Of a DNA stretch of 56,224 nucleotides, positions 1 through 56,224 are shown in pieces; positions within the stretch are counted from its first letter, which is position 1; each line of letters begins with the position of its first letter. The DNA is from Parcubacteria group bacterium M6-OD1-3 (GTDB lineage Bacteria; Patescibacteriota; Minisyncoccia; Moranbacterales; UBA9337). The stretch is from the NCBI GenBank assembly GCA_003056165.1, contig LSNR01000024.1, forward strand, positions 1 to 56,224. The letters are read 5' to 3'. The position numbers and the translations under genes were made by a program. Under the pieces are notes generated by a model. It did no database searches and was not told the DNA's origin. It saw only the letters and a program-made list of their open reading frames with translations.

Positions 1-995
1 TAAATAATACACTCATAGTTATTGCAATAGGTCTTATTTTGGGAGTTGCTTTACATTTGTGGGAAGATGGTTTGGTTAGTGTCGGAGATGTAATTATGCT
101 TACTAGTATGCTTTTTGTTCTTTATGGTGATTTAGAATTTTTAGGACAAACTTTTAAAAGATTTATGGAACAATATGGGCAATTAAAGGAAGGATTGGAA
201 GAAGTTTTTGAGCCTTATGACATTGTGGATGATAAGAATGCTAAAAAATTAAAAATTAAAAATGGTGAGATTATTTTTGATAAAGTTAACTTTGCTTATG
301 AAGAAGATGACAAGCAATCTGTTTTTAAAAATCTTAGTCTAACAATCCCTGCTGGACAAAAAATTGGTTTAGTTGGAGAATCTGGAGCTGGTAAATCAAC
401 CTTTGTCAGTTTATTGCTACGATTTATGGATGTAAAAAATGGTAGCATTAAAATTGATGATTATGATATTAAAAAAATCAGACAAGATGACTTGCGGTCG
501 GCAATTGCGTATGTTCCGCAAGATCCACTATTATTTCATAGAACATTGGCAGAAAACATAAAATACGGTAATGTTAAAGCGACAGATGAAGAGATGAAAC
601 TTGCCACCAAGCGAGCCCATGCTCTGGATTTTATTAACAGTTTTTCACAAAAATTTAAAACTTTGGTGGGCGAACGGGGTGTAAAACTTTCCGGCGGGCA
701 AAAGCAACGCGTAATGATTGCACGAGCAATGCTTAAAAAGTCGCCGATTCTGGTTTTGGACGAGGCAACAAGTTCATTGGACTCTAGGGCAGAGAAGTTA
801 ATTCAAAAAGCACTGGAAGAATTAATGAAAGGACGAACAACAATTGTAATCGCACATCGCCTTAGTACACTCAAGCAAATGGATAGAATTATAGTTTTTG
901 ACAATGGAAAAATAATAGAAGATGGAACGCATCAGGAATTACTTGCCCAACGAGGAAAATATTTCCAACTTTGGCAACATCAAGTTGGGAATTAA
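1..995 (+). CDS. ABC transporter ATP-binding/permease protein, C-terminal part (MsbA-like exporter); 5' end lies outside the window
   Basis: The frame is open from the window edge. Walker A GESGAGKST, ABC signature LSGGQKQR and Walker B ILVLDEATS are present, plus the H-loop IAHRL. Confidence 0.9.
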   Translation, partial: NNTLIVIAIGLILGVALHLWEDGLVSVGDVIMLTSMLFVLYGDLEFLGQTFKRFMEQYGQLKEGLEEVFEPYDIVDDKNAKKLKIKNGEIIFDKVNFAYEEDDKQSVFKNLSLTIPAGQKIGLVGESGAGKSTFVSLLLRFMDVKNGSIKIDDYDIKKIRQDDLRSAIAYVPQDPLLFHRTLAENIKYGNVKATDEEMKLATKRAHALDFINSFSQKFKTLVGERGVKLSGGQKQRVMIARAMLKKSPILVLDEATSSLDSRAEKLIQKALEELMKGRTTIVIAHRLSTLKQMDRIIVFDNGKIIEDGTHQELLAQRGKYFQLWQHQVGN

Positions 996-1140
996 GTTTA
1001 TATATTGAAAAGTCTTTACTATAATATTATTATTTTGTAAATAGGTAAGAAAATATTGGAAGAACTAAGATAATAGAGTTGAGAGTTTAAAGCTAGCGAA
1101 GAAGAGATAAAATAATTAAAAAATATGCAGGATAAAAAAT

Positions 1141-2415
1141 ATGAATAAAGAAAATATAATAGAGGAGAAAGAAGTTGAGAGCTCCAAGTCCAATAAGGTT
1201 TTGAATTATTATTTTAAATTAATAATAGTTTTTTCAGTATTGGCATTAACTTTTTGGGTTGGCTTCAAAAAAGGTGAGGAAAGGAATCCGATGTTTAACA
1301 ATCTGAATATGCCTGTCGTTGATAAAGAAAATAGCGACGACAATGTTAAGGAACCGGCTGATTTTAATTTATTTTGGGATGTTTGGAATTTATTGGAAAA
1401 AAAATATGTTGATGCTGATAAACTTACTTCGCAAGAGTTGTTATATAATTCCATCAAGGGAATGCTATGGGCAACCAAAGACCCTTACACTGTTTTTATG
1501 GATCCGAAGGAAATTAAAGAATTCAATAGTGATATTGAAGGAAAATTTGAGGGTATTGGAGCAGAAGTGGGAATTAAACAGGGTATTTTGACAATTATCG
1601 CTCCTTTACAAGATTCTCCGGCAGAGAAAGCTGGGTTAATGGCGGGCGATAAAGTTTTGAAAATAAATGGTGAGTCAACGGCGGAAATGACAATCGACGA
1701 AGCAGTTAATAAAATGCGAGGCGAAAAAGGAACAGAAGTTAAATTGATTGTCTTTAGAAATGGCGGGGAAGAAAAAACAAAGGAAATTACCATTGTTAGA
1801 GGAGTTATTGAGGTTAAGAGTGTTACATTCGAATTGAAAAATAATATTCCATATTTTAAAATTGTTCGTTTTGGCGATGATACGGCAAGTAAATTTAAAG
1901 TTTTGACTAAAAAAATTCCGCAAAATACTCCTGGTGTAATTATAGATTTGCGAAATAATCCTGGCGGATATTTGAATGCATCAGTCGAAATGGCAAGTTT
2001 GATGTTACCGAAAAATGATGTAGTAGTAATAGAGAAAGATAGAAAAGGAAAAGAGGATAAACTTTATTCTTTTGGTTATAATAATATTTTAAATAAGAAA
2101 AAGATAATTGTTTTAATCAACAAAGGTAGTGCCAGCGCATCGGAAATTTTAGCAGGAGCTTTGCGTGACAATGCAAAGGATAGGGTAACTATTCTTGGCG
2201 AGCAGTCTTTTGGAAAAGGTTCTGTGCAAGAATTAATTAATTTGCCCGGAGGTTCAGCGACAAAAATAACTGTTGCTAAGTGGTTGACGCCAAATGGAGA
2301 GCAAATTAGTAAAAAAGGAATAATACCAGACATTAAGGTTGAATTGACCAGTGATGATTATGAAAATAATCGTGACCCCCAGTTAGATAAAGCTTTAGAA
2401 ATGTTGAAAAAATAA
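1141..2415 (+). CDS. Carboxy-terminal processing peptidase (S41 family, PDZ domain)
   Basis: N-terminal TM segment. PDZ-like GIGAEVG...SPAEKAGLMAGDKVLKING. Catalytic Ser context GSASASEILAGAL and Lys context GKGSVQ. Confidence 0.85.
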   Translation: MNKENIIEEKEVESSKSNKVLNYYFKLIIVFSVLALTFWVGFKKGEERNPMFNNLNMPVVDKENSDDNVKEPADFNLFWDVWNLLEKKYVDADKLTSQELLYNSIKGMLWATKDPYTVFMDPKEIKEFNSDIEGKFEGIGAEVGIKQGILTIIAPLQDSPAEKAGLMAGDKVLKINGESTAEMTIDEAVNKMRGEKGTEVKLIVFRNGGEEKTKEITIVRGVIEVKSVTFELKNNIPYFKIVRFGDDTASKFKVLTKKIPQNTPGVIIDLRNNPGGYLNASVEMASLMLPKNDVVVIEKDRKGKEDKLYSFGYNNILNKKKIIVLINKGSASASEILAGALRDNAKDRVTILGEQSFGKGSVQELINLPGGSATKITVAKWLTPNGEQISKKGIIPDIKVELTSDDYENNRDPQLDKALEMLKK

Positions 2416-2424
2416 AAAATAAAA

Positions 2425-2473
2425 AATTACAGAGTTTTTATCCGCTAACTGGAGGAAACTCTGTAATTTTATT
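2425..2473. terminator. Bidirectional intrinsic terminator between convergent ctp-like gene and rpmB
   Basis: Inverted repeat aattacagagttt / aaactctgtaatt flanked by A-run and T-run. Confidence 0.6.
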
Positions 2474-2497
2474 CAAAGAGGCCTTGATAAGAAAATA

Positions 2498-2671
2498 TTA
2501 TTGAACCTTATTCATTGTTCGGATGCACTTGGTGCAAATTTTTTTCTTTTGCCCATCAATTTTTTTAGCTTGAATATTTACTTTAAATTTTCTTTTAGTG
2601 GCGATATTGGAATGACTTCTGGAGTGTCCTGATTTAGTTCCACGACCACAGATTTCGCAGGTTCTAGACAT
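2498..2671 (-). CDS. rpmB: 50S ribosomal protein L28 (57 aa; too short for the ORF track)
   Basis: Manual minus-strand translation gives MSRTCEICGRGTKSGHSRSHSNIATKRKFKVNIQAKKIDGQKKKICTKCIRTMNKVQ. It matches the L28 pattern M.R.C...GK....G...SH....TKR.F.PN. Confidence 0.85.
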   Translation of the reverse strand: MSRTCEICGRGTKSGHSRSHSNIATKRKFKVNIQAKKIDGQKKKICTKCIRTMNKVQ

Positions 2672-2836
2672 AATTTATTTAAACATTTAAATATTTAAGT
2701 AAATAAACATTCTAATGTTTGGATAATAATATAAGTATTTGTTCTTAACTTGCTTTATTACAAGGTTTACTTTATCATAAGAGTTAGAAATTGGCAAGTG
2801 ATTTGCCGGTAATTTGTTTTATTTTAAAATTAAAAT

Positions 2837-3532
2837 ATGTCAGCTGAAGTAATACTAATAATTTTTCAAGTAGCCATTTTAATAATGTCTGTAGTTATCC
2901 ATGAGGTTTCGCACGGATTAATGGCGTTCAAATTAGGAGATAGTACCGCCAAGTATGCCGGTAGACTTACCTTAAATCCAATGAAACATTTAGATTTGTG
3001 GGGTTCTTTTATTGTTCCAATTTTAATGATTTTTAGTTTTGGAGTTGGATTTGGTTGGGCGAAACCAGTACCGTATAATCCTTATAATCTCAAGGACCAG
3101 AAAAAAGGACCAGCATGGGTAGCGTTGGCTGGACCGTTGTCTAATATTGTTGTGGCAGTAATTTTCGGATTGTTCGCCAGATTTTTGCCTTTAAGCTTTG
3201 TAGTGAAGGGGGAGATTGCCAGAAACATCTTTAATTATCAAAACTTGAGTGTTTTACTTTCGGGTTCATTTTTAGCGATATTTTTCTGGATTGCAATGAT
3301 GATACTGACAATAAATGTTTTCTTAGCAGTTTTCAATTTAATTCCAATCCCACCATTGGACGGTTCTAAATTATTATTTGCATTTACTTCAATTAGCGAG
3401 CAAAAGAAAATAGCCCTAGAACAATTTGGTTTTATATTTTTATTAATGTTTATTTTCTTATTTTCCGCTCCATTGGGATATTTGTTAACAGGAGTTCTCT
3501 CAGTGTTTTTTAGATATATTGTAGGAATTTAA
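2837..3532 (+). CDS. Site-2 protease family (M50) membrane metalloprotease
   Basis: HEVSHG (HExxH) lies in a TM helix. NLIPIPPLDGSK motif. Polytopic membrane protein. Confidence 0.8.
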   Translation: MSAEVILIIFQVAILIMSVVIHEVSHGLMAFKLGDSTAKYAGRLTLNPMKHLDLWGSFIVPILMIFSFGVGFGWAKPVPYNPYNLKDQKKGPAWVALAGPLSNIVVAVIFGLFARFLPLSFVVKGEIARNIFNYQNLSVLLSGSFLAIFFWIAMMILTINVFLAVFNLIPIPPLDGSKLLFAFTSISEQKKIALEQFGFIFLLMFIFLFSAPLGYLLTGVLSVFFRYIVGI

Positions 3533-3570
3533 GACTCCCGAAAAAAATTTTAAATATATAAATTAAAAAT

Positions 3571-4545
3571 ATGAACAATGAAGAAAAAAATATGCACGAG
3601 CAAATAGTGGAAAGAGGAATAGATATTTCGGTGGTGGTGCCCCTTTTTAATGAAGAGGGAAATGTTGAAAAATTGCATCGAAAAATTAATGAGGCTTGTC
3701 AAAAATTAAACAAAGAATTTGAAATAATTTTTATTGATGACGGTTCTAACGATGATACTGTTAAAAAGTGTGTCAATCTTAGTCCGTTGAAATTGATAAA
3801 ATTTCGAAGAAATTTCGGACAGACAGCAGCTTTCGACGCTGGGTTTCAAGAGGCTAAAGGAAAGATTATTGTAACTTTAGATGGTGATTTACAAAATGAT
3901 CCAGCGGATATTCCAAAATTACTTGATAAAATGGCGGAAGGATATGATGTTGTTTCTGGTTGGCGGTTTAATAGAAAAGATTCTTTGAGTAAAATAATAT
4001 TTTCTCGTGGAGCCGACAAATTAAGAAAGTTTTTCATTCATGATAAAATTCACGACAGTGGTTGTAGCTTAAAAGCCTATAAAAAAGAATGTTTTGATGA
4101 TTTGGAATTGCATGGAGAAATGCATCGATTTATTCCAGCACTTTTGGAAATTGATGGTTTTAAAGTAGCAGAGGTGAAAGTTTCTCATTATCCTCGTATT
4201 CATGGAGTGACAAAGTATAATTGGAGGCGAGCTATAAAGGGTCTTATTGATATGATGTCAATTTGGTTCTGGCGAAAATTCGCTAATCGGCCATTGCACC
4301 TGTTTGGTTCTACAGGAGTATTCTTAACTTTATTGGGTGGAGCAATTTTGTTTTGGATGTTAATTGAAAAAATATTTTTGGGAGCATCCTTACAAGAAAA
4401 AATTTGGCCAATGGTTGGCGTATTATTTATTTTAGTAGGCGTACAATTATTTGTCTCTGGTTTATTGGCGGATATTTTAGTGAAAAATTATTTCAAGGTT
4501 AAAGGTTCTCGCGGATACTCTATTAAAGAAATTATTGAAAAATGA
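3571..4545 (+). CDS. Family 2 glycosyltransferase (polyprenol-phosphate sugar transferase, ArnC/DPM1-like) with C-terminal TM helices
   Basis: VVVPLFNEE, FIDDGSNDDT and LDGDLQNDP motifs are typical of GT2. Two C-terminal TM segments. Confidence 0.85.
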   Translation: MNNEEKNMHEQIVERGIDISVVVPLFNEEGNVEKLHRKINEACQKLNKEFEIIFIDDGSNDDTVKKCVNLSPLKLIKFRRNFGQTAAFDAGFQEAKGKIIVTLDGDLQNDPADIPKLLDKMAEGYDVVSGWRFNRKDSLSKIIFSRGADKLRKFFIHDKIHDSGCSLKAYKKECFDDLELHGEMHRFIPALLEIDGFKVAEVKVSHYPRIHGVTKYNWRRAIKGLIDMMSIWFWRKFANRPLHLFGSTGVFLTLLGGAILFWMLIEKIFLGASLQEKIWPMVGVLFILVGVQLFVSGLLADILVKNYFKVKGSRGYSIKEIIEK

Positions 4546-4607
4546 TTAGTTGTAATATTGAAGAATAAAAAATACTAAATTAATTGTTTAATTAATTATT
4601 TAGCGTT

Positions 4608-6170
4608 ATGTTTAAACAAAATAAAACAATAATAATTTTATTGGCAATTATTTTATTAGGAGCTGTTTTGCGTTTTCATAATTTGGGAAAAAAATCTTTT
4701 CGAGCTGATGAATTTTTGGGAGTGAATACAACTTACGGATATTTGCAGACTGGTGAATGGAAGCGATGGGATTTTAATTTAGGAAAACCATATGTAGATA
4801 AACCATATTTTAAAACGGCTTTCGATTTTGATTTGTGGGGTAAAAAAAATACTTATACTCGTGCTTGGATGTATAATTGGCAAATTGTACAGTCTCTTAA
4901 ATTTCTTCCCGACACAAAAGAATCTTCTTATCGAGTGGTAAGCGTTATCTGGGGATTACTTTCCATTTTAATAATTTATTTTATTGCACTTAAATTTACT
5001 GGTAAAAAAACTATTGCCTTATTGACAGCAATTTTATTGACAGTAAGTATTGATGGAATTGAATTTAGCCGGAAAGTAAGAATGTATGTGATGTTTATGC
5101 CAGTCTTTCTTTCTTTTGCCTATTTTTCTTTTCAAATTTTCGAGTCAAAAAGAAGATGTAAGTTGGAAATTATAAATAAATTTCGAAAAAGAACCGGCTT
5201 AAATTTATTTTTTGCGGTGCCAACGGTTATTTTAGGTTTATTAAGTATGCACTTACATCTGTTGGCTGCCAATATTGTTCTTATTTTATTAGCATATTTT
5301 TTAGTGATGGGCATTATTTTATATAATAAAAGTAAAGAAGTGAAAAATCGTTATTTTATTTATTTTATAATAACAATTTTTTCGGGTTGGTTATTCTCTT
5401 TGAAAAATAAAGTTTTTCTGTCCGGGCTGGGTATTCAAGATCATTTTTCATATTTTGAAAAAACTTTTTCTGATTATTCCAACGCTATTTTAGTGATATT
5501 ATTAATGACTGTCGGAGCATACTATCTTGTAAGAAGAAAAATGGAAGCGGGTGTTTTTGTGCTAACCGTCTATCTAACAATATTTTTGGGAGCAATGTTT
5601 CTTTGGGATAGAAATACTGGGAGTCAATATTTGTTTTTTGCCAAACCCTTTCAAATAATTTTAATTGCTGTTGGGGTTTTTGCGGTAGCTAATTTTCTAA
5701 GAAATAATTCAAAAAAATATGGGAATAAAATTTTTGTAACGACAATAATTATCTTACTGTTGATTGTTCCAAATTTTGCTTATTTTTTTCAAGATGAAAA
5801 TACTTATAGTCAAACTTCTCGCTCAGGAAATCCTAATTATAAAAAAGTTTTTGATTATGTGGTTGCTAAAAAGAAGGACGGCGATGTATTGATAACAAGA
5901 AATTTTAGAAATTTTTATTGGCGAGGAAGTGAAATAAAGGTTTATTCTTTAGGTGGAGAGAGAGCTACTAAATCTGAAAAAAAACTTACTTTAAAAAAAC
6001 TTCAAGATATATTAGAAAAAAATCCGTCGGGTTGGATAGTTTATTCTGACAATGACACTGTCTTTATATCTAAAGAAGCTAAGAAATACATTTCAAAAAA
6101 CTTACAAAAAATAAGCAATTCTCGCGTCCGTGGACCCATTAGTGTCTGGCATTGGGGCAATATAAGATAA
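4608..6170 (+). CDS. Polytopic membrane protein, ArnT/PMT-like GT-C glycosyltransferase (putative)
   Basis: About 10 or more predicted TM helices plus a soluble C-terminus. N-terminal loop RFHNLGKKSFRADEF resembles the GT-C DE loop. It sits next to the GT2 gene. Confidence 0.55.
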   Translation: MFKQNKTIIILLAIILLGAVLRFHNLGKKSFRADEFLGVNTTYGYLQTGEWKRWDFNLGKPYVDKPYFKTAFDFDLWGKKNTYTRAWMYNWQIVQSLKFLPDTKESSYRVVSVIWGLLSILIIYFIALKFTGKKTIALLTAILLTVSIDGIEFSRKVRMYVMFMPVFLSFAYFSFQIFESKRRCKLEIINKFRKRTGLNLFFAVPTVILGLLSMHLHLLAANIVLILLAYFLVMGIILYNKSKEVKNRYFIYFIITIFSGWLFSLKNKVFLSGLGIQDHFSYFEKTFSDYSNAILVILLMTVGAYYLVRRKMEAGVFVLTVYLTIFLGAMFLWDRNTGSQYLFFAKPFQIILIAVGVFAVANFLRNNSKKYGNKIFVTTIIILLLIVPNFAYFFQDENTYSQTSRSGNPNYKKVFDYVVAKKKDGDVLITRNFRNFYWRGSEIKVYSLGGERATKSEKKLTLKKLQDILEKNPSGWIVYSDNDTVFISKEAKKYISKNLQKISNSRVRGPISVWHWGNIR

Positions 6171-6335
6171 ACTTGCAATAAGTTAAAAAAAATGGTAGGA
6201 TATGAATGTTGTTTTTATATACAAAAGAAATAAATAAAAAATATTTTTTGAGAGAAGACTCTTATAGTTGTTTGAATTAGTAGATATATAAAAAATAAAG
6301 TGATAAAATAAGATAGCGAAAGGAATATAGAAGAT

Positions 6336-6965
6336 ATGCAAGAAAAAAATGGAAGTGACAAAATAAATAAATCAGGAAAAGAGGCTTATTCCGCCTATGG
6401 CGTGGGTAGTTTTTTTATTGAAATAACAAAAATTTTTTTAATGGCAATTGTTATTATCGTGCCAGTAAGAATGTTTTTATTTCAGCCGTTTTTTGTTCAA
6501 GGCGCTAGTATGGAGCCTAATTTTGAAGATGGGCAATATTTGGTTGTAAATGAACTGGGCTATAAAAAAACTGATTTAGGTTTTTTAAATATTAAGCCTT
6601 CAAAAAAAATGAAACGAGCAGAGGTAGTTGTATTTCATTATCCTAGAGATCATAAATTATTTTTTATAAAAAGAATAATCGGTCTTCCTGGTGAAACGAT
6701 AAAAATTCATAATGGAAAAGTTTTTATTTATAATAAAGAAAATTCTAATGGATTTGAATTAGAAGAGCCTTATTTGTCGAAAGATTTAAAAACAAAAGGA
6801 AATATTGATTATAAAATCAAACCAGATGAATATTTTGTGATGGGAGATAATAGAACTCATAGTTCTGATTCAAGGTCATGGGGTCCGATAAGGAATAGTG
6901 ATATTGTAGGGAAGGTATTTTTAAGAGCCTGGCCACTCAATAAAATGACATTATTCCTTAAATAG
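6336..6965 (+). CDS. lepB: Signal peptidase I
   Basis: GASMEPN (catalytic Ser), IKRIIGLPGE (catalytic Lys box), GDNRTHSSDSR. Confidence 0.9.
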   Translation: MQEKNGSDKINKSGKEAYSAYGVGSFFIEITKIFLMAIVIIVPVRMFLFQPFFVQGASMEPNFEDGQYLVVNELGYKKTDLGFLNIKPSKKMKRAEVVVFHYPRDHKLFFIKRIIGLPGETIKIHNGKVFIYNKENSNGFELEEPYLSKDLKTKGNIDYKIKPDEYFVMGDNRTHSSDSRSWGPIRNSDIVGKVFLRAWPLNKMTLFLK

Positions 6966-6991
6966 CAGTAATTATAATAGTTTAATTTATT

Positions 6992-8362
6992 ATGCCAAGA
7001 AAAACGACTAAAAAAAATAAAGTGACTGCAAAAAAGACAAAAGTTGTCGTGGAACCACTTTTATTGCAAACCATACGAGGAATGAAAGATGTTCTTCCTG
7101 GAGAACAATTATACTGGAATAAAATACGAGCAGTTTTAGATAAATCTTACCCAAAATATGGATTTCAACGAATAGATACTCCATTGGTTGAATATGCCAA
7201 TTTGTTTGTACGTTCTATCGGTGAGGGGACGGATGTTATTGATAAAGAGATGTATAAATTTTCTACCAAAGGTAGAGATAGGGTGGCTTTGCGACCGGAA
7301 TTAACTGCGGGAATTGCTAGAGCATATATTCAACATGGAATGAATATTTTACCGAAGCCAATTAAGTTGTTTTGTATTGGTCCAGTTTATCGCTATGATC
7401 GACCGCAGGAAGGTCGATATAGAGAACATTGGCAAGCAAATTTTGATATCTTTGGAGAAAAAGATGCAGTTATGGATGCACAACTTATTCAATTGGCACA
7501 CAGTGTATTGAGTTCGTTGGGAATTAAAAATGTCCAGTTCCAGGTCAATAGTATCGGTTGCTCAGAATGTCGTGAAAATTATTTGGATATGTTGACAGCA
7601 TATTTTGAATCTAAGAAAAGAAAGCTTTGTAAAACTTGTAAGGCGAGACTTAAAACCAATCCTTTGAGAATATTGGATTGTAAAGAGGATAAATGCGTAC
7701 AAGTATCTACTAATGCCCCACAAACTGTCGATCATTTATGTAATGATTGTCGCGATCACTTTAAGAATTTATTGGAGTATTTGGATGAGTTAAATTTGCC
7801 TTATGTGATCAATCCTCAGCTAGTTAGGGGTCTAGATTACTATACGAAAACAGTTTTTGAAATATGGTCATTGTCAGATGGTAGTAAGAAATCACTTGGT
7901 GGTGGCGGAAGATATGATGGCTTAATTAAAAATTTAGGAGGAGAAGAAACTCCAGCGATAGGATTTGGATTAGGGTTAGATAGATTGGTTTTGGAGATGA
8001 AAAGAATTAAAGCAAAATCTTATGAAGCTCCATCCCCAAAAATTTTTATAGCTCAGTTAGGTAATCTTGCTAAAAAGAAAAGCTTAAATTTATTTGCCAA
8101 GATGGAAAGAAATGGAATCCTGACAGCGGAAAGTTTCGGTCGAGGAAGTTTAAAGAAACAACTACGAACAGCTAATAAATTAGGAGTACTGATTACATTG
8201 ATTATTGGACAAAAAGAAGCTCTAGATGATACAGTGATAATAAAAAATATGATTACGGGAACACAAGAAGTTGTTACTCAAGAAAAAGTTGTACCATCTG
8301 TAAAAAAAATGTTAAAGATGAAACAGATGACAATTATAAAAAAGAAAGCCAAGAAAAAATAA
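6992..8362 (+). CDS. hisS: Histidine--tRNA ligase
   Basis: Class II aaRS motifs: RGMKD, LRPELT, YRYDRPQEGRYREH, GGGRYD, GFGLGLDR. C-terminal anticodon-binding domain. Confidence 0.95.
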   Translation: MPRKTTKKNKVTAKKTKVVVEPLLLQTIRGMKDVLPGEQLYWNKIRAVLDKSYPKYGFQRIDTPLVEYANLFVRSIGEGTDVIDKEMYKFSTKGRDRVALRPELTAGIARAYIQHGMNILPKPIKLFCIGPVYRYDRPQEGRYREHWQANFDIFGEKDAVMDAQLIQLAHSVLSSLGIKNVQFQVNSIGCSECRENYLDMLTAYFESKKRKLCKTCKARLKTNPLRILDCKEDKCVQVSTNAPQTVDHLCNDCRDHFKNLLEYLDELNLPYVINPQLVRGLDYYTKTVFEIWSLSDGSKKSLGGGGRYDGLIKNLGGEETPAIGFGLGLDRLVLEMKRIKAKSYEAPSPKIFIAQLGNLAKKKSLNLFAKMERNGILTAESFGRGSLKKQLRTANKLGVLITLIIGQKEALDDTVIIKNMITGTQEVVTQEKVVPSVKKMLKMKQMTIIKKKAKKK

Positions 8363-8488
8363 TCTGAAAAAGTTCTCAATAGCTATAATAACTAAATTGT
8401 TGACTAGATGTTATTCTTGCAATTAGAAAGATGAATGTTTATAATAAATTTTTAAATTTAATAAAATTTTAAATTAAGCCTATTCTTA

Positions 8489-8860
8489 ATGAAAAAATTT
8501 TTGAATAAAATGAATAGTTGTATTTTTTGTAAAATAGTAAATAAAGAAGTTCCAGCTGAAATTTTATATGAAGATGATGAGATAATTGCTTTCAACGATG
8601 TTCACCCGATTGCTCCGGTGCATATTCTTATAATTCCTAAGAAACATATAGATTCTGTTAACAGTCTTGAAATAGGTGACGCTAGCTTGATGGGCACAGT
8701 TATTTTGGTGGCCAAGAAACTAGCTCAAGATAAGGGAATTGCTAAAGATGGATATAAGTTGCTATTTAGAGTTGGAGAGCATGGTGGCCAAGAAATTCCA
8801 CATGTACATATACATCTTATAGGTGGCGCGCAATTGCAGGAAGATATTAAACCTATTTAA
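8489..8860 (+). CDS. HIT family (histidine triad) nucleotide hydrolase; alternative start at 8510
   Basis: CIFCKI near the N-terminus and histidine triad HVHIHLIGG. Confidence 0.9.
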   Translation: MKKFLNKMNSCIFCKIVNKEVPAEILYEDDEIIAFNDVHPIAPVHILIIPKKHIDSVNSLEIGDASLMGTVILVAKKLAQDKGIAKDGYKLLFRVGEHGGQEIPHVHIHLIGGAQLQEDIKPI

Positions 8861-8949
8861 AAAATATCAAAATATATGGAGTGTAAAAAATTTTTTATAC
8901 TTCTAAATTTTCATATTTTTATGAAATATATTGAAAGGAGGTTTTTTAT

Positions 8950-9201
8950 ATGATTCAAGTAGTAAAAAAAGATAAAGAGAACGCTGAGACTTTGATTAGG
9001 AGATTTTCCCGTCGAATTCAACAAAGTGGTGTTTTGAAGCACGCTAGAAAAACTCGTTTTCAAGCTCCGAAAAAAACTAAACGAAAACAGCGAGACGAAG
9101 CTTTATATAAAGTAAAGATTCGTAAAGCAATCAATAAGCTTAAAAAAATGGATCGATTTGATGAAGAAGCTTTGAAAAATATTAAGAAAAAAATGGATTA
9201 G
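8950..9201 (+). CDS. rpsU: 30S ribosomal protein S21
   Basis: Basic 83 aa protein containing ETLIRRFSRRIQQSGVLKHARKTRF. Strong SD aaaggagg upstream. Confidence 0.9.
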   Translation: MIQVVKKDKENAETLIRRFSRRIQQSGVLKHARKTRFQAPKKTKRKQRDEALYKVKIRKAINKLKKMDRFDEEALKNIKKKMD

Positions 9202-9285
9202 ATAAGATGCTAATTTATTTAGTTAGAAATTATCATAATCAAGATATCAAAAAATCAACATATTAAGATGTTAATGTTCTAGTAT

Positions 9286-9744
9286 ATGATTAAAGATAAA
9301 ATAAAAACAGACTTAATATCTGCAATGAAGTCGGGCGATACTCAAAAGCGTGATGTTTTAAGGATGCTTGACAGTATGATTAAAAACGAAGAAATTGCTA
9401 AAAACAAAAGAAAGGAAGGTCTTTCTGAGGAAAAAATTCTTGAAGTAGTAGGACGAGCGGTCAAACAAAGAAAAGATAGCATTTCCCAATATAAAAATGG
9501 TGGAAGAAATGATCTCGTTAAAAAAGAACAAGAAGAATTAGATATATTAGCAGAATATTTGCCCAAACAAATTAGTGAAGATGATTTAAGGAAGATTATT
9601 CAAAAAATATTGAGAAAAAATAACATAAAAAGTAGTAATGAGTTTGGAAAAGCTATGGGAGTAGTAATGGTTGAAGTAAGAGGAAAGGCTGATGGAGATA
9701 TGGTTAAAAAAATAGTAGAGGAAGAAATTGAAGCAAATCTTTAG
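9286..9744 (+). CDS. GatB/YqeY domain protein
   Basis: IKTDLISAMKSGD..RDVLRML and ELDILAEYLPKQ match the YqeY family. It follows rpsU, as in many bacteria. Confidence 0.8.
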   Translation: MIKDKIKTDLISAMKSGDTQKRDVLRMLDSMIKNEEIAKNKRKEGLSEEKILEVVGRAVKQRKDSISQYKNGGRNDLVKKEQEELDILAEYLPKQISEDDLRKIIQKILRKNNIKSSNEFGKAMGVVMVEVRGKADGDMVKKIVEEEIEANL

Positions 9745-9786
9745 ATGTGATGTATTTTAAAATATAGTACCATTTGTATTTTTTAT

Positions 9787-10233
9787 ATGAAGATTAAAAT
9801 AGAGATAAATAATAGTAATGGTTGTAATTTTAGCAAAAAAAAGTTAAGATTAGCTATAGAAAAAACAATTCAACAAAGTTATTTACTTAATTCATCATTT
9901 AAGGATGTTATAGTTAGTGTTGGATTTCTCTCCCCCAATCAAATACAAAAAATAAATTGCAAATATCGAAGTAAAGATTATGTTACTGATATATTATCGT
10001 TTGCTAATTATGAAGGCAAGTCTGATATTTTAAAAAAAAACAATAGTAAAATTTTTTTGGGAGAGTTATTGATCTGTTGCGAAGATATAAAAAAATATTC
10101 CAAAAAAAATAACATTCTTTTCTCTAAAGAATTATATCGTGTGGTCAGTCATGGAACATTACATCTATTAGGGTTTTCCCATAGTAAAAATATGTTCAAA
10201 ATTCAAGATAAAATTGCTACGGAAATAATATAG
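9787..10233 (+). CDS. ybeY: rRNA maturation endoribonuclease YbeY
   Basis: Zinc motif HGTLHLLGFSH (HGxLHLxGxxH). Confidence 0.85.
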   Translation: MKIKIEINNSNGCNFSKKKLRLAIEKTIQQSYLLNSSFKDVIVSVGFLSPNQIQKINCKYRSKDYVTDILSFANYEGKSDILKKNNSKIFLGELLICCEDIKKYSKKNNILFSKELYRVVSHGTLHLLGFSHSKNMFKIQDKIATEII

Positions 10234-10301
10234 TGAAAATACTTCTATTGATATATGATACAGGGACAATGCTGCTATTAGAAAGATAATTAAATAAAAT
10301 T

Positions 10302-10685
10302 ATGAAACAATATCAAAAAAAACAATTCAGGAAAAGTTTGAAATATGCTTGGAGAGGCTTAGTATATGTTATCAAAAATGAGCGAAATTTTAGAATTGAA
10401 TTATTTATTGCGTTATTTGTTATAATTATTGCTATTATTTTAAAAATAAAATCATGGGAATTTATAATGACATTACTAATGATTAGTTGGGTTTTAGTGG
10501 CGGAATTGGTTAATACTGCATTGGAAAGAGTTGTTGATATTTTAGAACCCAAGGTTCATCCATTTGCTCGTTTAATTAAAGATGTTATGGCTGCTGCTGT
10601 TTTATTTTCTTCAATAATGGCAATAATAATTGGTTTAGTAATTTTTGGTCCGTATATATTTAATTTAGCGGAATATTTTTTATAA
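10302..10685 (+). CDS. dgkA: Diacylglycerol/undecaprenol kinase (DgkA family)
   Basis: Three TM helices. NERNFRIE and AELVNTALERVVD motifs are typical of DgkA. Confidence 0.8.
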   Translation: MKQYQKKQFRKSLKYAWRGLVYVIKNERNFRIELFIALFVIIIAIILKIKSWEFIMTLLMISWVLVAELVNTALERVVDILEPKVHPFARLIKDVMAAAVLFSSIMAIIIGLVIFGPYIFNLAEYFL

Positions 10686-10707
10686 ATCTCTTTGTGTTTA
10701 TTTTTTT

Positions 10708-11967
10708 ATGACTAGTAATATTATCGCCAGTCTAGATGTTGGTTCTAATAGTGTCAGAATTGTCGTGGCTCAAAATGATAATGATGAATACTTAAAAATT
10801 ATCGGTGCAGAGGAAGTTGCTTCTGCTGGTGTTCGTCGTGGATCTGTGATTGATATTAAAGAAGCATCACGATCAATAGTAATGGCTTTAGAGAAGGTGG
10901 AAAAAAAGAACGATTTTAGAGTGCGAGATGTTGTTCTGGGCATAGGAGGAACGGATATAAAAATTCAAGAAGCAAAAGGTGTTATTGCTATTAGTAGAGC
11001 TAACGGTGAAGTTGGGGAGGATGATATCAAGCGGGTTTTGGAGACGGCTCAGAATGTTTCAATGCCTGTAAATAATGAGATAATTCATGCTATCCCTAAA
11101 GAATATAAACTTGATGATCAGACTAATATAAGAAATCCTTTAAATATGCATGGCATTCGTTTGGAGGCTGATGTTTTAATGATTGAAGACTCAACAAATC
11201 ATTTGGATAATTTAGTGAAAAGTGTTGAGCAAGCAAAAATAAATGTGGAAGGTTTGGTCGTAAATTCGTTAGCAGTATCATCAATTGTTCTTGACAAAAA
11301 TCAAAAAGAATTGGGTGTAGCTATTGTTGATATTGGTAGTGAGACAACATCCGTCGCTGTTTTTGAGGAAGGAGAATTGATAGATATTTCAGTTTTGCCT
11401 ATTGGTGCCGGACACATTACTAATGATATTGCAATTGGATTAAGAATTTCAGTAAGTTCTGCAGAGAGAATAAAGCTTGAATATGGAAGTGCTTTCCCTA
11501 AGCAAATAAATAAACGAGAAAATATTGATTTGTCTGAAATTGATTCGGAAGAAGATGGATTGGTTTCTCGCTATTATGTGGCGGAAATAATTGAAGCGAG
11601 AGTTACAGAAATCTTCGAGATGGTTAATGAGGAATTAAAAAAAATGGGTAGAGCTGGGTTATTGCCAGCTGGGATTGTTCTGGCTGGCGGTGGATCAGAG
11701 ATGCCTGATATAGTAGAGTTAGCTAAAAGCAAATTAGAACTACCAGCAAAAATTGGTTATCCACTGGAGATAAATGGCGTACTTAACGAGGTTGATTCGC
11801 CATCATTTTCAACAGTAGTAGGTCTATTGTCTTATTATCGCCAAAATAATTTATTAGACAGAAGAGATGAAAAAAAGTATTCAAAAATATTTTCATCAAT
11901 TGGTGGTATTGATATAACGAGTACTAAGACAAAAGTTAAAAAATGGGTAGATAGATTTTTACCATAA
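10708..11967 (+). CDS. ftsA: Cell division protein FtsA
   Basis: Actin-fold motifs LDVGSNSVRIV, VDIGSETTSVAVF and LAGGGSEMP. Directly upstream of ftsZ. Confidence 0.9.
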   Translation: MTSNIIASLDVGSNSVRIVVAQNDNDEYLKIIGAEEVASAGVRRGSVIDIKEASRSIVMALEKVEKKNDFRVRDVVLGIGGTDIKIQEAKGVIAISRANGEVGEDDIKRVLETAQNVSMPVNNEIIHAIPKEYKLDDQTNIRNPLNMHGIRLEADVLMIEDSTNHLDNLVKSVEQAKINVEGLVVNSLAVSSIVLDKNQKELGVAIVDIGSETTSVAVFEEGELIDISVLPIGAGHITNDIAIGLRISVSSAERIKLEYGSAFPKQINKRENIDLSEIDSEEDGLVSRYYVAEIIEARVTEIFEMVNEELKKMGRAGLLPAGIVLAGGGSEMPDIVELAKSKLELPAKIGYPLEINGVLNEVDSPSFSTVVGLLSYYRQNNLLDRRDEKKYSKIFSSIGGIDITSTKTKVKKWVDRFLP

Positions 11968-12125
11968 TAGTTCTAAAATAAATTTGACATTTACCATACT
12001 ATTGTGATAGATTTATATACCAAGGATATAGGTTTCGATTATAATAATAATAAACTTGTTTAGCTCATAAATATAGTAATTTGTAGAAATTAACACTAGA
12101 TGAGTTGAGACATAATTTAAAAAAT

Positions 12126-13346
12126 ATGGCAGAAATTAAACCGGATATAGAAACATCAGCAAAAATAAAAGTAGTTGGAGTAGGTGGCTCAGGGTGTAAT
12201 GCGGTTAGTAGAATGATTGAAGCAAATATTAAAGGAATTGAATTTGTGACAATAAACACTGATGCACAAGATTTGCATCATTCAAAAGCTAGTGAAAAAG
12301 TTCATATTGGAAAAAATCTTACTAAAGGATTGGGCGCAGGAATGAACCCCGAGGTTGGTCGTCAAGCAGCTGAGGAAAACAGGGATGAAATTCAGGAAGT
12401 ATTAAAAGGCGCAGACATGGTTTTTGTTACTTGCGGATTAGGTGGAGGAACTGGCTCTGGTGCTGCACCGATTGTGGCAGAAACTGCTAAAGAGTTAGGT
12501 GCGTTAACTATGGCAGTTGTTACAAAACCATTTAGTTTTGAGGGTGCGCAACGGCAAGCTATCGCCAATGAGGCTTTGGAAAATTTGAAAAAAAGAGTAG
12601 ATACCTTCATTACAATTCATAATGATAGATTATTATCTATAATAGATAAAAAAGCGACTTTGATAAATTCATTTAAAATCGTAGACGATGTTTTGCGACA
12701 GGGTGTTCAGGGCGTCTCAGATTTAATTACTCGACCGGGAATAGTTAATGTCGATTTTAATGATGTTAAAGCAGTAATGGCTGATGGAGGGAGTGCTCTG
12801 ATGGGAATTGGAATTGCCAGCGGAGAAAATCGTGCTACAGAAGCAGCTAAAGCAGCTATTAATAGTCCACTTCTTGAACTTTCGATTGATGGGGCTAAAG
12901 GAGTGTTATTTAATGTCTCCGGTGCAACTGATTTAGGAATGTTAGAAATAAATGAAGCTGCTAATGTTATTACGGAAAATATAGATCCTAATGCTAAAGT
13001 TATATTCGGAGCAGTGGCTGATGATAAAATTAGGAAAGGTGATATCCATATTACAGTAGTGGCAACAGGATTTGATGCTGATCACATTAGTGAATCACCA
13101 GCAGATATGCTATCTAGAGTTAAAAGTGAAAGTAACGAGGAAAATAATGAAGATAAAAAAGAAGACTTGTCAGAAGATGACCTTAATGAAAAAATAGTAT
13201 TCCCAAATAAAAAAATGGAGAGCACTATGATTATTGATGAAAAAGTTCAACCTAATTTAAATAAAACATCTTTTCAAAAAAGTGATGATGATGCAGATGA
13301 TGAATTAGAAATCCCAGCATTTATCAGAAGAAAGATGGGGAAGTAG
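12126..13346 (+). CDS. ftsZ: Cell division GTPase FtsZ (ATG at 12126 preferred over the TTG at 12105 in the ORF track)
   Basis: GVGGSGCNAV and tubulin signature GGGTGSGAAP, plus NTDAQ. Acidic linker and C-terminal peptide DDELEIPAFIRRK. Confidence 0.97.
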   Translation: MAEIKPDIETSAKIKVVGVGGSGCNAVSRMIEANIKGIEFVTINTDAQDLHHSKASEKVHIGKNLTKGLGAGMNPEVGRQAAEENRDEIQEVLKGADMVFVTCGLGGGTGSGAAPIVAETAKELGALTMAVVTKPFSFEGAQRQAIANEALENLKKRVDTFITIHNDRLLSIIDKKATLINSFKIVDDVLRQGVQGVSDLITRPGIVNVDFNDVKAVMADGGSALMGIGIASGENRATEAAKAAINSPLLELSIDGAKGVLFNVSGATDLGMLEINEAANVITENIDPNAKVIFGAVADDKIRKGDIHITVVATGFDADHISESPADMLSRVKSESNEENNEDKKEDLSEDDLNEKIVFPNKKMESTMIIDEKVQPNLNKTSFQKSDDDADDELEIPAFIRRKMGK

Positions 13347-13390
13347 AATTAAATTAATTGTCTTATAATAAATTAAAAAATTCTAATCGA

Positions 13391-13420
13391 AAACACTAGT
13401 AAATGCACTGGTGTTTTTTT
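13391..13420 (+). terminator. Putative intrinsic terminator after ftsZ
   Basis: aaacactag ... ctggtgttt hairpin (one G-U pair) followed by a T-run. Confidence 0.5.
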
Positions 13421-13460
13421 AATTGTGGATAAGTTTGGTTTTTGTTTAAAAATAAGGGGG

Positions 13461-13488
13461 TTGCACAGAATTTGACTTGTGGTATAAT
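13461..13488 (+). promoter_or_regulatory. Putative sigma70-type promoter for nrdR
   Basis: -35 TTGCAC (13461-13466), 16-nt spacer, extended -10 TGgTATAAT (13480-13488). Confidence 0.4.
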
Positions 13489-13498
13489 GTCTTTGTAG

Positions 13499-13515
13499 TA
13501 CACAATATGTAGTAG
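13499..13515 (+). promoter_or_regulatory. NrdR-box-like palindrome just downstream of the putative nrdR promoter
   Basis: acacaatatgtagtag matches about 13 of 16 positions of the NrdR box consensus acaCwAtATaTwGtgt, counted by eye. Confidence 0.35.
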
Positions 13516-13623
13516 AAATTTAACTTGCGTATAAGAACTATTGACATATTAAAAAATATTATTTTGGATTTTAGATAAGATTGAAGACCGAAAATAATAA
13601 TAATTAAGTGTAATAGATAAATT

Positions 13624-14076
13624 ATGTTGTGTCCCTTTTGCAATTATAGTGAAACTAAAGTTGTTGATTCTCGTGATACTAATGATGGGAAGGTTGTTCG
13701 ACGACGAAGGGAATGTGAAAAATGTCAGCGACGATTTAGTACTTATGAAGAATTAGAAATAATCCGATTGACTGTCATTAAAAAAAATCAAGTGCAGGAA
13801 GAATATGACCAAGATAAAATTATTGCCGGAATTGAACGAGCACTGGAGAAGAGACCTGTCAGTATCGAGAAGCGAAAAAAATTGTTGCAGGAAATTGAAT
13901 TTAATATTTTTACTCAAGGTAAATCTGAAATCACGACAAAAGAAATTGGAAAAATTATTTTAGAAAAATTATTGAAAGTAGATGAAGTAGCTTATGTGCG
14001 TTTTGCTAGCGTATATAAATCATTTGGGAGTATTAAAACATTTCGGAAAGAGCTAGATAAAATAAGTGATGAATAA
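13624..14076 (+). CDS. nrdR: Transcriptional repressor NrdR
   Basis: Zn ribbon CPFC...CEKC followed by an ATP-cone. Begins MLCPFCNYSETKVVDSRDT. Confidence 0.95.
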   Translation: MLCPFCNYSETKVVDSRDTNDGKVVRRRRECEKCQRRFSTYEELEIIRLTVIKKNQVQEEYDQDKIIAGIERALEKRPVSIEKRKKLLQEIEFNIFTQGKSEITTKEIGKIILEKLLKVDEVAYVRFASVYKSFGSIKTFRKELDKISDE

Positions 14077-14138
14077 AAATTGATGAAAAAATAAACAAAT
14101 TTAAAATAAATAAGATAATAAAGCTAAAAAATAAACAA

Positions 14139-16190
14139 ATGGTTAGAGTGAATAAAATCAAGAGGATAGTAAAAAGAAGTGGGAGAGTTGTTCCATTTAA
14201 AGAGGAAAAAGTTGCCAAGGCGGTTTTTAAAGCTCTTGGTGATACAGGAGAAGGTGGGCAAAAAGAAGCAGATAAAATAAGCAAAAAAGTTGTTCAACTA
14301 CTTAATAAAAATTACAAAAAAGGTTATTTACCAGAGATTGAAGAAGTTCAGGATACGGTGGAAAAAGTTTTAATGATTTTGGATTTTGATGAAACTGCTA
14401 AAGCTTATATTCTTTACAGAGACCAGCGTCGAAAAGTGCGAGAAACGGAAGAAGCTCTAAAAGAAGCAGTTGATTTGGTTGATGATTATATTCAAGAGGC
14501 GGATTGGCGAGTGAAAGAAAATTCCAATATGGGTTTTTCCCTGCAAGGGCTGAATAATTTTATTTCATCGGCTGTGAGTTCCAAATATTGGATGAACAGA
14601 GTTTATACTCGGGATGTGCGAGATGCTCATAATGAAGGTGATTTGCATGTACATGATTTGCAAATGGTGGCAGCCTATTGTTGTGGTTGGGATTTGCATG
14701 ATTTGTTAATAAAGGGTTTTGGAGGAGTTCCAGGAAAAGTTCATTCTGCTCCAGCAAAACATTTCAGAAGTGCTTTAGGGCAAATGGTTAATTTCATTTA
14801 TACCTTGCAAGGTGAGGCTAATGGTGCGCAAGCTTTTGCTAATTTCGATACATTATTAGCACCCTTCGTTCATTATGATAAATTGAGTTATAAGGAAGTG
14901 AAACAAGCTATTCAAGAATTTGTTTTTAATATGAATGTTCCGACCAGAGTTGGTTTTCAAACTCCGTTTTCAAATATCACTTTGGATATGCAAGTTCCTT
15001 CTACATATAAAAACGAGTCAGCGATTATCGGAGGGAAGCCTATAAAGAAAAAATACGGAGAATTTCAAAAAGAAATGGCGATGATTAACAAAGCTTTTGC
15101 TGAAGTTATGACAGCTGGTGATTCTCAGAATAGGGTATTTACTTTCCCGATTCCAACTTATAATATCACTAAAGATTTTAATTGGAATGATAAGTCTTTA
15201 AATCCAATTTGGGAGATGACTGCTAAATACGGGATGCCTTACTTTGCTAATTTTATAAATTCCGATATGAGTCCCGATGATGCTAGGAGTATGTGTTGTC
15301 GATTGCGATTAGATAATAGAGAATTACAGAAACGAGGTGGAGGATTATTTGGGGCAAACCCGATGACTGGGTCAATTGGTGTGGTAACAATAAATATGCC
15401 ACGAATTGGTTATTTGGCAAAAGATAGAAAAGAATTTATTGAGAGATTGGATGTTCTTATGGATATTGCAAGAAACAGCCTTGAATCAAAAAGAATATTT
15501 ATTGAAAAATTGACAGAAATGGGATTATATCCTTATTCACGTCATTATTTGCAAGATATTAAGCTAAAAAGAGGAACATATTGGGGAAATCATTTTTCTA
15601 CGATTGGTTTGGTAGGTATGAATGAAGCAATATTGAATTTGTTAGGAAAAGATATTACAACTAAAGAAGGAAACCGTTTCGCACAAAGAGTGCTTAATCA
15701 TATGCGAAACAAAATGATAAAATATCAGAAGGAAACGGATAATATGTATAATTTGGAAGCGACGCCGGCAGAAGGAACGACTTATCGATTGGCAAAATTA
15801 GATCAGAAAAAATATCCAGACATAATTTTTGCTAATGACGATGTAGTTAAAAATGATAAGGCGGAGCCATATTATACAAATTCTTCACAATTACCAGTTG
15901 GGCATACAAGTGATATCTTTGAAGCTTTGGATTTACAGGATAATTTGCAAACTAAATACACCGGCGGAACAGTGCTACATGGATTTTTAGGAGAAAAAAT
16001 TAATGATATTGAAGTAGTTAAGAATTTAGTGAAGAAAATTGCGACCAAATATTCATTACCGTATTTTACATTTACGCCGACATTCAGTGTTTGTCCAGAA
16101 CATGGATATTTGACAGGAGAACATTGGACTTGTCCGAAATGTAAAGTAAAATTGGATAAAAAAGCGGTAAAATTTGAAAAGGTAGTGTAA
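14139..16190 (+). CDS. nrdD: Anaerobic ribonucleoside-triphosphate reductase (class III), large fragment lacking the glycyl-radical motif
   Basis: N-terminal ATP-cone, then the active-site region SMCCRLRLD and NLEATPAEGT. The C-terminal Zn-site remnant is CPEHGY...CPKC. No RVxGY glycyl-radical motif appears before the stop. Confidence 0.9.
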   Translation: MVRVNKIKRIVKRSGRVVPFKEEKVAKAVFKALGDTGEGGQKEADKISKKVVQLLNKNYKKGYLPEIEEVQDTVEKVLMILDFDETAKAYILYRDQRRKVRETEEALKEAVDLVDDYIQEADWRVKENSNMGFSLQGLNNFISSAVSSKYWMNRVYTRDVRDAHNEGDLHVHDLQMVAAYCCGWDLHDLLIKGFGGVPGKVHSAPAKHFRSALGQMVNFIYTLQGEANGAQAFANFDTLLAPFVHYDKLSYKEVKQAIQEFVFNMNVPTRVGFQTPFSNITLDMQVPSTYKNESAIIGGKPIKKKYGEFQKEMAMINKAFAEVMTAGDSQNRVFTFPIPTYNITKDFNWNDKSLNPIWEMTAKYGMPYFANFINSDMSPDDARSMCCRLRLDNRELQKRGGGLFGANPMTGSIGVVTINMPRIGYLAKDRKEFIERLDVLMDIARNSLESKRIFIEKLTEMGLYPYSRHYLQDIKLKRGTYWGNHFSTIGLVGMNEAILNLLGKDITTKEGNRFAQRVLNHMRNKMIKYQKETDNMYNLEATPAEGTTYRLAKLDQKKYPDIIFANDDVVKNDKAEPYYTNSSQLPVGHTSDIFEALDLQDNLQTKYTGGTVLHGFLGEKINDIEVVKNLVKKIATKYSLPYFTFTPTFSVCPEHGYLTGEHWTCPKCKVKLDKKAVKFEKVV

Positions 16191-16345
16191 AAACTTAAAA
16201 CAATTAATTTGCTCTATAAGTTTAGAGTATTTAAAATAAAATTAATAAAAAATAAAAATAACGAAGGTGAGACATTTTTAAATTATATAAGTTAAAAATG
16301 GCTTACTTATCTAGTTAATTAACTAGAATATTTCGTAAAAACAAT

Positions 16346-16627
16346 ATGGAAGAAACAAAAAAAATAATTTGTCATGATTGTGACAGAACTCTTAAGAAGG
16401 GCGATGAATTTGTTCGTTTCGAAAAAACAGAAAAAGAAGATTTAATCAAATGTCGAGAGTGCTATGAAAAAAATCCGGTAATGGAAAACTATAAAGAATG
16501 TGATGTTTATTCTCGCGTAGTTGGATTTCATACACCAATTCAAAGATGGAATAAAGGAAAGTCTGAAGAATGGAAAGATAGAAAAACTTTTGTAGTGGAG
16601 GCTACTAGTGGTTGTGCTAGCTGTTAA
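16346..16627 (+). CDS. Stand-alone Zn-ribbon plus glycyl-radical domain (NrdD C-terminal module)
   Basis: CHDC...CREC followed by DVYSRVVGFHTPIQRWNKGKSEEWKDRK. This matches the NrdD C-terminal glycyl-radical signature (R-V-x-G-[YF]...WN.GK..E...R). Confidence 0.75.
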   Translation: MEETKKIICHDCDRTLKKGDEFVRFEKTEKEDLIKCRECYEKNPVMENYKECDVYSRVVGFHTPIQRWNKGKSEEWKDRKTFVVEATSGCASC

Positions 16628-16634
16628 CTTAGAA

Positions 16635-16672
16635 ATAAAGGGCGGACACTTTGTGTTCGCCCTTTATTATTA
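16635..16672 (+). terminator. Intrinsic terminator after the nrdD modules
   Basis: Perfect 10-bp stem ataaagggcg / cgccctttat followed by a T-rich tail. Confidence 0.7.
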
Positions 16673-16724
16673 TCCTGGAAAATGCTAGGATAGATTAAGA
16701 ATTTTAATAATTATTTTTTATGTT

Positions 16725-18077
16725 ATGATTATTGCAAAAAAACACAGTATCGAGAATTTAAAGCAAAAAGGAAGCTTTGTTTTAGTTTTAAACAATGGAG
16801 CGGAAATTGATGGACAAGCGGAAGCGATGTTGCAAGCTTTACATTCACGGTCAATAGGTGGAATTAAACATCATTTAAAAATTCTGAAAGAAAAAGGCGC
16901 AGAGAATTTTATGGAGCAATTTTATGTTGGCTATGGACATAAATCAATTGGCGATTGTGGGAGTGCAACAGTTTTTATTGAAGGGATTTCAATTGTAGCA
17001 AAAAAAGCAATTCAAGATTGGCGCTTATATTCAGGACAAACTTCCTCTACTCGATATCTCAATTTTTCCAAGCAGAAGTTTTTAAATCCGATTAAAACAA
17101 AAGATGGTGAAAAAATACAGGAAAATTGGCGAGAGTTTTATTTGAAATTGCAAAAACCATTACAGGAACATTTGAAAAAACAATTTCCACGAGCGGAGGA
17201 AGAAAATGAAAATATCTATAATAAGGCGATTATTGCACGAGCTTTTGATAGTACTCGTTGTTGGTTACCTGCTGGTACGTCGATAAATACATCCTGGAGA
17301 ATGAATTTTCGACAATTTTCTGATGAGCTAATGATGTTGCGACATCATTCGTTAGCAGAAGTTAGAGATGTTGCTGAAAAAACAGAAAAGGCTTTGAGAA
17401 AATTATATAGTAGTTCTTTTGGACACAAAAGATTTCCAAAAACTGAAAAATATAATGAATATCTAATGCGAAAAAAATATTATTTTGAAAATTCTCAGGC
17501 TAAAGATTTTAAATTATTGTTTAATAAAATTGATAAAAAATTATTAAAGAATTATAAAACAGTTTTAAAAAAGCGACCACCAAAAACAGAATTGCCAATG
17601 AGTATTGCTGAATGTGGTGTAGTTGGTTATGAGTTTTTATTGGACTTTGGTTCTTGGCGAGATTTGCAAAGGCATCGTTCGGTAGCACAGAGAATGCCAT
17701 TATTGACTTTGCGACATGGATTTAATGACTGGTATTTGAAACAATTACCGGAGAGTTTGCAAGAAGAGGCTAAGGAATTTTTGAAAGAACAAATAAAGCT
17801 AATTAAAAAATTGAAAGTTGATAAATTTGAAAAACAATACTATATTCCGATGGGCTATCAAGTTCCTTGTCGAGTGGTCGGTGATTTGAAAGCGTTGACT
17901 TATTTAGTGGAATTGCGTTCGACAAGATTTGTTCATCCGACATTGGTTAAACAAATATTAAAAATGATTACTAGCCTCAAGAAGCTTTTTGCTAAAGATG
18001 GTTTGGTTTTACACATCGACAAAACACCAAATCAGTTTGATATTAAAAGAGGCGAACAGGATATTGTTAGTAAATAG
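16725..18077 (+). CDS. ThyX-like flavin-dependent thymidylate synthase, double-length (tandem/pseudo-dimeric) form (putative)
   Basis: The ThyX motif appears split. The N-half has WRLYSGQTSSTRY (S....S.RY part) and the C-half has WRDLQRHRS (RHR part). It lies between nrdD and tmk. Confidence 0.5.
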   Translation: MIIAKKHSIENLKQKGSFVLVLNNGAEIDGQAEAMLQALHSRSIGGIKHHLKILKEKGAENFMEQFYVGYGHKSIGDCGSATVFIEGISIVAKKAIQDWRLYSGQTSSTRYLNFSKQKFLNPIKTKDGEKIQENWREFYLKLQKPLQEHLKKQFPRAEEENENIYNKAIIARAFDSTRCWLPAGTSINTSWRMNFRQFSDELMMLRHHSLAEVRDVAEKTEKALRKLYSSSFGHKRFPKTEKYNEYLMRKKYYFENSQAKDFKLLFNKIDKKLLKNYKTVLKKRPPKTELPMSIAECGVVGYEFLLDFGSWRDLQRHRSVAQRMPLLTLRHGFNDWYLKQLPESLQEEAKEFLKEQIKLIKKLKVDKFEKQYYIPMGYQVPCRVVGDLKALTYLVELRSTRFVHPTLVKQILKMITSLKKLFAKDGLVLHIDKTPNQFDIKRGEQDIVSK

Positions 18078-18120
18078 AATGTATAAAGTGGAATGCAATA
18101 AGTAGTGAGTAATAAAAATT

Positions 18121-18552
18121 ATGAATAAAAAAATGAAAATTTATTTTACTGGATCAATTAGGGGCGGGCGTGATGATAGAAAAAATTATTTGAAAATAAT
18201 TAAATATTTACAAAAGTACGGAAAAGTTTTAACTGAGCATATTGGTGATAGTGAGATAACCAATATTGGAGAAAATAATTTTTCTAGTAAATATATTTAT
18301 AAAAGAGATATTAATTGGTTAAAAAGTGCGGACTTTATAGTAGCAGAAGTGTCAGTGCCTTCATTAGGGGTTGGTTATGAAATAGCAAAAGCGGAAAAAT
18401 CACAAAAGAAAGTACTATGTTTATATAAAAAGGGGAGCAATAAGAAATTATCAGCCATGATAGCTGGGAGTGATGGTAGTACTGTTAAAATATATGGCAA
18501 TTTAAAAGAGGCTTCTAGTGTTATTGATAAATTTTTTAAAAAAAACAACTAG
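18121..18552 (+). CDS. 2'-deoxynucleoside 5'-phosphate N-hydrolase (DNPH1/Rcl-like, nucleoside 2-deoxyribosyltransferase superfamily)
   Basis: IYFTGSIRGGRDDR, VLTEHIG and VAEVSVPSLGVGYEIAKA closely follow the DNPH1 pattern. Confidence 0.75.
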   Translation: MNKKMKIYFTGSIRGGRDDRKNYLKIIKYLQKYGKVLTEHIGDSEITNIGENNFSSKYIYKRDINWLKSADFIVAEVSVPSLGVGYEIAKAEKSQKKVLCLYKKGSNKKLSAMIAGSDGSTVKIYGNLKEASSVIDKFFKKNN

Positions 18553-18554
18553 TT

Positions 18555-19262
18555 ATGAAAAAGAGTTTATCTGTCGATAGGCAGGGAAAATTTATTGTGA
18601 TTGAAGGGATTGATGGAAGCGGAAAAAAGACGCAGACAAAACTGCTGATTAAGCGATTGCGTCGGGAAGGGTTTAAAATAAAGACTATTGATTTTCCGCA
18701 ATATGAGAAAAACTTTTTTGGAAAATTTATTGGCGAGTGTCTATCAGGCAAACATGGAGATTTTGCTAAACTTGATCCAAAAATTGCTTCGGTTTTGTAT
18801 GCGGCGGATAGATTTGAGGCGAGTGGCAAAATAAGAAAATGGTTGGCGGACGGATGTATTGTTATTGCTGATCGTTATGCTAATTCTAACCAAATTCATC
18901 AAGGTGGAAAAATTTCAAATCCTAAAAAGCGAAAGGAGTTTCTGGATTGGTTAAAAAAAATGGAGTTTAAGATTTTTAAGATTCCTCAACCGGATGCGGT
19001 AATATTTTTAAATGTTCCGTTAAAAGTAAGTTTAAATTTACTTAAAAATAATGATGCCAAAAAACGAAAAGCATATTTGAATGGAAAAAAAGATGCACAC
19101 GAAAGCGATCCACAACATTTAATAAATGCTAGAAGAAGTGCTTTAAATCTGGTTAAGTATAATAAAAATTGGCTAAATATAAAATGTGTTGAAAGAGGAA
19201 GATTGTTAAGCATTGAGGAAATTGCGGAAGTTGTTTGGAAAGAGGTGCATAAAATAATTTAA
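18555..19262 (+). CDS. tmk: Thymidylate kinase
   Basis: P-loop FIVIEGIDGSGKKTQ. DRY-like ADRYANSN motif. Confidence 0.9.
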   Translation: MKKSLSVDRQGKFIVIEGIDGSGKKTQTKLLIKRLRREGFKIKTIDFPQYEKNFFGKFIGECLSGKHGDFAKLDPKIASVLYAADRFEASGKIRKWLADGCIVIADRYANSNQIHQGGKISNPKKRKEFLDWLKKMEFKIFKIPQPDAVIFLNVPLKVSLNLLKNNDAKKRKAYLNGKKDAHESDPQHLINARRSALNLVKYNKNWLNIKCVERGRLLSIEEIAEVVWKEVHKII

Positions 19263-19281
19263 AGATAATTTTTCAAATTTT

Positions 19282-20568
19282 ATGGAATATGATGTAATAG
19301 TTGTTGGTGGTGGGCCGGCGGGAATGATGGCGGCAGGAATAGCTGGTCAAAATGGACAGAGAGTTTTGTTGCTGGAAAAAAATCGAGAACTGGGAATAAA
19401 ATTATTGATGACGGGAAAAGACCGTTGTAATGTAACACATTATAGCGAGAAGCCAAATGATTTAATTGAAGCCTATGGCAGGAATGGGAGATTTCTCTAT
19501 TCTACTTTTGCTAATTTTTCTAATCTGAATATAATTGATTTTTTTGAGAAACGGGGTGTGAAGATGAAAGTTGAAAGAGGAGATAGAGTGTTCCCAGTGA
19601 GTGATAAATCAATCGATGTCAGAAAGGCACTACTTAATTTTTTACGAGAAGGCAAAGTTGAAATTAGGACGGAACAAACTGTTAGAGAAATTACTAAAAG
19701 CAAGAAAAACTCAAACAATGGTTATTTTGTAAATAAAATAATTCTTGTTAATGGAGAAAAATTAAAAGCTAAAAAATACATTATTGCTACTGGCGGACTT
19801 TCTTATCCGACGACTGGCTCAACTGGTGATGGTTATGACTGGGCGAGAAAATTGGGGCATAGCATTGTTTCGCCTCAGCCGGTTTTGTCGCCGATTGTTT
19901 TAAAAGATGATTTTATTGAAAAGTTAGAAGGATTAAGCTTGCGCAATGTTGAAATAAGTGTTTTCAAAAATACTGCTAATAGTTCTGCAAAAGTTATTTC
20001 AAGATTTGGTGAGGCTTTGTTTACACAAGAAGGGATTAGTGGTCCGATAATTTTGGATATGAGTAAGAAAGTCGGGGAATTATTGCGAGAAATTAAAAAA
20101 GAAAAAGTGGGAGAAATAATTTTGAAGATTGATTTTAAGCCGGCGTTGGATTTTGAGAAACTGGATAAAAGAATTCAGCGAGATTTTCAGCAAGGAAATA
20201 ATAAGCAGTTTAAAAATATTTTAGATAAATTATTACCTAAAAAAATTATTCCAATTATTATTAAATTATCAAAGATAGATCCAAATAAACAAGTAAATTT
20301 AATAACAAAAGAAGAAAGAAAAAATTTAGTTCTACTATTAAAAGAATTTCCTTTGCAGGTAGATAGGCTGGTTGGATTTGATAAGGCAATTATTACGACA
20401 GGAGGGGTTGATCTAAAAGAAGTTAATTCTAAAACAATGCAATCTCGTTTAGTTAAAAATTTATATTTTACGGGAGAAATATTGGATTTGGATGGTCCGA
20501 CTGGAGGTTATAATTTGCAAATTTGTTGGAGTACCGGTTGGACGGCAGGAAACGAAATAGATGATTGA
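19282..20568 (+). CDS. HI0933/BaiN-like NAD(P)/FAD-dependent oxidoreductase
   Basis: Rossmann motif VIVVGGGPAGMMAA. C-terminal FTGEILDLDGPTGGYNLQ is typical of the HI0933 family. Confidence 0.85.
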   Translation: MEYDVIVVGGGPAGMMAAGIAGQNGQRVLLLEKNRELGIKLLMTGKDRCNVTHYSEKPNDLIEAYGRNGRFLYSTFANFSNLNIIDFFEKRGVKMKVERGDRVFPVSDKSIDVRKALLNFLREGKVEIRTEQTVREITKSKKNSNNGYFVNKIILVNGEKLKAKKYIIATGGLSYPTTGSTGDGYDWARKLGHSIVSPQPVLSPIVLKDDFIEKLEGLSLRNVEISVFKNTANSSAKVISRFGEALFTQEGISGPIILDMSKKVGELLREIKKEKVGEIILKIDFKPALDFEKLDKRIQRDFQQGNNKQFKNILDKLLPKKIIPIIIKLSKIDPNKQVNLITKEERKNLVLLLKEFPLQVDRLVGFDKAIITTGGVDLKEVNSKTMQSRLVKNLYFTGEILDLDGPTGGYNLQICWSTGWTAGNEIDD

Positions 20569-20619
20569 TTTTTTAGTACAGTAAGTGGTAGAATAGGAGT
20601 ATCAATTAAGATAATTCTT

Positions 20620-22026
20620 ATGGCAAAAAATAAAAACAAAAAAATAAAAGTGGGAATATTTCACTATAGGGTTGGCAAAACAGATGGGGTTTCTTTGGAG
20701 ATAGAAAAGAGACGAGAAATTTTAACTAAACATAATTGCGATGTAAAATTAATTGCCGGACCCAACAGTATTGGAGCTGATTATATAATTAAGGAACTTG
20801 AGTGGGATAGTCGAGAGATGGCTATTATTAAAGAAAATAGTTTCAAAATTCCCAGCAGAAAAATATTGACTAGTATTGAACTTAGTAAAAAAATAAATAA
20901 AATAGCTAAAACGATAAAACATAAACTTGAAATTATTCAAAAAAAAGAAAACTTTGAATATATTTTGGTACATAATATTTTTTCATTTGGCGGACACATT
21001 CCCGCAAGTAAAGCTTTTTTAGAGTGGATCGAAGAGAATAAAATAAAATGTCTGGCAACCAGTCACGATTTTTACTGGGAGAGAAAAGAATTCCAGGTGC
21101 CCAGAAATAAATTTATTGAAAAATATTTGCAAAAATATATGCCACCGAAAAGTAAATATATTCAGCATATTGTTATAAATTCAATTGCGGAAAAGAAAAT
21201 AAAGAAAAGAAATGGTATTGATGCTAAAACTATTGGTGATATTTTTGATTTCGACCAAAAAGAATGGGAACGTGATAAATTGAATAAAAAATTCTTGAAA
21301 CAATTTAAAATAAAACCTAGTGATATTATTGTTTTACAAGCGACAAGAATTGTTCCCAGAAAGGGTATAGAGATAGCTATAGAATATACTAGGGAATTGC
21401 AATTAAAAATAAAAAGTTTAACTAAAAAAAGTATTTATAACGGGAAAAAAATTACCAAAAATTCAAAAGTTGTTTTAGTAGTTGCAGGATATGCGGAAAA
21501 AGAAAACAAAAAATATTTGACCAAATTAAAGAGACTTGCAATCGAGAAAAATATTTCAATACGATTTGTTGCGGATTATGTATCTGCAGAAAGAGAGTTT
21601 ACTAGGAATGGTAAATTGAAAAAATTTTCTCTTTGGGATATCTATACCCATGCTGATTTGATAACATATCCCAGCTTGTGGGAAGGATGGGGGAATCAAT
21701 TTATAGAGGCAATTTTTGCTAAAAAACCGATTGCTGTTTTTGAATATCCTGTATTCAAATCTGATATTAGAAAAGAGGGATATAATATAGTGTCATTCGG
21801 TGATAAATTTGTGGTAGACAAAAAAACAGGTGAAATTTCATTGCCAAAAGGTGCAATGAAAAAGGCTGTAGACAAAACAATTTGTAATTTGCTGAATAAG
21901 AAATTGAAAAAAAGAGCAGAACGAAATTTTAAAATAGGAAAAAAATATCACAATTATGAAATTTTAGAAAAATTTCTTTTAAGTATTATTAATGATATTA
22001 ATGCAAAAGAGGTGGAAGGAATATAG
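20620..22026 (+). CDS. GT-B fold glycosyltransferase (GT4-like)
   Basis: C-terminal half has PSLWEGWGNQFIEA (E-x7-E type motif). Product specificity cannot be determined. Confidence 0.65.
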   Translation: MAKNKNKKIKVGIFHYRVGKTDGVSLEIEKRREILTKHNCDVKLIAGPNSIGADYIIKELEWDSREMAIIKENSFKIPSRKILTSIELSKKINKIAKTIKHKLEIIQKKENFEYILVHNIFSFGGHIPASKAFLEWIEENKIKCLATSHDFYWERKEFQVPRNKFIEKYLQKYMPPKSKYIQHIVINSIAEKKIKKRNGIDAKTIGDIFDFDQKEWERDKLNKKFLKQFKIKPSDIIVLQATRIVPRKGIEIAIEYTRELQLKIKSLTKKSIYNGKKITKNSKVVLVVAGYAEKENKKYLTKLKRLAIEKNISIRFVADYVSAEREFTRNGKLKKFSLWDIYTHADLITYPSLWEGWGNQFIEAIFAKKPIAVFEYPVFKSDIRKEGYNIVSFGDKFVVDKKTGEISLPKGAMKKAVDKTICNLLNKKLKKRAERNFKIGKKYHNYEILEKFLLSIINDINAKEVEGI

Positions 22027-22067
22027 CGTGTTTGGACTTCATTTAAAAATAGTGAGATACAACTTCA

Positions 22068-23543
22068 TTAGTGGTGTTTTTTGAAATTGTTTATTTTTTT
22101 TGATATGCTATAGCCTTTTTCGGTGTCTAGAATCAAGAAGCCCCTTGCTTCTATTTTTTTTCTTAAAGAATCAGCTTCTTGAAAGTCTTTATTTTTTCTA
22201 GCTAGCTTTCGTTCTTCAGCAAGTTTTATTATTGTTTTTGGAATAGTCCCTTTTTCTTTAGTTATAATTTGCAAACCGAAAACTTTATTCATTTTTTCCC
22301 AGAGAGATAGGACTTCTTTTGCTTGTGCTTTTGATAATTCATTGGTAGATATTTTTTTATTTATTTCAGAAATTAATTCATATAATATACTGAATGCGAG
22401 TGGGGTGTTTAGGTCATCATTCATTGCTTTCTCAAACTTCTCAAGAATACCCGTGATTATTTTTTGAAAATTACTTTTAGAAATAACTGTTTGTTGAGTG
22501 GAATTTTTAGAAGTATTTTTTAAGGTCATGACAAACTGAGAAATTTTTTCCATATTTTTTTGTGCTTGCCGAAGAGCTTGCCAAGAAAAATTTAATTGAG
22601 AACGATAATGAGAAGAGAGAAGTAAAAGACGTAAATCCATAGCTGAAAAACTCTTTTCTTTAATATCTTCTAATGTATAGAGATTGCCCTTAGATTTACT
22701 CATTTTTTCTCCTTCAACAAGTAGATGTCGAGTATGTACCCAGTAATTTGCGAATTTTTTCCCGGTCCAACATTCTGTTTGAGCAATTTCCGCTTCGTGG
22801 TGTGGAAAAATATTATCCTCACCACCGGTATGAATATCCATAGTTGCTCCCAAGTATTCTGTGCTCATCGCAGAGCACTCAATATGCCAACCTGGATAGC
22901 CTGTGCCCCAAGGACTATCCCACTTCATTAAATGTTCTTTAGGAGCTTTGAGCCACAAGGCAAAATCCCATGGATTTTTTTTGTCAGGATGTTCTTCAAG
23001 TCTAGCCCCAATTTTTAAATTTTCTAAAGTGTTTCCTGAAAGTTTTCCGTAATCTTTAAATTTTTTGATATCAAAAAAAACATTGCCGTTTTTTTCATAG
23101 GCGTACTCTTTAGCAATTAGGTCGCCAATAATTTTTATCATTTGACTGACATGAGCGGTAGCGCGCGGAAAATATTGTGCCGGAATAATATTCATTTCCT
23201 TTTCCTTTTCCTTAAAATATTCTTCGTAAAAACGTGCAACTTCTTTAGGCGACTTTTCTTCTTCTTTGGATTTTTTGATAAGCTTATCCTCTCCACTATC
23301 GCCTTGAGCAATATCATCATTGGTTAGATGTCCAACATCGGTAATGTTTTTGATATGACGAACTTCAAAACCGAGATATTCCAAATATCTTCTAATAATA
23401 TCTGCTGTCAGATAAGAACGGATATTTCCAATATGAATATATCCATAAACTGTCGGACCACAAGTGTAAATACCAACTTTTCCCTTTTGTAAGGGTTTGA
23501 ATAATTCTTTTTTATTTGTGAGAGTGTTGTAAATGTGAAGCAT
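22068..23543 (-). CDS. cysS: Cysteine--tRNA ligase
   Basis: HIGN (HIGH) and KMSKS motifs, plus the Zn-binding CGPTVY / HIEC context. Confidence 0.95.
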   Translation of the reverse strand: MLHIYNTLTNKKELFKPLQKGKVGIYTCGPTVYGYIHIGNIRSYLTADIIRRYLEYLGFEVRHIKNITDVGHLTNDDIAQGDSGEDKLIKKSKEEEKSPKEVARFYEEYFKEKEKEMNIIPAQYFPRATAHVSQMIKIIGDLIAKEYAYEKNGNVFFDIKKFKDYGKLSGNTLENLKIGARLEEHPDKKNPWDFALWLKAPKEHLMKWDSPWGTGYPGWHIECSAMSTEYLGATMDIHTGGEDNIFPHHEAEIAQTECWTGKKFANYWVHTRHLLVEGEKMSKSKGNLYTLEDIKEKSFSAMDLRLLLLSSHYRSQLNFSWQALRQAQKNMEKISQFVMTLKNTSKNSTQQTVISKSNFQKIITGILEKFEKAMNDDLNTPLAFSILYELISEINKKISTNELSKAQAKEVLSLWEKMNKVFGLQIITKEKGTIPKTIIKLAEERKLARKNKDFQEADSLRKKIEARGFLILDTEKGYSISKKINNFKKHH

Positions 23544-23556
23544 TATTTAGAATTAT

Positions 23557-24465
23557 TTAAAACCATTTTTTAAATTTAAATATTATAACAGTAAATAGTG
23601 AAATCACGAGCATAATTCCCATATGAATCCAGAATCCATAAGGATTATTTCCAAAAGGAATGTCCGCACTCATAGCCAGAATATTTGAATAAACTGTCAT
23701 TGGCAACATTATGGCGGAAAAAATTGTTAAAACTTTCATTGTAAGATTTAATTTGTTGGAGAGGAGAGAATTATTTGTTTCTTCCAGTGATTCAATTGTT
23801 TCCTTGGCACTTTCTAATGAACTCCAGAGACGAATATTTGTGCCGATTAAATCTTGGTAATAGGCTCGTAATTCTATAGGAATAAATTTTGTATCCATTT
23901 GTGCCAATGATTCTAAAATTGATCGCTGTGGTTTTAGAGCGCGACGAAAATTTAATACATCTCTTTTGGCAATGGAAATTTCTCTAACCATTTCTTTTTC
24001 ATCTCCATTGAAAACATGTCGTTCAATATCATCTATATTTTTGTGGATGCGGTCAAGTCTCGGGAAACAAGAATCAATTAGAATTTCCAAAAGATGATAA
24101 AGCAAATGAGCCGGCGTTTCTCGCATATATATGCGTCGTTGACCTTCACTATTATGAAGCTTATTAAAAAAGTCTGTCAGTTGATAAATATTGTGACTGT
24201 GTCCAGTTATTAGAGTGTTTTCCGTAATAACAATATCCAATTCTCCAGAATAGGTTGTTCTTTCCTTAACATCATATAAAGGAATGTGAACTGTCAAAAA
24301 AACACAATTTTTGTATTCCGTTGCTTTGGGGCGAATGGTTGGTGTGACAAATTCTTCAATCGCCAATGGATGAATATTAAAATTATCCTGAAGATAATCG
24401 GTATCCGTTTTATCCGGTTTTTCAAAATCTAGCCAACTGAAATTTTTAAAAGTGATTGTCCTCAT
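23557..24465 (-). CDS. CorA-family divalent cation transporter with a non-canonical pore motif
   Basis: CorA-like cytoplasmic domain and two C-terminal TM helices. AMS sits where the canonical GMN would be (LAMSADIPF). Confidence 0.7.
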
Positions 24466-24553
24466 TTTGTTTTTATGTTATTTTTATTTATATTACAGAA
24501 AGTCTTGTAAACAAATTCATTATATAATATATTTAAATGATTGGCAAAATAAA

Positions 24554-24808
24554 ATGAAAAAAATTATTCTATTTTTAATTAGATTTTATCAAAGAGTATT
24601 TTCCTTGGATCAAGGGATATTCAGTTTTTTATTTTCCGAAAGATTTTGTCGTTTTCACCCAACCTGTTCCGAATATACTTATCAATCCGTAGACAGATTT
24701 GGAATTTTCAAAGGGAGTTGGCTGGGCTTTAAACGAATAATTAGGTGTCATCCATGGAACGATGGAGGCTACGACCCAGTGCCAAAGAAGAAAAAGAAAG
24801 GAAAATAG
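24554..24808 (+). CDS. yidD: Membrane protein insertion efficiency factor YidD (ATG at 24554 preferred)
   Basis: [10 protein letters not shown]...[13 protein letters not shown]...RCHPW..GGYDPVP. Confidence 0.9.
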
Positions 24809-24857
24809 AGGTTATAAGTTTATTGAAATTAGCGCAGAAATGTGGTATAATTAAGTT

Positions 24858-25136
24858 ATGAATAGGCAGATCGATAATAAAATCCCTAGTTTTTTGAAGC
24901 CATTTTTATGGTCGTACGATTTATCGCGTTTGGATTTGGCAAAACATAAAAAAATTATTATTAAAAATATTCTTGACTACGGAACAGAAGAAGCGACAAA
25001 TTGGCTAAAGAAAAATTATTCAGAACGAGATATTAAGGAAGCAATACAACAAACAACTAGAACCGAATGGAGTAAAAAATCTATAAACCTGTGGTCTTTT
25101 ATTTACAATGTTCAACCAAAAGAGACTAGATTTTAG
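24858..25136 (+). CDS. Small hypothetical protein, candidate partner of the downstream nucleotidyltransferase
   Basis: 92 aa ORF ending 4 nt before the next start. No recognisable catalytic motif. Confidence 0.4.
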   Translation: MNRQIDNKIPSFLKPFLWSYDLSRLDLAKHKKIIIKNILDYGTEEATNWLKKNYSERDIKEAIQQTTRTEWSKKSINLWSFIYNVQPKETRF

Positions 25137-25140
25137 AAAT

Positions 25141-25764
25141 ATGTTTTATAATATTCTTGACGAAAAAAGAAAAGATATATTGCCACTATTTAGAAAACTG
25201 AAAAATAAGTTTTATTTGGCTGGCGGAACAGCTTTGGCTTTGCAGTTGGGTCATCGAGATAGCGTTGATTTCGATTTTTTTTCTGAAGATGAATTTGATA
25301 CGCGAGAATTATTTGAAAAGTTAAAAATACTTTTTCAAGATTTTGAAATTAAAAAAGTTCAAGATGAAAAAAATACATTGACTATTATCGTTGATAAAAA
25401 TGTGAAGTTGAGTTTCTTTACTTATGAATATACGCTTTTAAACTCATTGCTAGACGAAAAATATATTAGATTAGCATCCTTAGAAGATATTGCATGTATG
25501 AAATTGTCGGCAATTGTTAGTCGTTCTACGGAAAAAGATTATGTGGACTTATATTTTATTTTGCAAAATTATAAATTAAAAGATTTATTAAATTTATCTA
25601 AGAAAAAATTTCCTACTTTGGATACAAATTTAATTATCAAAAGCTTAACTTATTTTGATGATATTATTGAAGAAGAAATTATTTTCAAAAATAACAATAA
25701 TATTTCATTAGTTGAAATTGAAACTTTTTTAGAAAAAGTAGTGAGAGATTATTTAAAAAAATAA
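25141..25764 (+). CDS. AbiEii/DUF1814-like nucleotidyltransferase (putative type IV toxin-like)
   Basis: FYLAGGTALALQLGHRDSVDFDFF is the typical N-terminal NTase signature of this family. ATG at 25141 is chosen. Confidence 0.55.
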   Translation: MFYNILDEKRKDILPLFRKLKNKFYLAGGTALALQLGHRDSVDFDFFSEDEFDTRELFEKLKILFQDFEIKKVQDEKNTLTIIVDKNVKLSFFTYEYTLLNSLLDEKYIRLASLEDIACMKLSAIVSRSTEKDYVDLYFILQNYKLKDLLNLSKKKFPTLDTNLIIKSLTYFDDIIEEEIIFKNNNNISLVEIETFLEKVVRDYLKK

Positions 25765-25821
25765 TATTTTATTGAATAATATTTTCATATTGTCACTAGA
25801 ATCTAATAATGGTGATTTTTT

Positions 25822-25856
25822 AGTAACGTACCATGGTACGTTACTTGGTACGTTAC
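25822..25856 (+). repeat. Triple 10-mer motif: inverted plus two direct GGTACGTTAC units (copy 1 of 2)
   Basis: agtaacgtaccatggtacgttacttggtacgttac. A near-identical copy lies at 41246-41279. Confidence 0.9.
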
Positions 25857-26163
25857 CCAGTGTATTGCTTAATATTGCTATTTACTTTTTGAAAAATAAA
25901 AACAGTTAATTGCTCCAGTTAATTATTTGTCTGCCTGTCTTTGGATGGAAACCATGTTGAGTCCCTGTCTATCGGTAAGCAAGTAAATCTATCTATTAGC
26001 ATTTTTGAAATTGTAGTGAAATGGAGGTTAGCGAAGTGAAAGAAATTTGGACAGAGCCTGCAAGGCGTAGTCTCTTAATTGCTGTTATGTGTTTTTTCTG
26101 TAAGAAAAAATGCTGGAGAAAATTTTTAATTTTCGCAAGCACAGTATGACGCAGGGATGGACG

Positions 26164-26649
26164 TTAGAAGTAATATTTATTAAGTAAGAATAATAGTTCG
26201 GGATGGAATTTTTCTCCATTATTTACCATTTTTTTAATTTTTTGTATTGTAAAAAAATCAACTTTGTTAACAACTTCTTTATCTGGATGAAATGGTCCAT
26301 TAAAAATGGACTTAAATGTAAATAAAAATTTATTTGGAGTACCTTCTGCTTCATAATAATCTTTATTAAATTCTTCAATTTCACTAGTTAAACCTAATTC
26401 TTCTTGATATTCTCTTAGGGCAGCATCTTTATAAGATTCTTTAGATTGCACATGACCTCCAACAGTTGTTGACCAATGATTTGGACAAAATGAAACTTGC
26501 TTGCTTCTTAATTGTAAAGCCATTTCATTTTTATTGTTAAATATTAAAATGTGTACAATTCTATGACATAACGATTTTTTGTATATGTCTTCTCTAGAAG
26601 CAACTCCAATTACTTCATCTTTTTTATTTACAATGTCTAAAAATTCCAT
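26164..26649 (-). CDS. Nudix hydrolase
   Basis: Nudix box GGHVQSKESYKDAALREYQEELGL (Gx5Ex7REUxEExGU). Confidence 0.85.
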   Translation of the reverse strand: MEFLDIVNKKDEVIGVASREDIYKKSLCHRIVHILIFNNKNEMALQLRSKQVSFCPNHWSTTVGGHVQSKESYKDAALREYQEELGLTSEIEEFNKDYYEAEGTPNKFLFTFKSIFNGPFHPDKEVVNKVDFFTIQKIKKMVNNGEKFHPELLFLLNKYYF

Positions 26650-27055
26650 CTAAATAGTATTAATTATTTACTTAAATATAAAAGTTATGTTAGTCCGTCT
26701 CGAGTAATATTGCACATAACGTTCATCGATGAAGCGAAGTTTTATTTACTCTTTATTATTGTTTCTCTTTGAGCGAAACGGAAGAGAAAGGTTTAATAAA
26801 TGTAAATTTCTGGAATTGCATATACTTTGTTATGTGATGCAACATCTGAAAATTTATTTTTGTTTATTAAAATTTAAAAAGTCATATTTTCTGAAGGCTT
26901 GAGTAAGATTTGGGCGGGTAATTTCACTAACTCTAGTATGGCATACACAACTAGCCGTCTATCCGGTTGTTATATGAAGCCACGAAACGCGAGCCCCTGC
27001 CTACCGGCAGGCAGGCAAGTCTATCCTTGCATTATTTGGAACCGAGCTCGCGAGG

Positions 27056-27249
27056 TTTCAAATAACTGGTTTTTATACAAACTTTTTAGTCTTTAATAAT
27101 TTAAGTTTGTATATTATGCCTACTGTAAAAAGTAGTATTTTTTTGTTTCGTAAGTTAATTTTATTATAACAAACTATTTTTTTAAAAACAATGAAAAATG
27201 TTGGAGAGAAAATAATCTAGGACCGTCCTAGACATCCCTTTTTTTAAAA
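27056..27249 (+). repeat. Left copy of a ~194-bp direct repeat ending in the 17-nt REP-like palindrome
   Basis: Aligned by eye to 31419-31612, with 5 substitutions over about 194 nt. Confidence 0.95.
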
Positions 27250-27321
27250 TTAAAAAACTTGCAATTTTATTTAGATACTGATAGTATATCAATATAATTT
27301 GATATAGTTGATATTAATATT

Positions 27322-27630
27322 ATGAAATGTTTTTGTAAAACCAATCAAAGCACAAAACAGCTTTCGGAAACTGTTTTATTTTTAAAGGCGGTTTCTGACG
27401 AGAATCGTTTGAAAATTATTTGCTTCTTAAATAAGGGTGAAAAATGTGTTTGTGAGATTGTAGAATTTTTAGAATTACCTCAAAATCTCGTGTCTCACCA
27501 TCTAAAGATTTTGAGAAATCAAAACATTCTTATTTCGAGAAAGAATGGCTTAAATGTTTTTTATTCAATTAATCAAAAGAATATATCAAATATTATAAAC
27601 TTTTTTAATTTTTTAATTTTAAAATCATGA
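27322..27630 (+). CDS. ArsR/SmtB family metalloregulator
   Basis: wHTH with LKAVSDENRLKII, CVCEI (metal/arsenite-binding Cys pair) and VSHHLKILR. Confidence 0.9.
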   Translation: MKCFCKTNQSTKQLSETVLFLKAVSDENRLKIICFLNKGEKCVCEIVEFLELPQNLVSHHLKILRNQNILISRKNGLNVFYSINQKNISNIINFFNFLILKS

Positions 27631-27881
27631 AAAAAATAAATATCCAAGTTTTGGGTGCAGGTTGTCCGACCTGCAAAACTCTTTATGATAAAGTTTTGGA
27701 AGTTGCCAAAAAAATTAATTCAACACTAGAAGTTGAATATATTACTGATGTTACAAAAATTGTAGAATTGGGAGCTATGAGTAGTCCAGTGTTTGCAATT
27801 GACGGAGAAGTTATAACAGCTGGAAAAATGCCCAATGAACAGGAAATCAAAGATGTTATTTTAGAGAAATTAAACTCTTAA
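27627..27881 (+). CDS. Thioredoxin-fold redox-active disulfide protein
   Basis: GAGCPTC (CxxC) in an ~84 aa protein. ATGA overlap with the arsR stop. Confidence 0.85.
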   Translation: MKKINIQVLGAGCPTCKTLYDKVLEVAKKINSTLEVEYITDVTKIVELGAMSSPVFAIDGEVITAGKMPNEQEIKDVILEKLNS

Positions 27882-27884
27882 GTT

Positions 27885-28856
27885 ATGAATATTTTCTATC
27901 CTTTTAAATGGCTGGCTGATTATATTACTTTTAATGTATTTTCGCTAGAAGTAGGTTCTCATTTGGGTGGTTCTGTGCAGTTCTTTTTTTATGATTCTTT
28001 TAAAATTGTTGCTCTCATTTTATTTATTACTCATTTTATGAGTTTGCTCAGATACTATCTACCAATTGAAGAATTAAGAAATTTCCTTACTAAACATAAG
28101 TTTTATGGATTAGATTATTTTTTGGCGACAATTTTTGGAGCTATTACTCCCTTTTGTTCCTGTTCATCAATCCCTTTATTTATCGGTTTTATTGAAGCAA
28201 GAGTTCCATTAGGGGTTACTTTTGCTTTTTTAATAACATCTCCGTTAATTAATGAGGTGGCTTTGGCTTTGTTTGTTGGAATGTTTGGTTTGAAGATTAC
28301 ATTTTTTTATGTTTTGGCAGGAATAACTGTTGGAATGTTTGGCGGTTTTGTTATTGGAAAGTTACATTTGGAAAAATATGTAGAAGACTTTGTTTGGAAA
28401 ATACATAGTCAAAGACAAAACTTTAGAAAAAAAGAAATTCCATTTTCTAAAGTTTTAAAAATTATTTCCACAGAAGCTTTAACAATAACAAGAAAAATTA
28501 TTTTTTATGTTTTGATCGGTGTTGGGCTCGGAGCATTTATTCACGGTTTTGTTCCACAGGGATTTTTTGAAAAATATTTGCAAAAAGCTGGTTGGTGGGG
28601 GGTTCCATTAGCTGTAATTTTGGCTGTTCCTCTTTATTCAAATGCCAGTGGCGTTATTCCTATCATAGAATCCTTAGTTACAAAAGGAGTCCCTCTTGGT
28701 ACAGCACTGGCTTTAATGATGGCAATTGTGGGAATATCACTGCCTGAAGCATTAATTTTGAAAAAAATAATGAAGTGGCAATTGCTAGCGATTTTTTTTG
28801 GTATAGTAACTTTGGGAATAATTATAATTGGTTATTTGTTTAATTTATTTTTATAA
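27885..28856 (+). CDS. DUF318/ArsP-like permease
   Basis: Polytopic membrane protein with a TPFCSCSSIP motif. It shows the classic ArsR/thioredoxin-like/permease gene order. Confidence 0.8.
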   Translation: MNIFYPFKWLADYITFNVFSLEVGSHLGGSVQFFFYDSFKIVALILFITHFMSLLRYYLPIEELRNFLTKHKFYGLDYFLATIFGAITPFCSCSSIPLFIGFIEARVPLGVTFAFLITSPLINEVALALFVGMFGLKITFFYVLAGITVGMFGGFVIGKLHLEKYVEDFVWKIHSQRQNFRKKEIPFSKVLKIISTEALTITRKIIFYVLIGVGLGAFIHGFVPQGFFEKYLQKAGWWGVPLAVILAVPLYSNASGVIPIIESLVTKGVPLGTALALMMAIVGISLPEALILKKIMKWQLLAIFFGIVTLGIIIIGYLFNLFL

Positions 28857-28865
28857 ATAGTAATC

Positions 28866-28986
28866 TAATCTAGGACCGTCCTAGACATCTAATCTAGGAC
28901 CGTCCTAGACATCTACTTAAAAACAGTCTTTCCCCAGGCTGTTTTTATCTTATTTATAGAGAAAATAATCTAGGACCGTCCTAGAC
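28866..28986 (+). repeat. Cluster of three REP-like palindromes upstream of the RAYT-like gene
   Basis: tctaggaccgtcctaga at 28869-28885, 28893-28909 and 28968-28984. Confidence 0.95.
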
Positions 28987-29008
28987 AAAAAATAATTATT
29001 ATTTTAGA

Positions 29009-29653
29009 ATGATGTATATGAGTAGAAGAGAAAAAATAATTATTGGAGAATATTATCATATTTTTAATCGTGGAGTAGAGAAACGAAAAGTGTTTAATAA
29101 TAACAGAGATTATTCACGTTTTGTTAACGCGATGATTCTTTTAAATATTGAAAAGTCATCTAAAATGCCTTCCAAAAAAATTGATATTAATGATTATCCC
29201 TCTGATAATGAGAGATTGGTGGACATCGTCGCATATTGCTTAAATTCAAATCACTTTCATTTTATTTTAAAGGAAAACAAAAAAAACGGTATCGCAACCT
29301 TTATTAAAAAAGTGTGTACAAGCCACGCGATGTACTTTAACAAAAAATATAAAAGATCAGGAGTATTATTTCAAGGAAGATTTAAGTCAAAACACATAGA
29401 TTCAAATGATTTATTATTATATTTATCGGCTTATGTAAATTGTAATAGCCAAATTCATAGAGTGAAAGATGCTGAAGAATATCTATGGTGTAGTTTTCCT
29501 GAATATTTAGAAAAATCTGAACCTAGTGTATGTCAAAAAGATATTATCATTAATCAGTTTAAAGACTCAAATAAATATAAGAAATTCTGCTTAGAAAAAA
29601 TTATTGGAATGATAGAAAAGAAGGATGACGAAAAGCTATATTTTTTAGAGTAG
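29009..29653 (+). CDS. IS200-like HUH/Y1 transposase, REP-associated tyrosine transposase (RAYT)-like
   Basis: YHIFNRGVEKRKVF N-terminus, HUH motif NHFHFIL and candidate catalytic Tyr region YLSAYVNCN. Flanked on both sides by the same palindrome. Confidence 0.75.
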   Translation: MMYMSRREKIIIGEYYHIFNRGVEKRKVFNNNRDYSRFVNAMILLNIEKSSKMPSKKIDINDYPSDNERLVDIVAYCLNSNHFHFILKENKKNGIATFIKKVCTSHAMYFNKKYKRSGVLFQGRFKSKHIDSNDLLLYLSAYVNCNSQIHRVKDAEEYLWCSFPEYLEKSEPSVCQKDIIINQFKDSNKYKKFCLEKIIGMIEKKDDEKLYFLE

Positions 29654-29756
29654 AACAGCTCCAGATGCTACAGCTTCTAGGACCGTCCTAGACATTTATT
29701 TTTTAGAGTAGAACAGCTCCAGATGCTACAGCTTCTAGGACCGTCCTAGACATTTA
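29641..29756 (+). repeat. Perfect 2 x 58-bp tandem duplication covering the RAYT stop codon, each unit carrying one REP-like palindrome
   Basis: Units 29641-29698 and 29699-29756 are identical by eye. Palindromes lie at 29676-29692 and 29734-29750. Confidence 0.95.
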
Positions 29757-29795
29757 CTTTTTCTTGAATCTCATACACGCTGTTAAGTGATGTAA

Positions 29796-30512
29796 TTATA
29801 ATTTTTTACTATCCTTATTATTATCAATTTTTTTCGAACCGAATATTATATAAAGGAATACTTTATAGTACAAAACAATAATGATAGCAAATACTGCAAT
29901 GATTAATAGAAACATTTTTATAATATAAAGAGTTGTAAGAAAATCTGATTTTTCATAGAAAACCAAATCTTTATAGAATAATGAATCTGGTCCTACAGGC
30001 TCTAAAAATCTAAATTTTCCATTTTCTTGTCCATTGCCATCATACCGCGTGTATGCATCAGGAATTAAACAATTTATATTATTTTTTTTAATATAATTTG
30101 TGTAGGTTTCTATTGGGACATCATTTCTTCCATATACATCCCTAATGTACAAGGTATTAATACCACTTTTGTTTTGTACTTCGGCAATTCTGTTCTCAAG
30201 ATCACTGGAACAATAAATATCGTCATAAAGTGAGTCGTCTTCATTTGAATTAAGTGAATATGAGCGATCGCGCTCCCCAACTCTTTCATTGGACATTTTT
30301 AGTTCACGAATTTGTTTAACCGCTGGCGTTATTCTTTCTTCAACAGAATTGACGACTTTCCATTGTGGTATGTACGGATGATTCGTAGAAAAAAGGTCAT
30401 CATACGTTGCATAAAGTGCCCAAACGAATGAAACTAAAAAAATTACCAAAAGAAGTCTATGCCACCAACGACTACTTAAACTAAGGTCTTTTCGAAAAAA
30501 ATTGTTTTTCAT
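29796..30512 (-). CDS. Hypothetical two-TM membrane protein
   Basis: N-terminal and C-terminal hydrophobic helices flank a ~150 aa loop. No recognisable motif. Confidence 0.5.
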   Translation of the reverse strand: MKNNFFRKDLSLSSRWWHRLLLVIFLVSFVWALYATYDDLFSTNHPYIPQWKVVNSVEERITPAVKQIRELKMSNERVGERDRSYSLNSNEDDSLYDDIYCSSDLENRIAEVQNKSGINTLYIRDVYGRNDVPIETYTNYIKKNNINCLIPDAYTRYDGNGQENGKFRFLEPVGPDSLFYKDLVFYEKSDFLTTLYIIKMFLLIIAVFAIIIVLYYKVFLYIIFGSKKIDNNKDSKKL

Positions 30513-30913
30513 AAGAGTAAAAAATTATAATTAGTTCATTTAATGCTACGGCTAAACGAAGTCTTGTGAGGGAGTGAAAGAAAAAAAGAAATGAAATTTT
30601 CTTTTTTCTTGAATGACTGAACAAGATTTGCCTGCCTGCTGATAGATAGGAGCGGGTCATTTCACTAATTATATAATAACACAATTTCCAGCCGTTTAGT
30701 CAGTTGTTATCAGAAGCCATACCAAACTGAGTCAAGTTTAGTTGTGGCATTATCAAAAACCGTAGCGAAGCGGAGGTTTTTGATAACTACAGTTGTAAGC
30801 GAAGTTTTTGAAATTCATTATTATATTAATATTCATTTCATAAATTTGGAGAAGATATTTTTTACTCTTAATTCCGCATTAGCGGAATTGCTTTTATATA
30901 ATAAATTTAATTT

Positions 30914-31363
30914 TTACTCCCATTTTTTGACGAGATTTTCAAATTCTTCATATGAACCTGTATGTTGTGGCTCTGCACCAAAAACAAAAATTTCTCCTCC
31001 TCCTGTGTTTATTAACAAATCTTCTATCAATTCGCCTGAAATTGTACGCAACTTCCATCTCGCTCCCTCTGAATAATCTTTTTTAGTTAAGGTAGTCATA
31101 TCATTAGGCGAATTAAAATCAATTGCAGAGACACCAATATACAAACATTTTTTTGCTTTTGGACTATAAAAAACTTTTTGAATTTTGCTAATTATTGTGT
31201 CTGTGTCCTTACTATAATTATCATTATTATATTGGATTGCATCCTTTTGTTTTTCACACTCTAAATTTCTTCCAAAATATTGATTTGAACAACCAGCCAA
31301 TAAGACAACAGCAACTAAAAGCAAAAAAATGTTTAATGGTTTCATATATTTTAGGTTAATCAT
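30914..31363 (-). CDS. Hypothetical lipoprotein
   Basis: Signal peptide with lipobox LLAGC (MKPLNIFLLLVAVVLLAGCSN). Confidence 0.6.
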   Translation of the reverse strand: MINLKYMKPLNIFLLLVAVVLLAGCSNQYFGRNLECEKQKDAIQYNNDNYSKDTDTIISKIQKVFYSPKAKKCLYIGVSAIDFNSPNDMTTLTKKDYSEGARWKLRTISGELIEDLLINTGGGEIFVFGAEPQHTGSYEEFENLVKKWE

Positions 31364-31418
31364 AAAAATTAAATTTATTATATAAAAGTTGGGGCGTTAG
31401 CTCAAGAGTAAAAACATA

Positions 31419-31612
31419 TTTCAAATAACTGGTTTTTATACAAACTTTTTAGTCTTTAATAATTTAAGTTTATATATTATGTCTACTGTAAAAAGTAGTA
31501 TTTTTTTGTTTCGTAAGTTAATTTTATTATAACAAACTAAATTTTTAAAAACAATGAAAAATGTTGGAGAGAAAATAATCTAGGACCGTCCTAGACATCT
31601 CTTTTTTTAAAA
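31419..31612 (+). repeat. Right copy of the ~194-bp direct repeat ending in the REP-like palindrome (31579-31595)
   Basis: See 27056-27249. Confidence 0.95.
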
Positions 31613-31641
31613 GTTTTCCACAGGGTAGAGAGGTTAATTTG

Positions 31642-31704
31642 TTGACGAATGTGGGCTGGTGGGGTAGAATTGCATTGTAATGTTAAAAAGTGGGTTGTAG
31701 TGGG
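31642..31704 (+). promoter_or_regulatory. Putative dcw (mraZ) promoter with four GTGGG MraZ-box-like repeats
   Basis: -35 TTGACG (31642-31647), 17-nt spacer, -10 TAGAAT (31665-31670). GTGGG occurs at 31651, 31659, 31690 and 31700. Confidence 0.5.
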
Positions 31705-31779
31705 TAAGAACTATCAGAACTTTTTTATTGTGAATTTAAATAGGTATTTAAATTATTTTACAACTTAAGACTCAGGTAT

Positions 31780-32214
31780 ATGTTTATTGGAGAATATCAA
31801 CATACAGTAGATCCAAAAAAGCGGGTGGCATTGCCATCTAAGTTTCGAGGTGAGTTGGGGAGCAAGGTTGTGGTAACTAGGGGAATGGATAAGTGTTTAT
31901 TTGTGTATCCATTAAAGACTTGGGAAAAGTTGGCGGAAAAATTGGGAAATTTGCCGGTTGGAGAAGCGGGAACTAGAAGTTTTATTCGTTTGATGTTGGC
32001 CGGAGCGATTGATGTGGATATTGATAAACAAGGAAGAATTCTGATTCCGGATTATTTAAAAGAATACGCGGGTTTTAAAAAAGATGTGACAGTGGCGGGA
32101 CTTTTTGATCGATTGGAAATTTGGGACAAAACTAAATGGAATAGTTATAAAACGAAAGCTGAAAAAAACAGTGATGAGATTGCGGAGCAGTTGGGTAAAT
32201 TGGGAGTCTATTAA
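31780..32214 (+). CDS. mraZ: Transcriptional regulator MraZ
   Basis: Two SpoVT/AbrB-like repeats with DPKKRVALP and DKQGRILIP. Confidence 0.95.
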   Translation: MFIGEYQHTVDPKKRVALPSKFRGELGSKVVVTRGMDKCLFVYPLKTWEKLAEKLGNLPVGEAGTRSFIRLMLAGAIDVDIDKQGRILIPDYLKEYAGFKKDVTVAGLFDRLEIWDKTKWNSYKTKAEKNSDEIAEQLGKLGVY

Positions 32215-32234
32215 AGTAATTTAGAAGTAAATAA

Positions 32235-33191
32235 ATGTCTATTCATAAAACGGTTTTACTGAGAGAGGCGGTGGAAAATTTGAATTTAAAAAATGGAAAT
32301 GTCGTTGTAGATGCGACTTTGGGTGGCGGAGGACATTCTTTGGAAATATTAAAAAAAATTTTGCCGGACGGAAAATTGATTGCCATTGATAGAGATGAAA
32401 GAGCGATTAAAAATTTTAAAAATAAAATAGAAAGTGAAAAAATACGAAATTTGAAAATTGGAGAAAATTTAATTTTAGTGAATGATAATTTTTCTGAGAT
32501 TGCGGAAATTTTGAAAAATATCGGAGTTGAAAAAGTGGATGCGATGTTGGCGGATTTCGGACTTTCTTCTGACCAGTTGGATGATAAAAATCGGGGATTT
32601 AGTTTTTTGCAAGAAGGAAGGTTAGATATGCGGATGTCTTTAGAAAATAAATTGACGGCGGAAGATATTGTAAATGATTATTCGCAAGAAGAACTGCTGA
32701 AAATTTTACGAGAATATGGTGAGGAAAAATTTGCCAGAAGGATTGTTGAAAAAATTGTTAAAAAAAGAATTGAAAAGAAAATTGAAACCACAACTGAATT
32801 AGTAGAAATAATAGATGAAGCAGTTCCGGAAATATACAAGCGAAAGAAAATTCATCCAGCGACGAAAACATTTCAGTCTTTACGAATTGAGGTTAATAAA
32901 GAATTGAAAAGTATTAAAAAATTTATTAGAAATGCTGTTCAGAAATTAAAAGCAAAAGGAAGATTGGTTGTTATATCTTTTCATTCTGGAGAAGATAGAA
33001 TTGTGAAAAATATTTTTAAAGATTTGAAAACTGAGTGTGTGTGTCCACCGGAATTTCCAATTTGTAAATGCGATAAAAAGGCTGAAATAAAAATTATCAG
33101 CAAAAAGCCGATTGTGGCAAGTACTGAAGAAGTTGGACAGAACCCAAGAGCGCGAAGCGCGAAAATGCGAATAGTTGAAAAATTAAAATAA
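32235..33191 (+). CDS. rsmH: 16S rRNA (cytosine1402-N4)-methyltransferase
   Basis: DATLGGGGHS, DFGLSSDQLD and SFHSGEDRIVK motifs. Confidence 0.95.
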   Translation: MSIHKTVLLREAVENLNLKNGNVVVDATLGGGGHSLEILKKILPDGKLIAIDRDERAIKNFKNKIESEKIRNLKIGENLILVNDNFSEIAEILKNIGVEKVDAMLADFGLSSDQLDDKNRGFSFLQEGRLDMRMSLENKLTAEDIVNDYSQEELLKILREYGEEKFARRIVEKIVKKRIEKKIETTTELVEIIDEAVPEIYKRKKIHPATKTFQSLRIEVNKELKSIKKFIRNAVQKLKAKGRLVVISFHSGEDRIVKNIFKDLKTECVCPPEFPICKCDKKAEIKIISKKPIVASTEEVGQNPRARSAKMRIVEKLK

Positions 33192-33212
33192 AAAAAATAA
33201 AAAAATAAAAAA

Positions 33213-33527
33213 ATGTCAAAGAAAGAAAATAAAAAATTTCAAAATGGTTTTGTTAAAATGAAAATTGTAATGGCGATTGTTGGATTGATAAGTTGCGCCG
33301 GTTATTTATTTATTATTAATACCGGAGCAGTTAAAGGTTATGAAATTAGAAAAGTGGAGAAAAAGATATCTGAACTTCAAAAAGAAAATAAGCAATTGCA
33401 GATTGAAGAAGCGGAATTAAATTCATTTTACAATATTAAAAAAGAAGTGAAGAATTTGAATATGGTGGAAGCGACGGAAATAGTGTATGTTAATGATAAT
33501 GATCAATTAATAGCATTTGGAAAATAG
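33213..33527 (+). CDS. FtsL-like bitopic cell division protein
   Basis: Single TM helix followed by a coiled coil (ELQKENKQLQIEEAEL). It sits between rsmH and ftsI. Confidence 0.5.
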   Translation: MSKKENKKFQNGFVKMKIVMAIVGLISCAGYLFIINTGAVKGYEIRKVEKKISELQKENKQLQIEEAELNSFYNIKKEVKNLNMVEATEIVYVNDNDQLIAFGK

Positions 33528-33548
33528 AAATTCTTGGGTTATTAAAAA

Positions 33549-35315
33549 ATGAATTGTAGTATGATTCGGAAAAAGATTAGTTCAAAAAAAAATAAGAGTG
33601 GTATAGTTGGCGGTCAAAGAATTTATGTTCTGACTGCCACTGTTATTATATTGGGTATAATAATCCTAATAAGATTATATGTCTTGCAAGTTTTGGCTTT
33701 TTCTAAATACCGAGCTTTGGCTGATGGTCAACATAAAGTTTTTAGTGAGTTAACCGCCAAAAGGGGTGAAATTTATTTAAAAGATGGTGAAGACAAATAT
33801 CCTCTGGCGGTAAATAAAGATTATTCGATGGTCTATATTGAGCCCAAAATAATAAACAACAGAGATGAGGTTGTGGATAGGCTTAGTCAAATATTAGGAA
33901 TGAGCAAAGAGGATTTGAAGGCAAAGTTCTCCAATCCCAAATCAATGTTTAAAATTGTAAAACACAAAATTTCTTCGGATGAAGTTGAAAAAATAAAATC
34001 TTTAAAGTTTGACGGAGTAAAAATAACTACAGAAACTCTGCGTTATTATCCTGGTAGCGAATTAGCTTCTCAAATAATAGGTTTCGTTGGTTCTGACGGT
34101 AAAAAGACAATGGGTCGTTATGGAATAGAATCTTTTTGGGAAAAAGAACTTAGGGGAAAAAACGGAAGTTTATCGCAAGAACGAGATAGTATGGGTCGCT
34201 GGATGTCAATTACGGATAGAAATATCGTACCAGCGGAAGATGGCGTTGATTTGATTTTGACGATAGATGTTACAGTGCAATATGAAATTGAAAAGATGTT
34301 GAAGAAAACTGTTGAGAAACATAGTGCTGATGAAGGGACGGTTATTGTACAGGATCCGGAAACGGGAAAAATTTTAGCAATGGCAAATTATCCCAACTTT
34401 AATGTAAATGAATTTAATAAAGTCGAGGATATGAAAGTTTTTTCAAATTCGGCGGTTAGCTCGGCCTATGAGCCAGGATCGGTTTTCAAAGCTTTTACCT
34501 TGGCAACTGGAATTGATACTGGTGTTATATCCCCTTCAACCACTTATGTTGATAACGGTTTTGTCAAAAAATCTGGTTATACTATTAAAAATTCGGATGA
34601 AAAAGCACACGGAGTTCAAACGATGACAGAAGTTTTAGAAAAATCTTTGAATACAGGAGTGATTTTTGTTGAGAAATTGATTGGCAATAAGCGTTTTGGA
34701 GATTATGTTAAAAAATTTGGGTTTGGAAAAGATAGTAGAATAGAATTGCCAAATGAAGCGAGGGGAGATATTAGAAATTTAAAAAATCCTCGAAGAGATA
34801 TCGAATTTTATACCACAGCTTATGGTCAAGGTATTACTACGACACCATTGCAATTGGTTGATGCTTATTCAGCAATCGCCAACGGTGGAACATTAATGAA
34901 ACCGCAAATCGTGGAAAAAATAATTTATCCCGACGGAAAAGAAAAAAATATCGAACCAGAGAAGGAGCGTAGGGTAATCAAAGAAAGTACCGCCGAACAA
35001 ATGCAAAAAATGTTGCAGAGTGTTGTTACTAACGGTCATGGGAAAAGAGCGGCTGTCCCCGGATATAATGTTGGTGGAAAAACAGGAACGGCTCAGGTTG
35101 TTAAGCCGGGTACTAAGGGCTATGAAGAAGGTTTCACAATTGGTTCTTTCATTGGTATCGCTCCAATTGAAAAACCAAGATTTACTGTTTTGGTAAAAAT
35201 AGTAAATCCAAAAGATGTCCAGTGGGCGGAGTCTAGTGCTGCACCGGCGTTTGGTGAAATTATGAAATTTTTGTTAAACTATTATAATGTTGAACCAATG
35301 AGAAATTCAAGGTAA
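33549..35315 (+). CDS. ftsI: Penicillin-binding protein (class B transpeptidase, FtsI/PBP2-like)
   Basis: N-terminal TM anchor, SxxK (GSVFK) and KTGT (GGKTGTAQ). Confidence 0.9.
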   Translation: MNCSMIRKKISSKKNKSGIVGGQRIYVLTATVIILGIIILIRLYVLQVLAFSKYRALADGQHKVFSELTAKRGEIYLKDGEDKYPLAVNKDYSMVYIEPKIINNRDEVVDRLSQILGMSKEDLKAKFSNPKSMFKIVKHKISSDEVEKIKSLKFDGVKITTETLRYYPGSELASQIIGFVGSDGKKTMGRYGIESFWEKELRGKNGSLSQERDSMGRWMSITDRNIVPAEDGVDLILTIDVTVQYEIEKMLKKTVEKHSADEGTVIVQDPETGKILAMANYPNFNVNEFNKVEDMKVFSNSAVSSAYEPGSVFKAFTLATGIDTGVISPSTTYVDNGFVKKSGYTIKNSDEKAHGVQTMTEVLEKSLNTGVIFVEKLIGNKRFGDYVKKFGFGKDSRIELPNEARGDIRNLKNPRRDIEFYTTAYGQGITTTPLQLVDAYSAIANGGTLMKPQIVEKIIYPDGKEKNIEPEKERRVIKESTAEQMQKMLQSVVTNGHGKRAAVPGYNVGGKTGTAQVVKPGTKGYEEGFTIGSFIGIAPIEKPRFTVLVKIVNPKDVQWAESSAAPAFGEIMKFLLNYYNVEPMRNSR

Positions 35316-35380
35316 GCTTAATTTATGAGTAGTTATTCACTTTTGTCTATAAATAAATTATAGACAAATTAACGAAAATC

Positions 35381-35569
35381 TGTCATTACAGAAATAAATA
35401 TCCCTTAGTGAGTTTGCAAGTTTTAAAGATATGACTATCTGGAATCCAGTTTTTAGAAAAAAGTTTTGAAATAGTAATGGATCGTTTTTTATTAGTTTCT
35501 GGATCACGGATAGACTATTTTTCTATTACTCACAAGTTCGCAATGAAAAATATGTCTTCCGAGATGACA
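35381..35569. repeat. Long-hairpin MITE-like element A (TGTCAT...ATGACA), two ~75-nt arms in inverted orientation
   Basis: Arms at 35381-35452 and 35495-35569. The family is shared with 36965-37168 and 39512-39679. Confidence 0.8.
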
Positions 35570-35618
35570 AGTTTAAAAAATATTTTCGGAGAAATTTCAT
35601 AACTTAAAACCTAATAAT

Positions 35619-36860
35619 ATGCATAAATCTAAAAAAATAATTTATTTGGAAAAAATACTGCGGTTTATGGCAGTGGCTATTTTAAAGCGACATAAGCCAA
35701 AAATTATTGGTATAACTGGATCGGTGGGTAAGAGTTCTGCTAAAGAAGCGATTTATTCGGTTTTACACAATAATTTCAAAGTTCGAAAAAATATAGAAAA
35801 TTATAATAATGAAATTGGAGTACCTTTGACAATCATAGGTGCTAAAAGCGGTGGTAAAAATCCATTGAAATGGTTGCTGGTTTTTTTGAAATGGTTGTTT
35901 TGGTTAATTATACCTATCGGCTATCCAAGAATTTTAATTTTAGAAATGGCGGTTGATCATCCAGGTGATATGAAATATTTAGTTGAATTTATTCCAATTG
36001 AGTTGGCGGTTTTAACTGATATTTCCTTGAGTCATTTAAAATTTTTTAAAAATGTAAATCAAATAGCTCAAGAAAAAACTCTCTTAGCAAAACATATTTC
36101 GAAAGACGGAATAGCAATATTTAATATGGATAGTTTGTTGGTAAACGATTTTGCTCAAAAATTTGTTGGAAATTTTATAGGCGTTGGTATTGAAAATGAT
36201 ACTGCAATTAAAGCAAGCGATATTCACTTTAATTACATTGATGATAAATTAAATGGTTTAAGTTTTAAATTTAATTTTCAAGGAAAAATAATACCTTTTC
36301 GTTTGCCAAATATTATTGCTACGCATCAGATTTATGCTGTACTGATAGCAGTAGCAGTGGCAAATTATTTTAAAATGAATTTATTGGAAGTTGCTAAGTC
36401 TTTAGAGAAATTTCAATCTCCCCAGGGAAGAATGAATTTATTTCAAGGAATTAATAATAGCTTAGTAATTGATGATACTTACAATGCTTCACCAGTTTCA
36501 ACTATGGCAGCCTTGCAAACTCTTCAATCGATATCTTCTGATAGAAAAATAGCCATATTAGGTGATATGTTGGAACTGGGTAGACAATCAGAAAAAAAAC
36601 ATCAAGAAATAATTGAAAATATTTTAAGTAATGATGAAATTGATATGTTGGTAACGGTAGGTAAAAGAATTCGGCTAGCGATACAAATTATTTTAAGTAA
36701 GAAAAAAATATCCAAAACAATTATTTCTTTTGATAGCTCTCAAGAGGTAGTAGATGCTATAGATGAAAAAATAAAAATAAATAAAAGTGATCTGATTTTA
36801 GTTAAGGGTTCGCGAGCAATGCAAATGGAAAAAATCGTTAAAAAAATTATTTTAAAATAA
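35619..36860 (+). CDS. murF: UDP-N-acetylmuramoyl-tripeptide--D-alanyl-D-alanine ligase
   Basis: Mur ligase P-loop GITGSVGKSS. DDTYNASP motif. dcw context. Confidence 0.85.
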   Translation: MHKSKKIIYLEKILRFMAVAILKRHKPKIIGITGSVGKSSAKEAIYSVLHNNFKVRKNIENYNNEIGVPLTIIGAKSGGKNPLKWLLVFLKWLFWLIIPIGYPRILILEMAVDHPGDMKYLVEFIPIELAVLTDISLSHLKFFKNVNQIAQEKTLLAKHISKDGIAIFNMDSLLVNDFAQKFVGNFIGVGIENDTAIKASDIHFNYIDDKLNGLSFKFNFQGKIIPFRLPNIIATHQIYAVLIAVAVANYFKMNLLEVAKSLEKFQSPQGRMNLFQGINNSLVIDDTYNASPVSTMAALQTLQSISSDRKIAILGDMLELGRQSEKKHQEIIENILSNDEIDMLVTVGKRIRLAIQIILSKKKISKTIISFDSSQEVVDAIDEKIKINKSDLILVKGSRAMQMEKIVKKIILK

Positions 36861-36964
36861 AAAGATATTGATAAAAAGTCTTATTGCTAAAATCAGGGAT
36901 AAAAAAGTGGTGTTGCGAGCTATTCAACTTTATTTATAAATTACAAATAAGCTAACAGAAGCCT

Positions 36965-37168
36965 TGTTATCTCGGCAAATAGATTTTCTTTCCGAGCGAT
37001 AGTGAGGAATTAGAAAATCGTTTAGCCGGGATTCAATTTTTAAAGATAAACTTTAAATTGTTGGTAACTTGTTTTTCCGTTAATTTCTGGATCACGGATA
37101 AACGAATATTTATGACTCGCTCCGCCAGCTGGCGGACTCACTTAGATATTCTGCTTTCTGAGATGACA
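36965..37168. repeat. Long-hairpin MITE-like element B
   Basis: tgttatctcgg... (left arm) and ...ttctggatcacggata...ctgagatgaca (right arm). The right arm is clearly related to 35495-35569. Confidence 0.7.
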
Positions 37169-37259
37169 AATTTAAAAAATTTTGCAGTATAAAAACTTGT
37201 TTTGTTGCGTTAAATACGCTAATATAAAAATGCTTTAAATAACTGTTGTTTGTAAAAGT

Positions 37260-37628
37260 ATGTCTTTAAAAGTCTATATTTGGGGATTGATTGTCAGTAT
37301 GTTGTTGGCATTAGCGATTTGGCTTTTTGTTATTTTTAACATTGACCCTTATGAGGCTGGATTAATCGGTCAGATTTTTTTCTTTGCCAGTTTCTTTCTA
37401 TTTTTATTGGGAATTTTTGTTAATATTCTTGTTTGGTTGCGAACTAAATTTTTGGGTGGCGATGTTGCTGTAGGAACTATGGGGCTTAGTTTTCGACAAG
37501 GAACATTGTTGGCTATTTTGGCAATCACACTTATTGGTTTAAATATGGGAGGTTATTTGATTTGGTGGGTTGGATTATTGATAACAGCGGGAATTTTTTT
37601 GATAGAATTATTTTTTCTAAGCAGATAG
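37260..37628 (+). CDS. Hypothetical four-TM membrane protein
   Basis: Hydrophobic throughout. No motif recognised. Confidence 0.5.
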   Translation: MSLKVYIWGLIVSMLLALAIWLFVIFNIDPYEAGLIGQIFFFASFFLFLLGIFVNILVWLRTKFLGGDVAVGTMGLSFRQGTLLAILAITLIGLNMGGYLIWWVGLLITAGIFLIELFFLSR

Positions 37629-37633
37629 GTCTT

Positions 37634-37876
37634 ATGAGAATATATGCGAAAGTATTACCTCGTTCGTCACGAAATGAAATTAAAAAAATAGGAGAAGATG
37701 AATATAAAATAAAACTTACCGCTCCGCCAGTTAAAGGTGAAGCAAACTCTTTATTGATAAAAATACTGGCGAAACACTTTGGTGTATCAAAAACTTCCGT
37801 ACAAATTATTGGTGGCAAATCAGCCAAAACGAAAATAATTGAATTGCCTAAGGTTATTGATAAAAAAAGTTATTAG
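37634..37876 (+). CDS. DUF167 (YggU-like) protein (ATG at 37634)
   Basis: KVLPRSSRNEI...L TAPPVKGEAN..L...LAK.FGV.K..V.I..G..S..K. Confidence 0.8.
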   Translation: MRIYAKVLPRSSRNEIKKIGEDEYKIKLTAPPVKGEANSLLIKILAKHFGVSKTSVQIIGGKSAKTKIIELPKVIDKKSY

Positions 37877-37880
37877 TGAT

Positions 37881-39446
37881 ATGCAACTGAACAAATCTGT
37901 AATATTTCTAATTTGGGCGTTAAGTTTTATTGGGGGAGTTTTTGTGGAATCTTTTTGGACAGTGAATCTATTCTTTGGTTGGCTGTTTTTAATTGGTGCA
38001 ATAATTATTATTTTATTAAATTATAGGAATAGAAAAATAATTGTATTTTCTGGGGTGATGCTAATTTTTTTGTTAGGTGTTTATAGAACAAATGTTAGTT
38101 TGGATAAAATTGAAAATGTCCCAGCCTTTAATAAAAAAATTTCAGTACAGGCTAAAGTTGTTCAAGAGCCTATAATAAAAGGCTGGAGGCAGAATGTGAT
38201 TGTTTTAGTCGATGGAAGTGATTTGAAAAAATTTTTCCGAAAAAATGATTTACAAGTAGACAAGAAAAAATTTTTGCAATCAAAAAAAATAAAAATACTT
38301 CTCAAGACTGATCCTTATCAAAAATTGCAATATGGAGATAAAATAAGTTTAAATTGTCTTTTGCAAATTCCCAAAAATTTTTCTGATGATTTTGATTACA
38401 AAATGTATTTAGCTAATCACGGAATTTATTACACTTGTTCACAATCAAAATTTGCAAAAGTTGAAAAAAGTAAAATTGACGGTTATGGTTTTATTTTAAA
38501 AATTAAAAAAACTTTGGAAAAAAATATTAGTGAAATTATTCCTCAACCAGAGGCGACATTAGCAAGAGGATTATTATTTGGTGGAAGCGGGAGGTTACCT
38601 AAGGAGCTCCAAACTTCTTTTTCGCGAACTGGTATGACTCATATTGTGGCGGTTTCTGGATATAATGTGACAATCATTGCCGAATATTTAATGTTGGCGG
38701 GAATTTTTTTGGGAATGTGGCGAGCGCAAGCATTTTATCTAGCTCTATTTGGTATTTTTATTTTTGTGGCGATGATTGGATTTCCCGGCTCAGCGGTACG
38801 AGCAGGCGTTATGGGAATGATAATTCTTTGGGCGGTCAAAAAAGGCAGGCTGGCGAATGCGGATAATGCCATTCTTTTTGCTGGTGTAATTATGTTAATA
38901 ATAAATCCTCTTTTGCTTCGTTGGGATATTGGTTTTCAACTTTCTTTTTTGGCGACATTGGGAATTATAAAAATTTCTCCGATTTGGCAAACGACATTTA
39001 CTGATAATCTCGGAAAAATAACTTGGAGAAAAACCTTTTTTAGCAGAATTCAAACGTTGGGAATAAAGGAAATAATTTTTATGACAATTAGTGCGCAAAT
39101 GTTTGTTCTACCGATTATTTTATATAATTTTCAGACACTTTCTTTAATTTCCGTTTTAGTAAATCTTTTTGTTTTACCGATTATTCCAATTACAATGTTA
39201 TTTGTTTTTTTGACAGCAGTTTTGGAAATATTTTTTTATTCATTAGCAATGGTTTTCGGTTGGCTGGCATTCTGGCTGTTAAAATATGAAATTGGGGTAG
39301 TAAAAATTGCATCTTCTTTTAATTGGGCGAGTTTAAATTTTAAAACGGTGAATATTTTTTGGTTAATATTGTACTATTTAATTTTATTGGCTATTATTTA
39401 TATATTAACAAGGCGGAGGGTTAAAAATATAAAGAAAATATTTTAA
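37881..39446 (+). CDS. comEC: ComEC/Rec2 DNA internalisation channel protein (DUF4131 plus competence domain, no MBL domain)
   Basis: N-terminal TM/OB region and a polytopic core with GMTHIVAVSGYNV. ATG at 37881. Confidence 0.85.
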   Translation: MQLNKSVIFLIWALSFIGGVFVESFWTVNLFFGWLFLIGAIIIILLNYRNRKIIVFSGVMLIFLLGVYRTNVSLDKIENVPAFNKKISVQAKVVQEPIIKGWRQNVIVLVDGSDLKKFFRKNDLQVDKKKFLQSKKIKILLKTDPYQKLQYGDKISLNCLLQIPKNFSDDFDYKMYLANHGIYYTCSQSKFAKVEKSKIDGYGFILKIKKTLEKNISEIIPQPEATLARGLLFGGSGRLPKELQTSFSRTGMTHIVAVSGYNVTIIAEYLMLAGIFLGMWRAQAFYLALFGIFIFVAMIGFPGSAVRAGVMGMIILWAVKKGRLANADNAILFAGVIMLIINPLLLRWDIGFQLSFLATLGIIKISPIWQTTFTDNLGKITWRKTFFSRIQTLGIKEIIFMTISAQMFVLPIILYNFQTLSLISVLVNLFVLPIIPITMLFVFLTAVLEIFFYSLAMVFGWLAFWLLKYEIGVVKIASSFNWASLNFKTVNIFWLILYYLILLAIIYILTRRRVKNIKKIF

Positions 39447-39470
39447 ATATTGGATTTAAAAGCATTATTC

Positions 39471-39713
39471 ATAGAGCTTACACTCCAAAAACAGACTATT
39501 AATTTCCCTTCTGTCATTCCGGAAGATATATTTTTCATTGTGAGTTTGCGAACGATAGAAAAATAATCTATCCGGAATTCAGTTCTTAGTTTATGATTTT
39601 GTTTCTTAGCTCTGGATACCGGATAAGCGAAACTCTAATTTTCCTTTCGGAAAAAGAATTTCTGCTTTCCGGTATGACATATTAGAAGTCCATTTTTGGA
39701 ATGGGATGGCTAC
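39471..39713. repeat. Composite long-hairpin element C: outer inverted repeats related to the secY-leader element, inner arms of the A/B family
   Basis: The outer IR atagagcttacactccaaaaaca (39471-39493) has a degenerate partner at 39691-39713. Inner arms lie at 39512-39584 and 39609-39679. Confidence 0.75.
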
Positions 39714-39780
39714 ACTCCAGAAAATAATTCGTTAACTGACGGATTGAGAACCTATAATCCATAATTCGCAATATAAACTT

Positions 39781-40644
39781 ATGTATAATAAAAAAATAAT
39801 TTATGGAATTTTGGCAACGCTGATGGCAATTAGTCTGATTTTGGGATTTATTATTTTTTATCTCCAAAAAGCTAATGAACTCAAAGTCATTTTTTTAAAT
39901 ATTGGGCAAGGCGATGCAATTTTAATAGAGAGCGGAAGCAATCAAGTTATAATTGATGGTGGCAGAAATGAGGAGTTGTTATTGGAGCGGTTGGGAGAAT
40001 TTATGCCGTTTTGGGATAGAACGATTGAGGCGATTGTAATCACTCATCCAGATGCGGATCATTTTGGTGGCTTGACGGGAGTTTTAAAAAATTATCGAGT
40101 AGAAAATATTATTAAAACAAATGCTGAAAGTCATTCTCGAGCTTGGAAATCTTTGCAAGATATTATTGCTAAGGAAAAAGCCAATGAAATAAAAGCTATC
40201 TTTGGACTAAAAATAAAATTTCCTAATTTGGCAAAAATTGAAACGCTATTTCCTTTTCAAGAAGTTTTACAATATTCGAAAAATACCAATGAGACAAGCG
40301 TAGTTATGAAATTAATTTATGGAAAAAACAGCTTTCTTTTTACAGGAGATTTACCAAGCAATAAAGAGGATGAACTATTGCGGGCGGGAATAGATGTTAA
40401 AAGTGAAGTTTTAAAAGTTGGACATCATGGTTCTCGATTTTCTACTGACGAAAATTTTTTGGAAGCGGTTAGTCCAAAGGATGCGGTTATTTCTGTTGGT
40501 AAAAATAATTATGGACATCCCACTAAAGAAGTTTTGGATAAATTAAAAAGGCGTTTGACTAGAATTTGGCGAACAGATAGAGATGGAAATATTGTTTATC
40601 AATGTCAAAATGCTGATAAAAAATGCCAAGTATTTGCTCGTTAA
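39781..40644 (+). CDS. Membrane-anchored MBL-fold hydrolase (ComEC C-terminal-domain-like)
   Basis: N-terminal TM anchor. HPDADHFGG (HxHxDH variant) and GHHGS motifs. Confidence 0.85.
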   Translation: MYNKKIIYGILATLMAISLILGFIIFYLQKANELKVIFLNIGQGDAILIESGSNQVIIDGGRNEELLLERLGEFMPFWDRTIEAIVITHPDADHFGGLTGVLKNYRVENIIKTNAESHSRAWKSLQDIIAKEKANEIKAIFGLKIKFPNLAKIETLFPFQEVLQYSKNTNETSVVMKLIYGKNSFLFTGDLPSNKEDELLRAGIDVKSEVLKVGHHGSRFSTDENFLEAVSPKDAVISVGKNNYGHPTKEVLDKLKRRLTRIWRTDRDGNIVYQCQNADKKCQVFAR

Positions 40645-41009
40645 TTTATGTAATTAAAATACTTACGAATGTGCAATTATGAATTTTGAGTATTTTTAAG
40701 ATTAGCAATGGACTGCCTGTGGATAACTTTTTTGGATGAGGTTGACAGAAACCAGAAAAGTGGGATAATTTAACTGAAGATTTTTAAAAACAAAAACACA
40801 AAAGAATATGGGGGTATTTCAACATTTTTGTTTTGAAAAATTTGAGTACTTTGAAATAGACAAAATTCCAATAAGGGTTTTGTTTTTTGGTATAAATGTG
40901 ATGTTCATTTCTTGTGCCCGCATATTTACTAGTTTTGTAAAAGTTGGTAAATATGTGTTGAGGTGCAAGATAAAAAAATTTTCTCGCAAAAGCGGGAGAG
41001 GAGGAAAAA

Positions 41010-41141
41010 ATGAGTTTACGTCAAGCAATCCACATTCTCATGTTGAGTCCCATATATTTTCGCCTGCGACCTGTTGTCCGCTGGCAATTGATTCGGGAGT
41101 ATTGCAAGAATATTAATCTCGCAGAGAAACTCTCTGCATAA
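41010..41141 (+). CDS. Candidate 43-aa small ORF with strong SD (speculative)
   Basis: ggaggaaaaaATG. The product is MSLRQAIHILMLSPIYFRLRPVVRWQLIREYCKNINLAEKLSA. A hairpin plus T-run lies downstream at about 41176-41240. Confidence 0.2.
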   Translation: MSLRQAIHILMLSPIYFRLRPVVRWQLIREYCKNINLAEKLSA

Positions 41142-41245
41142 TTCAATTTTTTTGGAGAACAAATATGGATATTGCAATTTCGCCGCCGGCAAAGAACTGA
41201 AATCATTTCGATTTCAACTTGCCGACGGCTCTTTTTATATATTAA

Positions 41246-41279
41246 GTAACGTACCATGGTACGTTACCTGGTACGTTAC
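41246..41279 (+). repeat. Triple 10-mer motif (copy 2 of 2)
   Basis: gtaacgtaccatggtacgttacctggtacgttac. It differs from copy 1 by one base in the linker. Confidence 0.9.
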
Positions 41280-41432
41280 TAAAAATTAAAAATAATATAG
41301 AAAAGAATTTTTTATGCTAGCATACTCTATGACATACCTTAAATTTAGTGAGATTGTCTATGATATGGTCAGCGTGGATAGCAACTTGATTATTTTTTAA
41401 AAAGCTGGTAAGTTAGGTGATGTAATACATAT

Positions 41433-41707
41433 AGGCTCTGCGGCTAGGGCTCACAGATCACAAGCTAACTGTGTACGTAGTCCACATCGTAATAAGCAAA
41501 TTACTTTGCTTATGTGCAAATCTCAGAGTCGGAGCATGTGCGAGTTTGCCGGAACGTCAGTGTAGGCAAGGCGAGTACGGCGAGGCGGGGTCGCGAGCAC
41601 GAAGCGTCAGCGGAGTGATTTGTGACCAATTTCCTTGGAATCCGAACCGTCGCTTTGGTATGATAATATAAAAGGCCCTGCAGCTAGGGCTCACAGATCA
41701 CAAGCTA
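41433..41707 (+). ncRNA. GC-rich candidate structured RNA (~205 nt) bounded by 35-nt direct repeats; class unknown
   Basis: The repeat aggc[tc]ctgc[ga]gctagggctcacagatcacaagcta occurs at 41433-41467 and 41673-41707. The interior is GC-rich against an AT-rich background and holds a perfect 9-bp hairpin ataagcaaa/tttgcttat. There is also a long-range pairing of ctcacagatcac with gtgatttgtgac. Confidence 0.3.
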
Positions 41708-41762
41708 CTGTTCGCCACTCTCGCGGAAAAACCAAAGAACAATACAATATTAGAGTTTATTA

Positions 41763-41834
41763 GGCCCTATCGTCTAGCGGCTAGGACGTATCCCTCTCAC
41801 GGATGAAACCGGGGTTCGATTCCCCGTAGGGTCA
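41763..41834 (+). tRNA. tRNA-Glu (anticodon CTC), no encoded CCA
   Basis: Manual cloverleaf: acceptor GGCCCTA/TAGGGTC, anticodon stem TATCC/GGATG with loop CTCTCAC, T-arm CGGGG TTCGATT CCCCG. It resembles E. coli tRNA-Glu. Confidence 0.85.
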
Positions 41835-42000
41835 CAAAAATAAGAAGAAAAAGCAACTAGCTTTGAGGCGCGCAAAAACTTTGAGAAATAAAACAAAACA
41901 AATATGCGCCGTCGGGGTCGAGAGTTCTTAATGAACACAAGCCAAAGGCGCGGTGTGAATTTAGAACTGGTGACCGATTCCCCACAGGGTCACAAATCGC

Positions 42001-42028
42001 AAAAACCACCCAGTGAAGGGTGGTTTTT
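42001..42028 (+). terminator. Intrinsic terminator
   Basis: aaaaaccaccc agtga agggtggttttt. Confidence 0.75.
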
Positions 42029-42122
42029 ATGGACTCGCTTTTATATTTACACACCTATATTACAGTTTAGCAGTATGTCAAAACACAAAAAGATGATATA
42101 ATACTTATAAAGAATATCGTAA

Positions 42123-42263
42123 GGTGATATTTATCGTGTAACAAAAATTGATCGAGTATATATCAGTAATCTTGAATCTGGTAAACAAAATTTTACAATC
42201 AGCACAATAGAAAAGATAGTCGGAGTGTTGGATGTGGGAGTTGATGATTTAGTAAAAAAATAA
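42123..42263 (+). pseudogene. 5'-truncated XRE-family HTH remnant (possible decayed controller protein) upstream of mod
   Basis: An open frame without a start encodes ...DRVYISNLESGKQNFTISTIEKIVGVLDVGVDDLVKK. This is the helix3-to-C-terminal half of a Cro/C1-type HTH. An in-frame stop lies at 42120. Confidence 0.45.
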
Positions 42264-42265
42264 TT

Positions 42266-44527
42266 ATGAACAATAAACTTAATCTAACAGACAACGAAAA
42301 ACGAGATGTTATAAAATATTTAGAATCTGGCAAGTCATTGCCAGAGAAATATCGTTTTTTGCTTTTTGATACTGACAAAGAGGTTGAGTTGCTTTGGAAT
42401 GGAAAAACTGACGAAGTGGAAAATACTGTTTTGCCATTTCAAACCATTGAGCATATTGATGAGCCAAGAAGTGAAGATAAAATCAATCGGCAAGAGTCTC
42501 TTTTTGATACTTCTGGCAGACAAATAAAAGGTTGGTCAAATAAACTTATTTGGGGCGATAATAAATTGATCTTATCAAGCCTCAAAAATGGACCTTTGCG
42601 AAAGCAGATTGAAGCCGAGGGCGGACTAAAATTGATTTACATTGATCCACCATTTGATGTTGGTGCTGATTTTTCTATGAATATAGAAATTGGCGAGGAA
42701 AGTTTTACCAAAAAGCCGTCCGTGATTGAAGAAATTGCCTATCGTGATACTTGGGGCAAGGGTGCGGATAGTTTTATCGCCATGATTTATGAACGACTAA
42801 AACTAATGCACGGACTTTTGGCAAATGATGGCAGTATTTATGTGCATTGTGATTGGCGAGTGAATAGTTATATGAGGTTAGTGTTGGATGAAGTCTTTGG
42901 TGTAGATAATTTTAGGAATGAGATAATTTGGAAAAGGAGTAATCCACATGGGCATGTAACAAATAAGTATGCCAACATACATGATACAATTTTATTTTAT
43001 TCAAAATCTAAAAACTACATCTTTAATACACAATATACACCAGCGGATGAAAATTACATAAAAACATTTTTCAAATTAGACGATGGTGATGGTAGAAAAT
43101 ACAGATTGGTAACACTAACAGCTCCTGGTCCAGGTGAAGCGAGATATTTTAATGAAAAAAAAATTACTCCTCCAAAAGGAAATCATTGGCGCTGGTCTCA
43201 AGATAGAATCAATGAAGCAATAAAAAATAATTTAATCGTTATTACAAAAAATAACTCTGTACACTATAAATATTATCTGGAAGATAACAAAGGTACTCCA
43301 GTCCAAAGTCTTTTTATTGATAAGGCGGTTGGAAATATTCAGTCTATTAGCAAGGAAAACTTGGATTATCCCACCCAAAAGCCAGAGAAGTTAATTGAAA
43401 GAATCATCAAAGCCTCATCAAACGAAGACGATCTTATCGCTGACTTTTTCTGTGGTTCGGGAACGACTTTGGCAGTAGCGGAGAAATTGGGGCGAAAATG
43501 GATTGGTTCTGACTTGGGAAAATTTTCAATTCATACTACACGCAAAAGAATGATTGGTGTACAAAGAGAAATGAAAAAGTCCGAAAAAGATTTTCGTGCT
43601 TTTGAGATTTTGAATATTGGGAAATATGAACGAGAGAGTTTTTTGAAAGTAAATGAAAATTTGCGAGAAGAAGAAAAAAGAAAGCAAAGGGAGAGGAAAG
43701 AAAAAGAATTTATTTCACTTATTCTTTCTGCTTACAAAGCCGAGCCAGTAGATTCTTTCAATATGTTTGTTGGTAAAAAAAGAGATAGACTTGTGGCGGT
43801 TGGCTCAATTGATACACCTGTTACCAATGATTTCTTAGAAAGTGTTATTGCTGAATGTAAAGAAAAAGGAGTTACCAAAGCGGATATTCTCGGATTTGAT
43901 TATGAAATGGGGCTTAATTTTGATGAAGCAAAAAAGCAGGGGTTGAATGTGCAGTTTAGAGTTATTCCACGAGAAGTATTTGATAAAAAAGCGGTAGAAA
44001 AAGGACAAGTAAGATTTTATGATGTTGCGTATATTGAAGTCAAGTCAATTATTCGCGGACGAGCAAATGCAAAAGAGATTGCGATTGAGCTGACTGATTT
44101 TTCTGTTTTTTATAATCAAGACAATACTGGCGAAGTAGAAGAAAAACTGCGCGCTGGCGGAAACAAGATTGTGATTGAAAACGGACAAGTGATTAAAATT
44201 TCTAAAGATAAGCAGACAAATGCTATTGAGCGAGAAGTTTTGACAAAGAAATGGACAGACTGGATTGATTATTGGTCAGTTGATTTTGACTATGAAAGTA
44301 AGAAAGAGATTGTGCGAGTAGTTGACAAAAATGGAGAGGAAAAAGAACAATGGACAGGAAACTATATTTTTGAAAATGAATGGCAGTCATTTAGAACCAA
44401 AAAAGATAGGATGCTTGAATTAACTTCTGCTTTTAAAGTTACAGGAAAAGGTAAAATGCAAGTAGCGATTAAAGTGATTGATATTTTTGGTAATGACACG
44501 ACCAAAGTTATTGAAATTAATGTTTAA
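42266..44527 (+). CDS. mod: Type III restriction-modification DNA methyltransferase (Mod, beta-class N6A/N4C) with a ~300 aa C-terminal extension
   Basis: Motif IV IYIDPPFDVG precedes motif I FFCGSGTTLAVAEKLGRKWIGSD. A variable TRD lies between them. Confidence 0.9.
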   Translation: MNNKLNLTDNEKRDVIKYLESGKSLPEKYRFLLFDTDKEVELLWNGKTDEVENTVLPFQTIEHIDEPRSEDKINRQESLFDTSGRQIKGWSNKLIWGDNKLILSSLKNGPLRKQIEAEGGLKLIYIDPPFDVGADFSMNIEIGEESFTKKPSVIEEIAYRDTWGKGADSFIAMIYERLKLMHGLLANDGSIYVHCDWRVNSYMRLVLDEVFGVDNFRNEIIWKRSNPHGHVTNKYANIHDTILFYSKSKNYIFNTQYTPADENYIKTFFKLDDGDGRKYRLVTLTAPGPGEARYFNEKKITPPKGNHWRWSQDRINEAIKNNLIVITKNNSVHYKYYLEDNKGTPVQSLFIDKAVGNIQSISKENLDYPTQKPEKLIERIIKASSNEDDLIADFFCGSGTTLAVAEKLGRKWIGSDLGKFSIHTTRKRMIGVQREMKKSEKDFRAFEILNIGKYERESFLKVNENLREEEKRKQRERKEKEFISLILSAYKAEPVDSFNMFVGKKRDRLVAVGSIDTPVTNDFLESVIAECKEKGVTKADILGFDYEMGLNFDEAKKQGLNVQFRVIPREVFDKKAVEKGQVRFYDVAYIEVKSIIRGRANAKEIAIELTDFSVFYNQDNTGEVEEKLRAGGNKIVIENGQVIKISKDKQTNAIEREVLTKKWTDWIDYWSVDFDYESKKEIVRVVDKNGEEKEQWTGNYIFENEWQSFRTKKDRMLELTSAFKVTGKGKMQVAIKVIDIFGNDTTKVIEINV

Positions 44528-44530
44528 ATT

Positions 44531-45967
44531 ATGAATAATCAAGAATTACAAAAACTATTACAAAATCTTGTTTCATTGAAAAGTGAAACAGAAGTTGTAG
44601 AATTTAAGGAGAATAACTTTAATAAAATTGAGATTGGTAAAAGAATTTCTGCTTTGGCAAATTCTGCAAATTTATTAGAGGAGAAAAAAGCATATATTGT
44701 ATTTGGAATAAATAATAATCATCAATCCGTGGGGACAAAATTTAAGCCAAAAACAGAGAAAGTTGGTGATGAATTATTGGAATTTTGGTTGAATAAAATG
44801 CTAACACCAAAAACGAATTTTTGTATATACGAATTTGAGTTTGAAAACAAAAATATTGTTTTATTTGAAATATTTCCTGCTATTACTCAACCAGTAAAAT
44901 TTCAAAATATTGCGTACATTCGAATAAATTCTACAACCCCAAAATTGCAAGATTATCCTGAGAAAGAGAGAAAGATTTGGCAAAATATTGAAAAAAATAG
45001 TTTTGAAAAAGGTATTGCAAAAGAAAATTTAACTGTATCACAAGTTTTAGATTTACTAGATTATGCCAAATACTTTTCACTTACTAAGCAGGAGTTGCCA
45101 ACAGAAACAATTAAATTTGTAGACAAGATGGCACAACACGGACTAGTAAATAAAAATTTTGATAATGACTTTGATATTACCAATCTCGGGGCAATTTTAT
45201 TCGCTAAAGACTTAAAACAATTTCCTACAGTAAAGAGAAAAGCGGTAAGAGTTATTTTATATAAAGGAAATTCAAAAGCGGAAAGAGTAAAGGAACAGGA
45301 AGGAAATCTTGGCTATGCAATAGCTTTTGAAAGTTTACTTGAATTTGTAAATGATAAACTTCCATCAAATGAAGAAATTACTAAAACATTAAGAAAAGAG
45401 GTTCGGATGTATCCAGAAAAAGCTATTCGTGAATTTGTGGCGAATGCTTTAATTCACCAAGACTTTACTATTTCTGGTGCTGGTCCAACAGTTGAAATTT
45501 TTGATAATCGAGTTGAAATTACAAATACAGGAGAGCCGTTAATCCCTACAGAAAGATTTATTGACCATCCGCCACGTTCGAGAAATGAAGATTTGGCTTC
45601 TTTTATGAGGCAAATTAAAGTATGTGAAGAGGGTGGCACGGGCGTAGACAGAGCTTTAATAAATATCGCTCTATATCAGTTACCTGCTCCAACATTTGAA
45701 CGTTATGATAACTTTACAAAAGTAACATTATTTGCCTACAAAGATCTAAAAGACATGACAATGGATGATAAAGTGAGAGCATGTTATCAGCATTGTGTTT
45801 TGAAATATTTAGAAGGTGGTAGAATGACAAATACCAGTTTGCGTGAACGACTTGGAATTAACAAGGGGAACTATCCTGCTGCTTCTAAAATTATTTCAGA
45901 AAGTATAAAAAGAAATCAGATAAAGGAATCAGAAAAAATTAAGGAATATATTCCGATATGGGCATGA
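44531..45967 (+). CDS. AlbA_2 (Schlafen-like divergent AAA) plus HATPase_c_4 plus C-terminal wHTH protein
   Basis: SETEVVEFKEN is the AlbA_2 signature and REFVANALIHQDF is the HATPase_c_4 signature. C-terminal MTNTSLRERLGI is wHTH-like. A 3-nt gap follows the mod stop. Confidence 0.8.
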   Translation: MNNQELQKLLQNLVSLKSETEVVEFKENNFNKIEIGKRISALANSANLLEEKKAYIVFGINNNHQSVGTKFKPKTEKVGDELLEFWLNKMLTPKTNFCIYEFEFENKNIVLFEIFPAITQPVKFQNIAYIRINSTTPKLQDYPEKERKIWQNIEKNSFEKGIAKENLTVSQVLDLLDYAKYFSLTKQELPTETIKFVDKMAQHGLVNKNFDNDFDITNLGAILFAKDLKQFPTVKRKAVRVILYKGNSKAERVKEQEGNLGYAIAFESLLEFVNDKLPSNEEITKTLRKEVRMYPEKAIREFVANALIHQDFTISGAGPTVEIFDNRVEITNTGEPLIPTERFIDHPPRSRNEDLASFMRQIKVCEEGGTGVDRALINIALYQLPAPTFERYDNFTKVTLFAYKDLKDMTMDDKVRACYQHCVLKYLEGGRMTNTSLRERLGINKGNYPAASKIISESIKRNQIKESEKIKEYIPIWA

Positions 45968-46241
45968 ATCATGTAGTGGGCATGTAGTAAAATGCCATTA
46001 GTTGACAACAAAACCCTTTATTTAAGCCAAAAAATCATGTAGTGGGGATGTAATAATTAGTAGACAAAAGTACTTTTAGAAGAAAAATATGTATATTATC
46101 AATAAAAATAAGGATGTTAATAAATAGAAAGCTTTGTTAAAATAGATTAAAGTTAATAAGAAGACATTAAAACTAGTAAGAAAATCATAAAAAAAGCTTG
46201 TATTTTCAACATTTTAATAAACTACATAATAATAAGACAAC

Positions 46242-48917
46242 ATGGCATTACACAAAAATTTTCCAAAAGATAAATTCCAAATACTTGATCCTGCGATTAG
46301 GTGGTTTCCTGCCGAGGAAGATTTGAGAAAAGAGGGGTATGAGAAACTCCTACCTCCTTTTGTGCCTGAACTCCGCGAGCAAGTAGCAAAATGGCGCAAA
46401 AATAATTATGAGGGTGCAAGTGAAACATCAAAAGCATTGTTGAATTGGTGGTTTAACGAACCGCATACTATTTTTGGAAGTGACGGAACAAGTGTTACTT
46501 TTGAGTATTATTATGCACAAAGAGAGGCAGTGGAAACTATTATCTGGATTTATGATGTTGATAAAGCTACGAGTAAATACGATTTAATCAAATTTGATAA
46601 ATTAGGCAGAGTGAGTCCAAACATGTTTACGGAAGATTGGTTGCGTTTTGTTATAAAAATGGCAACAGGGAGTGGAAAAACAAAAGTAATGAGTTTACTT
46701 TTGGCTTGGTCTTACTTTCACAAACTCTACGAAAAAGATTCTGAACTTTCAAAAAATTTCTTACTTATTACACCAAACATTATTGTTTTGGATAGAATAA
46801 AATCTGATTTTGAAGGATTGAAAATATTTTATGAAGATCCTATTTTACCAGACAATGGATATGAGGGGCAAAATTGGGAAGATGATTTTCAAATTAAATT
46901 GCATTTGCAAGATGATGTTGGCACAATTTCAAAAACTGGAAATATTTTCCTGACAAATATTCATAGAGTTTATGAGGGAGATATAAATGAAGCAAGTTTT
47001 GAAGATGAAGATACTTCTGATTATTTTATGGGGAGCAAGGTTGTTGGTAAAACTAACGATTCAAAAGTTGATTTAGGAGAAATAGTGCGTGATGTTGATG
47101 AGTTAATGATTATCAATGACGAAGCACATCATATCCATGATCCAAAAATGGCATGGTTTAAATCAATTGAAGATATACATAATAAATTACTGCAAAAAGG
47201 TAAAAAGCTGGCTCTACAAATTGATGTTACCGCTACACCAAAAAATAATCGTGGAGAGATTTTTGTGCAAACTATTTCTGATTATCCTTTGGTTGAGGCA
47301 ATACACCAAGGAGTTGTAAAAAATCCAGTTGTACCAGACGAAGCCAGTAGGGGGAAATTACAAGAAAAGCAAAGCTCGCTCTTTGCTGAAAAATACGAAG
47401 ATTTTATCAGGCTTGGCGTTGAAGAATGGGAAAAGACTCACAAAGAACTTGAGCCAACTGGCAAAAAGTCAATTCTTTTCATAATGACAGACGATACTAA
47501 AAACTGTGATGATGTTGCTGAGTTTTTAGAAAATAGTTATCCGCAATTGAAAGGAGCAGTTTTGACTATCCATACAAATAAAAGCGGAGAGATTTCAGAA
47601 ACGGTAAAGGGTAAAAAAGAAAAGGAATTACAAGAGTTGCGTAAAAAAGCCAATGACATCGATAGTCCAGAAAGTCCGTATAAAGTGATTGTCTCTGTGC
47701 TTATGTTGAAAGAGGGTTGGGATGTAAAAAATGTAACAACAATTGTTGGTTTGCGACCTTACAGTTCAGATTCTAAAGTGTTGCCAGAACAAACATTAGG
47801 GCGAGGGCTTCGCCGAATGTTTTTTGGGCAAGATGTTGAAGAATATGTGAGTGTTATCGGTACGCCTGCTTTTATGGAGTTTGTAGAATCTATTAAAGCG
47901 GAAGGTGTTGAGTTAGAAAAAAGAAAAATGGATCGTTCTGGCTCTCCTATTACCCCAACGGTTATTGAAGTTGATAACCAAAATGTTAAAAAAGACATTG
48001 AAAATCTGGACATTGAATTGCCAATTTTAACCCCAAGAATACAAAGAGAATACAAAAATCTTGATTTACTGAATGTTGCTGAATTTAAGAATGATAAAAT
48101 TGAAATAAAACAATTTTCAGAAGAAGAGAAGAAGGAAATTGTTTTTAGAAATGTTGTTGATGAAAAAGAACATCACACAACAATTTTAAATAGTTCTATT
48201 GAGCCAAATTACCAAAGTGTTATTGGGTTCTTCGTGCAGAGGATAATGAAAGAATTACGCCTTTTTGGTTGTTACGATATACTTTTTGGAAAAGTTAAAA
48301 AATTTATAACAGACGATTTATTTAAAGAGAATATTGATCTTAACGATTCAAATATTTTGAGAAATTTGTCAGAATTAGAAGCAGTAAAAACTATCGCAGA
48401 AACATTCAAAAAAGAAATAAACGATTTGACTGTGCAAGATGTTGGCGATACTGAAATCAAAAATTATATTAAAGTAAGTAGTGCTAGACCTTTTGTTGTT
48501 ACTGATAAAAAATATTTGTTGCCAAAAAAGAGTGTATTTAACAAAATTGTTGGTGATAGTGATTTCGAATTGGAATTTGCTGATTTCTTGGAAACTGCTG
48601 ACGATGTGCTTTCTTTTGCAAAAAACTATTTTGAGATTCATTTCAAAATTGATTATAAAAATGCGAGCGGAGCAATTTCAAGTTATTATCCTGATTTTTT
48701 CGTTAAGACAGATAACAAAACAATTTATATTATAGAAACAAAAGGGCGAGAAGATTTGGATGATATAGAAAAAATAAAGAGATTGAAGCAATGGTGCAAA
48801 GATGCGACTGAAAGACAAAAAAAGATTGAGTACAAAATGCTTTATGTAAAACAAGAAAAATGGGATAAATACACACCAAAAATCTTTGCGGAATTAGTGG
48901 CTAATTTTAGTGAATAA
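46242..48917 (+). CDS. res: Type III restriction enzyme Res subunit (SF2 DEAH helicase plus PD-(D/E)xK nuclease)
   Basis: Walker A MATGSGKTK, DEAH (INDEAHH), QTLGRGLRR (motif VI), and C-terminal YYPDF...IIETKG nuclease motif. Confidence 0.9.
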   Translation: MALHKNFPKDKFQILDPAIRWFPAEEDLRKEGYEKLLPPFVPELREQVAKWRKNNYEGASETSKALLNWWFNEPHTIFGSDGTSVTFEYYYAQREAVETIIWIYDVDKATSKYDLIKFDKLGRVSPNMFTEDWLRFVIKMATGSGKTKVMSLLLAWSYFHKLYEKDSELSKNFLLITPNIIVLDRIKSDFEGLKIFYEDPILPDNGYEGQNWEDDFQIKLHLQDDVGTISKTGNIFLTNIHRVYEGDINEASFEDEDTSDYFMGSKVVGKTNDSKVDLGEIVRDVDELMIINDEAHHIHDPKMAWFKSIEDIHNKLLQKGKKLALQIDVTATPKNNRGEIFVQTISDYPLVEAIHQGVVKNPVVPDEASRGKLQEKQSSLFAEKYEDFIRLGVEEWEKTHKELEPTGKKSILFIMTDDTKNCDDVAEFLENSYPQLKGAVLTIHTNKSGEISETVKGKKEKELQELRKKANDIDSPESPYKVIVSVLMLKEGWDVKNVTTIVGLRPYSSDSKVLPEQTLGRGLRRMFFGQDVEEYVSVIGTPAFMEFVESIKAEGVELEKRKMDRSGSPITPTVIEVDNQNVKKDIENLDIELPILTPRIQREYKNLDLLNVAEFKNDKIEIKQFSEEEKKEIVFRNVVDEKEHHTTILNSSIEPNYQSVIGFFVQRIMKELRLFGCYDILFGKVKKFITDDLFKENIDLNDSNILRNLSELEAVKTIAETFKKEINDLTVQDVGDTEIKNYIKVSSARPFVVTDKKYLLPKKSVFNKIVGDSDFELEFADFLETADDVLSFAKNYFEIHFKIDYKNASGAISSYYPDFFVKTDNKTIYIIETKGREDLDDIEKIKRLKQWCKDATERQKKIEYKMLYVKQEKWDKYTPKIFAELVANFSE

Positions 48918-48919
48918 TT

Positions 48920-50575
48920 ATGAAAATAAAATCACTCAAAATTTCAAATATACTTAGCTTTAAATATATAGAAAGTATAGAAGAAGCTGAAATAATCAAC
49001 TTCGATAGAAGTTTTAATATTTTAATAGGTCAAAATGGCGCTGGCAAATCAACCGTACTAGAGGTTATTAATTTTGTATTTCGCAGAGTTTTATTTGTTC
49101 CTTATGATAGGAATCGAGATTTATATAGTCAGAGAAAAACTATCGAGCCTAACCAGAAAAAAGAAATTCTAAAAAAGATAAATAATACTCAATCATATAA
49201 AGATTTTAGGCTAGAAAGAAATTATGATTTTGAGGACAAGACACAGAAAGTTAGAATTGTAGTAGAGTTAGATGATATTGATAAGGCAAATATAAAATTT
49301 CTACAGGATAATAAAGTAAAGTTAGCACCGATTGTTGGAATTTATTCAGCAGAGCAGATGTTTGCCGATGGAGAGTATCAAAGTGAATATATTATTGATA
49401 TTGAATTAAGTAGCACAGATAAAACTTATACAGTTAATACCGAACAAGATATTGGTTTTACATATCTCACAGCATATAATCTCTACAAAGAAGTGATAGA
49501 AATACACAATGAGGAAAAGCCGAAGGAGCAGATAGACAATCTTGCAGAATCTTTTGCTCTTATTGGAAGTTATAGAAATTATAGTGCTTATTCTCCGCAC
49601 GTATCACTTGGTGGTGGAAATACTGCTGATAAACAAATACAACAAATACGCATGGGAGAATTCTCAAAAAGTACCAACGCCACAGAAGGAGGAGAGCCTT
49701 CCATTTTTGGACTTGTAAGGTTAAGAATGGCAAAAGAATGCTTTGATTTAATTTTTGATAAGAATGATTTAAGGGAGTGCGAAAAAGCAGCAAACAACTT
49801 ACCTTTTGTTAAGGCTATAAATAAAAAAATTCAAATAGTTAATCTAAAAACAGAGGTAAAATTAGTAGATCAGTCTAGTTGGAATTTCAGCTTTTCTTTT
49901 GTAGATATAAAAAGAAGTAGGGAAATATCTGACATAAATTCCTTGAGTGCTGGACAAAAATCTATAATTCATTTGGTTTTTGAGGCTTACGGGAGAGGAA
50001 GTTTGCTCGGGGGTCTTGTAATTATCGATGAGCCAGAAATACATTTACACTATCAATTTCAAAATGAATACCTTAGAGTTGTTGAAAAATTAAATCAAGA
50101 ACAAGGTTGTCAATATATTCTAGTTACACATTCAGAACCTTTAGTGAGCTCAAAAACCATCAGTAGTGTTATTCGTCTTTCATTAGATGAAAATAATTAT
50201 ACAAAAATAAATCAACCAAATATTACTACGGATCAAAAATGGTTAGTTAAGATACTCGATAATAAGCGTTCTACCCATGCTTTTTTTGGTAGTAAGGTTT
50301 TGTTGGTAGAAGGAGAAACTGATCGATATTTTTTCCGTGCTGTCTTAAATGAGGTTGAAGATAAACTAAAAAAAGGTTTGTCTCAAGATATTACTATTTT
50401 GGACATTGATGGAAACACTAATCCTAGTGAGTGGCGTAAGCTGTTTGAATCTTTTGGGTTGAAAACCTTTTTTATCACAGACTTAGATTCTGCCTTTAAA
50501 TACTACCCAGAAGATGAAAGGTATAAGCTCAAGACTCCTGTTTTAGTAAATAGTTTTTTAAAAAAAACATCCTGA
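48920..50575 (+). CDS. OLD-family nuclease, ABC-ATPase plus start of TOPRIM; interrupted by a frameshift at an A8 run
   Basis: Walker A GQNGAGKST, signature LSAGQKS, Walker B VIIDEPEIHLH, H-loop VTHS. TOPRIM Glu LLVEGETDR and DxD FITDLDS. A 2-nt gap follows the res stop. Confidence 0.85.
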   Translation: MKIKSLKISNILSFKYIESIEEAEIINFDRSFNILIGQNGAGKSTVLEVINFVFRRVLFVPYDRNRDLYSQRKTIEPNQKKEILKKINNTQSYKDFRLERNYDFEDKTQKVRIVVELDDIDKANIKFLQDNKVKLAPIVGIYSAEQMFADGEYQSEYIIDIELSSTDKTYTVNTEQDIGFTYLTAYNLYKEVIEIHNEEKPKEQIDNLAESFALIGSYRNYSAYSPHVSLGGGNTADKQIQQIRMGEFSKSTNATEGGEPSIFGLVRLRMAKECFDLIFDKNDLRECEKAANNLPFVKAINKKIQIVNLKTEVKLVDQSSWNFSFSFVDIKRSREISDINSLSAGQKSIIHLVFEAYGRGSLLGGLVIIDEPEIHLHYQFQNEYLRVVEKLNQEQGCQYILVTHSEPLVSSKTISSVIRLSLDENNYTKINQPNITTDQKWLVKILDNKRSTHAFFGSKVLLVEGETDRYFFRAVLNEVEDKLKKGLSQDITILDIDGNTNPSEWRKLFESFGLKTFFITDLDSAFKYYPEDERYKLKTPVLVNSFLKKTS

Positions 50576-50576
50576 C

Positions 50577-50798
50577 GTGTATTTGAAAATTGAAGCTGAT
50601 TATGAAAACGGAGTCTTTATTTTTAAAAACGGAGATCTTGAGATATATCTAGATATACCCAAAGGACAAAAAGGAATCGCTAGTGTGATAAACTTTTGTA
50701 AAAATAATTTGCATGTTTATTGGGCAGATGACACTAATAATAGAGTTGCTGAAATTAAAATGATTTTATCTAAAGTAATAGAGAGAAGCATAGATTAA
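50577..50798 (+). CDS. C-terminal fragment of the OLD-family nuclease (+1 frame relative to 48920-50575)
   Basis: Removing one A from 50560-50567 joins ...NSFLKK to HPDVYLKIEADYENGVFIFKNGDLEIYL... This looks like a typical OLD C-terminal region. Confidence 0.7.
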   Translation: MYLKIEADYENGVFIFKNGDLEIYLDIPKGQKGIASVINFCKNNLHVYWADDTNNRVAEIKMILSKVIERSID

Positions 50799-50881
50799 AC
50801 AAAAAGGAGCAATACACTTGTGAGCGCAAAAGGAATTCACTTTAAAAAACCTAATAAATAAGGGAGCAACGCTTGTGCGCG

Positions 50882-50993
50882 CCATGATACGCTAAGGCTA
50901 CATGGTAAACCATGATACGCTAAGGCTACATGGTAAACCATGATATGCTAGAAGCTACATGGTAAACCATGATATGCTAAAGTTACACAGCAT
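50882..50993 (+). repeat. Tandem array of about four 28-bp units
   Basis: ccatgatacgctaaggctacatggtaaa occurs twice exactly. Two diverging units follow. Each unit holds a ccatg...catgg inverted repeat. Confidence 0.9.
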
Positions 50994-51218
50994 GTGGGTA
51001 GGCAGGCAGTGCAATTGAATTTGTTTTGGAGGGATTAATTAGTAACAGTTTTTGGGATGGTATAGTAAGACCCTAAATATTATCAAATATTATTAAATAT
51101 TATTAAATTTTCTTTACATTAAGGGGGATTGATGATAGATTAAAGCTGTAAAAGAAAATAATTTGTTTTAATGTTGGCTTGTCCGTTGGTGGTCAATAAT
51201 GTTTTAGTTTAGTTTATT

Positions 51219-53033
51219 ATGTCAGATAAAAATGTTGAAGAAAAAATTGATTCGTCAGTTGACGAAAAGAAAAAGGTTAAAATTCCCAATCCGGTAATGG
51301 TTAAAAAATTTGCAGAGATTTTGGAATTGTCGGTTTCCGATGTGATTACAGAATTGATGAAAAATGGAATTATGGCAACCATTAATGAAGAGGTTGATTT
51401 TGAAACAGCCAGTATTATAGCGGAGGATCTTGGTTTTGATGTCGAAGAAGATTTGGAAATTCATGAAGGAGAAGCCTTGACATTGGAAAGACTTTTGGAT
51501 ATTTGTAGAAAAGAACAAGCTTTAGATGAAAAATTACCGGAGCGTGCTCCAGTAGTAACAATTCTTGGTCATGTTGATCATGGAAAAACGACTTTGCTTG
51601 ACGCAATTCGTAAAGGTAATGTTGCGTCGCATGAAGCGGGAGGAATTACTCAGCACATGACTGCTTATCAAGTTAAAAAAAGAGGAAAAACGATTACTTT
51701 TATTGATACGCCGGGACATGAAGCTTTTTCAGCAATGCGTGAGCGAGGAGTAAGTATTGCCGATGTGGCTATTTTAGTTGTGGCGGCGGATGATGGAGTG
51801 CGACCACAAACAAAAGAAGTTATTAGATATTTGAAAGAGAAAAAAATTCCGACTATTGTAGCAATAAACAAAATTGATAAGCCGGAAGCTAATTTACAAC
51901 GAGTGAAACAGGAATTATCAGAACACGATATTGTTATTGAGGAATGGGGCGGTGAAGTTGTCTCTAATGAAATCAGTGCTAAAAATAACATTGGTATCGA
52001 CGATTTGTTGGATAGTGTTTTGTTAGTGTCGGAAGTTTTAGAATTAAAAGCCAATGATAAAAGCGATGGTTTGGGCGTTGTTTTGGAATCGCACTTGGAT
52101 CCCAATAAAGGTCCGGTTTCAACTGTTTTGATAAAAACTGGAATGTTAAAAGTTGGACATGATGTTTTGGTTGGAAATACCTTTGGTCGCATTAAGAGAA
52201 TGGAAAATTATGCTGGAGAACAAGTTGATTCTGCTGGTCCGTCCAGCCCAGTGGTTATTATGGGAATTCAAAAAACTCCGGAGGTCAATGATATTATCCA
52301 GGTTGCTAAAAAAGAAACTATTGCCAAAATAAAATCAAAAGGCAGTACGGGAGTAATTAGCGGAATGAATAAAATTAAAGGTAAGAAAGATTTGTATAAA
52401 AATATTGATGAAGGAAAAATTAAAAAACTTGATATAATTATGAAAGCGGATGTTCCTGGATCATTGGAAGCAATCGACCAAATTCTTTCAACAATTAAAT
52501 CTAAGGAAGTTGCCTGGGAATATATAAATACCGGCGTTGGAAATATTACTGAATCCGATGTTAAATTAGCCGAGAGTTCGAATGCTATAGTATATGGTTT
52601 TAATGTGAATGCTACGACTGTTGCCAAGAGAATGGCGGAAAAAGTTGAGGTAGAAATTAAATCGTTTGATGTTATTTATGAATTAGTTGAGGATGTAAAA
52701 AACAGAATGGCGGATTTATTGCCACCGGAAATTATTCGTACTGATTTGGGGCGTTTAAAAGTTTTGGCAATTTTTAAAAATGGAAAAACAGATATGATTG
52801 TCGGTGGACGAGTTATCGAAGGTACAGCAGTTAATAAATCTTTAGTGGAAATAAAGCGAGATAAGGAAATTATCGGTAAAGGAGAAATTTCCAACTTGCA
52901 ACAAAATAAAAAGCCGGCGGAAAAAGTTAAGTCTGGAAATGAATGTGGAATTACTTTCCAAGGCAAAACAAAAATTGAAGAAGGTGATATCTTAATTTTT
53001 TACAAAGAAGAGGAAAAAAGAAAGAAATTATAG
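51219..53033 (+). CDS. infB: Translation initiation factor IF-2 (short N-terminal form)
   Basis: G-domain motifs GHVDHGKTT, DTPGH and NKID. C-terminal beta-barrel domains. Confidence 0.95.
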   Translation: MSDKNVEEKIDSSVDEKKKVKIPNPVMVKKFAEILELSVSDVITELMKNGIMATINEEVDFETASIIAEDLGFDVEEDLEIHEGEALTLERLLDICRKEQALDEKLPERAPVVTILGHVDHGKTTLLDAIRKGNVASHEAGGITQHMTAYQVKKRGKTITFIDTPGHEAFSAMRERGVSIADVAILVVAADDGVRPQTKEVIRYLKEKKIPTIVAINKIDKPEANLQRVKQELSEHDIVIEEWGGEVVSNEISAKNNIGIDDLLDSVLLVSEVLELKANDKSDGLGVVLESHLDPNKGPVSTVLIKTGMLKVGHDVLVGNTFGRIKRMENYAGEQVDSAGPSSPVVIMGIQKTPEVNDIIQVAKKETIAKIKSKGSTGVISGMNKIKGKKDLYKNIDEGKIKKLDIIMKADVPGSLEAIDQILSTIKSKEVAWEYINTGVGNITESDVKLAESSNAIVYGFNVNATTVAKRMAEKVEVEIKSFDVIYELVEDVKNRMADLLPPEIIRTDLGRLKVLAIFKNGKTDMIVGGRVIEGTAVNKSLVEIKRDKEIIGKGEISNLQQNKKPAEKVKSGNECGITFQGKTKIEEGDILIFYKEEEKRKKL

Positions 53034-53046
53034 AAATTAAAAGCAA

Positions 53047-53388
53047 ATGTCTTTACGCATTAAAAAGGTAAATTCTCTTATTAAAGAGCAAATATCGGAA
53101 ATTTTTACTCGTGAATTAAATTTAAAACCGGGTGTTTTTTTGACGGTTGCCAAGGTTGACACTACGAGAGATTTACGCTATACTCGTATATTCATCAGTG
53201 TTTTTCCTGATGCCGACAGAAATTATGCATTGGTGGCGTTGAAAAATGAAAAGAAACGCATTCAAAAATCTTTGAATAAAAAAATGCAAATGAAAATTAT
53301 TCCCAAAATACTTTTTAAAATTGATACGACCGAAGCGGAAGCAGATGAAATTGAAAAAATTCTTAGGAAAATAAAAGAGGAAAAATAG
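53047..53388 (+). CDS. rbfA: Ribosome-binding factor A
   Basis: RIKKVNSLIKEQISEI... and TRDLRYTRIFISV. It follows infB. Confidence 0.9.
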   Translation: MSLRIKKVNSLIKEQISEIFTRELNLKPGVFLTVAKVDTTRDLRYTRIFISVFPDADRNYALVALKNEKKRIQKSLNKKMQMKIIPKILFKIDTTEAEADEIEKILRKIKEEK

Positions 53389-53486
53389 ACTCTATGTTCT
53401 TGATTGGGACTAATTGACAGATTGGTTTTTAGAATACCTGAAGTTTATAATGGCATCACTTGCTGTTTTTTATAGGCAAATACAAT

Positions 53487-54443
53487 ATGAAATTTGAAAA
53501 AGAATTTAAAACAATTGAATATATTATAGAAAAATCTGACAAAATTCTTCTATTTGCACACAGTCGTCCGGATGCTGATACAGTTGGATCGAATTTGGCA
53601 CTATTCTATCATCTTAAAAAAAGAGGTAAGGATGTTGATATTGCTTGTTTTGATGATTTTCCGGAATATTTAAAAGAATTGGCGGACTATGATTTTAAAA
53701 ACCCTAATGATCTTAAATTCGAAAAATATGATTCTATAATTGCTTCCGATAGTGTAGATCGTGGTTTTAAAAAAATAAAAGATAAATTAACAGATAAACA
53801 AGCAATTGTTTTAATTGACCATCATCCAGATATTACAATGAAAGGCGATGTGGAAATTATTGATGCAAGTTATTCTTCCGCTTCGGAAATAGTTTTTGAT
53901 TTTTTCAAATTTTCTAAAATAAGAATTACTAGTCAGATGGCAACACTATTGTTGATGGGAATTTTGGGAGACACTGGAAATTTGCAACATTCTAATACAA
54001 CTCCTAAGGTGATGCATACTGCAGCGGAATTATTGAACAATGGAGCTTCCGTTTCCAAAATATCCAAAATAATTTTTTCAAACAATAGTTTTTCAACTCT
54101 GAAATTATGGGGTAGGGCCTTAGAAAAGGCGAAAATAAATCCGCAAAATAAAATGATTGCTACGGTTATTACAGAAAAAGACCTAGAAGAATGTCGAGCT
54201 GGTTACGATGATGTGGCGGAAATTTCTTCAATTTTAAATACGGCTCCAGAAACAAATTTTTCATTAGTTTTGTCCGAGAGAGATAATGGAATAATCAAAG
54301 GAAGTTTGCGAAGTGAAAAATATAAAGGTGTTGATGTCTCAAAAATCGCTCATCAATTTGGTGGCGGTGGACATAAACTGGCTAGTGGGTTTGAAGTTAA
54401 GGGAAAAATTGTGGAAACTAAAGATAGCTGGAAAATAATTTAA
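53487..54443 (+). CDS. DHH/DHHA1 family phosphoesterase (NrnA-like)
   Basis: HSRPDADTVGS, IDHHPD (DHH), GDTG, GGGGHKLASGF (DHHA1). ATG at 53487. Confidence 0.85.
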   Translation: MKFEKEFKTIEYIIEKSDKILLFAHSRPDADTVGSNLALFYHLKKRGKDVDIACFDDFPEYLKELADYDFKNPNDLKFEKYDSIIASDSVDRGFKKIKDKLTDKQAIVLIDHHPDITMKGDVEIIDASYSSASEIVFDFFKFSKIRITSQMATLLLMGILGDTGNLQHSNTTPKVMHTAAELLNNGASVSKISKIIFSNNSFSTLKLWGRALEKAKINPQNKMIATVITEKDLEECRAGYDDVAEISSILNTAPETNFSLVLSERDNGIIKGSLRSEKYKGVDVSKIAHQFGGGGHKLASGFEVKGKIVETKDSWKII

Positions 54444-54476
54444 ATGTACATTTAAATGTACATCATATATTCTACT

Positions 54477-54980
54477 ATGAAAATTGCAATTATTTCGGAT
54501 GTTCACAATAATGTGGCTAATCTTAAAAAGGTTTTGGCTTATTGTAAAAATAAAAAAATAAAAAAAATAATTTGTTGCGGTGATTTAGCGTCGGAAGAAA
54601 CTCTGGATTTTTTTTGTGACAATTTTTCTGGAGAAATTTATTATACTTTTGGAAATATGGACAATGAACAATTACGAGATTTTCAAGGAGTTGACCAGTA
54701 CAAAAATGTTGACCTGTTTAAAAATTTTGGTGAGCTGAAGATTAATAATAAAAAAATTGCTTTTGTACACTTTCCAGATGTTGCTAAAAAATTGTGTCAG
54801 ACAAAAAGGTATAATTTTGTATTTTATGGACATACACACAAGCCGTGGGAAGAAATGATTGAAGATTGTAAGATGTTAAATCCCGGCAATGTTGCCAATG
54901 AAATCTATTTACCGACATTTGCAACTTGGAATATTGAAAATGATAAGTTTAAATTAATAAGAATTAATGAATTAGTATAA
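54477..54980 (+). CDS. YfcE/MJ0936-family metallophosphoesterase
   Basis: ISDVHNN, CGDL, GNMD and GHTH motifs. ATG at 54477. Confidence 0.85.
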   Translation: MKIAIISDVHNNVANLKKVLAYCKNKKIKKIICCGDLASEETLDFFCDNFSGEIYYTFGNMDNEQLRDFQGVDQYKNVDLFKNFGELKINNKKIAFVHFPDVAKKLCQTKRYNFVFYGHTHKPWEEMIEDCKMLNPGNVANEIYLPTFATWNIENDKFKLIRINELV

Positions 54981-55020
54981 AAAATTTGCAAAAAAGCGTT
55001 TGATTGGCTACACTGATAAC

Positions 55021-55202
55021 ATAGACATTACATTCCAAAAACAAATTTATAATCTATGAAAATTACCCCTTGCTTGTTTTTCGTAAGAAAAAAATATTCA
55101 TTGTAGCTAAGGCTACAACTTATCTTTTTTCTTACTGCAAAATCAACCAATGAATTAATTTTTATTAAATTCTAAAATCTGTTTTTGGAATGTAATGTCT
55201 AT
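55021..55202. repeat. 182-nt nested-hairpin (MITE-like) element in the secY leader
   Basis: Perfect 23-bp terminal inverted repeats atagacattacattccaaaaaca (55021-55043) and tgtttttggaatgtaatgtctat (55180-55202). Inner inverted repeats are gtaagaaaaaa/ttttttcttac and ttgtagc/gctacaa. Confidence 0.9.
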
Positions 55203-55235
55203 AAATTATAAAAAATTATAAAAAATTATTAAGAT

Positions 55236-56224
55236 ATGTTTGAAAAAATATTTAGAGTTTTTAAGATTAAAGAGTTGAGAAATAAGATTTTTTTTATTTT
55301 AGCGTTACTGGCGGTATTTAGGCTGGCGGCAAATATTCCTCTTCCGGGGGTGGATACCTCTCAATTAAAATCATTTTTTGAAAATAATCAACTTTTTGGA
55401 ATGATGAATATGTTTTCTGGTGGTGGACTTTCTAATATTTCCATTGTTCTATTAGGTGTTGGACCATACATTACTTCATCTATTATTTTTCAATTGCTTA
55501 CAATGATCTTTCCAGCTTTAGAGAATTTGCAAAAAGAAGAAGGCGAGGCTGGTCGACAAAAAGTTAATATGTGGACCCGTTGGGCGACCGTTCCTTTGGC
55601 AATTGCTCAAACATTCGGAATGGTGACATTATTAAAAAATCAGGGAGTATTAGGTGCCGTTTCTGCATATGATATGTTCGTTATAGTAGTTGTTGCGACA
55701 GCAGGAACAATTTTCTTGATGTGGCTAGGTGAATTGATAACGGAAAAGGATATTGGAAACGGAGTGTCGCTGATAATTTTTGCCGGGATTGTAGCGAGCC
55801 TTCCCAGTTCGGTTTCTAGAATGGCAACAACCTTTGATTCAACGGATTTTTTCAATTATCTTATGTTTACGATTGTTGGGATAGTTACGATTGCCGGAGT
55901 GGTTATTATAAATGAAGGACAAAGAGATATTCCAATTTCTTATGCGAAAAGAATTCGAGGAAATAAAACAATGGGTGGAACTTCGACGCATTTACCTCTT
56001 AGGGTTAATCAAGCTGGTGTAATTCCAATAATTTTTGCTATTTCAATTATGCTTTTCCCAGGAGTAATTGCCAATTTTTTTGTTAACGCTGATAATCAAA
56101 CTGTGGCGCATATTGCTCGTTTTGTAGCACAATTGTTTCAAAATCAATGGTTTTACGATGGACTTTATTTTGCGATGGTAGTCTTGTTTACTTATTTTTA
56201 TACGGCGGTTGTTTTTGATCCAAA
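55236..56224 (+). CDS. secY: Preprotein translocase subunit SecY, 5' part (runs off the window; absent from the ORF track)
   Basis: Manual translation gives MFEKIFRVFKIKELRNKIFFILALLAVFRLAANIPLPGVD...GVGPYITSSIIFQLLTM. The frame stays open to the window end. Confidence 0.9.
   Translation, partial: MFEKIFRVFKIKELRNKIFFILALLAVFRLAANIPLPGVDTSQLKSFFENNQLFGMMNMFSGGGLSNISIVLLGVGPYITSSIIFQLLTMIFPALENLQKEEGEAGRQKVNMWTRWATVPLAIAQTFGMVTLLKNQGVLGAVSAYDMFVIVVVATAGTIFLMWLGELITEKDIGNGVSLIIFAGIVASLPSSVSRMATTFDSTDFFNYLMFTIVGIVTIAGVVIINEGQRDIPISYAKRIRGNKTMGGTSTHLPLRVNQAGVIPIIFAISIMLFPGVIANFFVNADNQTVAHIARFVAQLFQNQWFYDGLYFAMVVLFTYFYTAVVFDP

Follow-up and report, generated by a model that had tools for sequence, protein, structure and literature searches.

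A RAYT-like Y1 HUH gene between direct palindrome copies in a Parcubacteria contig and in related loci, mostly of candidate phyla radiation bacteria

Results

The Y1 HUH protein

The stretch of DNA analysed here (hereafter the window) comprises 56,224 nucleotides of a contig of Parcubacteria group bacterium M6-OD1-3 and has a GC content of 32%. A gene encoding a Y1 HUH protein of the TnpAREP/RAYT-like type is located at positions 29009-29653 of the forward strand. Counted from the ATG at 29009, its product has 214 aa, with the HUH residues at H82-F-H84 and a tyrosine, Y142, in the motif YVNCNS. Since the homologues begin with MSRREK, translation probably starts at the ATG at 29018, which would yield a protein of 211 aa (MSRREK...). 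The preliminary description of this locus had reported an HUH protein with a tyrosine region, and our analysis bears this out: the Pfam family Y1_Tnp (PF01797) matches residues 70-144 with 34.2 bits (gathering score 23), and in an alignment of 25 homologues the HFH (82-84) and YVNCN (142-146) residues H82, H84, Y142 and N146 are invariant. Position +5 after Tyr142 is occupied by a Ser that is nearly invariant among these 25 homologues, where the RAYT motif Y-x-x-x-N-P has Pro.

The AlphaFold (AF2) model of the protein has a pLDDT of 87.6, and its best Foldseek match is 4ER8 (E = 3.5e-7, TM on target 0.72), the E. coli TnpAREP bound to its own REP hairpin, ahead of the TnpA proteins of IS608 and ISDra2; 2VJV and 2XM3 were matched as well. 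The link to solved structures came via this fold search, because PDB sequence searches with the single protein and with a 25-sequence profile gave no meaningful match. In hhalign, residues 82-84, Y142 and N146 align with HMH, Y115 and N119 of E. coli RayT; the catalytic tyrosine, whose absence on alignment the preliminary description would have counted against its reading, is thus in place. The protein failed the NCBIfam RAYT equivalog NF047646 (23.2 bits against a cutoff of 80), for which the E. coli RayT control scored 179 bits and the homologues 18-41 bits. Its C-terminus forms a helical extension of roughly 60 aa. Class-1 TnpAY1 proteins, those of IS200/IS605, carry the motifs Y-x-x-x-Q and DH[VI]H (PMC6006769 Table 1); both are absent from the window protein, where YVNCN places N at +4 and the HUH context is NHFH. 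The fold match, the Y-x-x-x-N motif and the hhalign result support the conclusion that it is nearer to TnpAREP/RAYT than to IS200/IS605 TnpA.

Palindromes, repeats and modules around the gene

The window contains seven exact copies of the 17-nt palindrome TCTAGGACCGTCCTAGA, at 27216, 28869, 28893, 28969, 29676, 29734 and 31579, for which dinucleotide-preserving shuffles give a chance expectation of 0.00. All seven lie within 4.4 kb around the Y1 gene; the other ~52 kb of the window contain none, and allowing up to two mismatches adds no copy in the 56 kb. Half-sites are also absent elsewhere in the 56 kb, except for one 7-mer within a tRNA. The centre C is on the forward strand in 7/7 copies, all of which are direct, without inverted pairs of the REPIN/BIME kind. 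The seven same-orientation 17-mers of the preliminary description are therefore real, one of them being located at 28969 and not at 28968, and as flanks we find a 5' TAA in five of the seven copies and a 3' CA in every copy.

The solo copy S1 (27216-27232) is located upstream of an arsR operon, and the other solo copy, S7 (31579-31595), upstream of mraZ. S4 (28969-28985), the gene-proximal upstream copy or "left end", precedes the ATG at 29009 by 23 nt and the ATG at 29018 by 32 nt, and its last 4 nt together with the adjacent CA form a -35-like TAGACA. Downstream of the gene, S5 (29676-29692), the "right end", lies 22 nt past the stop codon, and S6 (29734-29750) is the product of a tandem duplication (see below). 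Folded as ssDNA, the palindrome forms a stem of 7 bp closed by a 3-nt loop (-4.8 kcal/mol, z = -4.4), and no longer hairpin was found when the A-rich flank on its 5' side and the T-rich flank on its 3' side were included. Copies with such flanks fit a lenient terminator pattern on both strands. Rfam searches of the whole window at the gathering threshold and of positions 26600-31800 at E <= 1 returned nothing beyond tRNA-Glu and spurious miRNA matches that the palindromes produced.

Three further repeats, a 24-nt tandem unit, a 58-bp tandem duplication and a 194-nt direct repeat, had not been noticed in the preliminary description. Two tandem 24-nt units, TAATCTAGGACCGTCCTAGACATC (28866-28913, forward strand), follow directly after the stop codon of a permease gene and contain the palindromes S2 (28869) and S3 (28893); their copy number differs between near-identical assemblies, L005 having one unit. 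The 58-bp duplication (29639-29754, forward strand; two copies, 100% identical) is confined to the haplotype called H1 below, and each unit comprises the final 15 nt of the gene, a further 22 nt, one palindrome and CATT. L005, L006 and L007 have the duplication, and L008 and L062 a single copy. The left boundary of the duplication is a TAYTTTTT microhomology without a palindrome, which suggests slippage. The 194-nt direct repeat R is present on the forward strand as copy A (27056-27249), which terminates in the palindrome S1 followed by CATCCCTTTTTTTAAAA, and as copy B (31419-31612), which is 97% identical and ends in S7; the pair brackets a 4.36-kb segment, with a palindrome closing each copy. 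The GC-rich sequence at 26890-27062 is not evidently structured when folded as RNA (z = -0.8).

Palindromes also delimit gene modules. Module A (27322-28856, forward strand) encodes, according to Pfam, an arsR-family regulator (HTH_5), a Thioredoxin_3 protein and an ArsP_1 permease, and the Logan unitigs L071-L073 correspond exactly to this module with a palindrome at both ends. Module T (28910-28968, forward strand) is a palindrome-bounded segment of 59 nt with a terminator-like hairpin at 28918-28947. The Y1 cassette itself, module X, measures ~0.7 kb. Module Z (29751-31418, reverse strand) contains a gene for a 238-aa membrane protein (29796-30512) and one for a 149-aa lipoprotein-like protein (30914-31363), each bracketed by its own inverted repeat. 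We also considered that the palindrome might be the operator of the adjacent ArsR regulator, a possibility that was dropped because the palindrome accompanies Y1 genes in genomes without a nearby arsR.

Two haplotypes with breakpoints in the palindromes

Related assemblies carry these modules in two arrangements. With P standing for a palindrome copy, haplotype H1 (the window, L005, L006 and L007) reads A-P-(P)-T-P-X-P-x'-P-Z-R-P-mraZ, and haplotype H2 (L008, L062 and L065) reads A-P-X-P-T-P-mraZ; each is found in at least three independent assemblies. Module T precedes the Y1 gene in the window but follows it in H2, module Z is missing from H2, and of repeat R, which is absent upstream of mraZ in H2, only ~26 nt are left in that haplotype, before the arsR-proximal palindrome. 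MraZ is identical in the two haplotypes and their DNA is 92-97% identical. Every breakpoint between them falls within a palindrome, where all blastn homology blocks end or overlap. Independent assemblies with the H1-type arrangement include GCA_003056105.1, GCA_006243245.1 and GCA_006243105.1, and the H2-type arrangement occurs in three others. The reordering of palindrome-bounded blocks in related strains suggests that the system is active locally. It should be noted that the repeats shared at the junctions are 17-30 nt long, and RecA-dependent or slippage events could therefore give the same rearrangements.

Homologues and their palindromes

Beyond the window, we compared 10 homologue lineages (40-96% identity), mostly from candidate phyla radiation (CPR) bacteria. 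Palindromes flank the Y1 gene on both sides in 10/10 of them. The upstream copy is intact and located 12-52 nt before the ATG, with an IS256-like insertion now sitting between the two in L054; the downstream copy lies 1-38 nt past the stop codon, the one in L017 being inside an extended reading frame. Loci of 10-20 kb contain two or three copies each. This recurrence of the same direct arrangement supports the view that the palindrome is, judged from sequence comparison, the cognate flanking element of the Y1 protein.

The palindromes fall into three distinct types plus compensatory variants: the AGGACCGTCCT core is invariant in 8/10 lineages, with compensatory changes in the outer stem pairs, and the remaining two have different palindromes. 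The 17-mer is as in the window in the H2 strains L008/L062 (95-96% identity) and also in L017 and L031/L044, whose proteins are only 40% identical and whose GC content is 47-53%. The others carry CTAGGACCGTCCTAG (L047/L050/L041), TCGAGGACCGTCCTCGA (L049 and L054), CCGAGGACCGTCCTCGG (L052), GAGGACCGTCCTC and CTAGGACCGTCCTCGA (L074), CCCGAAGCTWAGCTTCGGG (L057) and TAGGGACTWAGTCCCTA (L060). Across 14 variants the inner five pairs and the centre never vary, and the three outer pairs have changed on both sides nine times, compared with 2.8 times in shuffles; pairing holds in 95.5% of cells, a share that falls to 28-45% when the partners are slid. On the sense strand, every gene-flanking copy in the CPR lineages with AGGACCGTCCT has C as its centre base; the distant L031 lineage has G instead, so that this strand asymmetry has exceptions. 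The sense strand of the Y1 gene shows positive GC skew both in the window and in the 10 homologue loci checked, an argument that is confounded by coding-strand bias.

The 5' flanks of the palindromes, TAA or GCT in the window, are TTTTY, AATTT, TAGT, CACC or CATT in other lineages. A GT[AG]G or GTAG tag at the 5' foot of the hairpin was found neither in the window nor in the copies of the other lineages, and no tetranucleotide is kept beside the stem across lineages, so that the cleavage site cannot be deduced; none could be inferred from the junction sequences either.

The Y1 family comprises at least 170 clusters at 50% identity (E <= 1e-30), largely from CPR bacteria. The setting that had been described as low in GC and CPR-like holds, as the window has the GC content given above and the homologues are annotated as Moranbacteria and Parcubacteria. 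In other species the gene looks stable, which counts against the exchange proposed below: on all 14 contigs with P0024 the context is one and the same, and L047 and L049 have a common dnaG-rpoD context. IMG/VR viral contigs yielded no relatives, phages only one partial match, and plasmids relatives of only 24-28% identity. Neither the 56 kb nor any fetched locus contains a second copy of the Y1 gene.

Scans of public data for the 17-mer gave one chance match among genome contigs (65% GC, Thermophilibacter) and four exact copies on three contigs of one MAG of 35% GC (CAZTAH01), but no other contig clearly from the organism of the window, whose genome is incompletely covered there. The metagenome scan retrieved 38 stretches, most with other flanks and a GC of 0.40-0.64, about the number that chance gives for a 17-mer; among them are L017, L031 and L044, in which the Y1 homologue of 40% identity lies between the same 17-mers.

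Discussion

Here we have described a Y1 HUH gene embedded in direct copies of a palindrome that accompanies its homologues. The explanation that we favour, and consider rather probable, is that the locus is a REPtron-like, and equally IS200-like, module of a mostly CPR clade, in which a class-2 Y1 HUH nuclease/ligase and its cognate palindromes exchange DNA segments. The recognition site would be the perfect palindrome with its AGGAC-C-GTCCT core, present in direct orientation on both sides of the gene and in a few extra copies nearby. On the centre-C strand, which is the sense strand of the gene and, being G-rich, probably the lagging-strand template, it would fold into a hairpin with seven stem pairs and the loop CCG. 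The Y1 protein would bind this hairpin and, with H82 and H84 holding the metal, Tyr142 would cut next to it to give a 5'-phosphotyrosine link, to be resolved by a free 3'-OH from another palindrome. Exchange between palindromes would allow the bounded segments to be excised, inserted or duplicated with one palindrome left per junction, which would explain why seven copies are clustered here and why related strains have modules A, T, X and Z in another order, with breakpoints inside palindromes. We infer both that the Y1 enzyme binds and cuts the palindrome and that it, and not host recombination, made the H1/H2 rearrangements.

The preliminary description had interpreted the locus as a REP/RAYT system. 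The RAYT-like protein and the cognate flanking palindromes agree with that interpretation; the genome-dispersed, high-copy REP sequences, a match to NF047646 and the GTAG tag do not form part of what we found. REPtrons, exemplified by E. coli RayT (4ER8) and by subclasses 2.2 and 2.5 (Quentin et al. 2018, PMC6006769), resemble the locus in the class-2 motif Y-x-x-x-N, in being the best structural match, in having cognate hairpin palindromes that differ by protein lineage and, as far as seen, in a single-copy, chromosomal gene; short perfect palindromes are also known among group 3 REPs (PMC8266576). In contrast to REPtrons, with their GTAG tag and their inverted REPIN/BIME units dispersed in tens to hundreds of copies, the window has palindromes without any conserved 5' tag, in seven direct and local copies, with a stem of 7-8 bp and a loop of 1-3 nt. 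Its protein differs from RAYT by having NS for NP, the C-terminal extension and a score below the NF047646 cutoff, and the host is a CPR bacterium in which putatively exchangeable sites border the gene cassette itself. REPs with a CGTC tag have been described (PMC3733652), and the window palindrome contains CGTC; it does not belong to this family, because the CGTC is inside the stem/loop and is not an unpaired terminal tag.

In its motifs, the window protein (NHFH, FQG, YVNCNS; 211-214 aa) also resembles TIRYT/subclass 2.1 (NH[YF]H, FQ or W[EQ], Y[IV]xLNP, >200 aa), with which it shares a C-terminal extension, and the homologue L017 has NHFH, FQG and YTHLNP. Subclass 2.1 genes are reported to be devoid of REP-like hairpins and to have long terminal inverted repeats in which a GGGGWSAS motif occurs (Di Nocera et al. 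2013, PMC3733652; Quentin et al. 2018). GGGGWSAS is absent from the window locus, which is flanked by short perfect palindromes with the AGGACCGTCCT core.

An insertion sequence was initially set aside on the grounds that IS ends are lacking, an argument that is invalid, since IS200 proper consists of tnpA only, with perfect palindromic ends (PMC8266576); the two flanking palindromes could be such ends. The module (subclass 1.1 being the reference) shares with IS200 a unit of ~0.7 kb with one Y1 gene, perfect palindromes in the same orientation (at both ends, 28969 and 29676) and, by analogy, a presumably strand-specific chemistry of ssDNA cleavage and joining. The cassette might accordingly be seen as an autonomous tnpA-only element of ~0.75 kb that transposes by "peel and paste", with the palindromes as subterminal end hairpins and multiple copies expected; size, layout and the differing position of the cassette in H1 and H2 fit. 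We nevertheless hold this unlikely, because the protein has the class-2 motif Y-x-x-x-N and not the class-1 Y-x-x-x-Q of IS200 (PMC6006769), lacks DH[VI]H and has TnpAREP rather than IS608 TnpA as its best fold match. Moreover, the 56 kb contain a single copy and no fetched locus has a second one, with no sign of multiple identical copies, the P0024 gene stays in its one context, and viral and plasmid relatives are as scarce or distant as described above. An IS608-type element takes both hairpins along and leaves none behind, whereas the "empty" position in the other haplotype keeps a palindrome, both positions of X are palindrome sites, and solo palindromes bound other gene modules.

It is also improbable, in our view, that the palindrome is mainly a regulatory or RNA element (a bidirectional intrinsic terminator, an mRNA-stabilising hairpin or an operator by which the Y1 protein or a host factor would control the gene) and that the permutations arose by host recombination or slippage. 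Consistent with such a role are the match of both strands to a terminator-like pattern, the overlap of the upstream copy with the -35-like TAGACA, the microhomology at the duplication ends and the fact that REPs have such known roles (PMC8266576). However, a generic terminator would not be expected to retain the same 11-nt core without change while the proteins range from 40 to 100% identity and the genomes from 30 to 53% GC, nor to flank just the Y1 gene on both sides; the T-run begins 6 nt after the stem, the spacing of the upstream copy to -10-like sequences varies between lineages, and the strand asymmetry of the centre base is unexpected for a symmetric double-strand operator. This regulatory reading and Y1-mediated exchange are not mutually exclusive, and the terminator-like flanks and overlapping -35-like hexamer mean that part of the conservation of the palindrome could be regulatory. 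Finally, an assembly or local-duplication artefact without biological meaning might be suspected, as all copies lie in one 4.4-kb stretch and short-read assemblies break at the repeat. This is exceedingly improbable given that three other assemblies have the same arrangement (GCA_003056105.1, GCA_006243245.1 and GCA_006243105.1), three have the alternative one, and homologues in unrelated genomes are embedded in the same module. The suggestion that a palindrome confined to this locus would indicate a duplication artefact therefore fails, on independent assemblies and on conservation across genomes.

Returning to exchange by the Y1 enzyme, a more far-reaching and rather doubtful version of it is that enzyme and palindrome together act as a system for the site-specific exchange of cassettes as single strands, an HUH analogue of integron attC recombination. 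Besides small units tagged by a palindrome, it would move entire accessory modules and its own gene between the palindrome sites of CPR genomes: here the arsR-thioredoxin-permease operon and the membrane and lipoprotein genes, and in L047, for example, the Fic, HigB and restriction-modification fragments between the palindromes at 10640 and 15721. As a conceptual analogue, attC x attC recombination is similar in having a folded single-stranded site with short, imperfectly conserved flanks at cassette boundaries and a cassette order and content that vary by strain. It differs in that the window enzyme is an HUH-Y1 protein and not an integrase-family tyrosine recombinase, that there is no attI/Pc platform and that only three or four modules are seen. 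If cassette exchange is true, H1 and H2 would provide the first evidence from nature that a RAYT-class enzyme drives mobility in vivo.

Work on domesticated Y1 transposases (RAYT/TnpAREP) has dealt mostly with Proteobacteria, and the route by which they spread palindromes has yet to be resolved. According to the literature, evidence for movement of tnpAREP itself is lacking (PMC8266576), and the large TnpAY1 surveys used complete genomes only, with no CPR taxa in the text (PMC6006769). The largely CPR Y1 family described here joins an IS200-like geometry, with direct perfect palindromes at both gene ends, to a RAYT-like protein. Its unusually conserved site and the palindrome-exact differences between strains offer a simple 17-nt hairpin substrate, and H1 and H2 provide a natural before/after pair for how such enzymes rearrange DNA. 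The family may also stand midway between insertion sequences and domesticated REP systems.

The palindrome and the repeats around it

The window (56,224 bp, 31.8% GC) contains seven exact copies of TCTAGGACCGTCCTAGA, at 27216, 28869, 28893, 28969, 29676, 29734 and 31579, against a chance expectation of 0 in shuffles; the palindrome array of the preliminary description is confirmed. All seven have the centre C on the + strand and lie inside 4.4 kb; a search of the window allowing two mismatches returned no further copies, and the remaining ~52 kb contains none. From these zero copies, and assuming a genome of ~0.8 Mb, we estimate that more than ~50 uniformly dispersed copies genome-wide are unlikely. 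One feature that had previously gone unnoticed is a direct repeat of 194 nt (R; copies at 27056-27249 and 31419-31612, 97% identical), both copies of which terminate in the palindrome plus CATCYCTTTTTTTAAAA; others are an exact 58-bp tandem duplication (29639-29754) comprising the last codons of the Y1 gene and a palindrome, and two tandem 24-nt units, TAATCTAGGACCGTCCTAGACATC (28866-28913). The R pair encloses a 4.36-kb segment, upstream of the mraZ/dcw cluster, in which genes for an arsR-like regulator, a Thioredoxin_3 protein and an ArsP_1 permease are accompanied by the Y1 gene and by two genes on the minus strand (238 and 149 aa).

Other repeats were observed in the window, in which no second Y1 gene was found. 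Another palindromic repeat of low copy number, in which GTAACGTACCATGGTACGTTAC precedes the half-repeat GGTACGTTAC, is present in two intergenic regions 15.4 kb apart (25819-25876 and 41242-41299), and four tandem 28-29-nt units with the palindrome CATGGTAAACCATG occupy an intergenic region (50869-50987) before the gene at 51219. A 35-nt direct repeat (41433-41467 and 41673-41707, 94% identical) surrounds a GC-rich stretch of ~200 nt just upstream of tRNA-Glu (41763-41835), which may be an unannotated RNA; a search of Rfam at gathering score found nothing there. A 71-nt inverted repeat (35499-35569 and 39512-39582; 80% complementary, arms 3.9 kb apart) encloses the genes from Mur ligase through a ComEC-like protein. 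Just upstream of the island (24858-25764) there is a toxin-antitoxin pair, AbiEi-like (DUF6922)/AbiEii, together with a Nudix gene, and the GC skew across 24-32 kb is below that of the rest of the window, which is consistent with an accessory region.

The Y1 protein

The 214-aa protein described previously is the product of the ORF at 29009-29653; as homologues begin at MSRREK, the start is more likely to be ATG 29018 (211 aa). The protein matches Pfam Y1_Tnp (34.2 bits; gathering score 23), and scores 23 bits against the NCBIfam RAYT equivalog model, below the cutoff of 80, compared with 179 bits for E. coli RayT. The HUH motif and tyrosine proposed earlier are both supported: 25 aligned homologues show no variation at H82, H84, Y142, N146 or H150, and a profile alignment with E. 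coli RayT, although statistically weak (E = 0.03), pairs HFH with HMH, FQGRF with WQPRF, and Y142-VNC-N146 with Y115-IYI-N119. The best structural match of the AlphaFold model (pLDDT 87.6, pTM 0.86) is 4ER8, in which E. coli TnpAREP is bound to REP (E = 3.5e-7, TM on target 0.72), followed by the IS608 and ISDra2 TnpA proteins. The motifs tabulated by Quentin et al. (PMC6006769) put the protein in class 2 (Y-x-x-x-N) and not in class 1/IS200 (Y-x-x-x-Q). Its motifs NHFH and FQ are like those of subclass 2.1, and the Asn is followed by Ser where Pro is usual. The family, a large one, comprises 1,681 clusters at 90% identity (E <= 1e-3) and 170 at 50% identity (E <= 1e-30); the former are assigned to Moranbacteria/Parcubacteria under the source names "transposase" or "REP element-mobilizing transposase RayT". 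No relatives were found in IMG/VR, the phage search gave a single partial match, and the plasmid search matches of 24-28% identity at most.

The gene-palindrome module is conserved across homologues

Loci of other genomes, assemblies or metagenomes (L numbers) were sampled at falling protein identity to Y1. In every lineage examined, a palindrome flanks the gene on both sides, with an intact copy 12-52 nt before the ATG and a downstream copy 1-38 nt past the stop. The palindrome is the 17-mer of the window at 95-96% protein identity (L008, L062), CTAGGACCGTCCTAG at 73-77% (L047, L050, L041), TCGAGGACCGTCCTCGA at 63% (L049, with a degenerate downstream copy), CCGAGGACCGTCCTCGG at 61% (L052), upstream GAGGACCGTCCTC and downstream CTAGGACCGTCCTCGA at 58% (L074), TCGAGGACCGTCCTCGA at 57% (L054, where an IS256-like insertion separates the upstream copy from the gene), CCCGAAGCTWAGCTTCGGG at 47% (L057) and TAGGGACTWAGTCCCTA at 44% (L060); at 40% (L017 and L031/L044, 47-53% GC) it is the 17-mer of the window, extended to ACA...TGT. 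Among 14 variants of the AGGACCGTCCT type, the centre and five inner pairs do not vary, and the three outer pairs vary in a compensatory manner (9 double-sided cells versus 2.8 in shuffles; 95.5% of cells paired versus 28-45% with slid partners). The direct orientation reported earlier is thus a family trait: the centre base on the sense strand of the gene is always C in CPR lineages of this type, and G in the distant L031 lineage. Homologue loci of 10-20 kb have only 2-3 copies each; in some, an additional solo palindrome is located 0.7-5 kb from the gene (L047 15721, L050 6127, L054 11326).

Palindromes were also observed in other settings. In L017, the core palindrome AAGGACGGTCCTT, with the opposite centre base, lies within the CDS of the 40%-identity homologue (~675-690), reminiscent of the REP insertions inside tnpAREP genes of subclass 2.4 (PMC6006769). 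The CAZTAH01 MAG (labelled Saccharibacteria, CPR, 35% GC) has four copies of the identical 17-mer on three contigs (L002 2167-2220, L003 4055-4071, L004 183-235), partly in 37-nt tandem units and with the 3' flank (C)CATCTCTTTTT in common with the solo copies of the window; the fetched parts of these contigs lack a Y1 gene, and a Fic gene adjoins one copy, as it does the solo copy L047 15721. Metagenome contigs of unrelated organisms (L019, L028, L030, L035-L037, L046; 41-46% GC) contain arrays of 3-4 CTAGGACCGTCCTAG-like palindromes spaced about 40-100 nt, each preceded by TTTGCATGTT, and no Y1 homologue.

Module order differs between strains

Denoting the palindrome as P, the arsR operon as A, the Y1 gene segment as X, the duplicated 41 nt as x', a 59-nt segment with a terminator-like hairpin as T, the two minus-strand genes as Z and the mraZ upstream region as M, the order in the window (H1) is R-P-A-P-P-T-P-X-P-x'-P-Z-R-P-M. 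H1 is also present in L005 (with one 24-nt unit rather than two), L006 and L007, whereas three other assemblies (L008, L062, L065) have the order P-A-P-X-P-T-P-M (H2), with identical MraZ, 95-96% identical Y1 protein and 92-97% identical DNA. T and X thus stand in opposite order in the two haplotypes, and H2 has neither Z nor the x' duplication nor the R copy on the mraZ side. All blastn homology blocks end or overlap in a palindrome, and De Bruijn unitigs of three samples break exactly at the repeat. What moved was the gene cassette of 0.7 kb or else the T+P unit of 76 nt; simple deletion could not have produced the permutation. In the solo copies of the window, the 5' flank is that of the palindrome upstream of the gene (AGAGAAAATAA) and the 3' flank resembles that of the downstream palindrome (CATYYN, T-rich), as expected of a single-palindrome junction.

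Within Z, which H2 lacks, each gene is exactly enclosed by a separate inverted repeat. The one around the 149-aa lipoprotein-like gene is 26 nt long and perfect (30891-30916/31363-31388); the one around the 238-aa membrane-protein gene has 28 nt at 89% complementarity (29783-29810/30516-30543), or 49 nt at 71%. Of the 51 plausible genes of the window, only the Y1 gene is comparably bracketed, owing to the palindrome, and control flank pairs reach 14 nt at most. These could be invertible or mobile gene cassettes, or reflect mRNA-end pairing. Directly upstream of R copy A lies a GC-richer segment of about 170 nt (segA, 26880-27060), of which a diverged copy (segB, 30590-30790; 72% identical with indels, same orientation) is found within Z. 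Since about 30 nt like the segA 3' end separate R copy B from the 149-aa gene with its inverted repeat, seg+R+palindrome may have been duplicated first, and the insertion of the 149-aa gene may have followed. The segments had no match in Rfam, and the fold z-score of the element is -0.8.

Discussion

HUH-Y1 enzymes bind hairpins on one strand and cut nearby via a 5'-phosphotyrosine intermediate, which is rejoined to another cut end. The palindrome is computed to fold, as single-stranded DNA, into a 7-bp stem with a CCG loop, and in vitro, REPs are cleaved by E. coli TnpAREP and recombined with one another (PMC8266576). If identical hairpins were all cut at the equivalent position, the result would be palindrome-by-palindrome exchange, in which a segment carrying one palindrome would be freed or inserted, and one palindrome would stay behind. 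If, as we infer, the enzyme recognizes and processes these sites, such exchange would fit the solo copies as well as H1/H2. The fit is poorer for an IS608-type geometry, in which the element contains both hairpins and leaves neither of them behind. In the window, and also in the 10 homologue loci checked, the Y1 sense strand has a positive GC skew; this agrees with the lagging-strand template being the active strand, an argument that is confounded by coding bias.

An artefact, which the preliminary description allowed for in the form of local duplication, is excluded, as the arrangement recurs in independent assemblies. The same description considered that the protein might be an IS200/IS605 TnpA, which its class-2 motif and best fold match argue against. 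An autonomous IS200-type element is disfavoured by the same class-2 motif, by its apparent single copy, by the palindrome at the "empty" site, and by stable contexts elsewhere: P0024, a homologue from another species, has one context on 14 contigs, and the order dnaG-rpoD-Y1 is common to L047 and L049. Alternatively, the palindrome may be purely regulatory and the rearrangements made by host recombination. A lenient terminator pattern fits the copies on either strand, a -35-like TAGACA, 17 nt from a TAGAAT, overlaps the upstream copy, and microhomology is present at the ends of the 58-bp and 24-nt duplications. Across such divergence, however, no generic terminator would retain an invariant 11-nt core beside just the Y1 gene.

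Canonical RAYT/REP systems have a GTAG tag, inverted pairs, dispersed repeats and a protein matching the equivalog model, whereas this locus has neither tag nor inverted pairs, its copies are confined to 4.4 kb of the window, and its protein scores below the cutoff. The REP/RAYT-like reading proposed initially is partly supported: the Y-x-x-x-N motif, the 4ER8 match and the flanking palindromes speak for it, and these four features do not. The window locus also differs from IS200 in lacking the Y-x-x-x-Q motif and, apparently, in not being multicopy. Compared by motifs, the protein resembles TnpAY1 subclass 2.1 (TIRYT), reported to be without hairpins (PMC6006769). Earlier surveys covered complete genomes, with CPR taxa unmentioned in the text (PMC6006769), and our literature search found no description of a CPR gene-palindrome module. 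By analogy with these known systems, the locus may function like a REPtron or an IS200 element.

Follow-up and report, generated by a model that had tools for sequence, protein, structure and literature searches.

Locus organization

The window analysed here, a 56,224-nt stretch of the Parcubacteria contig LSNR01000024.1, contains four co-oriented plus-strand ORFs, namely mod, an AlbA_2 gene, res and an OLD-family gene, separated by gaps of 3, 274 and 2 nt, which raises the question of whether they constitute one defence machine or a restriction–modification (R-M) operon into which other genes have been inserted. We favour, with a probability of roughly 55%, the reading that a Patescibacteria-type genome here has a Type III R-M operon carrying two independently acquired accessory defence cassettes. 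The coordinates of the features are listed in Table 1.

Table 1. Features of the R-M block and its flanks in the window.
Feature	Position	Strand	Evidence
tRNA-Glu(CTC), upstream landmark	41763..41835	+	ARAGORN; Rfam tRNA, 57 bits
Degenerate copy of tRNA-Glu 3' half	41965..41996	+	Direct repeat D4, 81% over 32 nt
5'-truncated XRE-type HTH remnant	42123..42262	+	Translation; no ORF called
mod, Type III beta-class N6/N4 DNA methyltransferase	42266..44527	+	Pfam, PADLOC
Schlafen(AlbA_2)–GHKL ATPase–wHTH gene, mod–res slot cargo	44531..45967	+	Pfam, AF2, Foldseek
Site 1, AATCATGTAGTGGGCATGTAGTAA	45967..45990	+	Repeat D7; two ATGTAGT units 11 nt apart
Site 2, AATCATGTAGTGGGGATGTAATAA	46033..46056	+	Conserved -10-like CCYTTTATTTWAGCC(A)n block before it
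AT-rich res leader	46057..46241	+	blastn to L063
res, SF2 DEAH helicase with C-terminal PD-(D/E)xK nuclease	46242..48917	+	Pfam, PADLOC, motifs
OLD-family ABC ATPase–TOPRIM gene, as assembled, frameshifted	48920..50575	+	Pfam, PADLOC, PDB matches
A8 homopolymer with +1 insertion breaking the OLD frame	50560..50567	+	DNA alignment with L001, L002, L018
OLD C-terminus (73 codons), conserved but out of frame	50577..50798	+	tblastn
28-nt tandem repeat, 3.8 copies	50882..50987		TRF score 168; repeat family D1

The initial annotation had described a four-gene plus-strand block running from 42123 to 50798 with gaps of 3, 275 and 2 nt. The ORFs, their strand and the two short gaps stand, while the middle gap measures 274 nt and both ends require correction. 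On the left side, mod begins at 42266, and the preceding segment is the remnant of an XRE-type HTH gene, reduced to its C-terminal 45 codons with a stop before them and no start codon. Intact homologues of this gene end 5–8 nt ahead of mod in two other loci (L097 and L053), and L048 keeps a degenerate version. On the right side, the OLD gene extends to position 50798 only if a frameshift is read through; its in-frame stop lies at 50573–50575. The domain identities proposed for the four proteins were upheld by Pfam and PADLOC profile searches; the placement of the block about 430 nt downstream of a tRNA-Glu likewise agrees with the 430 nt measured from the ARAGORN tRNA to mod, and no integrase-like ORF was found from this tRNA to infB at 51219. 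The partial tRNA copy at 41965–41996 may be a scar from an earlier integration at tRNA-Glu. At the opposite end, the 28-nt tandem repeat forms the right-hand edge of the block, in the spacer before infB.

The mod–res pair and its cargo slot

The mod product (753 aa; N6_N4_Mtase 1e-44 in Pfam, MTase_III 2e-118 in PADLOC) retains intact motifs, with DPPF127 ahead of FCGSG395. The res product (891 aa) matched ResIII (1e-18) and a C-terminal RE_endonuc/TnsA-like nuclease in Pfam as well as REase_III (2e-21) in PADLOC, and its motifs GSGKT143, DEAH293 and PD-x14-ETK817 are also intact. More than 576 Res relatives were found, with identities of up to 93% and mostly from Patescibacteria; against the NCBIfam BPTD_3080 family, Res scored 290 bits, under the 800-bit threshold.

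The order mod–res was conserved in all 70 related loci with enough sequence, and the slot between the two genes differed among these operons: they abut in 21 loci, are separated by small gaps in 3 and enclose inserts in 46. The inserts comprise 74 cargo ORFs in 42 clusters, 72 of them on the plus strand, and by Pfam and PADLOC they have a defence-like makeup: NYN (9), SLFN+GHKL (9), KTSC (6), AAA_15/21 (4) and Old (3), along with DUF3800, HEPN_Apea, Clp, trypsin and WYL families, and with AbiL-, AbiLi-, AriA- and Old-like ATPases among the cargo. L048, whose R-M genes are the closest relatives (Res 93%, Mod 80% identical), has in its slot an AlbA_2 gene just 24% identical to that of the window, which indicates cassette exchange. 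Since mod abuts res in 21 loci and alternative cargo occupies 46, neither add-on is needed by the R-M pair. A limited literature search turned up no description of a hypervariable mod–res cargo slot in Type III systems.

Part of the res leader (46055–46130) matched L063 (1699–1775) in blastn, immediately 5' of the res gene of that locus, where the cargo is different; the leader therefore belongs to the R-M operon rather than to the cassette. Within the window, sequences resembling promoters were no more frequent in the spacer than expected by chance.

The Schlafen gene and its 3' repeat element

The slot cargo of the window encodes a 478-aa protein (SLFN_AlbA_2 2e-17, HATPase_c_4 4e-18 in Pfam) of the 'Schlatpase-HTH' or pSlfn-HisKinase-HTH class, which accounts for 19.2% of prokaryotic Schlafens (PMC13056530). 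In the AF2 model, the SLFN domain (1–155) and the wHTH (411–478) are confident and the GHKL domain is poor (pLDDT <50); Foldseek matches included 3lmm, the N-domains of SLFN13/14/12/5/11 and His-kinase CA domains. Residues E19 and E24 are invariant in the family, and the GHKL core is kept as well. At the consensus position D62, which probably supplies a third catalytic carboxylate, the window copy has Asn, as do 5 of 40 close homologues; judging from this residue, nuclease activity of the window copy may be weak or absent. In the literature, SLFN–ATPase–DNA-binding proteins are tightly tied to R-M (PMC13462974), the GHKL domain is assigned ATP-dependent tetramerisation and the SLFN domain tRNA cleavage (bioRxiv 10.64898/2026.05.29.728809), and the characterised prokaryotic Schlafens are tRNases (PMC13056530, PMC13462974).

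The embedding of the AlbA_2 gene described in the initial annotation is real and goes beyond loose co-location in a defence island, with relatives at 70–73% identity lying in an R-M system of a different type, flanked by an HsdR-like gene on one side and an M-S fusion gene on the other. Elsewhere the family adjoins HEPN_AbiU2, and the gene was also found as hsdS-SLFN-hsdR. Across 80 diverse loci, the co-oriented upstream neighbour was typically HsdS or HsdM and the downstream neighbour a restriction subunit. Aggregate Pfam counts from naive ORF calling and tblastn gave Methylase_S in 14/48 and N6_Mtase in 3/48 upstream neighbours and ResIII in 14/42 downstream neighbours. The Schlafen gene is thus preferentially located 3' of methylase or specificity genes and 5' of restriction genes, a polarity with p = 5e-4 and p = 2e-4, values that carry no matched baseline for adjacency of defence genes to R-M.

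The gene is followed by an element of 11-nt-phased direct repeats, arranged as two sites about 65–66 nt apart, the first of which begins at the final base of the stop codon. The composite motif occurs twice in the 56 kb against 0.01 occurrences expected, and homology with other AlbA_2 cassettes stops at site 2. The element was detected in 20 of 34 loci in a first set and in 66 of 108 loci compared to 1 of 1039 control windows (p = 5e-77); under a strict criterion for the full repeat architecture, 42 of the 108 loci were without it. It travels with the Schlafen gene and also follows slot cargos that are 22–25% identical.

The repeat co-varies with the recognition helix of the HTH: an N-cap NYP pairs with ATGTA[AG] (16/16), NYS with ATGTG (12/12), NSA or NAA with ATTTG (13/15) and NKS with [ACT]GTTGA (4/4), and at least 26 switches are required on a tree of the N-terminal protein part alone. 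From position and covariation only, we infer that the Schlafen HTH probably binds sites 1 and 2. The initial annotation had cast the AlbA_2 protein as a sensor or regulator, and HTH-matched repeats after its stop codon lend such a role indirect backing. We regard this 3' element, matched to the HTH of the preceding gene, as new here; the passages searched in PMC13056530, bioRxiv 10.64898/2026.05.29.728809 and PMC13462974 mention neither the two-site repeat and its covariation nor the M/S–SLFN–R polarity.

The OLD gene

As assembled, the OLD product comprises 551 aa (AAA_15 4e-23, OLD-like_TOPRIM 1e-14 and AAA_21 in Pfam). Its best PADLOC match was 'Old' (2e-27), with family-level likeness to GajA (3e-25), and its PDB matches were AriA and, weakly, T. 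scotoductus OLD 6p74 (E = 2.5e-8 over 135 residues). The ATPase motifs (Walker A 37–44, LSAGQ342, DEP370) and those of the TOPRIM domain (E464/D468, DID495, DLD521) are intact. The frame is broken at the A8 run, which holds one extra A compared to L001, L002 and L018, the three loci checked, where body and tail share one frame. The tail is 32–67% identical and directly follows the body in 18 of 19 genome loci, most of which carry a single ORF of about 615–645 aa. The copy in this assembly would accordingly be read as either inactive, switched off or mis-assembled.

No conserved partner gene, helicase included, was found in 99 OLD loci (19 genome and 80 metagenome). The family recurs inside Type I operons, for example as hsdM-OLD-hsdS, with overlapping stop and start codons, and is nested in R-M at L002, L012, L015, L018, L130, L142, L143, L146, L148, L154-156 and L135-140. 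At the res/OLD junction, homology breakpoints are sharp, within about 5 nt, which fits a recent juxtaposition. As background, P2 OLD is a tRNase sensing aberrant DNA (bioRxiv 10.64898/2026.07.10.737580), and a review describes Class 1 OLD genes as lying away from other defence genes (PMC10568477).

Interpretation of the block

In the favoured reading of an R-M operon with two acquired cassettes, the first cassette would consist of the Schlafen RNase–GHKL ATPase–wHTH gene plus about 90 nt of 3' DNA, seated in the mod–res gap, a slot prone to recombination, and this DNA would supply the two repeat sites matching the protein's own HTH. The HTH would bind these sites, which flank a -10-like box lying immediately 5' of the next gene, so that the protein would occupy, and probably tune, the entry to res. 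If it behaves like the prokaryotic Schlafens characterised so far, its SLFN domain would act as a tRNA-cleaving abortive-infection effector whose oligomerisation is controlled by the GHKL domain, in which case the cassette would represent a second line of defence behind restriction. The second cassette would be a single-gene, Class-1-like OLD ATPase–TOPRIM nuclease joined head-to-tail to the end of res, from a family with no fixed partner and often nested in R-M operons. The parts would be operonic neighbours, possibly layered defences, and not an obligate complex.

It appears rather unlikely that a Type III R-M pair, a stand-alone Schlafen and a stand-alone OLD merely share a defence hotspot, with the tight spacing a product of how the genes were inserted and not of function. 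In most genomes each component is found without the others, the genes 3' of res are a mixture of defence and housekeeping functions, and the block adjoins a tRNA with an att-like scar. However, mere sharing of a hotspot fits poorly with a Schlafen gene that keeps its direction in unrelated R-M types, with HTH-matched sites just ahead of the downstream gene, and with the recurrence of OLD-family ATPases in the mod–res slot of the same R-M family and of OLD, by overlapping codons, in Type I operons.

We give little credence to the view that the main task of the AlbA_2 protein is to regulate transcription of the restriction gene, as a functional analogue of C proteins that delays or caps res expression and has little or no nuclease role here. 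Sites bracketing the -10-like box, methylase genes 5' and restriction genes 3', and Asn in place of D62 would all suit such a regulator, and the former upstream HTH gene of the operon is truncated, so the operon may need a regulator. Yet E19, E24 and the GHKL core are conserved family-wide, the same cassette precedes non-restriction genes (e.g., HEPN_AbiU2, M-S fusion), the characterised prokaryotic Schlafens cleave tRNA, and 21 of the 70 operons function with an empty slot.

The single four-gene module of the initial annotation, in which OLD would pair with the Res SF2 helicase as GajA does with GajB and AlbA_2 would serve as the sensor, is highly improbable and already largely refuted by its lack of recurrence: although the genes share one strand, with no predicted terminator between them and 2–3 nt junctions compatible with co-translation of a real complex, and OLD resembles GajA at the family level, the window OLD family followed res in 0 of 74 related res loci with downstream sequence, the window res family or a conserved partner helicase occurred at 0 of 99 OLD loci, mod and res adjoin without cargo in 21 of 70 loci, and the OLD gene is frameshifted and has a junction with res that fits a recent juxtaposition. 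A Gabija-like partnership grafted onto Res is not supported by the same 99 loci. The res–OLD adjacency was thus not found elsewhere, whereas members of each add-on family are met repeatedly within R-M operons of other types.

Comparison with known systems

The pair resembles Type III R-M of the EcoP15I/EcoP1I type in its mod-then-res order, its beta-class N6/N4 Mod with motif IV before motif I, and its Res with SF2 Walker A, DEAH and C-terminal PD-(D/E)xK motifs. In contrast, a cargo gene interrupts the operon here and an OLD gene prolongs it, Res falls under the cut-off of the nearest NCBIfam model (BPTD_3080 family), and the mod–res gap in this lineage is a hypervariable cargo slot.

Type II C proteins are dimers of about 80 aa that act at palindromic C-boxes upstream of their own gene. 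The likeness lies in an HTH protein inside an R-M operon with operator-like sites ahead of the restriction gene; here, in contrast, the protein is enzyme-like and 478 aa long, and the repeats that match it are direct and lie 3' of its own gene.

Restriction-linked accessory genes are known from Type I loci, such as PrrC in EcoprrI and the rlo genes, AbiL/RloA-RloB, of Campylobacter, and PARIS is an anti-anti-restriction guard (PMC9122126, PMC11464382). As in those systems, an R-M operon houses accessory nuclease or ATPase genes, for which backup upon inhibited restriction is a plausible role; ATPases resembling AbiLi, AriA and Old are among the cargo of the mod–res slot. The host operon here is Type III, however, its cargo is far more diverse, and the Schlafen cargo brings its own cis element.

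With the prokaryotic Schlafen defence proteins, namely pSlfn-HisKinase-HTH (PMC13056530), the 'Schlatpase' supradomain (bioRxiv 10.64898/2026.05.29.728809) and the R-M-associated cluster 7 (PMC13462974), the Schlafen protein shares the order SLFN_AlbA_2, GHKL ATPase and short C-terminal HTH, an association with R-M loci and two conserved N-terminal carboxylates (E19/E24 here, E17/D22 in CbCash). The characterised members fall outside the HTH-bearing, R-M-embedded class, and the window copy differs by its Asn at D62. Finally, the OLD gene resembles Class 1 OLD (P2 Old, T. scotoductus OLD) in combining ABC ATPase and TOPRIM in one polypeptide of a family with no conserved partner gene; it differs in that the window copy is frameshifted and its likeness to 6p74 weak, and in that, unlike the Class 1 genes reviewed in PMC10568477, its family often lies in or beside R-M operons.

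Organization of the block and its surroundings

The block comprises four co-oriented genes, namely mod, a gene encoding a SLFN_AlbA_2-GHKL ATPase-wHTH protein (the Schlafen or AlbA_2 gene), res, and an OLD-type gene, which are separated in that order by gaps of 3, 274, and 2 nt. The tRNA-Glu(CTC) gene is located 430 nt upstream, and infB lies on the 3' side, from position 51219. The G+C content is approximately 31%, with no compositional break at the block, and the nearest relatives of all four proteins came from Patescibacteria/CPR metagenome-assembled genomes, whose taxonomic labels are possibly wrong. Pfam, PADLOC, and NCBIfam scans upheld the domain calls of the initial annotation for the four genes. 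The extent it had assigned to the block (42123-50798) was borne out as regards the four plus-strand reading frames and was wrong at both ends, since position 42123 marks the start of an HTH gene fragment instead of mod and the end at 50798 ignores a frameshift in the OLD gene.

Coordinates of the block genes and of the repeat sites 3' of the Schlafen gene
Feature	Position	Strand	Type	Sequence
mod	42266-44527	+	ORF	
SLFN_AlbA_2/HATPase_c_4 gene	44531-45967	+	ORF	
Site 1	45967-45990			AATCATGTAGTGGGCATGTAGTAA
Site 2	46033-46056			AATCATGTAGTGGGGATGTAATAA
res	46242-48917	+	ORF	
OLD-type ATPase-TOPRIM gene	48920-50575	+	ORF	

Several further elements were observed around the block. An 81%-identical copy of the tRNA-Glu 3' half (41965-41996, compare 41807-41838) is situated 158 nt downstream of the tRNA and is followed by a hairpin and T-run at approximately 42006-42030. 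This partial copy has the appearance of an att-type scar left by an earlier integration, and it sits 5' of the R-M block, not 3'. Upstream of the tRNA, a stretch with a G+C content of approximately 43% (41425-41715), compared with 31% locally, has a copy of a 35-nt direct repeat at each end (41433 and 41673; 94% identical); considered as RNA, it matched no Rfam family, and its folding z-score of -1.1 was unremarkable. Two tandem repeats are present between the OLD tail and infB, one with a 28-nt unit (50882-50987; 3.8 copies, 93% matches) and one with a 10-nt unit (51074-51108; 3.5 copies).

Recurrence of the four-gene arrangement

The initial annotation had raised the possibility that the four genes form a single functional module, for example with OLD and the Res helicase in a Gabija-like pairing, the alternative being three independent systems. 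In the fetched loci, open reading frames were called naively by greedy selection of the longest frames under translation table 11, neighbours were identified by tblastn and aggregate Pfam counts, and adjacency figures are raw counts. A tblastn search with the four proteins against 207 loci did not reveal a second mod-SLFN-res-OLD arrangement. The OLD family of the window was found 3' of res in 0 of the 74 res loci with downstream sequence, and none of 99 OLD loci (39-82% identity; 19 from genomes and 80 from metagenomes) carried the window's res, the AlbA_2 gene, or a recurrent helicase partner near OLD, whether UvrD-like or of another conserved kind. Since no recurrence was seen across the res and OLD loci, the block is neither a conserved four-gene system nor a Gabija-like pairing, and its genes show no obligate partnership; the whole composite is a one-off juxtaposition of known kinds. 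The breakpoints at the res/OLD junction are sharp, with res-type homology extending to approximately 48921 and OLD-type homology starting at approximately 48914. The first genes 3' of res were mixed among the surveyed loci and included defence-like genes (PDDEXK_1/DUF2779, AAA_13/15/21, GmrSD_N, KAP) and housekeeping genes (Mur ligase, Pth, L19, FtsK).

The mod and res genes and the slot between them

The mod product is a beta-class N6/N4 methyltransferase (N6_N4_Mtase, 1e-44; MTase_III, 2e-118) in which motif IV (DPPF127) is N-terminal to motif I (FCGSG395). The res product is an SF2 helicase with a C-terminal PD-(D/E)xK domain (ResIII, 1e-18; RE_endonuc, 4e-6), and its motifs GSGKT143, DEAH293, and PD-x14-ETK817 are all intact. 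The mod gene was situated 5' of res in 70 of 70 related loci with enough sequence. In some relatives (L061, L080, L107, L109, L117, L118, L125), the Mod matches were split into residues 1-254 and approximately 363-753 around an unalignable middle, which indicates that the target-recognition region is swapped between otherwise similar mod genes. Positions 42123-42262 correspond to a 5'-truncated XRE-type HTH gene, of which the C-terminal 45 codons are left without a start codon. In L097 and L053, intact homologues of this gene precede mod by 5-8 nt, so the window operon has lost its upstream HTH gene; the ancestral order may have been HTH-mod-slot-res, the window copy being without that regulator.

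The gap between mod and res, referred to here as the slot, was compared in 80 res loci (63-93% identity), onto each of which all four window proteins were mapped. The distance between the two genes varied from 2 nt to 2.4 kb, and among the 70 loci with both gene ends visible, 21 had abutting genes, 3 had short gaps, and 46 had inserts. These inserts contained 74 reading frames, 72 of them co-oriented, which fell into 42 sequence clusters. The Pfam census of this cargo was composed of NYN (9), SLFN_AlbA_2 with HATPase_c_4 (9, the window included), KTSC (6), AAA_15/AAA_21 (4), DUF3800 (2), and one OLD-like TOPRIM, along with Clp protease, trypsin-like peptidase, WYL, and HEPN_Apea; PADLOC models added AbiLi/AriA (4) and Old (3). 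The nearest R-M relative of the window, L048 (Res 93%, Mod 80%), bears an AlbA_2 gene whose product is only 24% identical to that of the window, showing that cargo is swapped between near-identical operons. The commonest cargo was a gene pair encoding a KTSC protein of approximately 70 aa followed by an NYN protein of approximately 260 aa (L052, L057, L082, L089, L096, L100), and this pair resembles a two-gene module of the toxin/antitoxin or defence kind. At L210 and L213, R-M loci with an AlbA_2 gene, flanking NYN genes are present as well. In L100, the NYN/KTSC cargo is flanked on both sides by the first 37 codons of res (10001-10111 and 11198-13879), which suggests that cargo can enter by a recombination able to duplicate the 5' end of res. 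The slot provides a cheap discovery handle, with 42 cargo clusters in 46 loci, many of them unannotated and thus candidate defence genes, in Patescibacteria, a lineage with little-studied defence systems.

The Schlafen protein and the polarity of its neighbourhood

The N-terminal part of the Schlafen protein adopts a predicted SLFN_AlbA_2 fold (Pfam, 1.9e-17; AF2 pLDDT 83-93 over residues 1-150), and Foldseek matched it to the N-domains of SLFN13, SLFN14, SLFN12, SLFN5, and SLFN11. It is followed by a GHKL-type ATPase (PF13749; HATPase_c_4, 4.3e-18), a region where the AF2 model is poor and which matches PDB 3lmm and His-kinase CA domains. The C-terminus carries a helix-turn-helix of three helices and a two-strand wing (residues 411-475; AF2 pLDDT 72-93). 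This is a large family: at least 7991 proteins matched at E <= 1e-10. Residues E19 and E24 are invariant in the homologues, and the consensus D62, which by its spacing would be equivalent to SLFN13 D248, is replaced by Asn in the window copy as well as in 5 of 40 close homologues; the predicted activity of the window copy is consequently uncertain.

Homologues with 71-73% identity, P0075 (on at least 24 contigs) and P0057, had an HsdR-like gene on one side and an N6_Mtase-Methylase_S fusion gene on the other; another homologue, P0016, adjoins HEPN_AbiU2. In a further sample of 80 AlbA_2 loci from many phyla, in which co-oriented neighbours were counted, the upstream neighbour was most often HsdS (Methylase_S 14/48, N6_Mtase 3) and the downstream neighbour was most often a restriction subunit (ResIII 14/42, HSDR_N 10). 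This polarity was significant on both sides (R-type downstream, p = 5e-4; M/S-type upstream, p = 2e-4), and the window obeys it in the order mod, SLFN, res. The order hsdS-SLFN-hsdR is represented in culturable hosts, among them Methylobacter marinus A45 (L261), Pandoraea morbifera (L280), Anabaena sp. 4-3 (L227), and Labilibacter marinus (L278). The AlbA_2 family is a habitual lodger of R-M operons.

A repeat element 3' of the Schlafen gene

The DNA 3' of the AlbA_2 stop codon shows a common architecture in homologue loci. A 7-8-mer is placed 5-9 nt (sometimes 15-40 nt) downstream of the stop and is often doubled with 11-nt spacing, and a second site, usually an 11-nt-spaced pair, follows approximately 65 nt (up to approximately 110 nt) beyond the first. 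Apart from its two sites in the window, the composite motif had no other occurrence in the 56 kb, where 0.01 matches were expected. Under a strict scoring, the element had to show three or more exact copies within 200 nt of the stop, including a pair spaced by 10-12 nt and a pair spaced by 40-140 nt; on this basis, it was found in 66 of 108 distinct loci versus 1 of 1039 random windows of the same loci. AlbA_2 cargos of other mod-res slots, only 22-25% identical, have the same layout with different words. In two such loci, L048 and L064, a single inverted copy of the repeated word (ATTCTCTTTGCA type) is placed between the two direct copies, so the site layout differs somewhat between subfamilies.

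The repeated word varies by lineage and tracks the first residues of the predicted wHTH recognition helix, placed at residues 449-460 in the AF2 model. The helix NYP was paired with ATGTA[AG] in 16 of 16 cases, NYS with ATGTG in 12 of 12, NSA or NAA with ATTTG in 13 of 15, and NKS with [ACT]GTTGA in 4 of 4. On a neighbour-joining tree built from the SLFN-GHKL part only, these classes interleave and need at least 26 switches, which argues that the match between helix and word is not one inherited accident. Joint exchange of the HTH and its sites as one module would give the same covariation pattern.

Cassettes with 70% identity conserve only both sites and a CCYTTTATTTWAGCC(A)n block just 5' of site 2, with nothing conserved past site 2; in other phyla, a TGATAATCA-like, -10-like word occupies the corresponding position. 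Sigma-70 promoter matches in the spacer were not above chance (5 found versus 2.6 ± 1.8 expected), and the claim is accordingly limited to a position-conserved -10-like box. Downstream of site 2, the window (46055-46130) shares homology with the leader of res in L063, a locus with different cargo, so the cassette, composed of the AlbA_2 gene and its 3' DNA, spans approximately 44531-46057. Two other identities for the element were considered. A small RNA is disfavoured by the approximately 40 nt between the sites, which are unconserved even among 70%-identical cassettes and have no Rfam match, and att sites flanking the cassette do not fit the placement of both sites on its 3' side, with none upstream. 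In L084, where the contig end truncates the locus, a copy of the site-2 region (979-1029) precedes res by approximately 85 nt; an AlbA_2 gene may lie past the contig edge, or the copy may be a remnant of the element.

The OLD gene

The OLD gene encodes an ABC ATPase and a TOPRIM domain in one polypeptide with intact catalytic motifs (Walker A, LSAGQ, DEP, and the TOPRIM acidic residues). Its frame stops at 50575, which leaves the 73 conserved C-terminal codons (50577-50798) out of frame. The DNA alignment attributes this +1 frameshift to a single additional A within the A8 run (50560-50567); L001, L002, and L018, the three homologues checked, continue from body to tail without a change of frame, and most of the 19 genome homologues are single frames of approximately 615-645 aa. 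Possible origins of the frameshift are sequencing error, inactivating mutation, and a slippage switch. An exact-sequence lookup of the window AlbA_2 protein, as a route to a second assembly, returned no record. Other homologues are disrupted as well, with an insertion of approximately 1.4 kb bearing a 328-aa ORF in L015 (11419-12918) and frameshift-like splits in L141 and L207; OLD decay is thus not unique to the window.

R-M genes adjoin OLD or lie within a few kb in approximately 5-6 of the 19 genome loci and approximately 20 of the 80 metagenome loci, in varying type and position, and no other neighbour recurs. An HsdR gene is directly upstream of OLD in L002 and L012, and hsdR, hsdM, and hsdS are upstream in L015. 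In L018, the order is hsdM-OLD-x-hsdS with overlapping stop and start codons, the OLD start overlapping the hsdM stop by 4 nt. Among metagenome loci, hsdM-OLD-hsdS was found in L130, L142, L143, L146, and L154-156, OLD-hsdR in L148, and an N6_N4-type methylase directly 5' of OLD in L135, L136, and L138-140. This OLD family is also a habitual lodger of R-M operons. The insertion of OLD between hsdM and hsdS of Type I systems can be followed in L018/L130 (8556-14003), and L012 carries a second AAA_15 ATPase gene upstream of hsdR.

Proposed mode of action

Prokaryotic Schlafen domains are tRNA-cleaving antiviral effectors (PMC13056530, PMC13462974), and in the Schlatpase supradomain, tetramerisation depends on ATP and is driven by the GHKL domain (bioRxiv 10.64898/2026.05.29.728809). 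SLFN-ATPase-DNA-binding proteins are presented in PMC13462974 as tightly linked to R-M, with their trigger unknown, and the trigger and regulation of the SLFN-GHKL-HTH class figure as an open question in the 2026 literature. A helix-matched DNA element at a fixed position before the restriction gene leads to a concrete hypothesis for the role of the HTH. The HTH would bind both sites at the entry to the next gene, res in the window, and the Schlafen protein tethered there would probably modulate res transcription. The SLFN domain could then act on tRNA as an abortive second line of defence, should restriction fail or be inhibited, and OLD, if intact, could add a third, independent abortive layer; as assembled, it is without its conserved C-terminus. 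Aberrant DNA structures activate P2 OLD, which is a tRNase (bioRxiv 10.64898/2026.07.10.737580).

A joint reading, to which we give roughly one chance in five, is that the Schlafen gene and its 3' element form a self-contained mobile guard-regulator cassette and that the mod-res gap is a docking site for backup effectors. The cassette would insert between the modification/specificity genes and the restriction gene in R-M operons of different types. On its own operator, the protein would set the expression of the restriction gene and stay inactive; displacement, for example by DNA-mimic anti-restriction proteins or damage to the locus, would be the trigger, upon which the protein would oligomerise via its GHKL domain and cleave tRNA, the DNA acting as an 'antitoxin'. 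Separately, effectors of this backup kind would dock generally in the mod-res gap of the window's Type III family. The 3' element is a testable lead on the wiring of R-M-linked Schlafens and the main source of interest in the finding.

Comparison with known systems

At the sequence level, the mod-res pair has the defining features of a Type III system, in which the cargo slot appears to be new. Type III enzymes cleave in an ATP-dependent manner that requires two unmethylated sites in inverse orientation, and Mod hemimethylates the DNA. OLD does not lie in the gene contexts that define Gabija, PARIS, and retrons. The adjacent GajB (UvrD/PcrA/Rep-like SF1 helicase) of Gabija is absent, the neighbours of the window OLD being Res (SF2) and infB. 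GajA-type OLD proteins have a helical insert in TOPRIM and are larger than those of Class 1; in the PADLOC scan, the window OLD scored best against Old (2e-27), compared with 3e-25 for GajA. PARIS consists of a separate AriA/AriB (DUF4435 TOPRIM) pair, whereas the window OLD fuses ATPase and TOPRIM in one gene and its similarity to AriA is confined to the ATPase domain. For the retron (Class 3) context, no RT ORF or ncRNA was found next to OLD, which scored 62 bits against the Retron Eco8 effector model (cut-off 250). As a single gene, it fits Class 1 except for the broken frame and the frequent R-M neighbourhood: Class 1 OLD genes were described as not proximal to other defence genes (PMC10568477), in contrast to the window's family with its R-M neighbours, including hsdM-OLD-hsdS. 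Such nesting of a single-gene OLD family appears to be new and bears on OLD classification.

The R-M controller (C) proteins are small HTH dimers acting on palindromic C-boxes upstream of their own gene, whereas the window encodes a 478-aa multidomain protein with direct repeats downstream of its gene, so the likeness is a functional analogy only. The two N-terminal catalytic carboxylates of CbCash, E17 and D22, would correspond to E19 and E24 of the window. The 3' element is not mentioned in the searched passages of three 2026 Schlafen papers or in further literature searches, a limited survey that leaves novelty unproven. The AlbA_2 gene itself is a member of the known pSlfn-HisKinase-HTH/Schlatpase-HTH class; SLFN-GHKL-HTH is the second commonest bacterial Schlafen class, with approximately one fifth of all members, behind a class without the HTH. 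Within this known class, the HTH-matched 3' element, together with the M/S-to-SLFN-to-R polarity, appears to be new.
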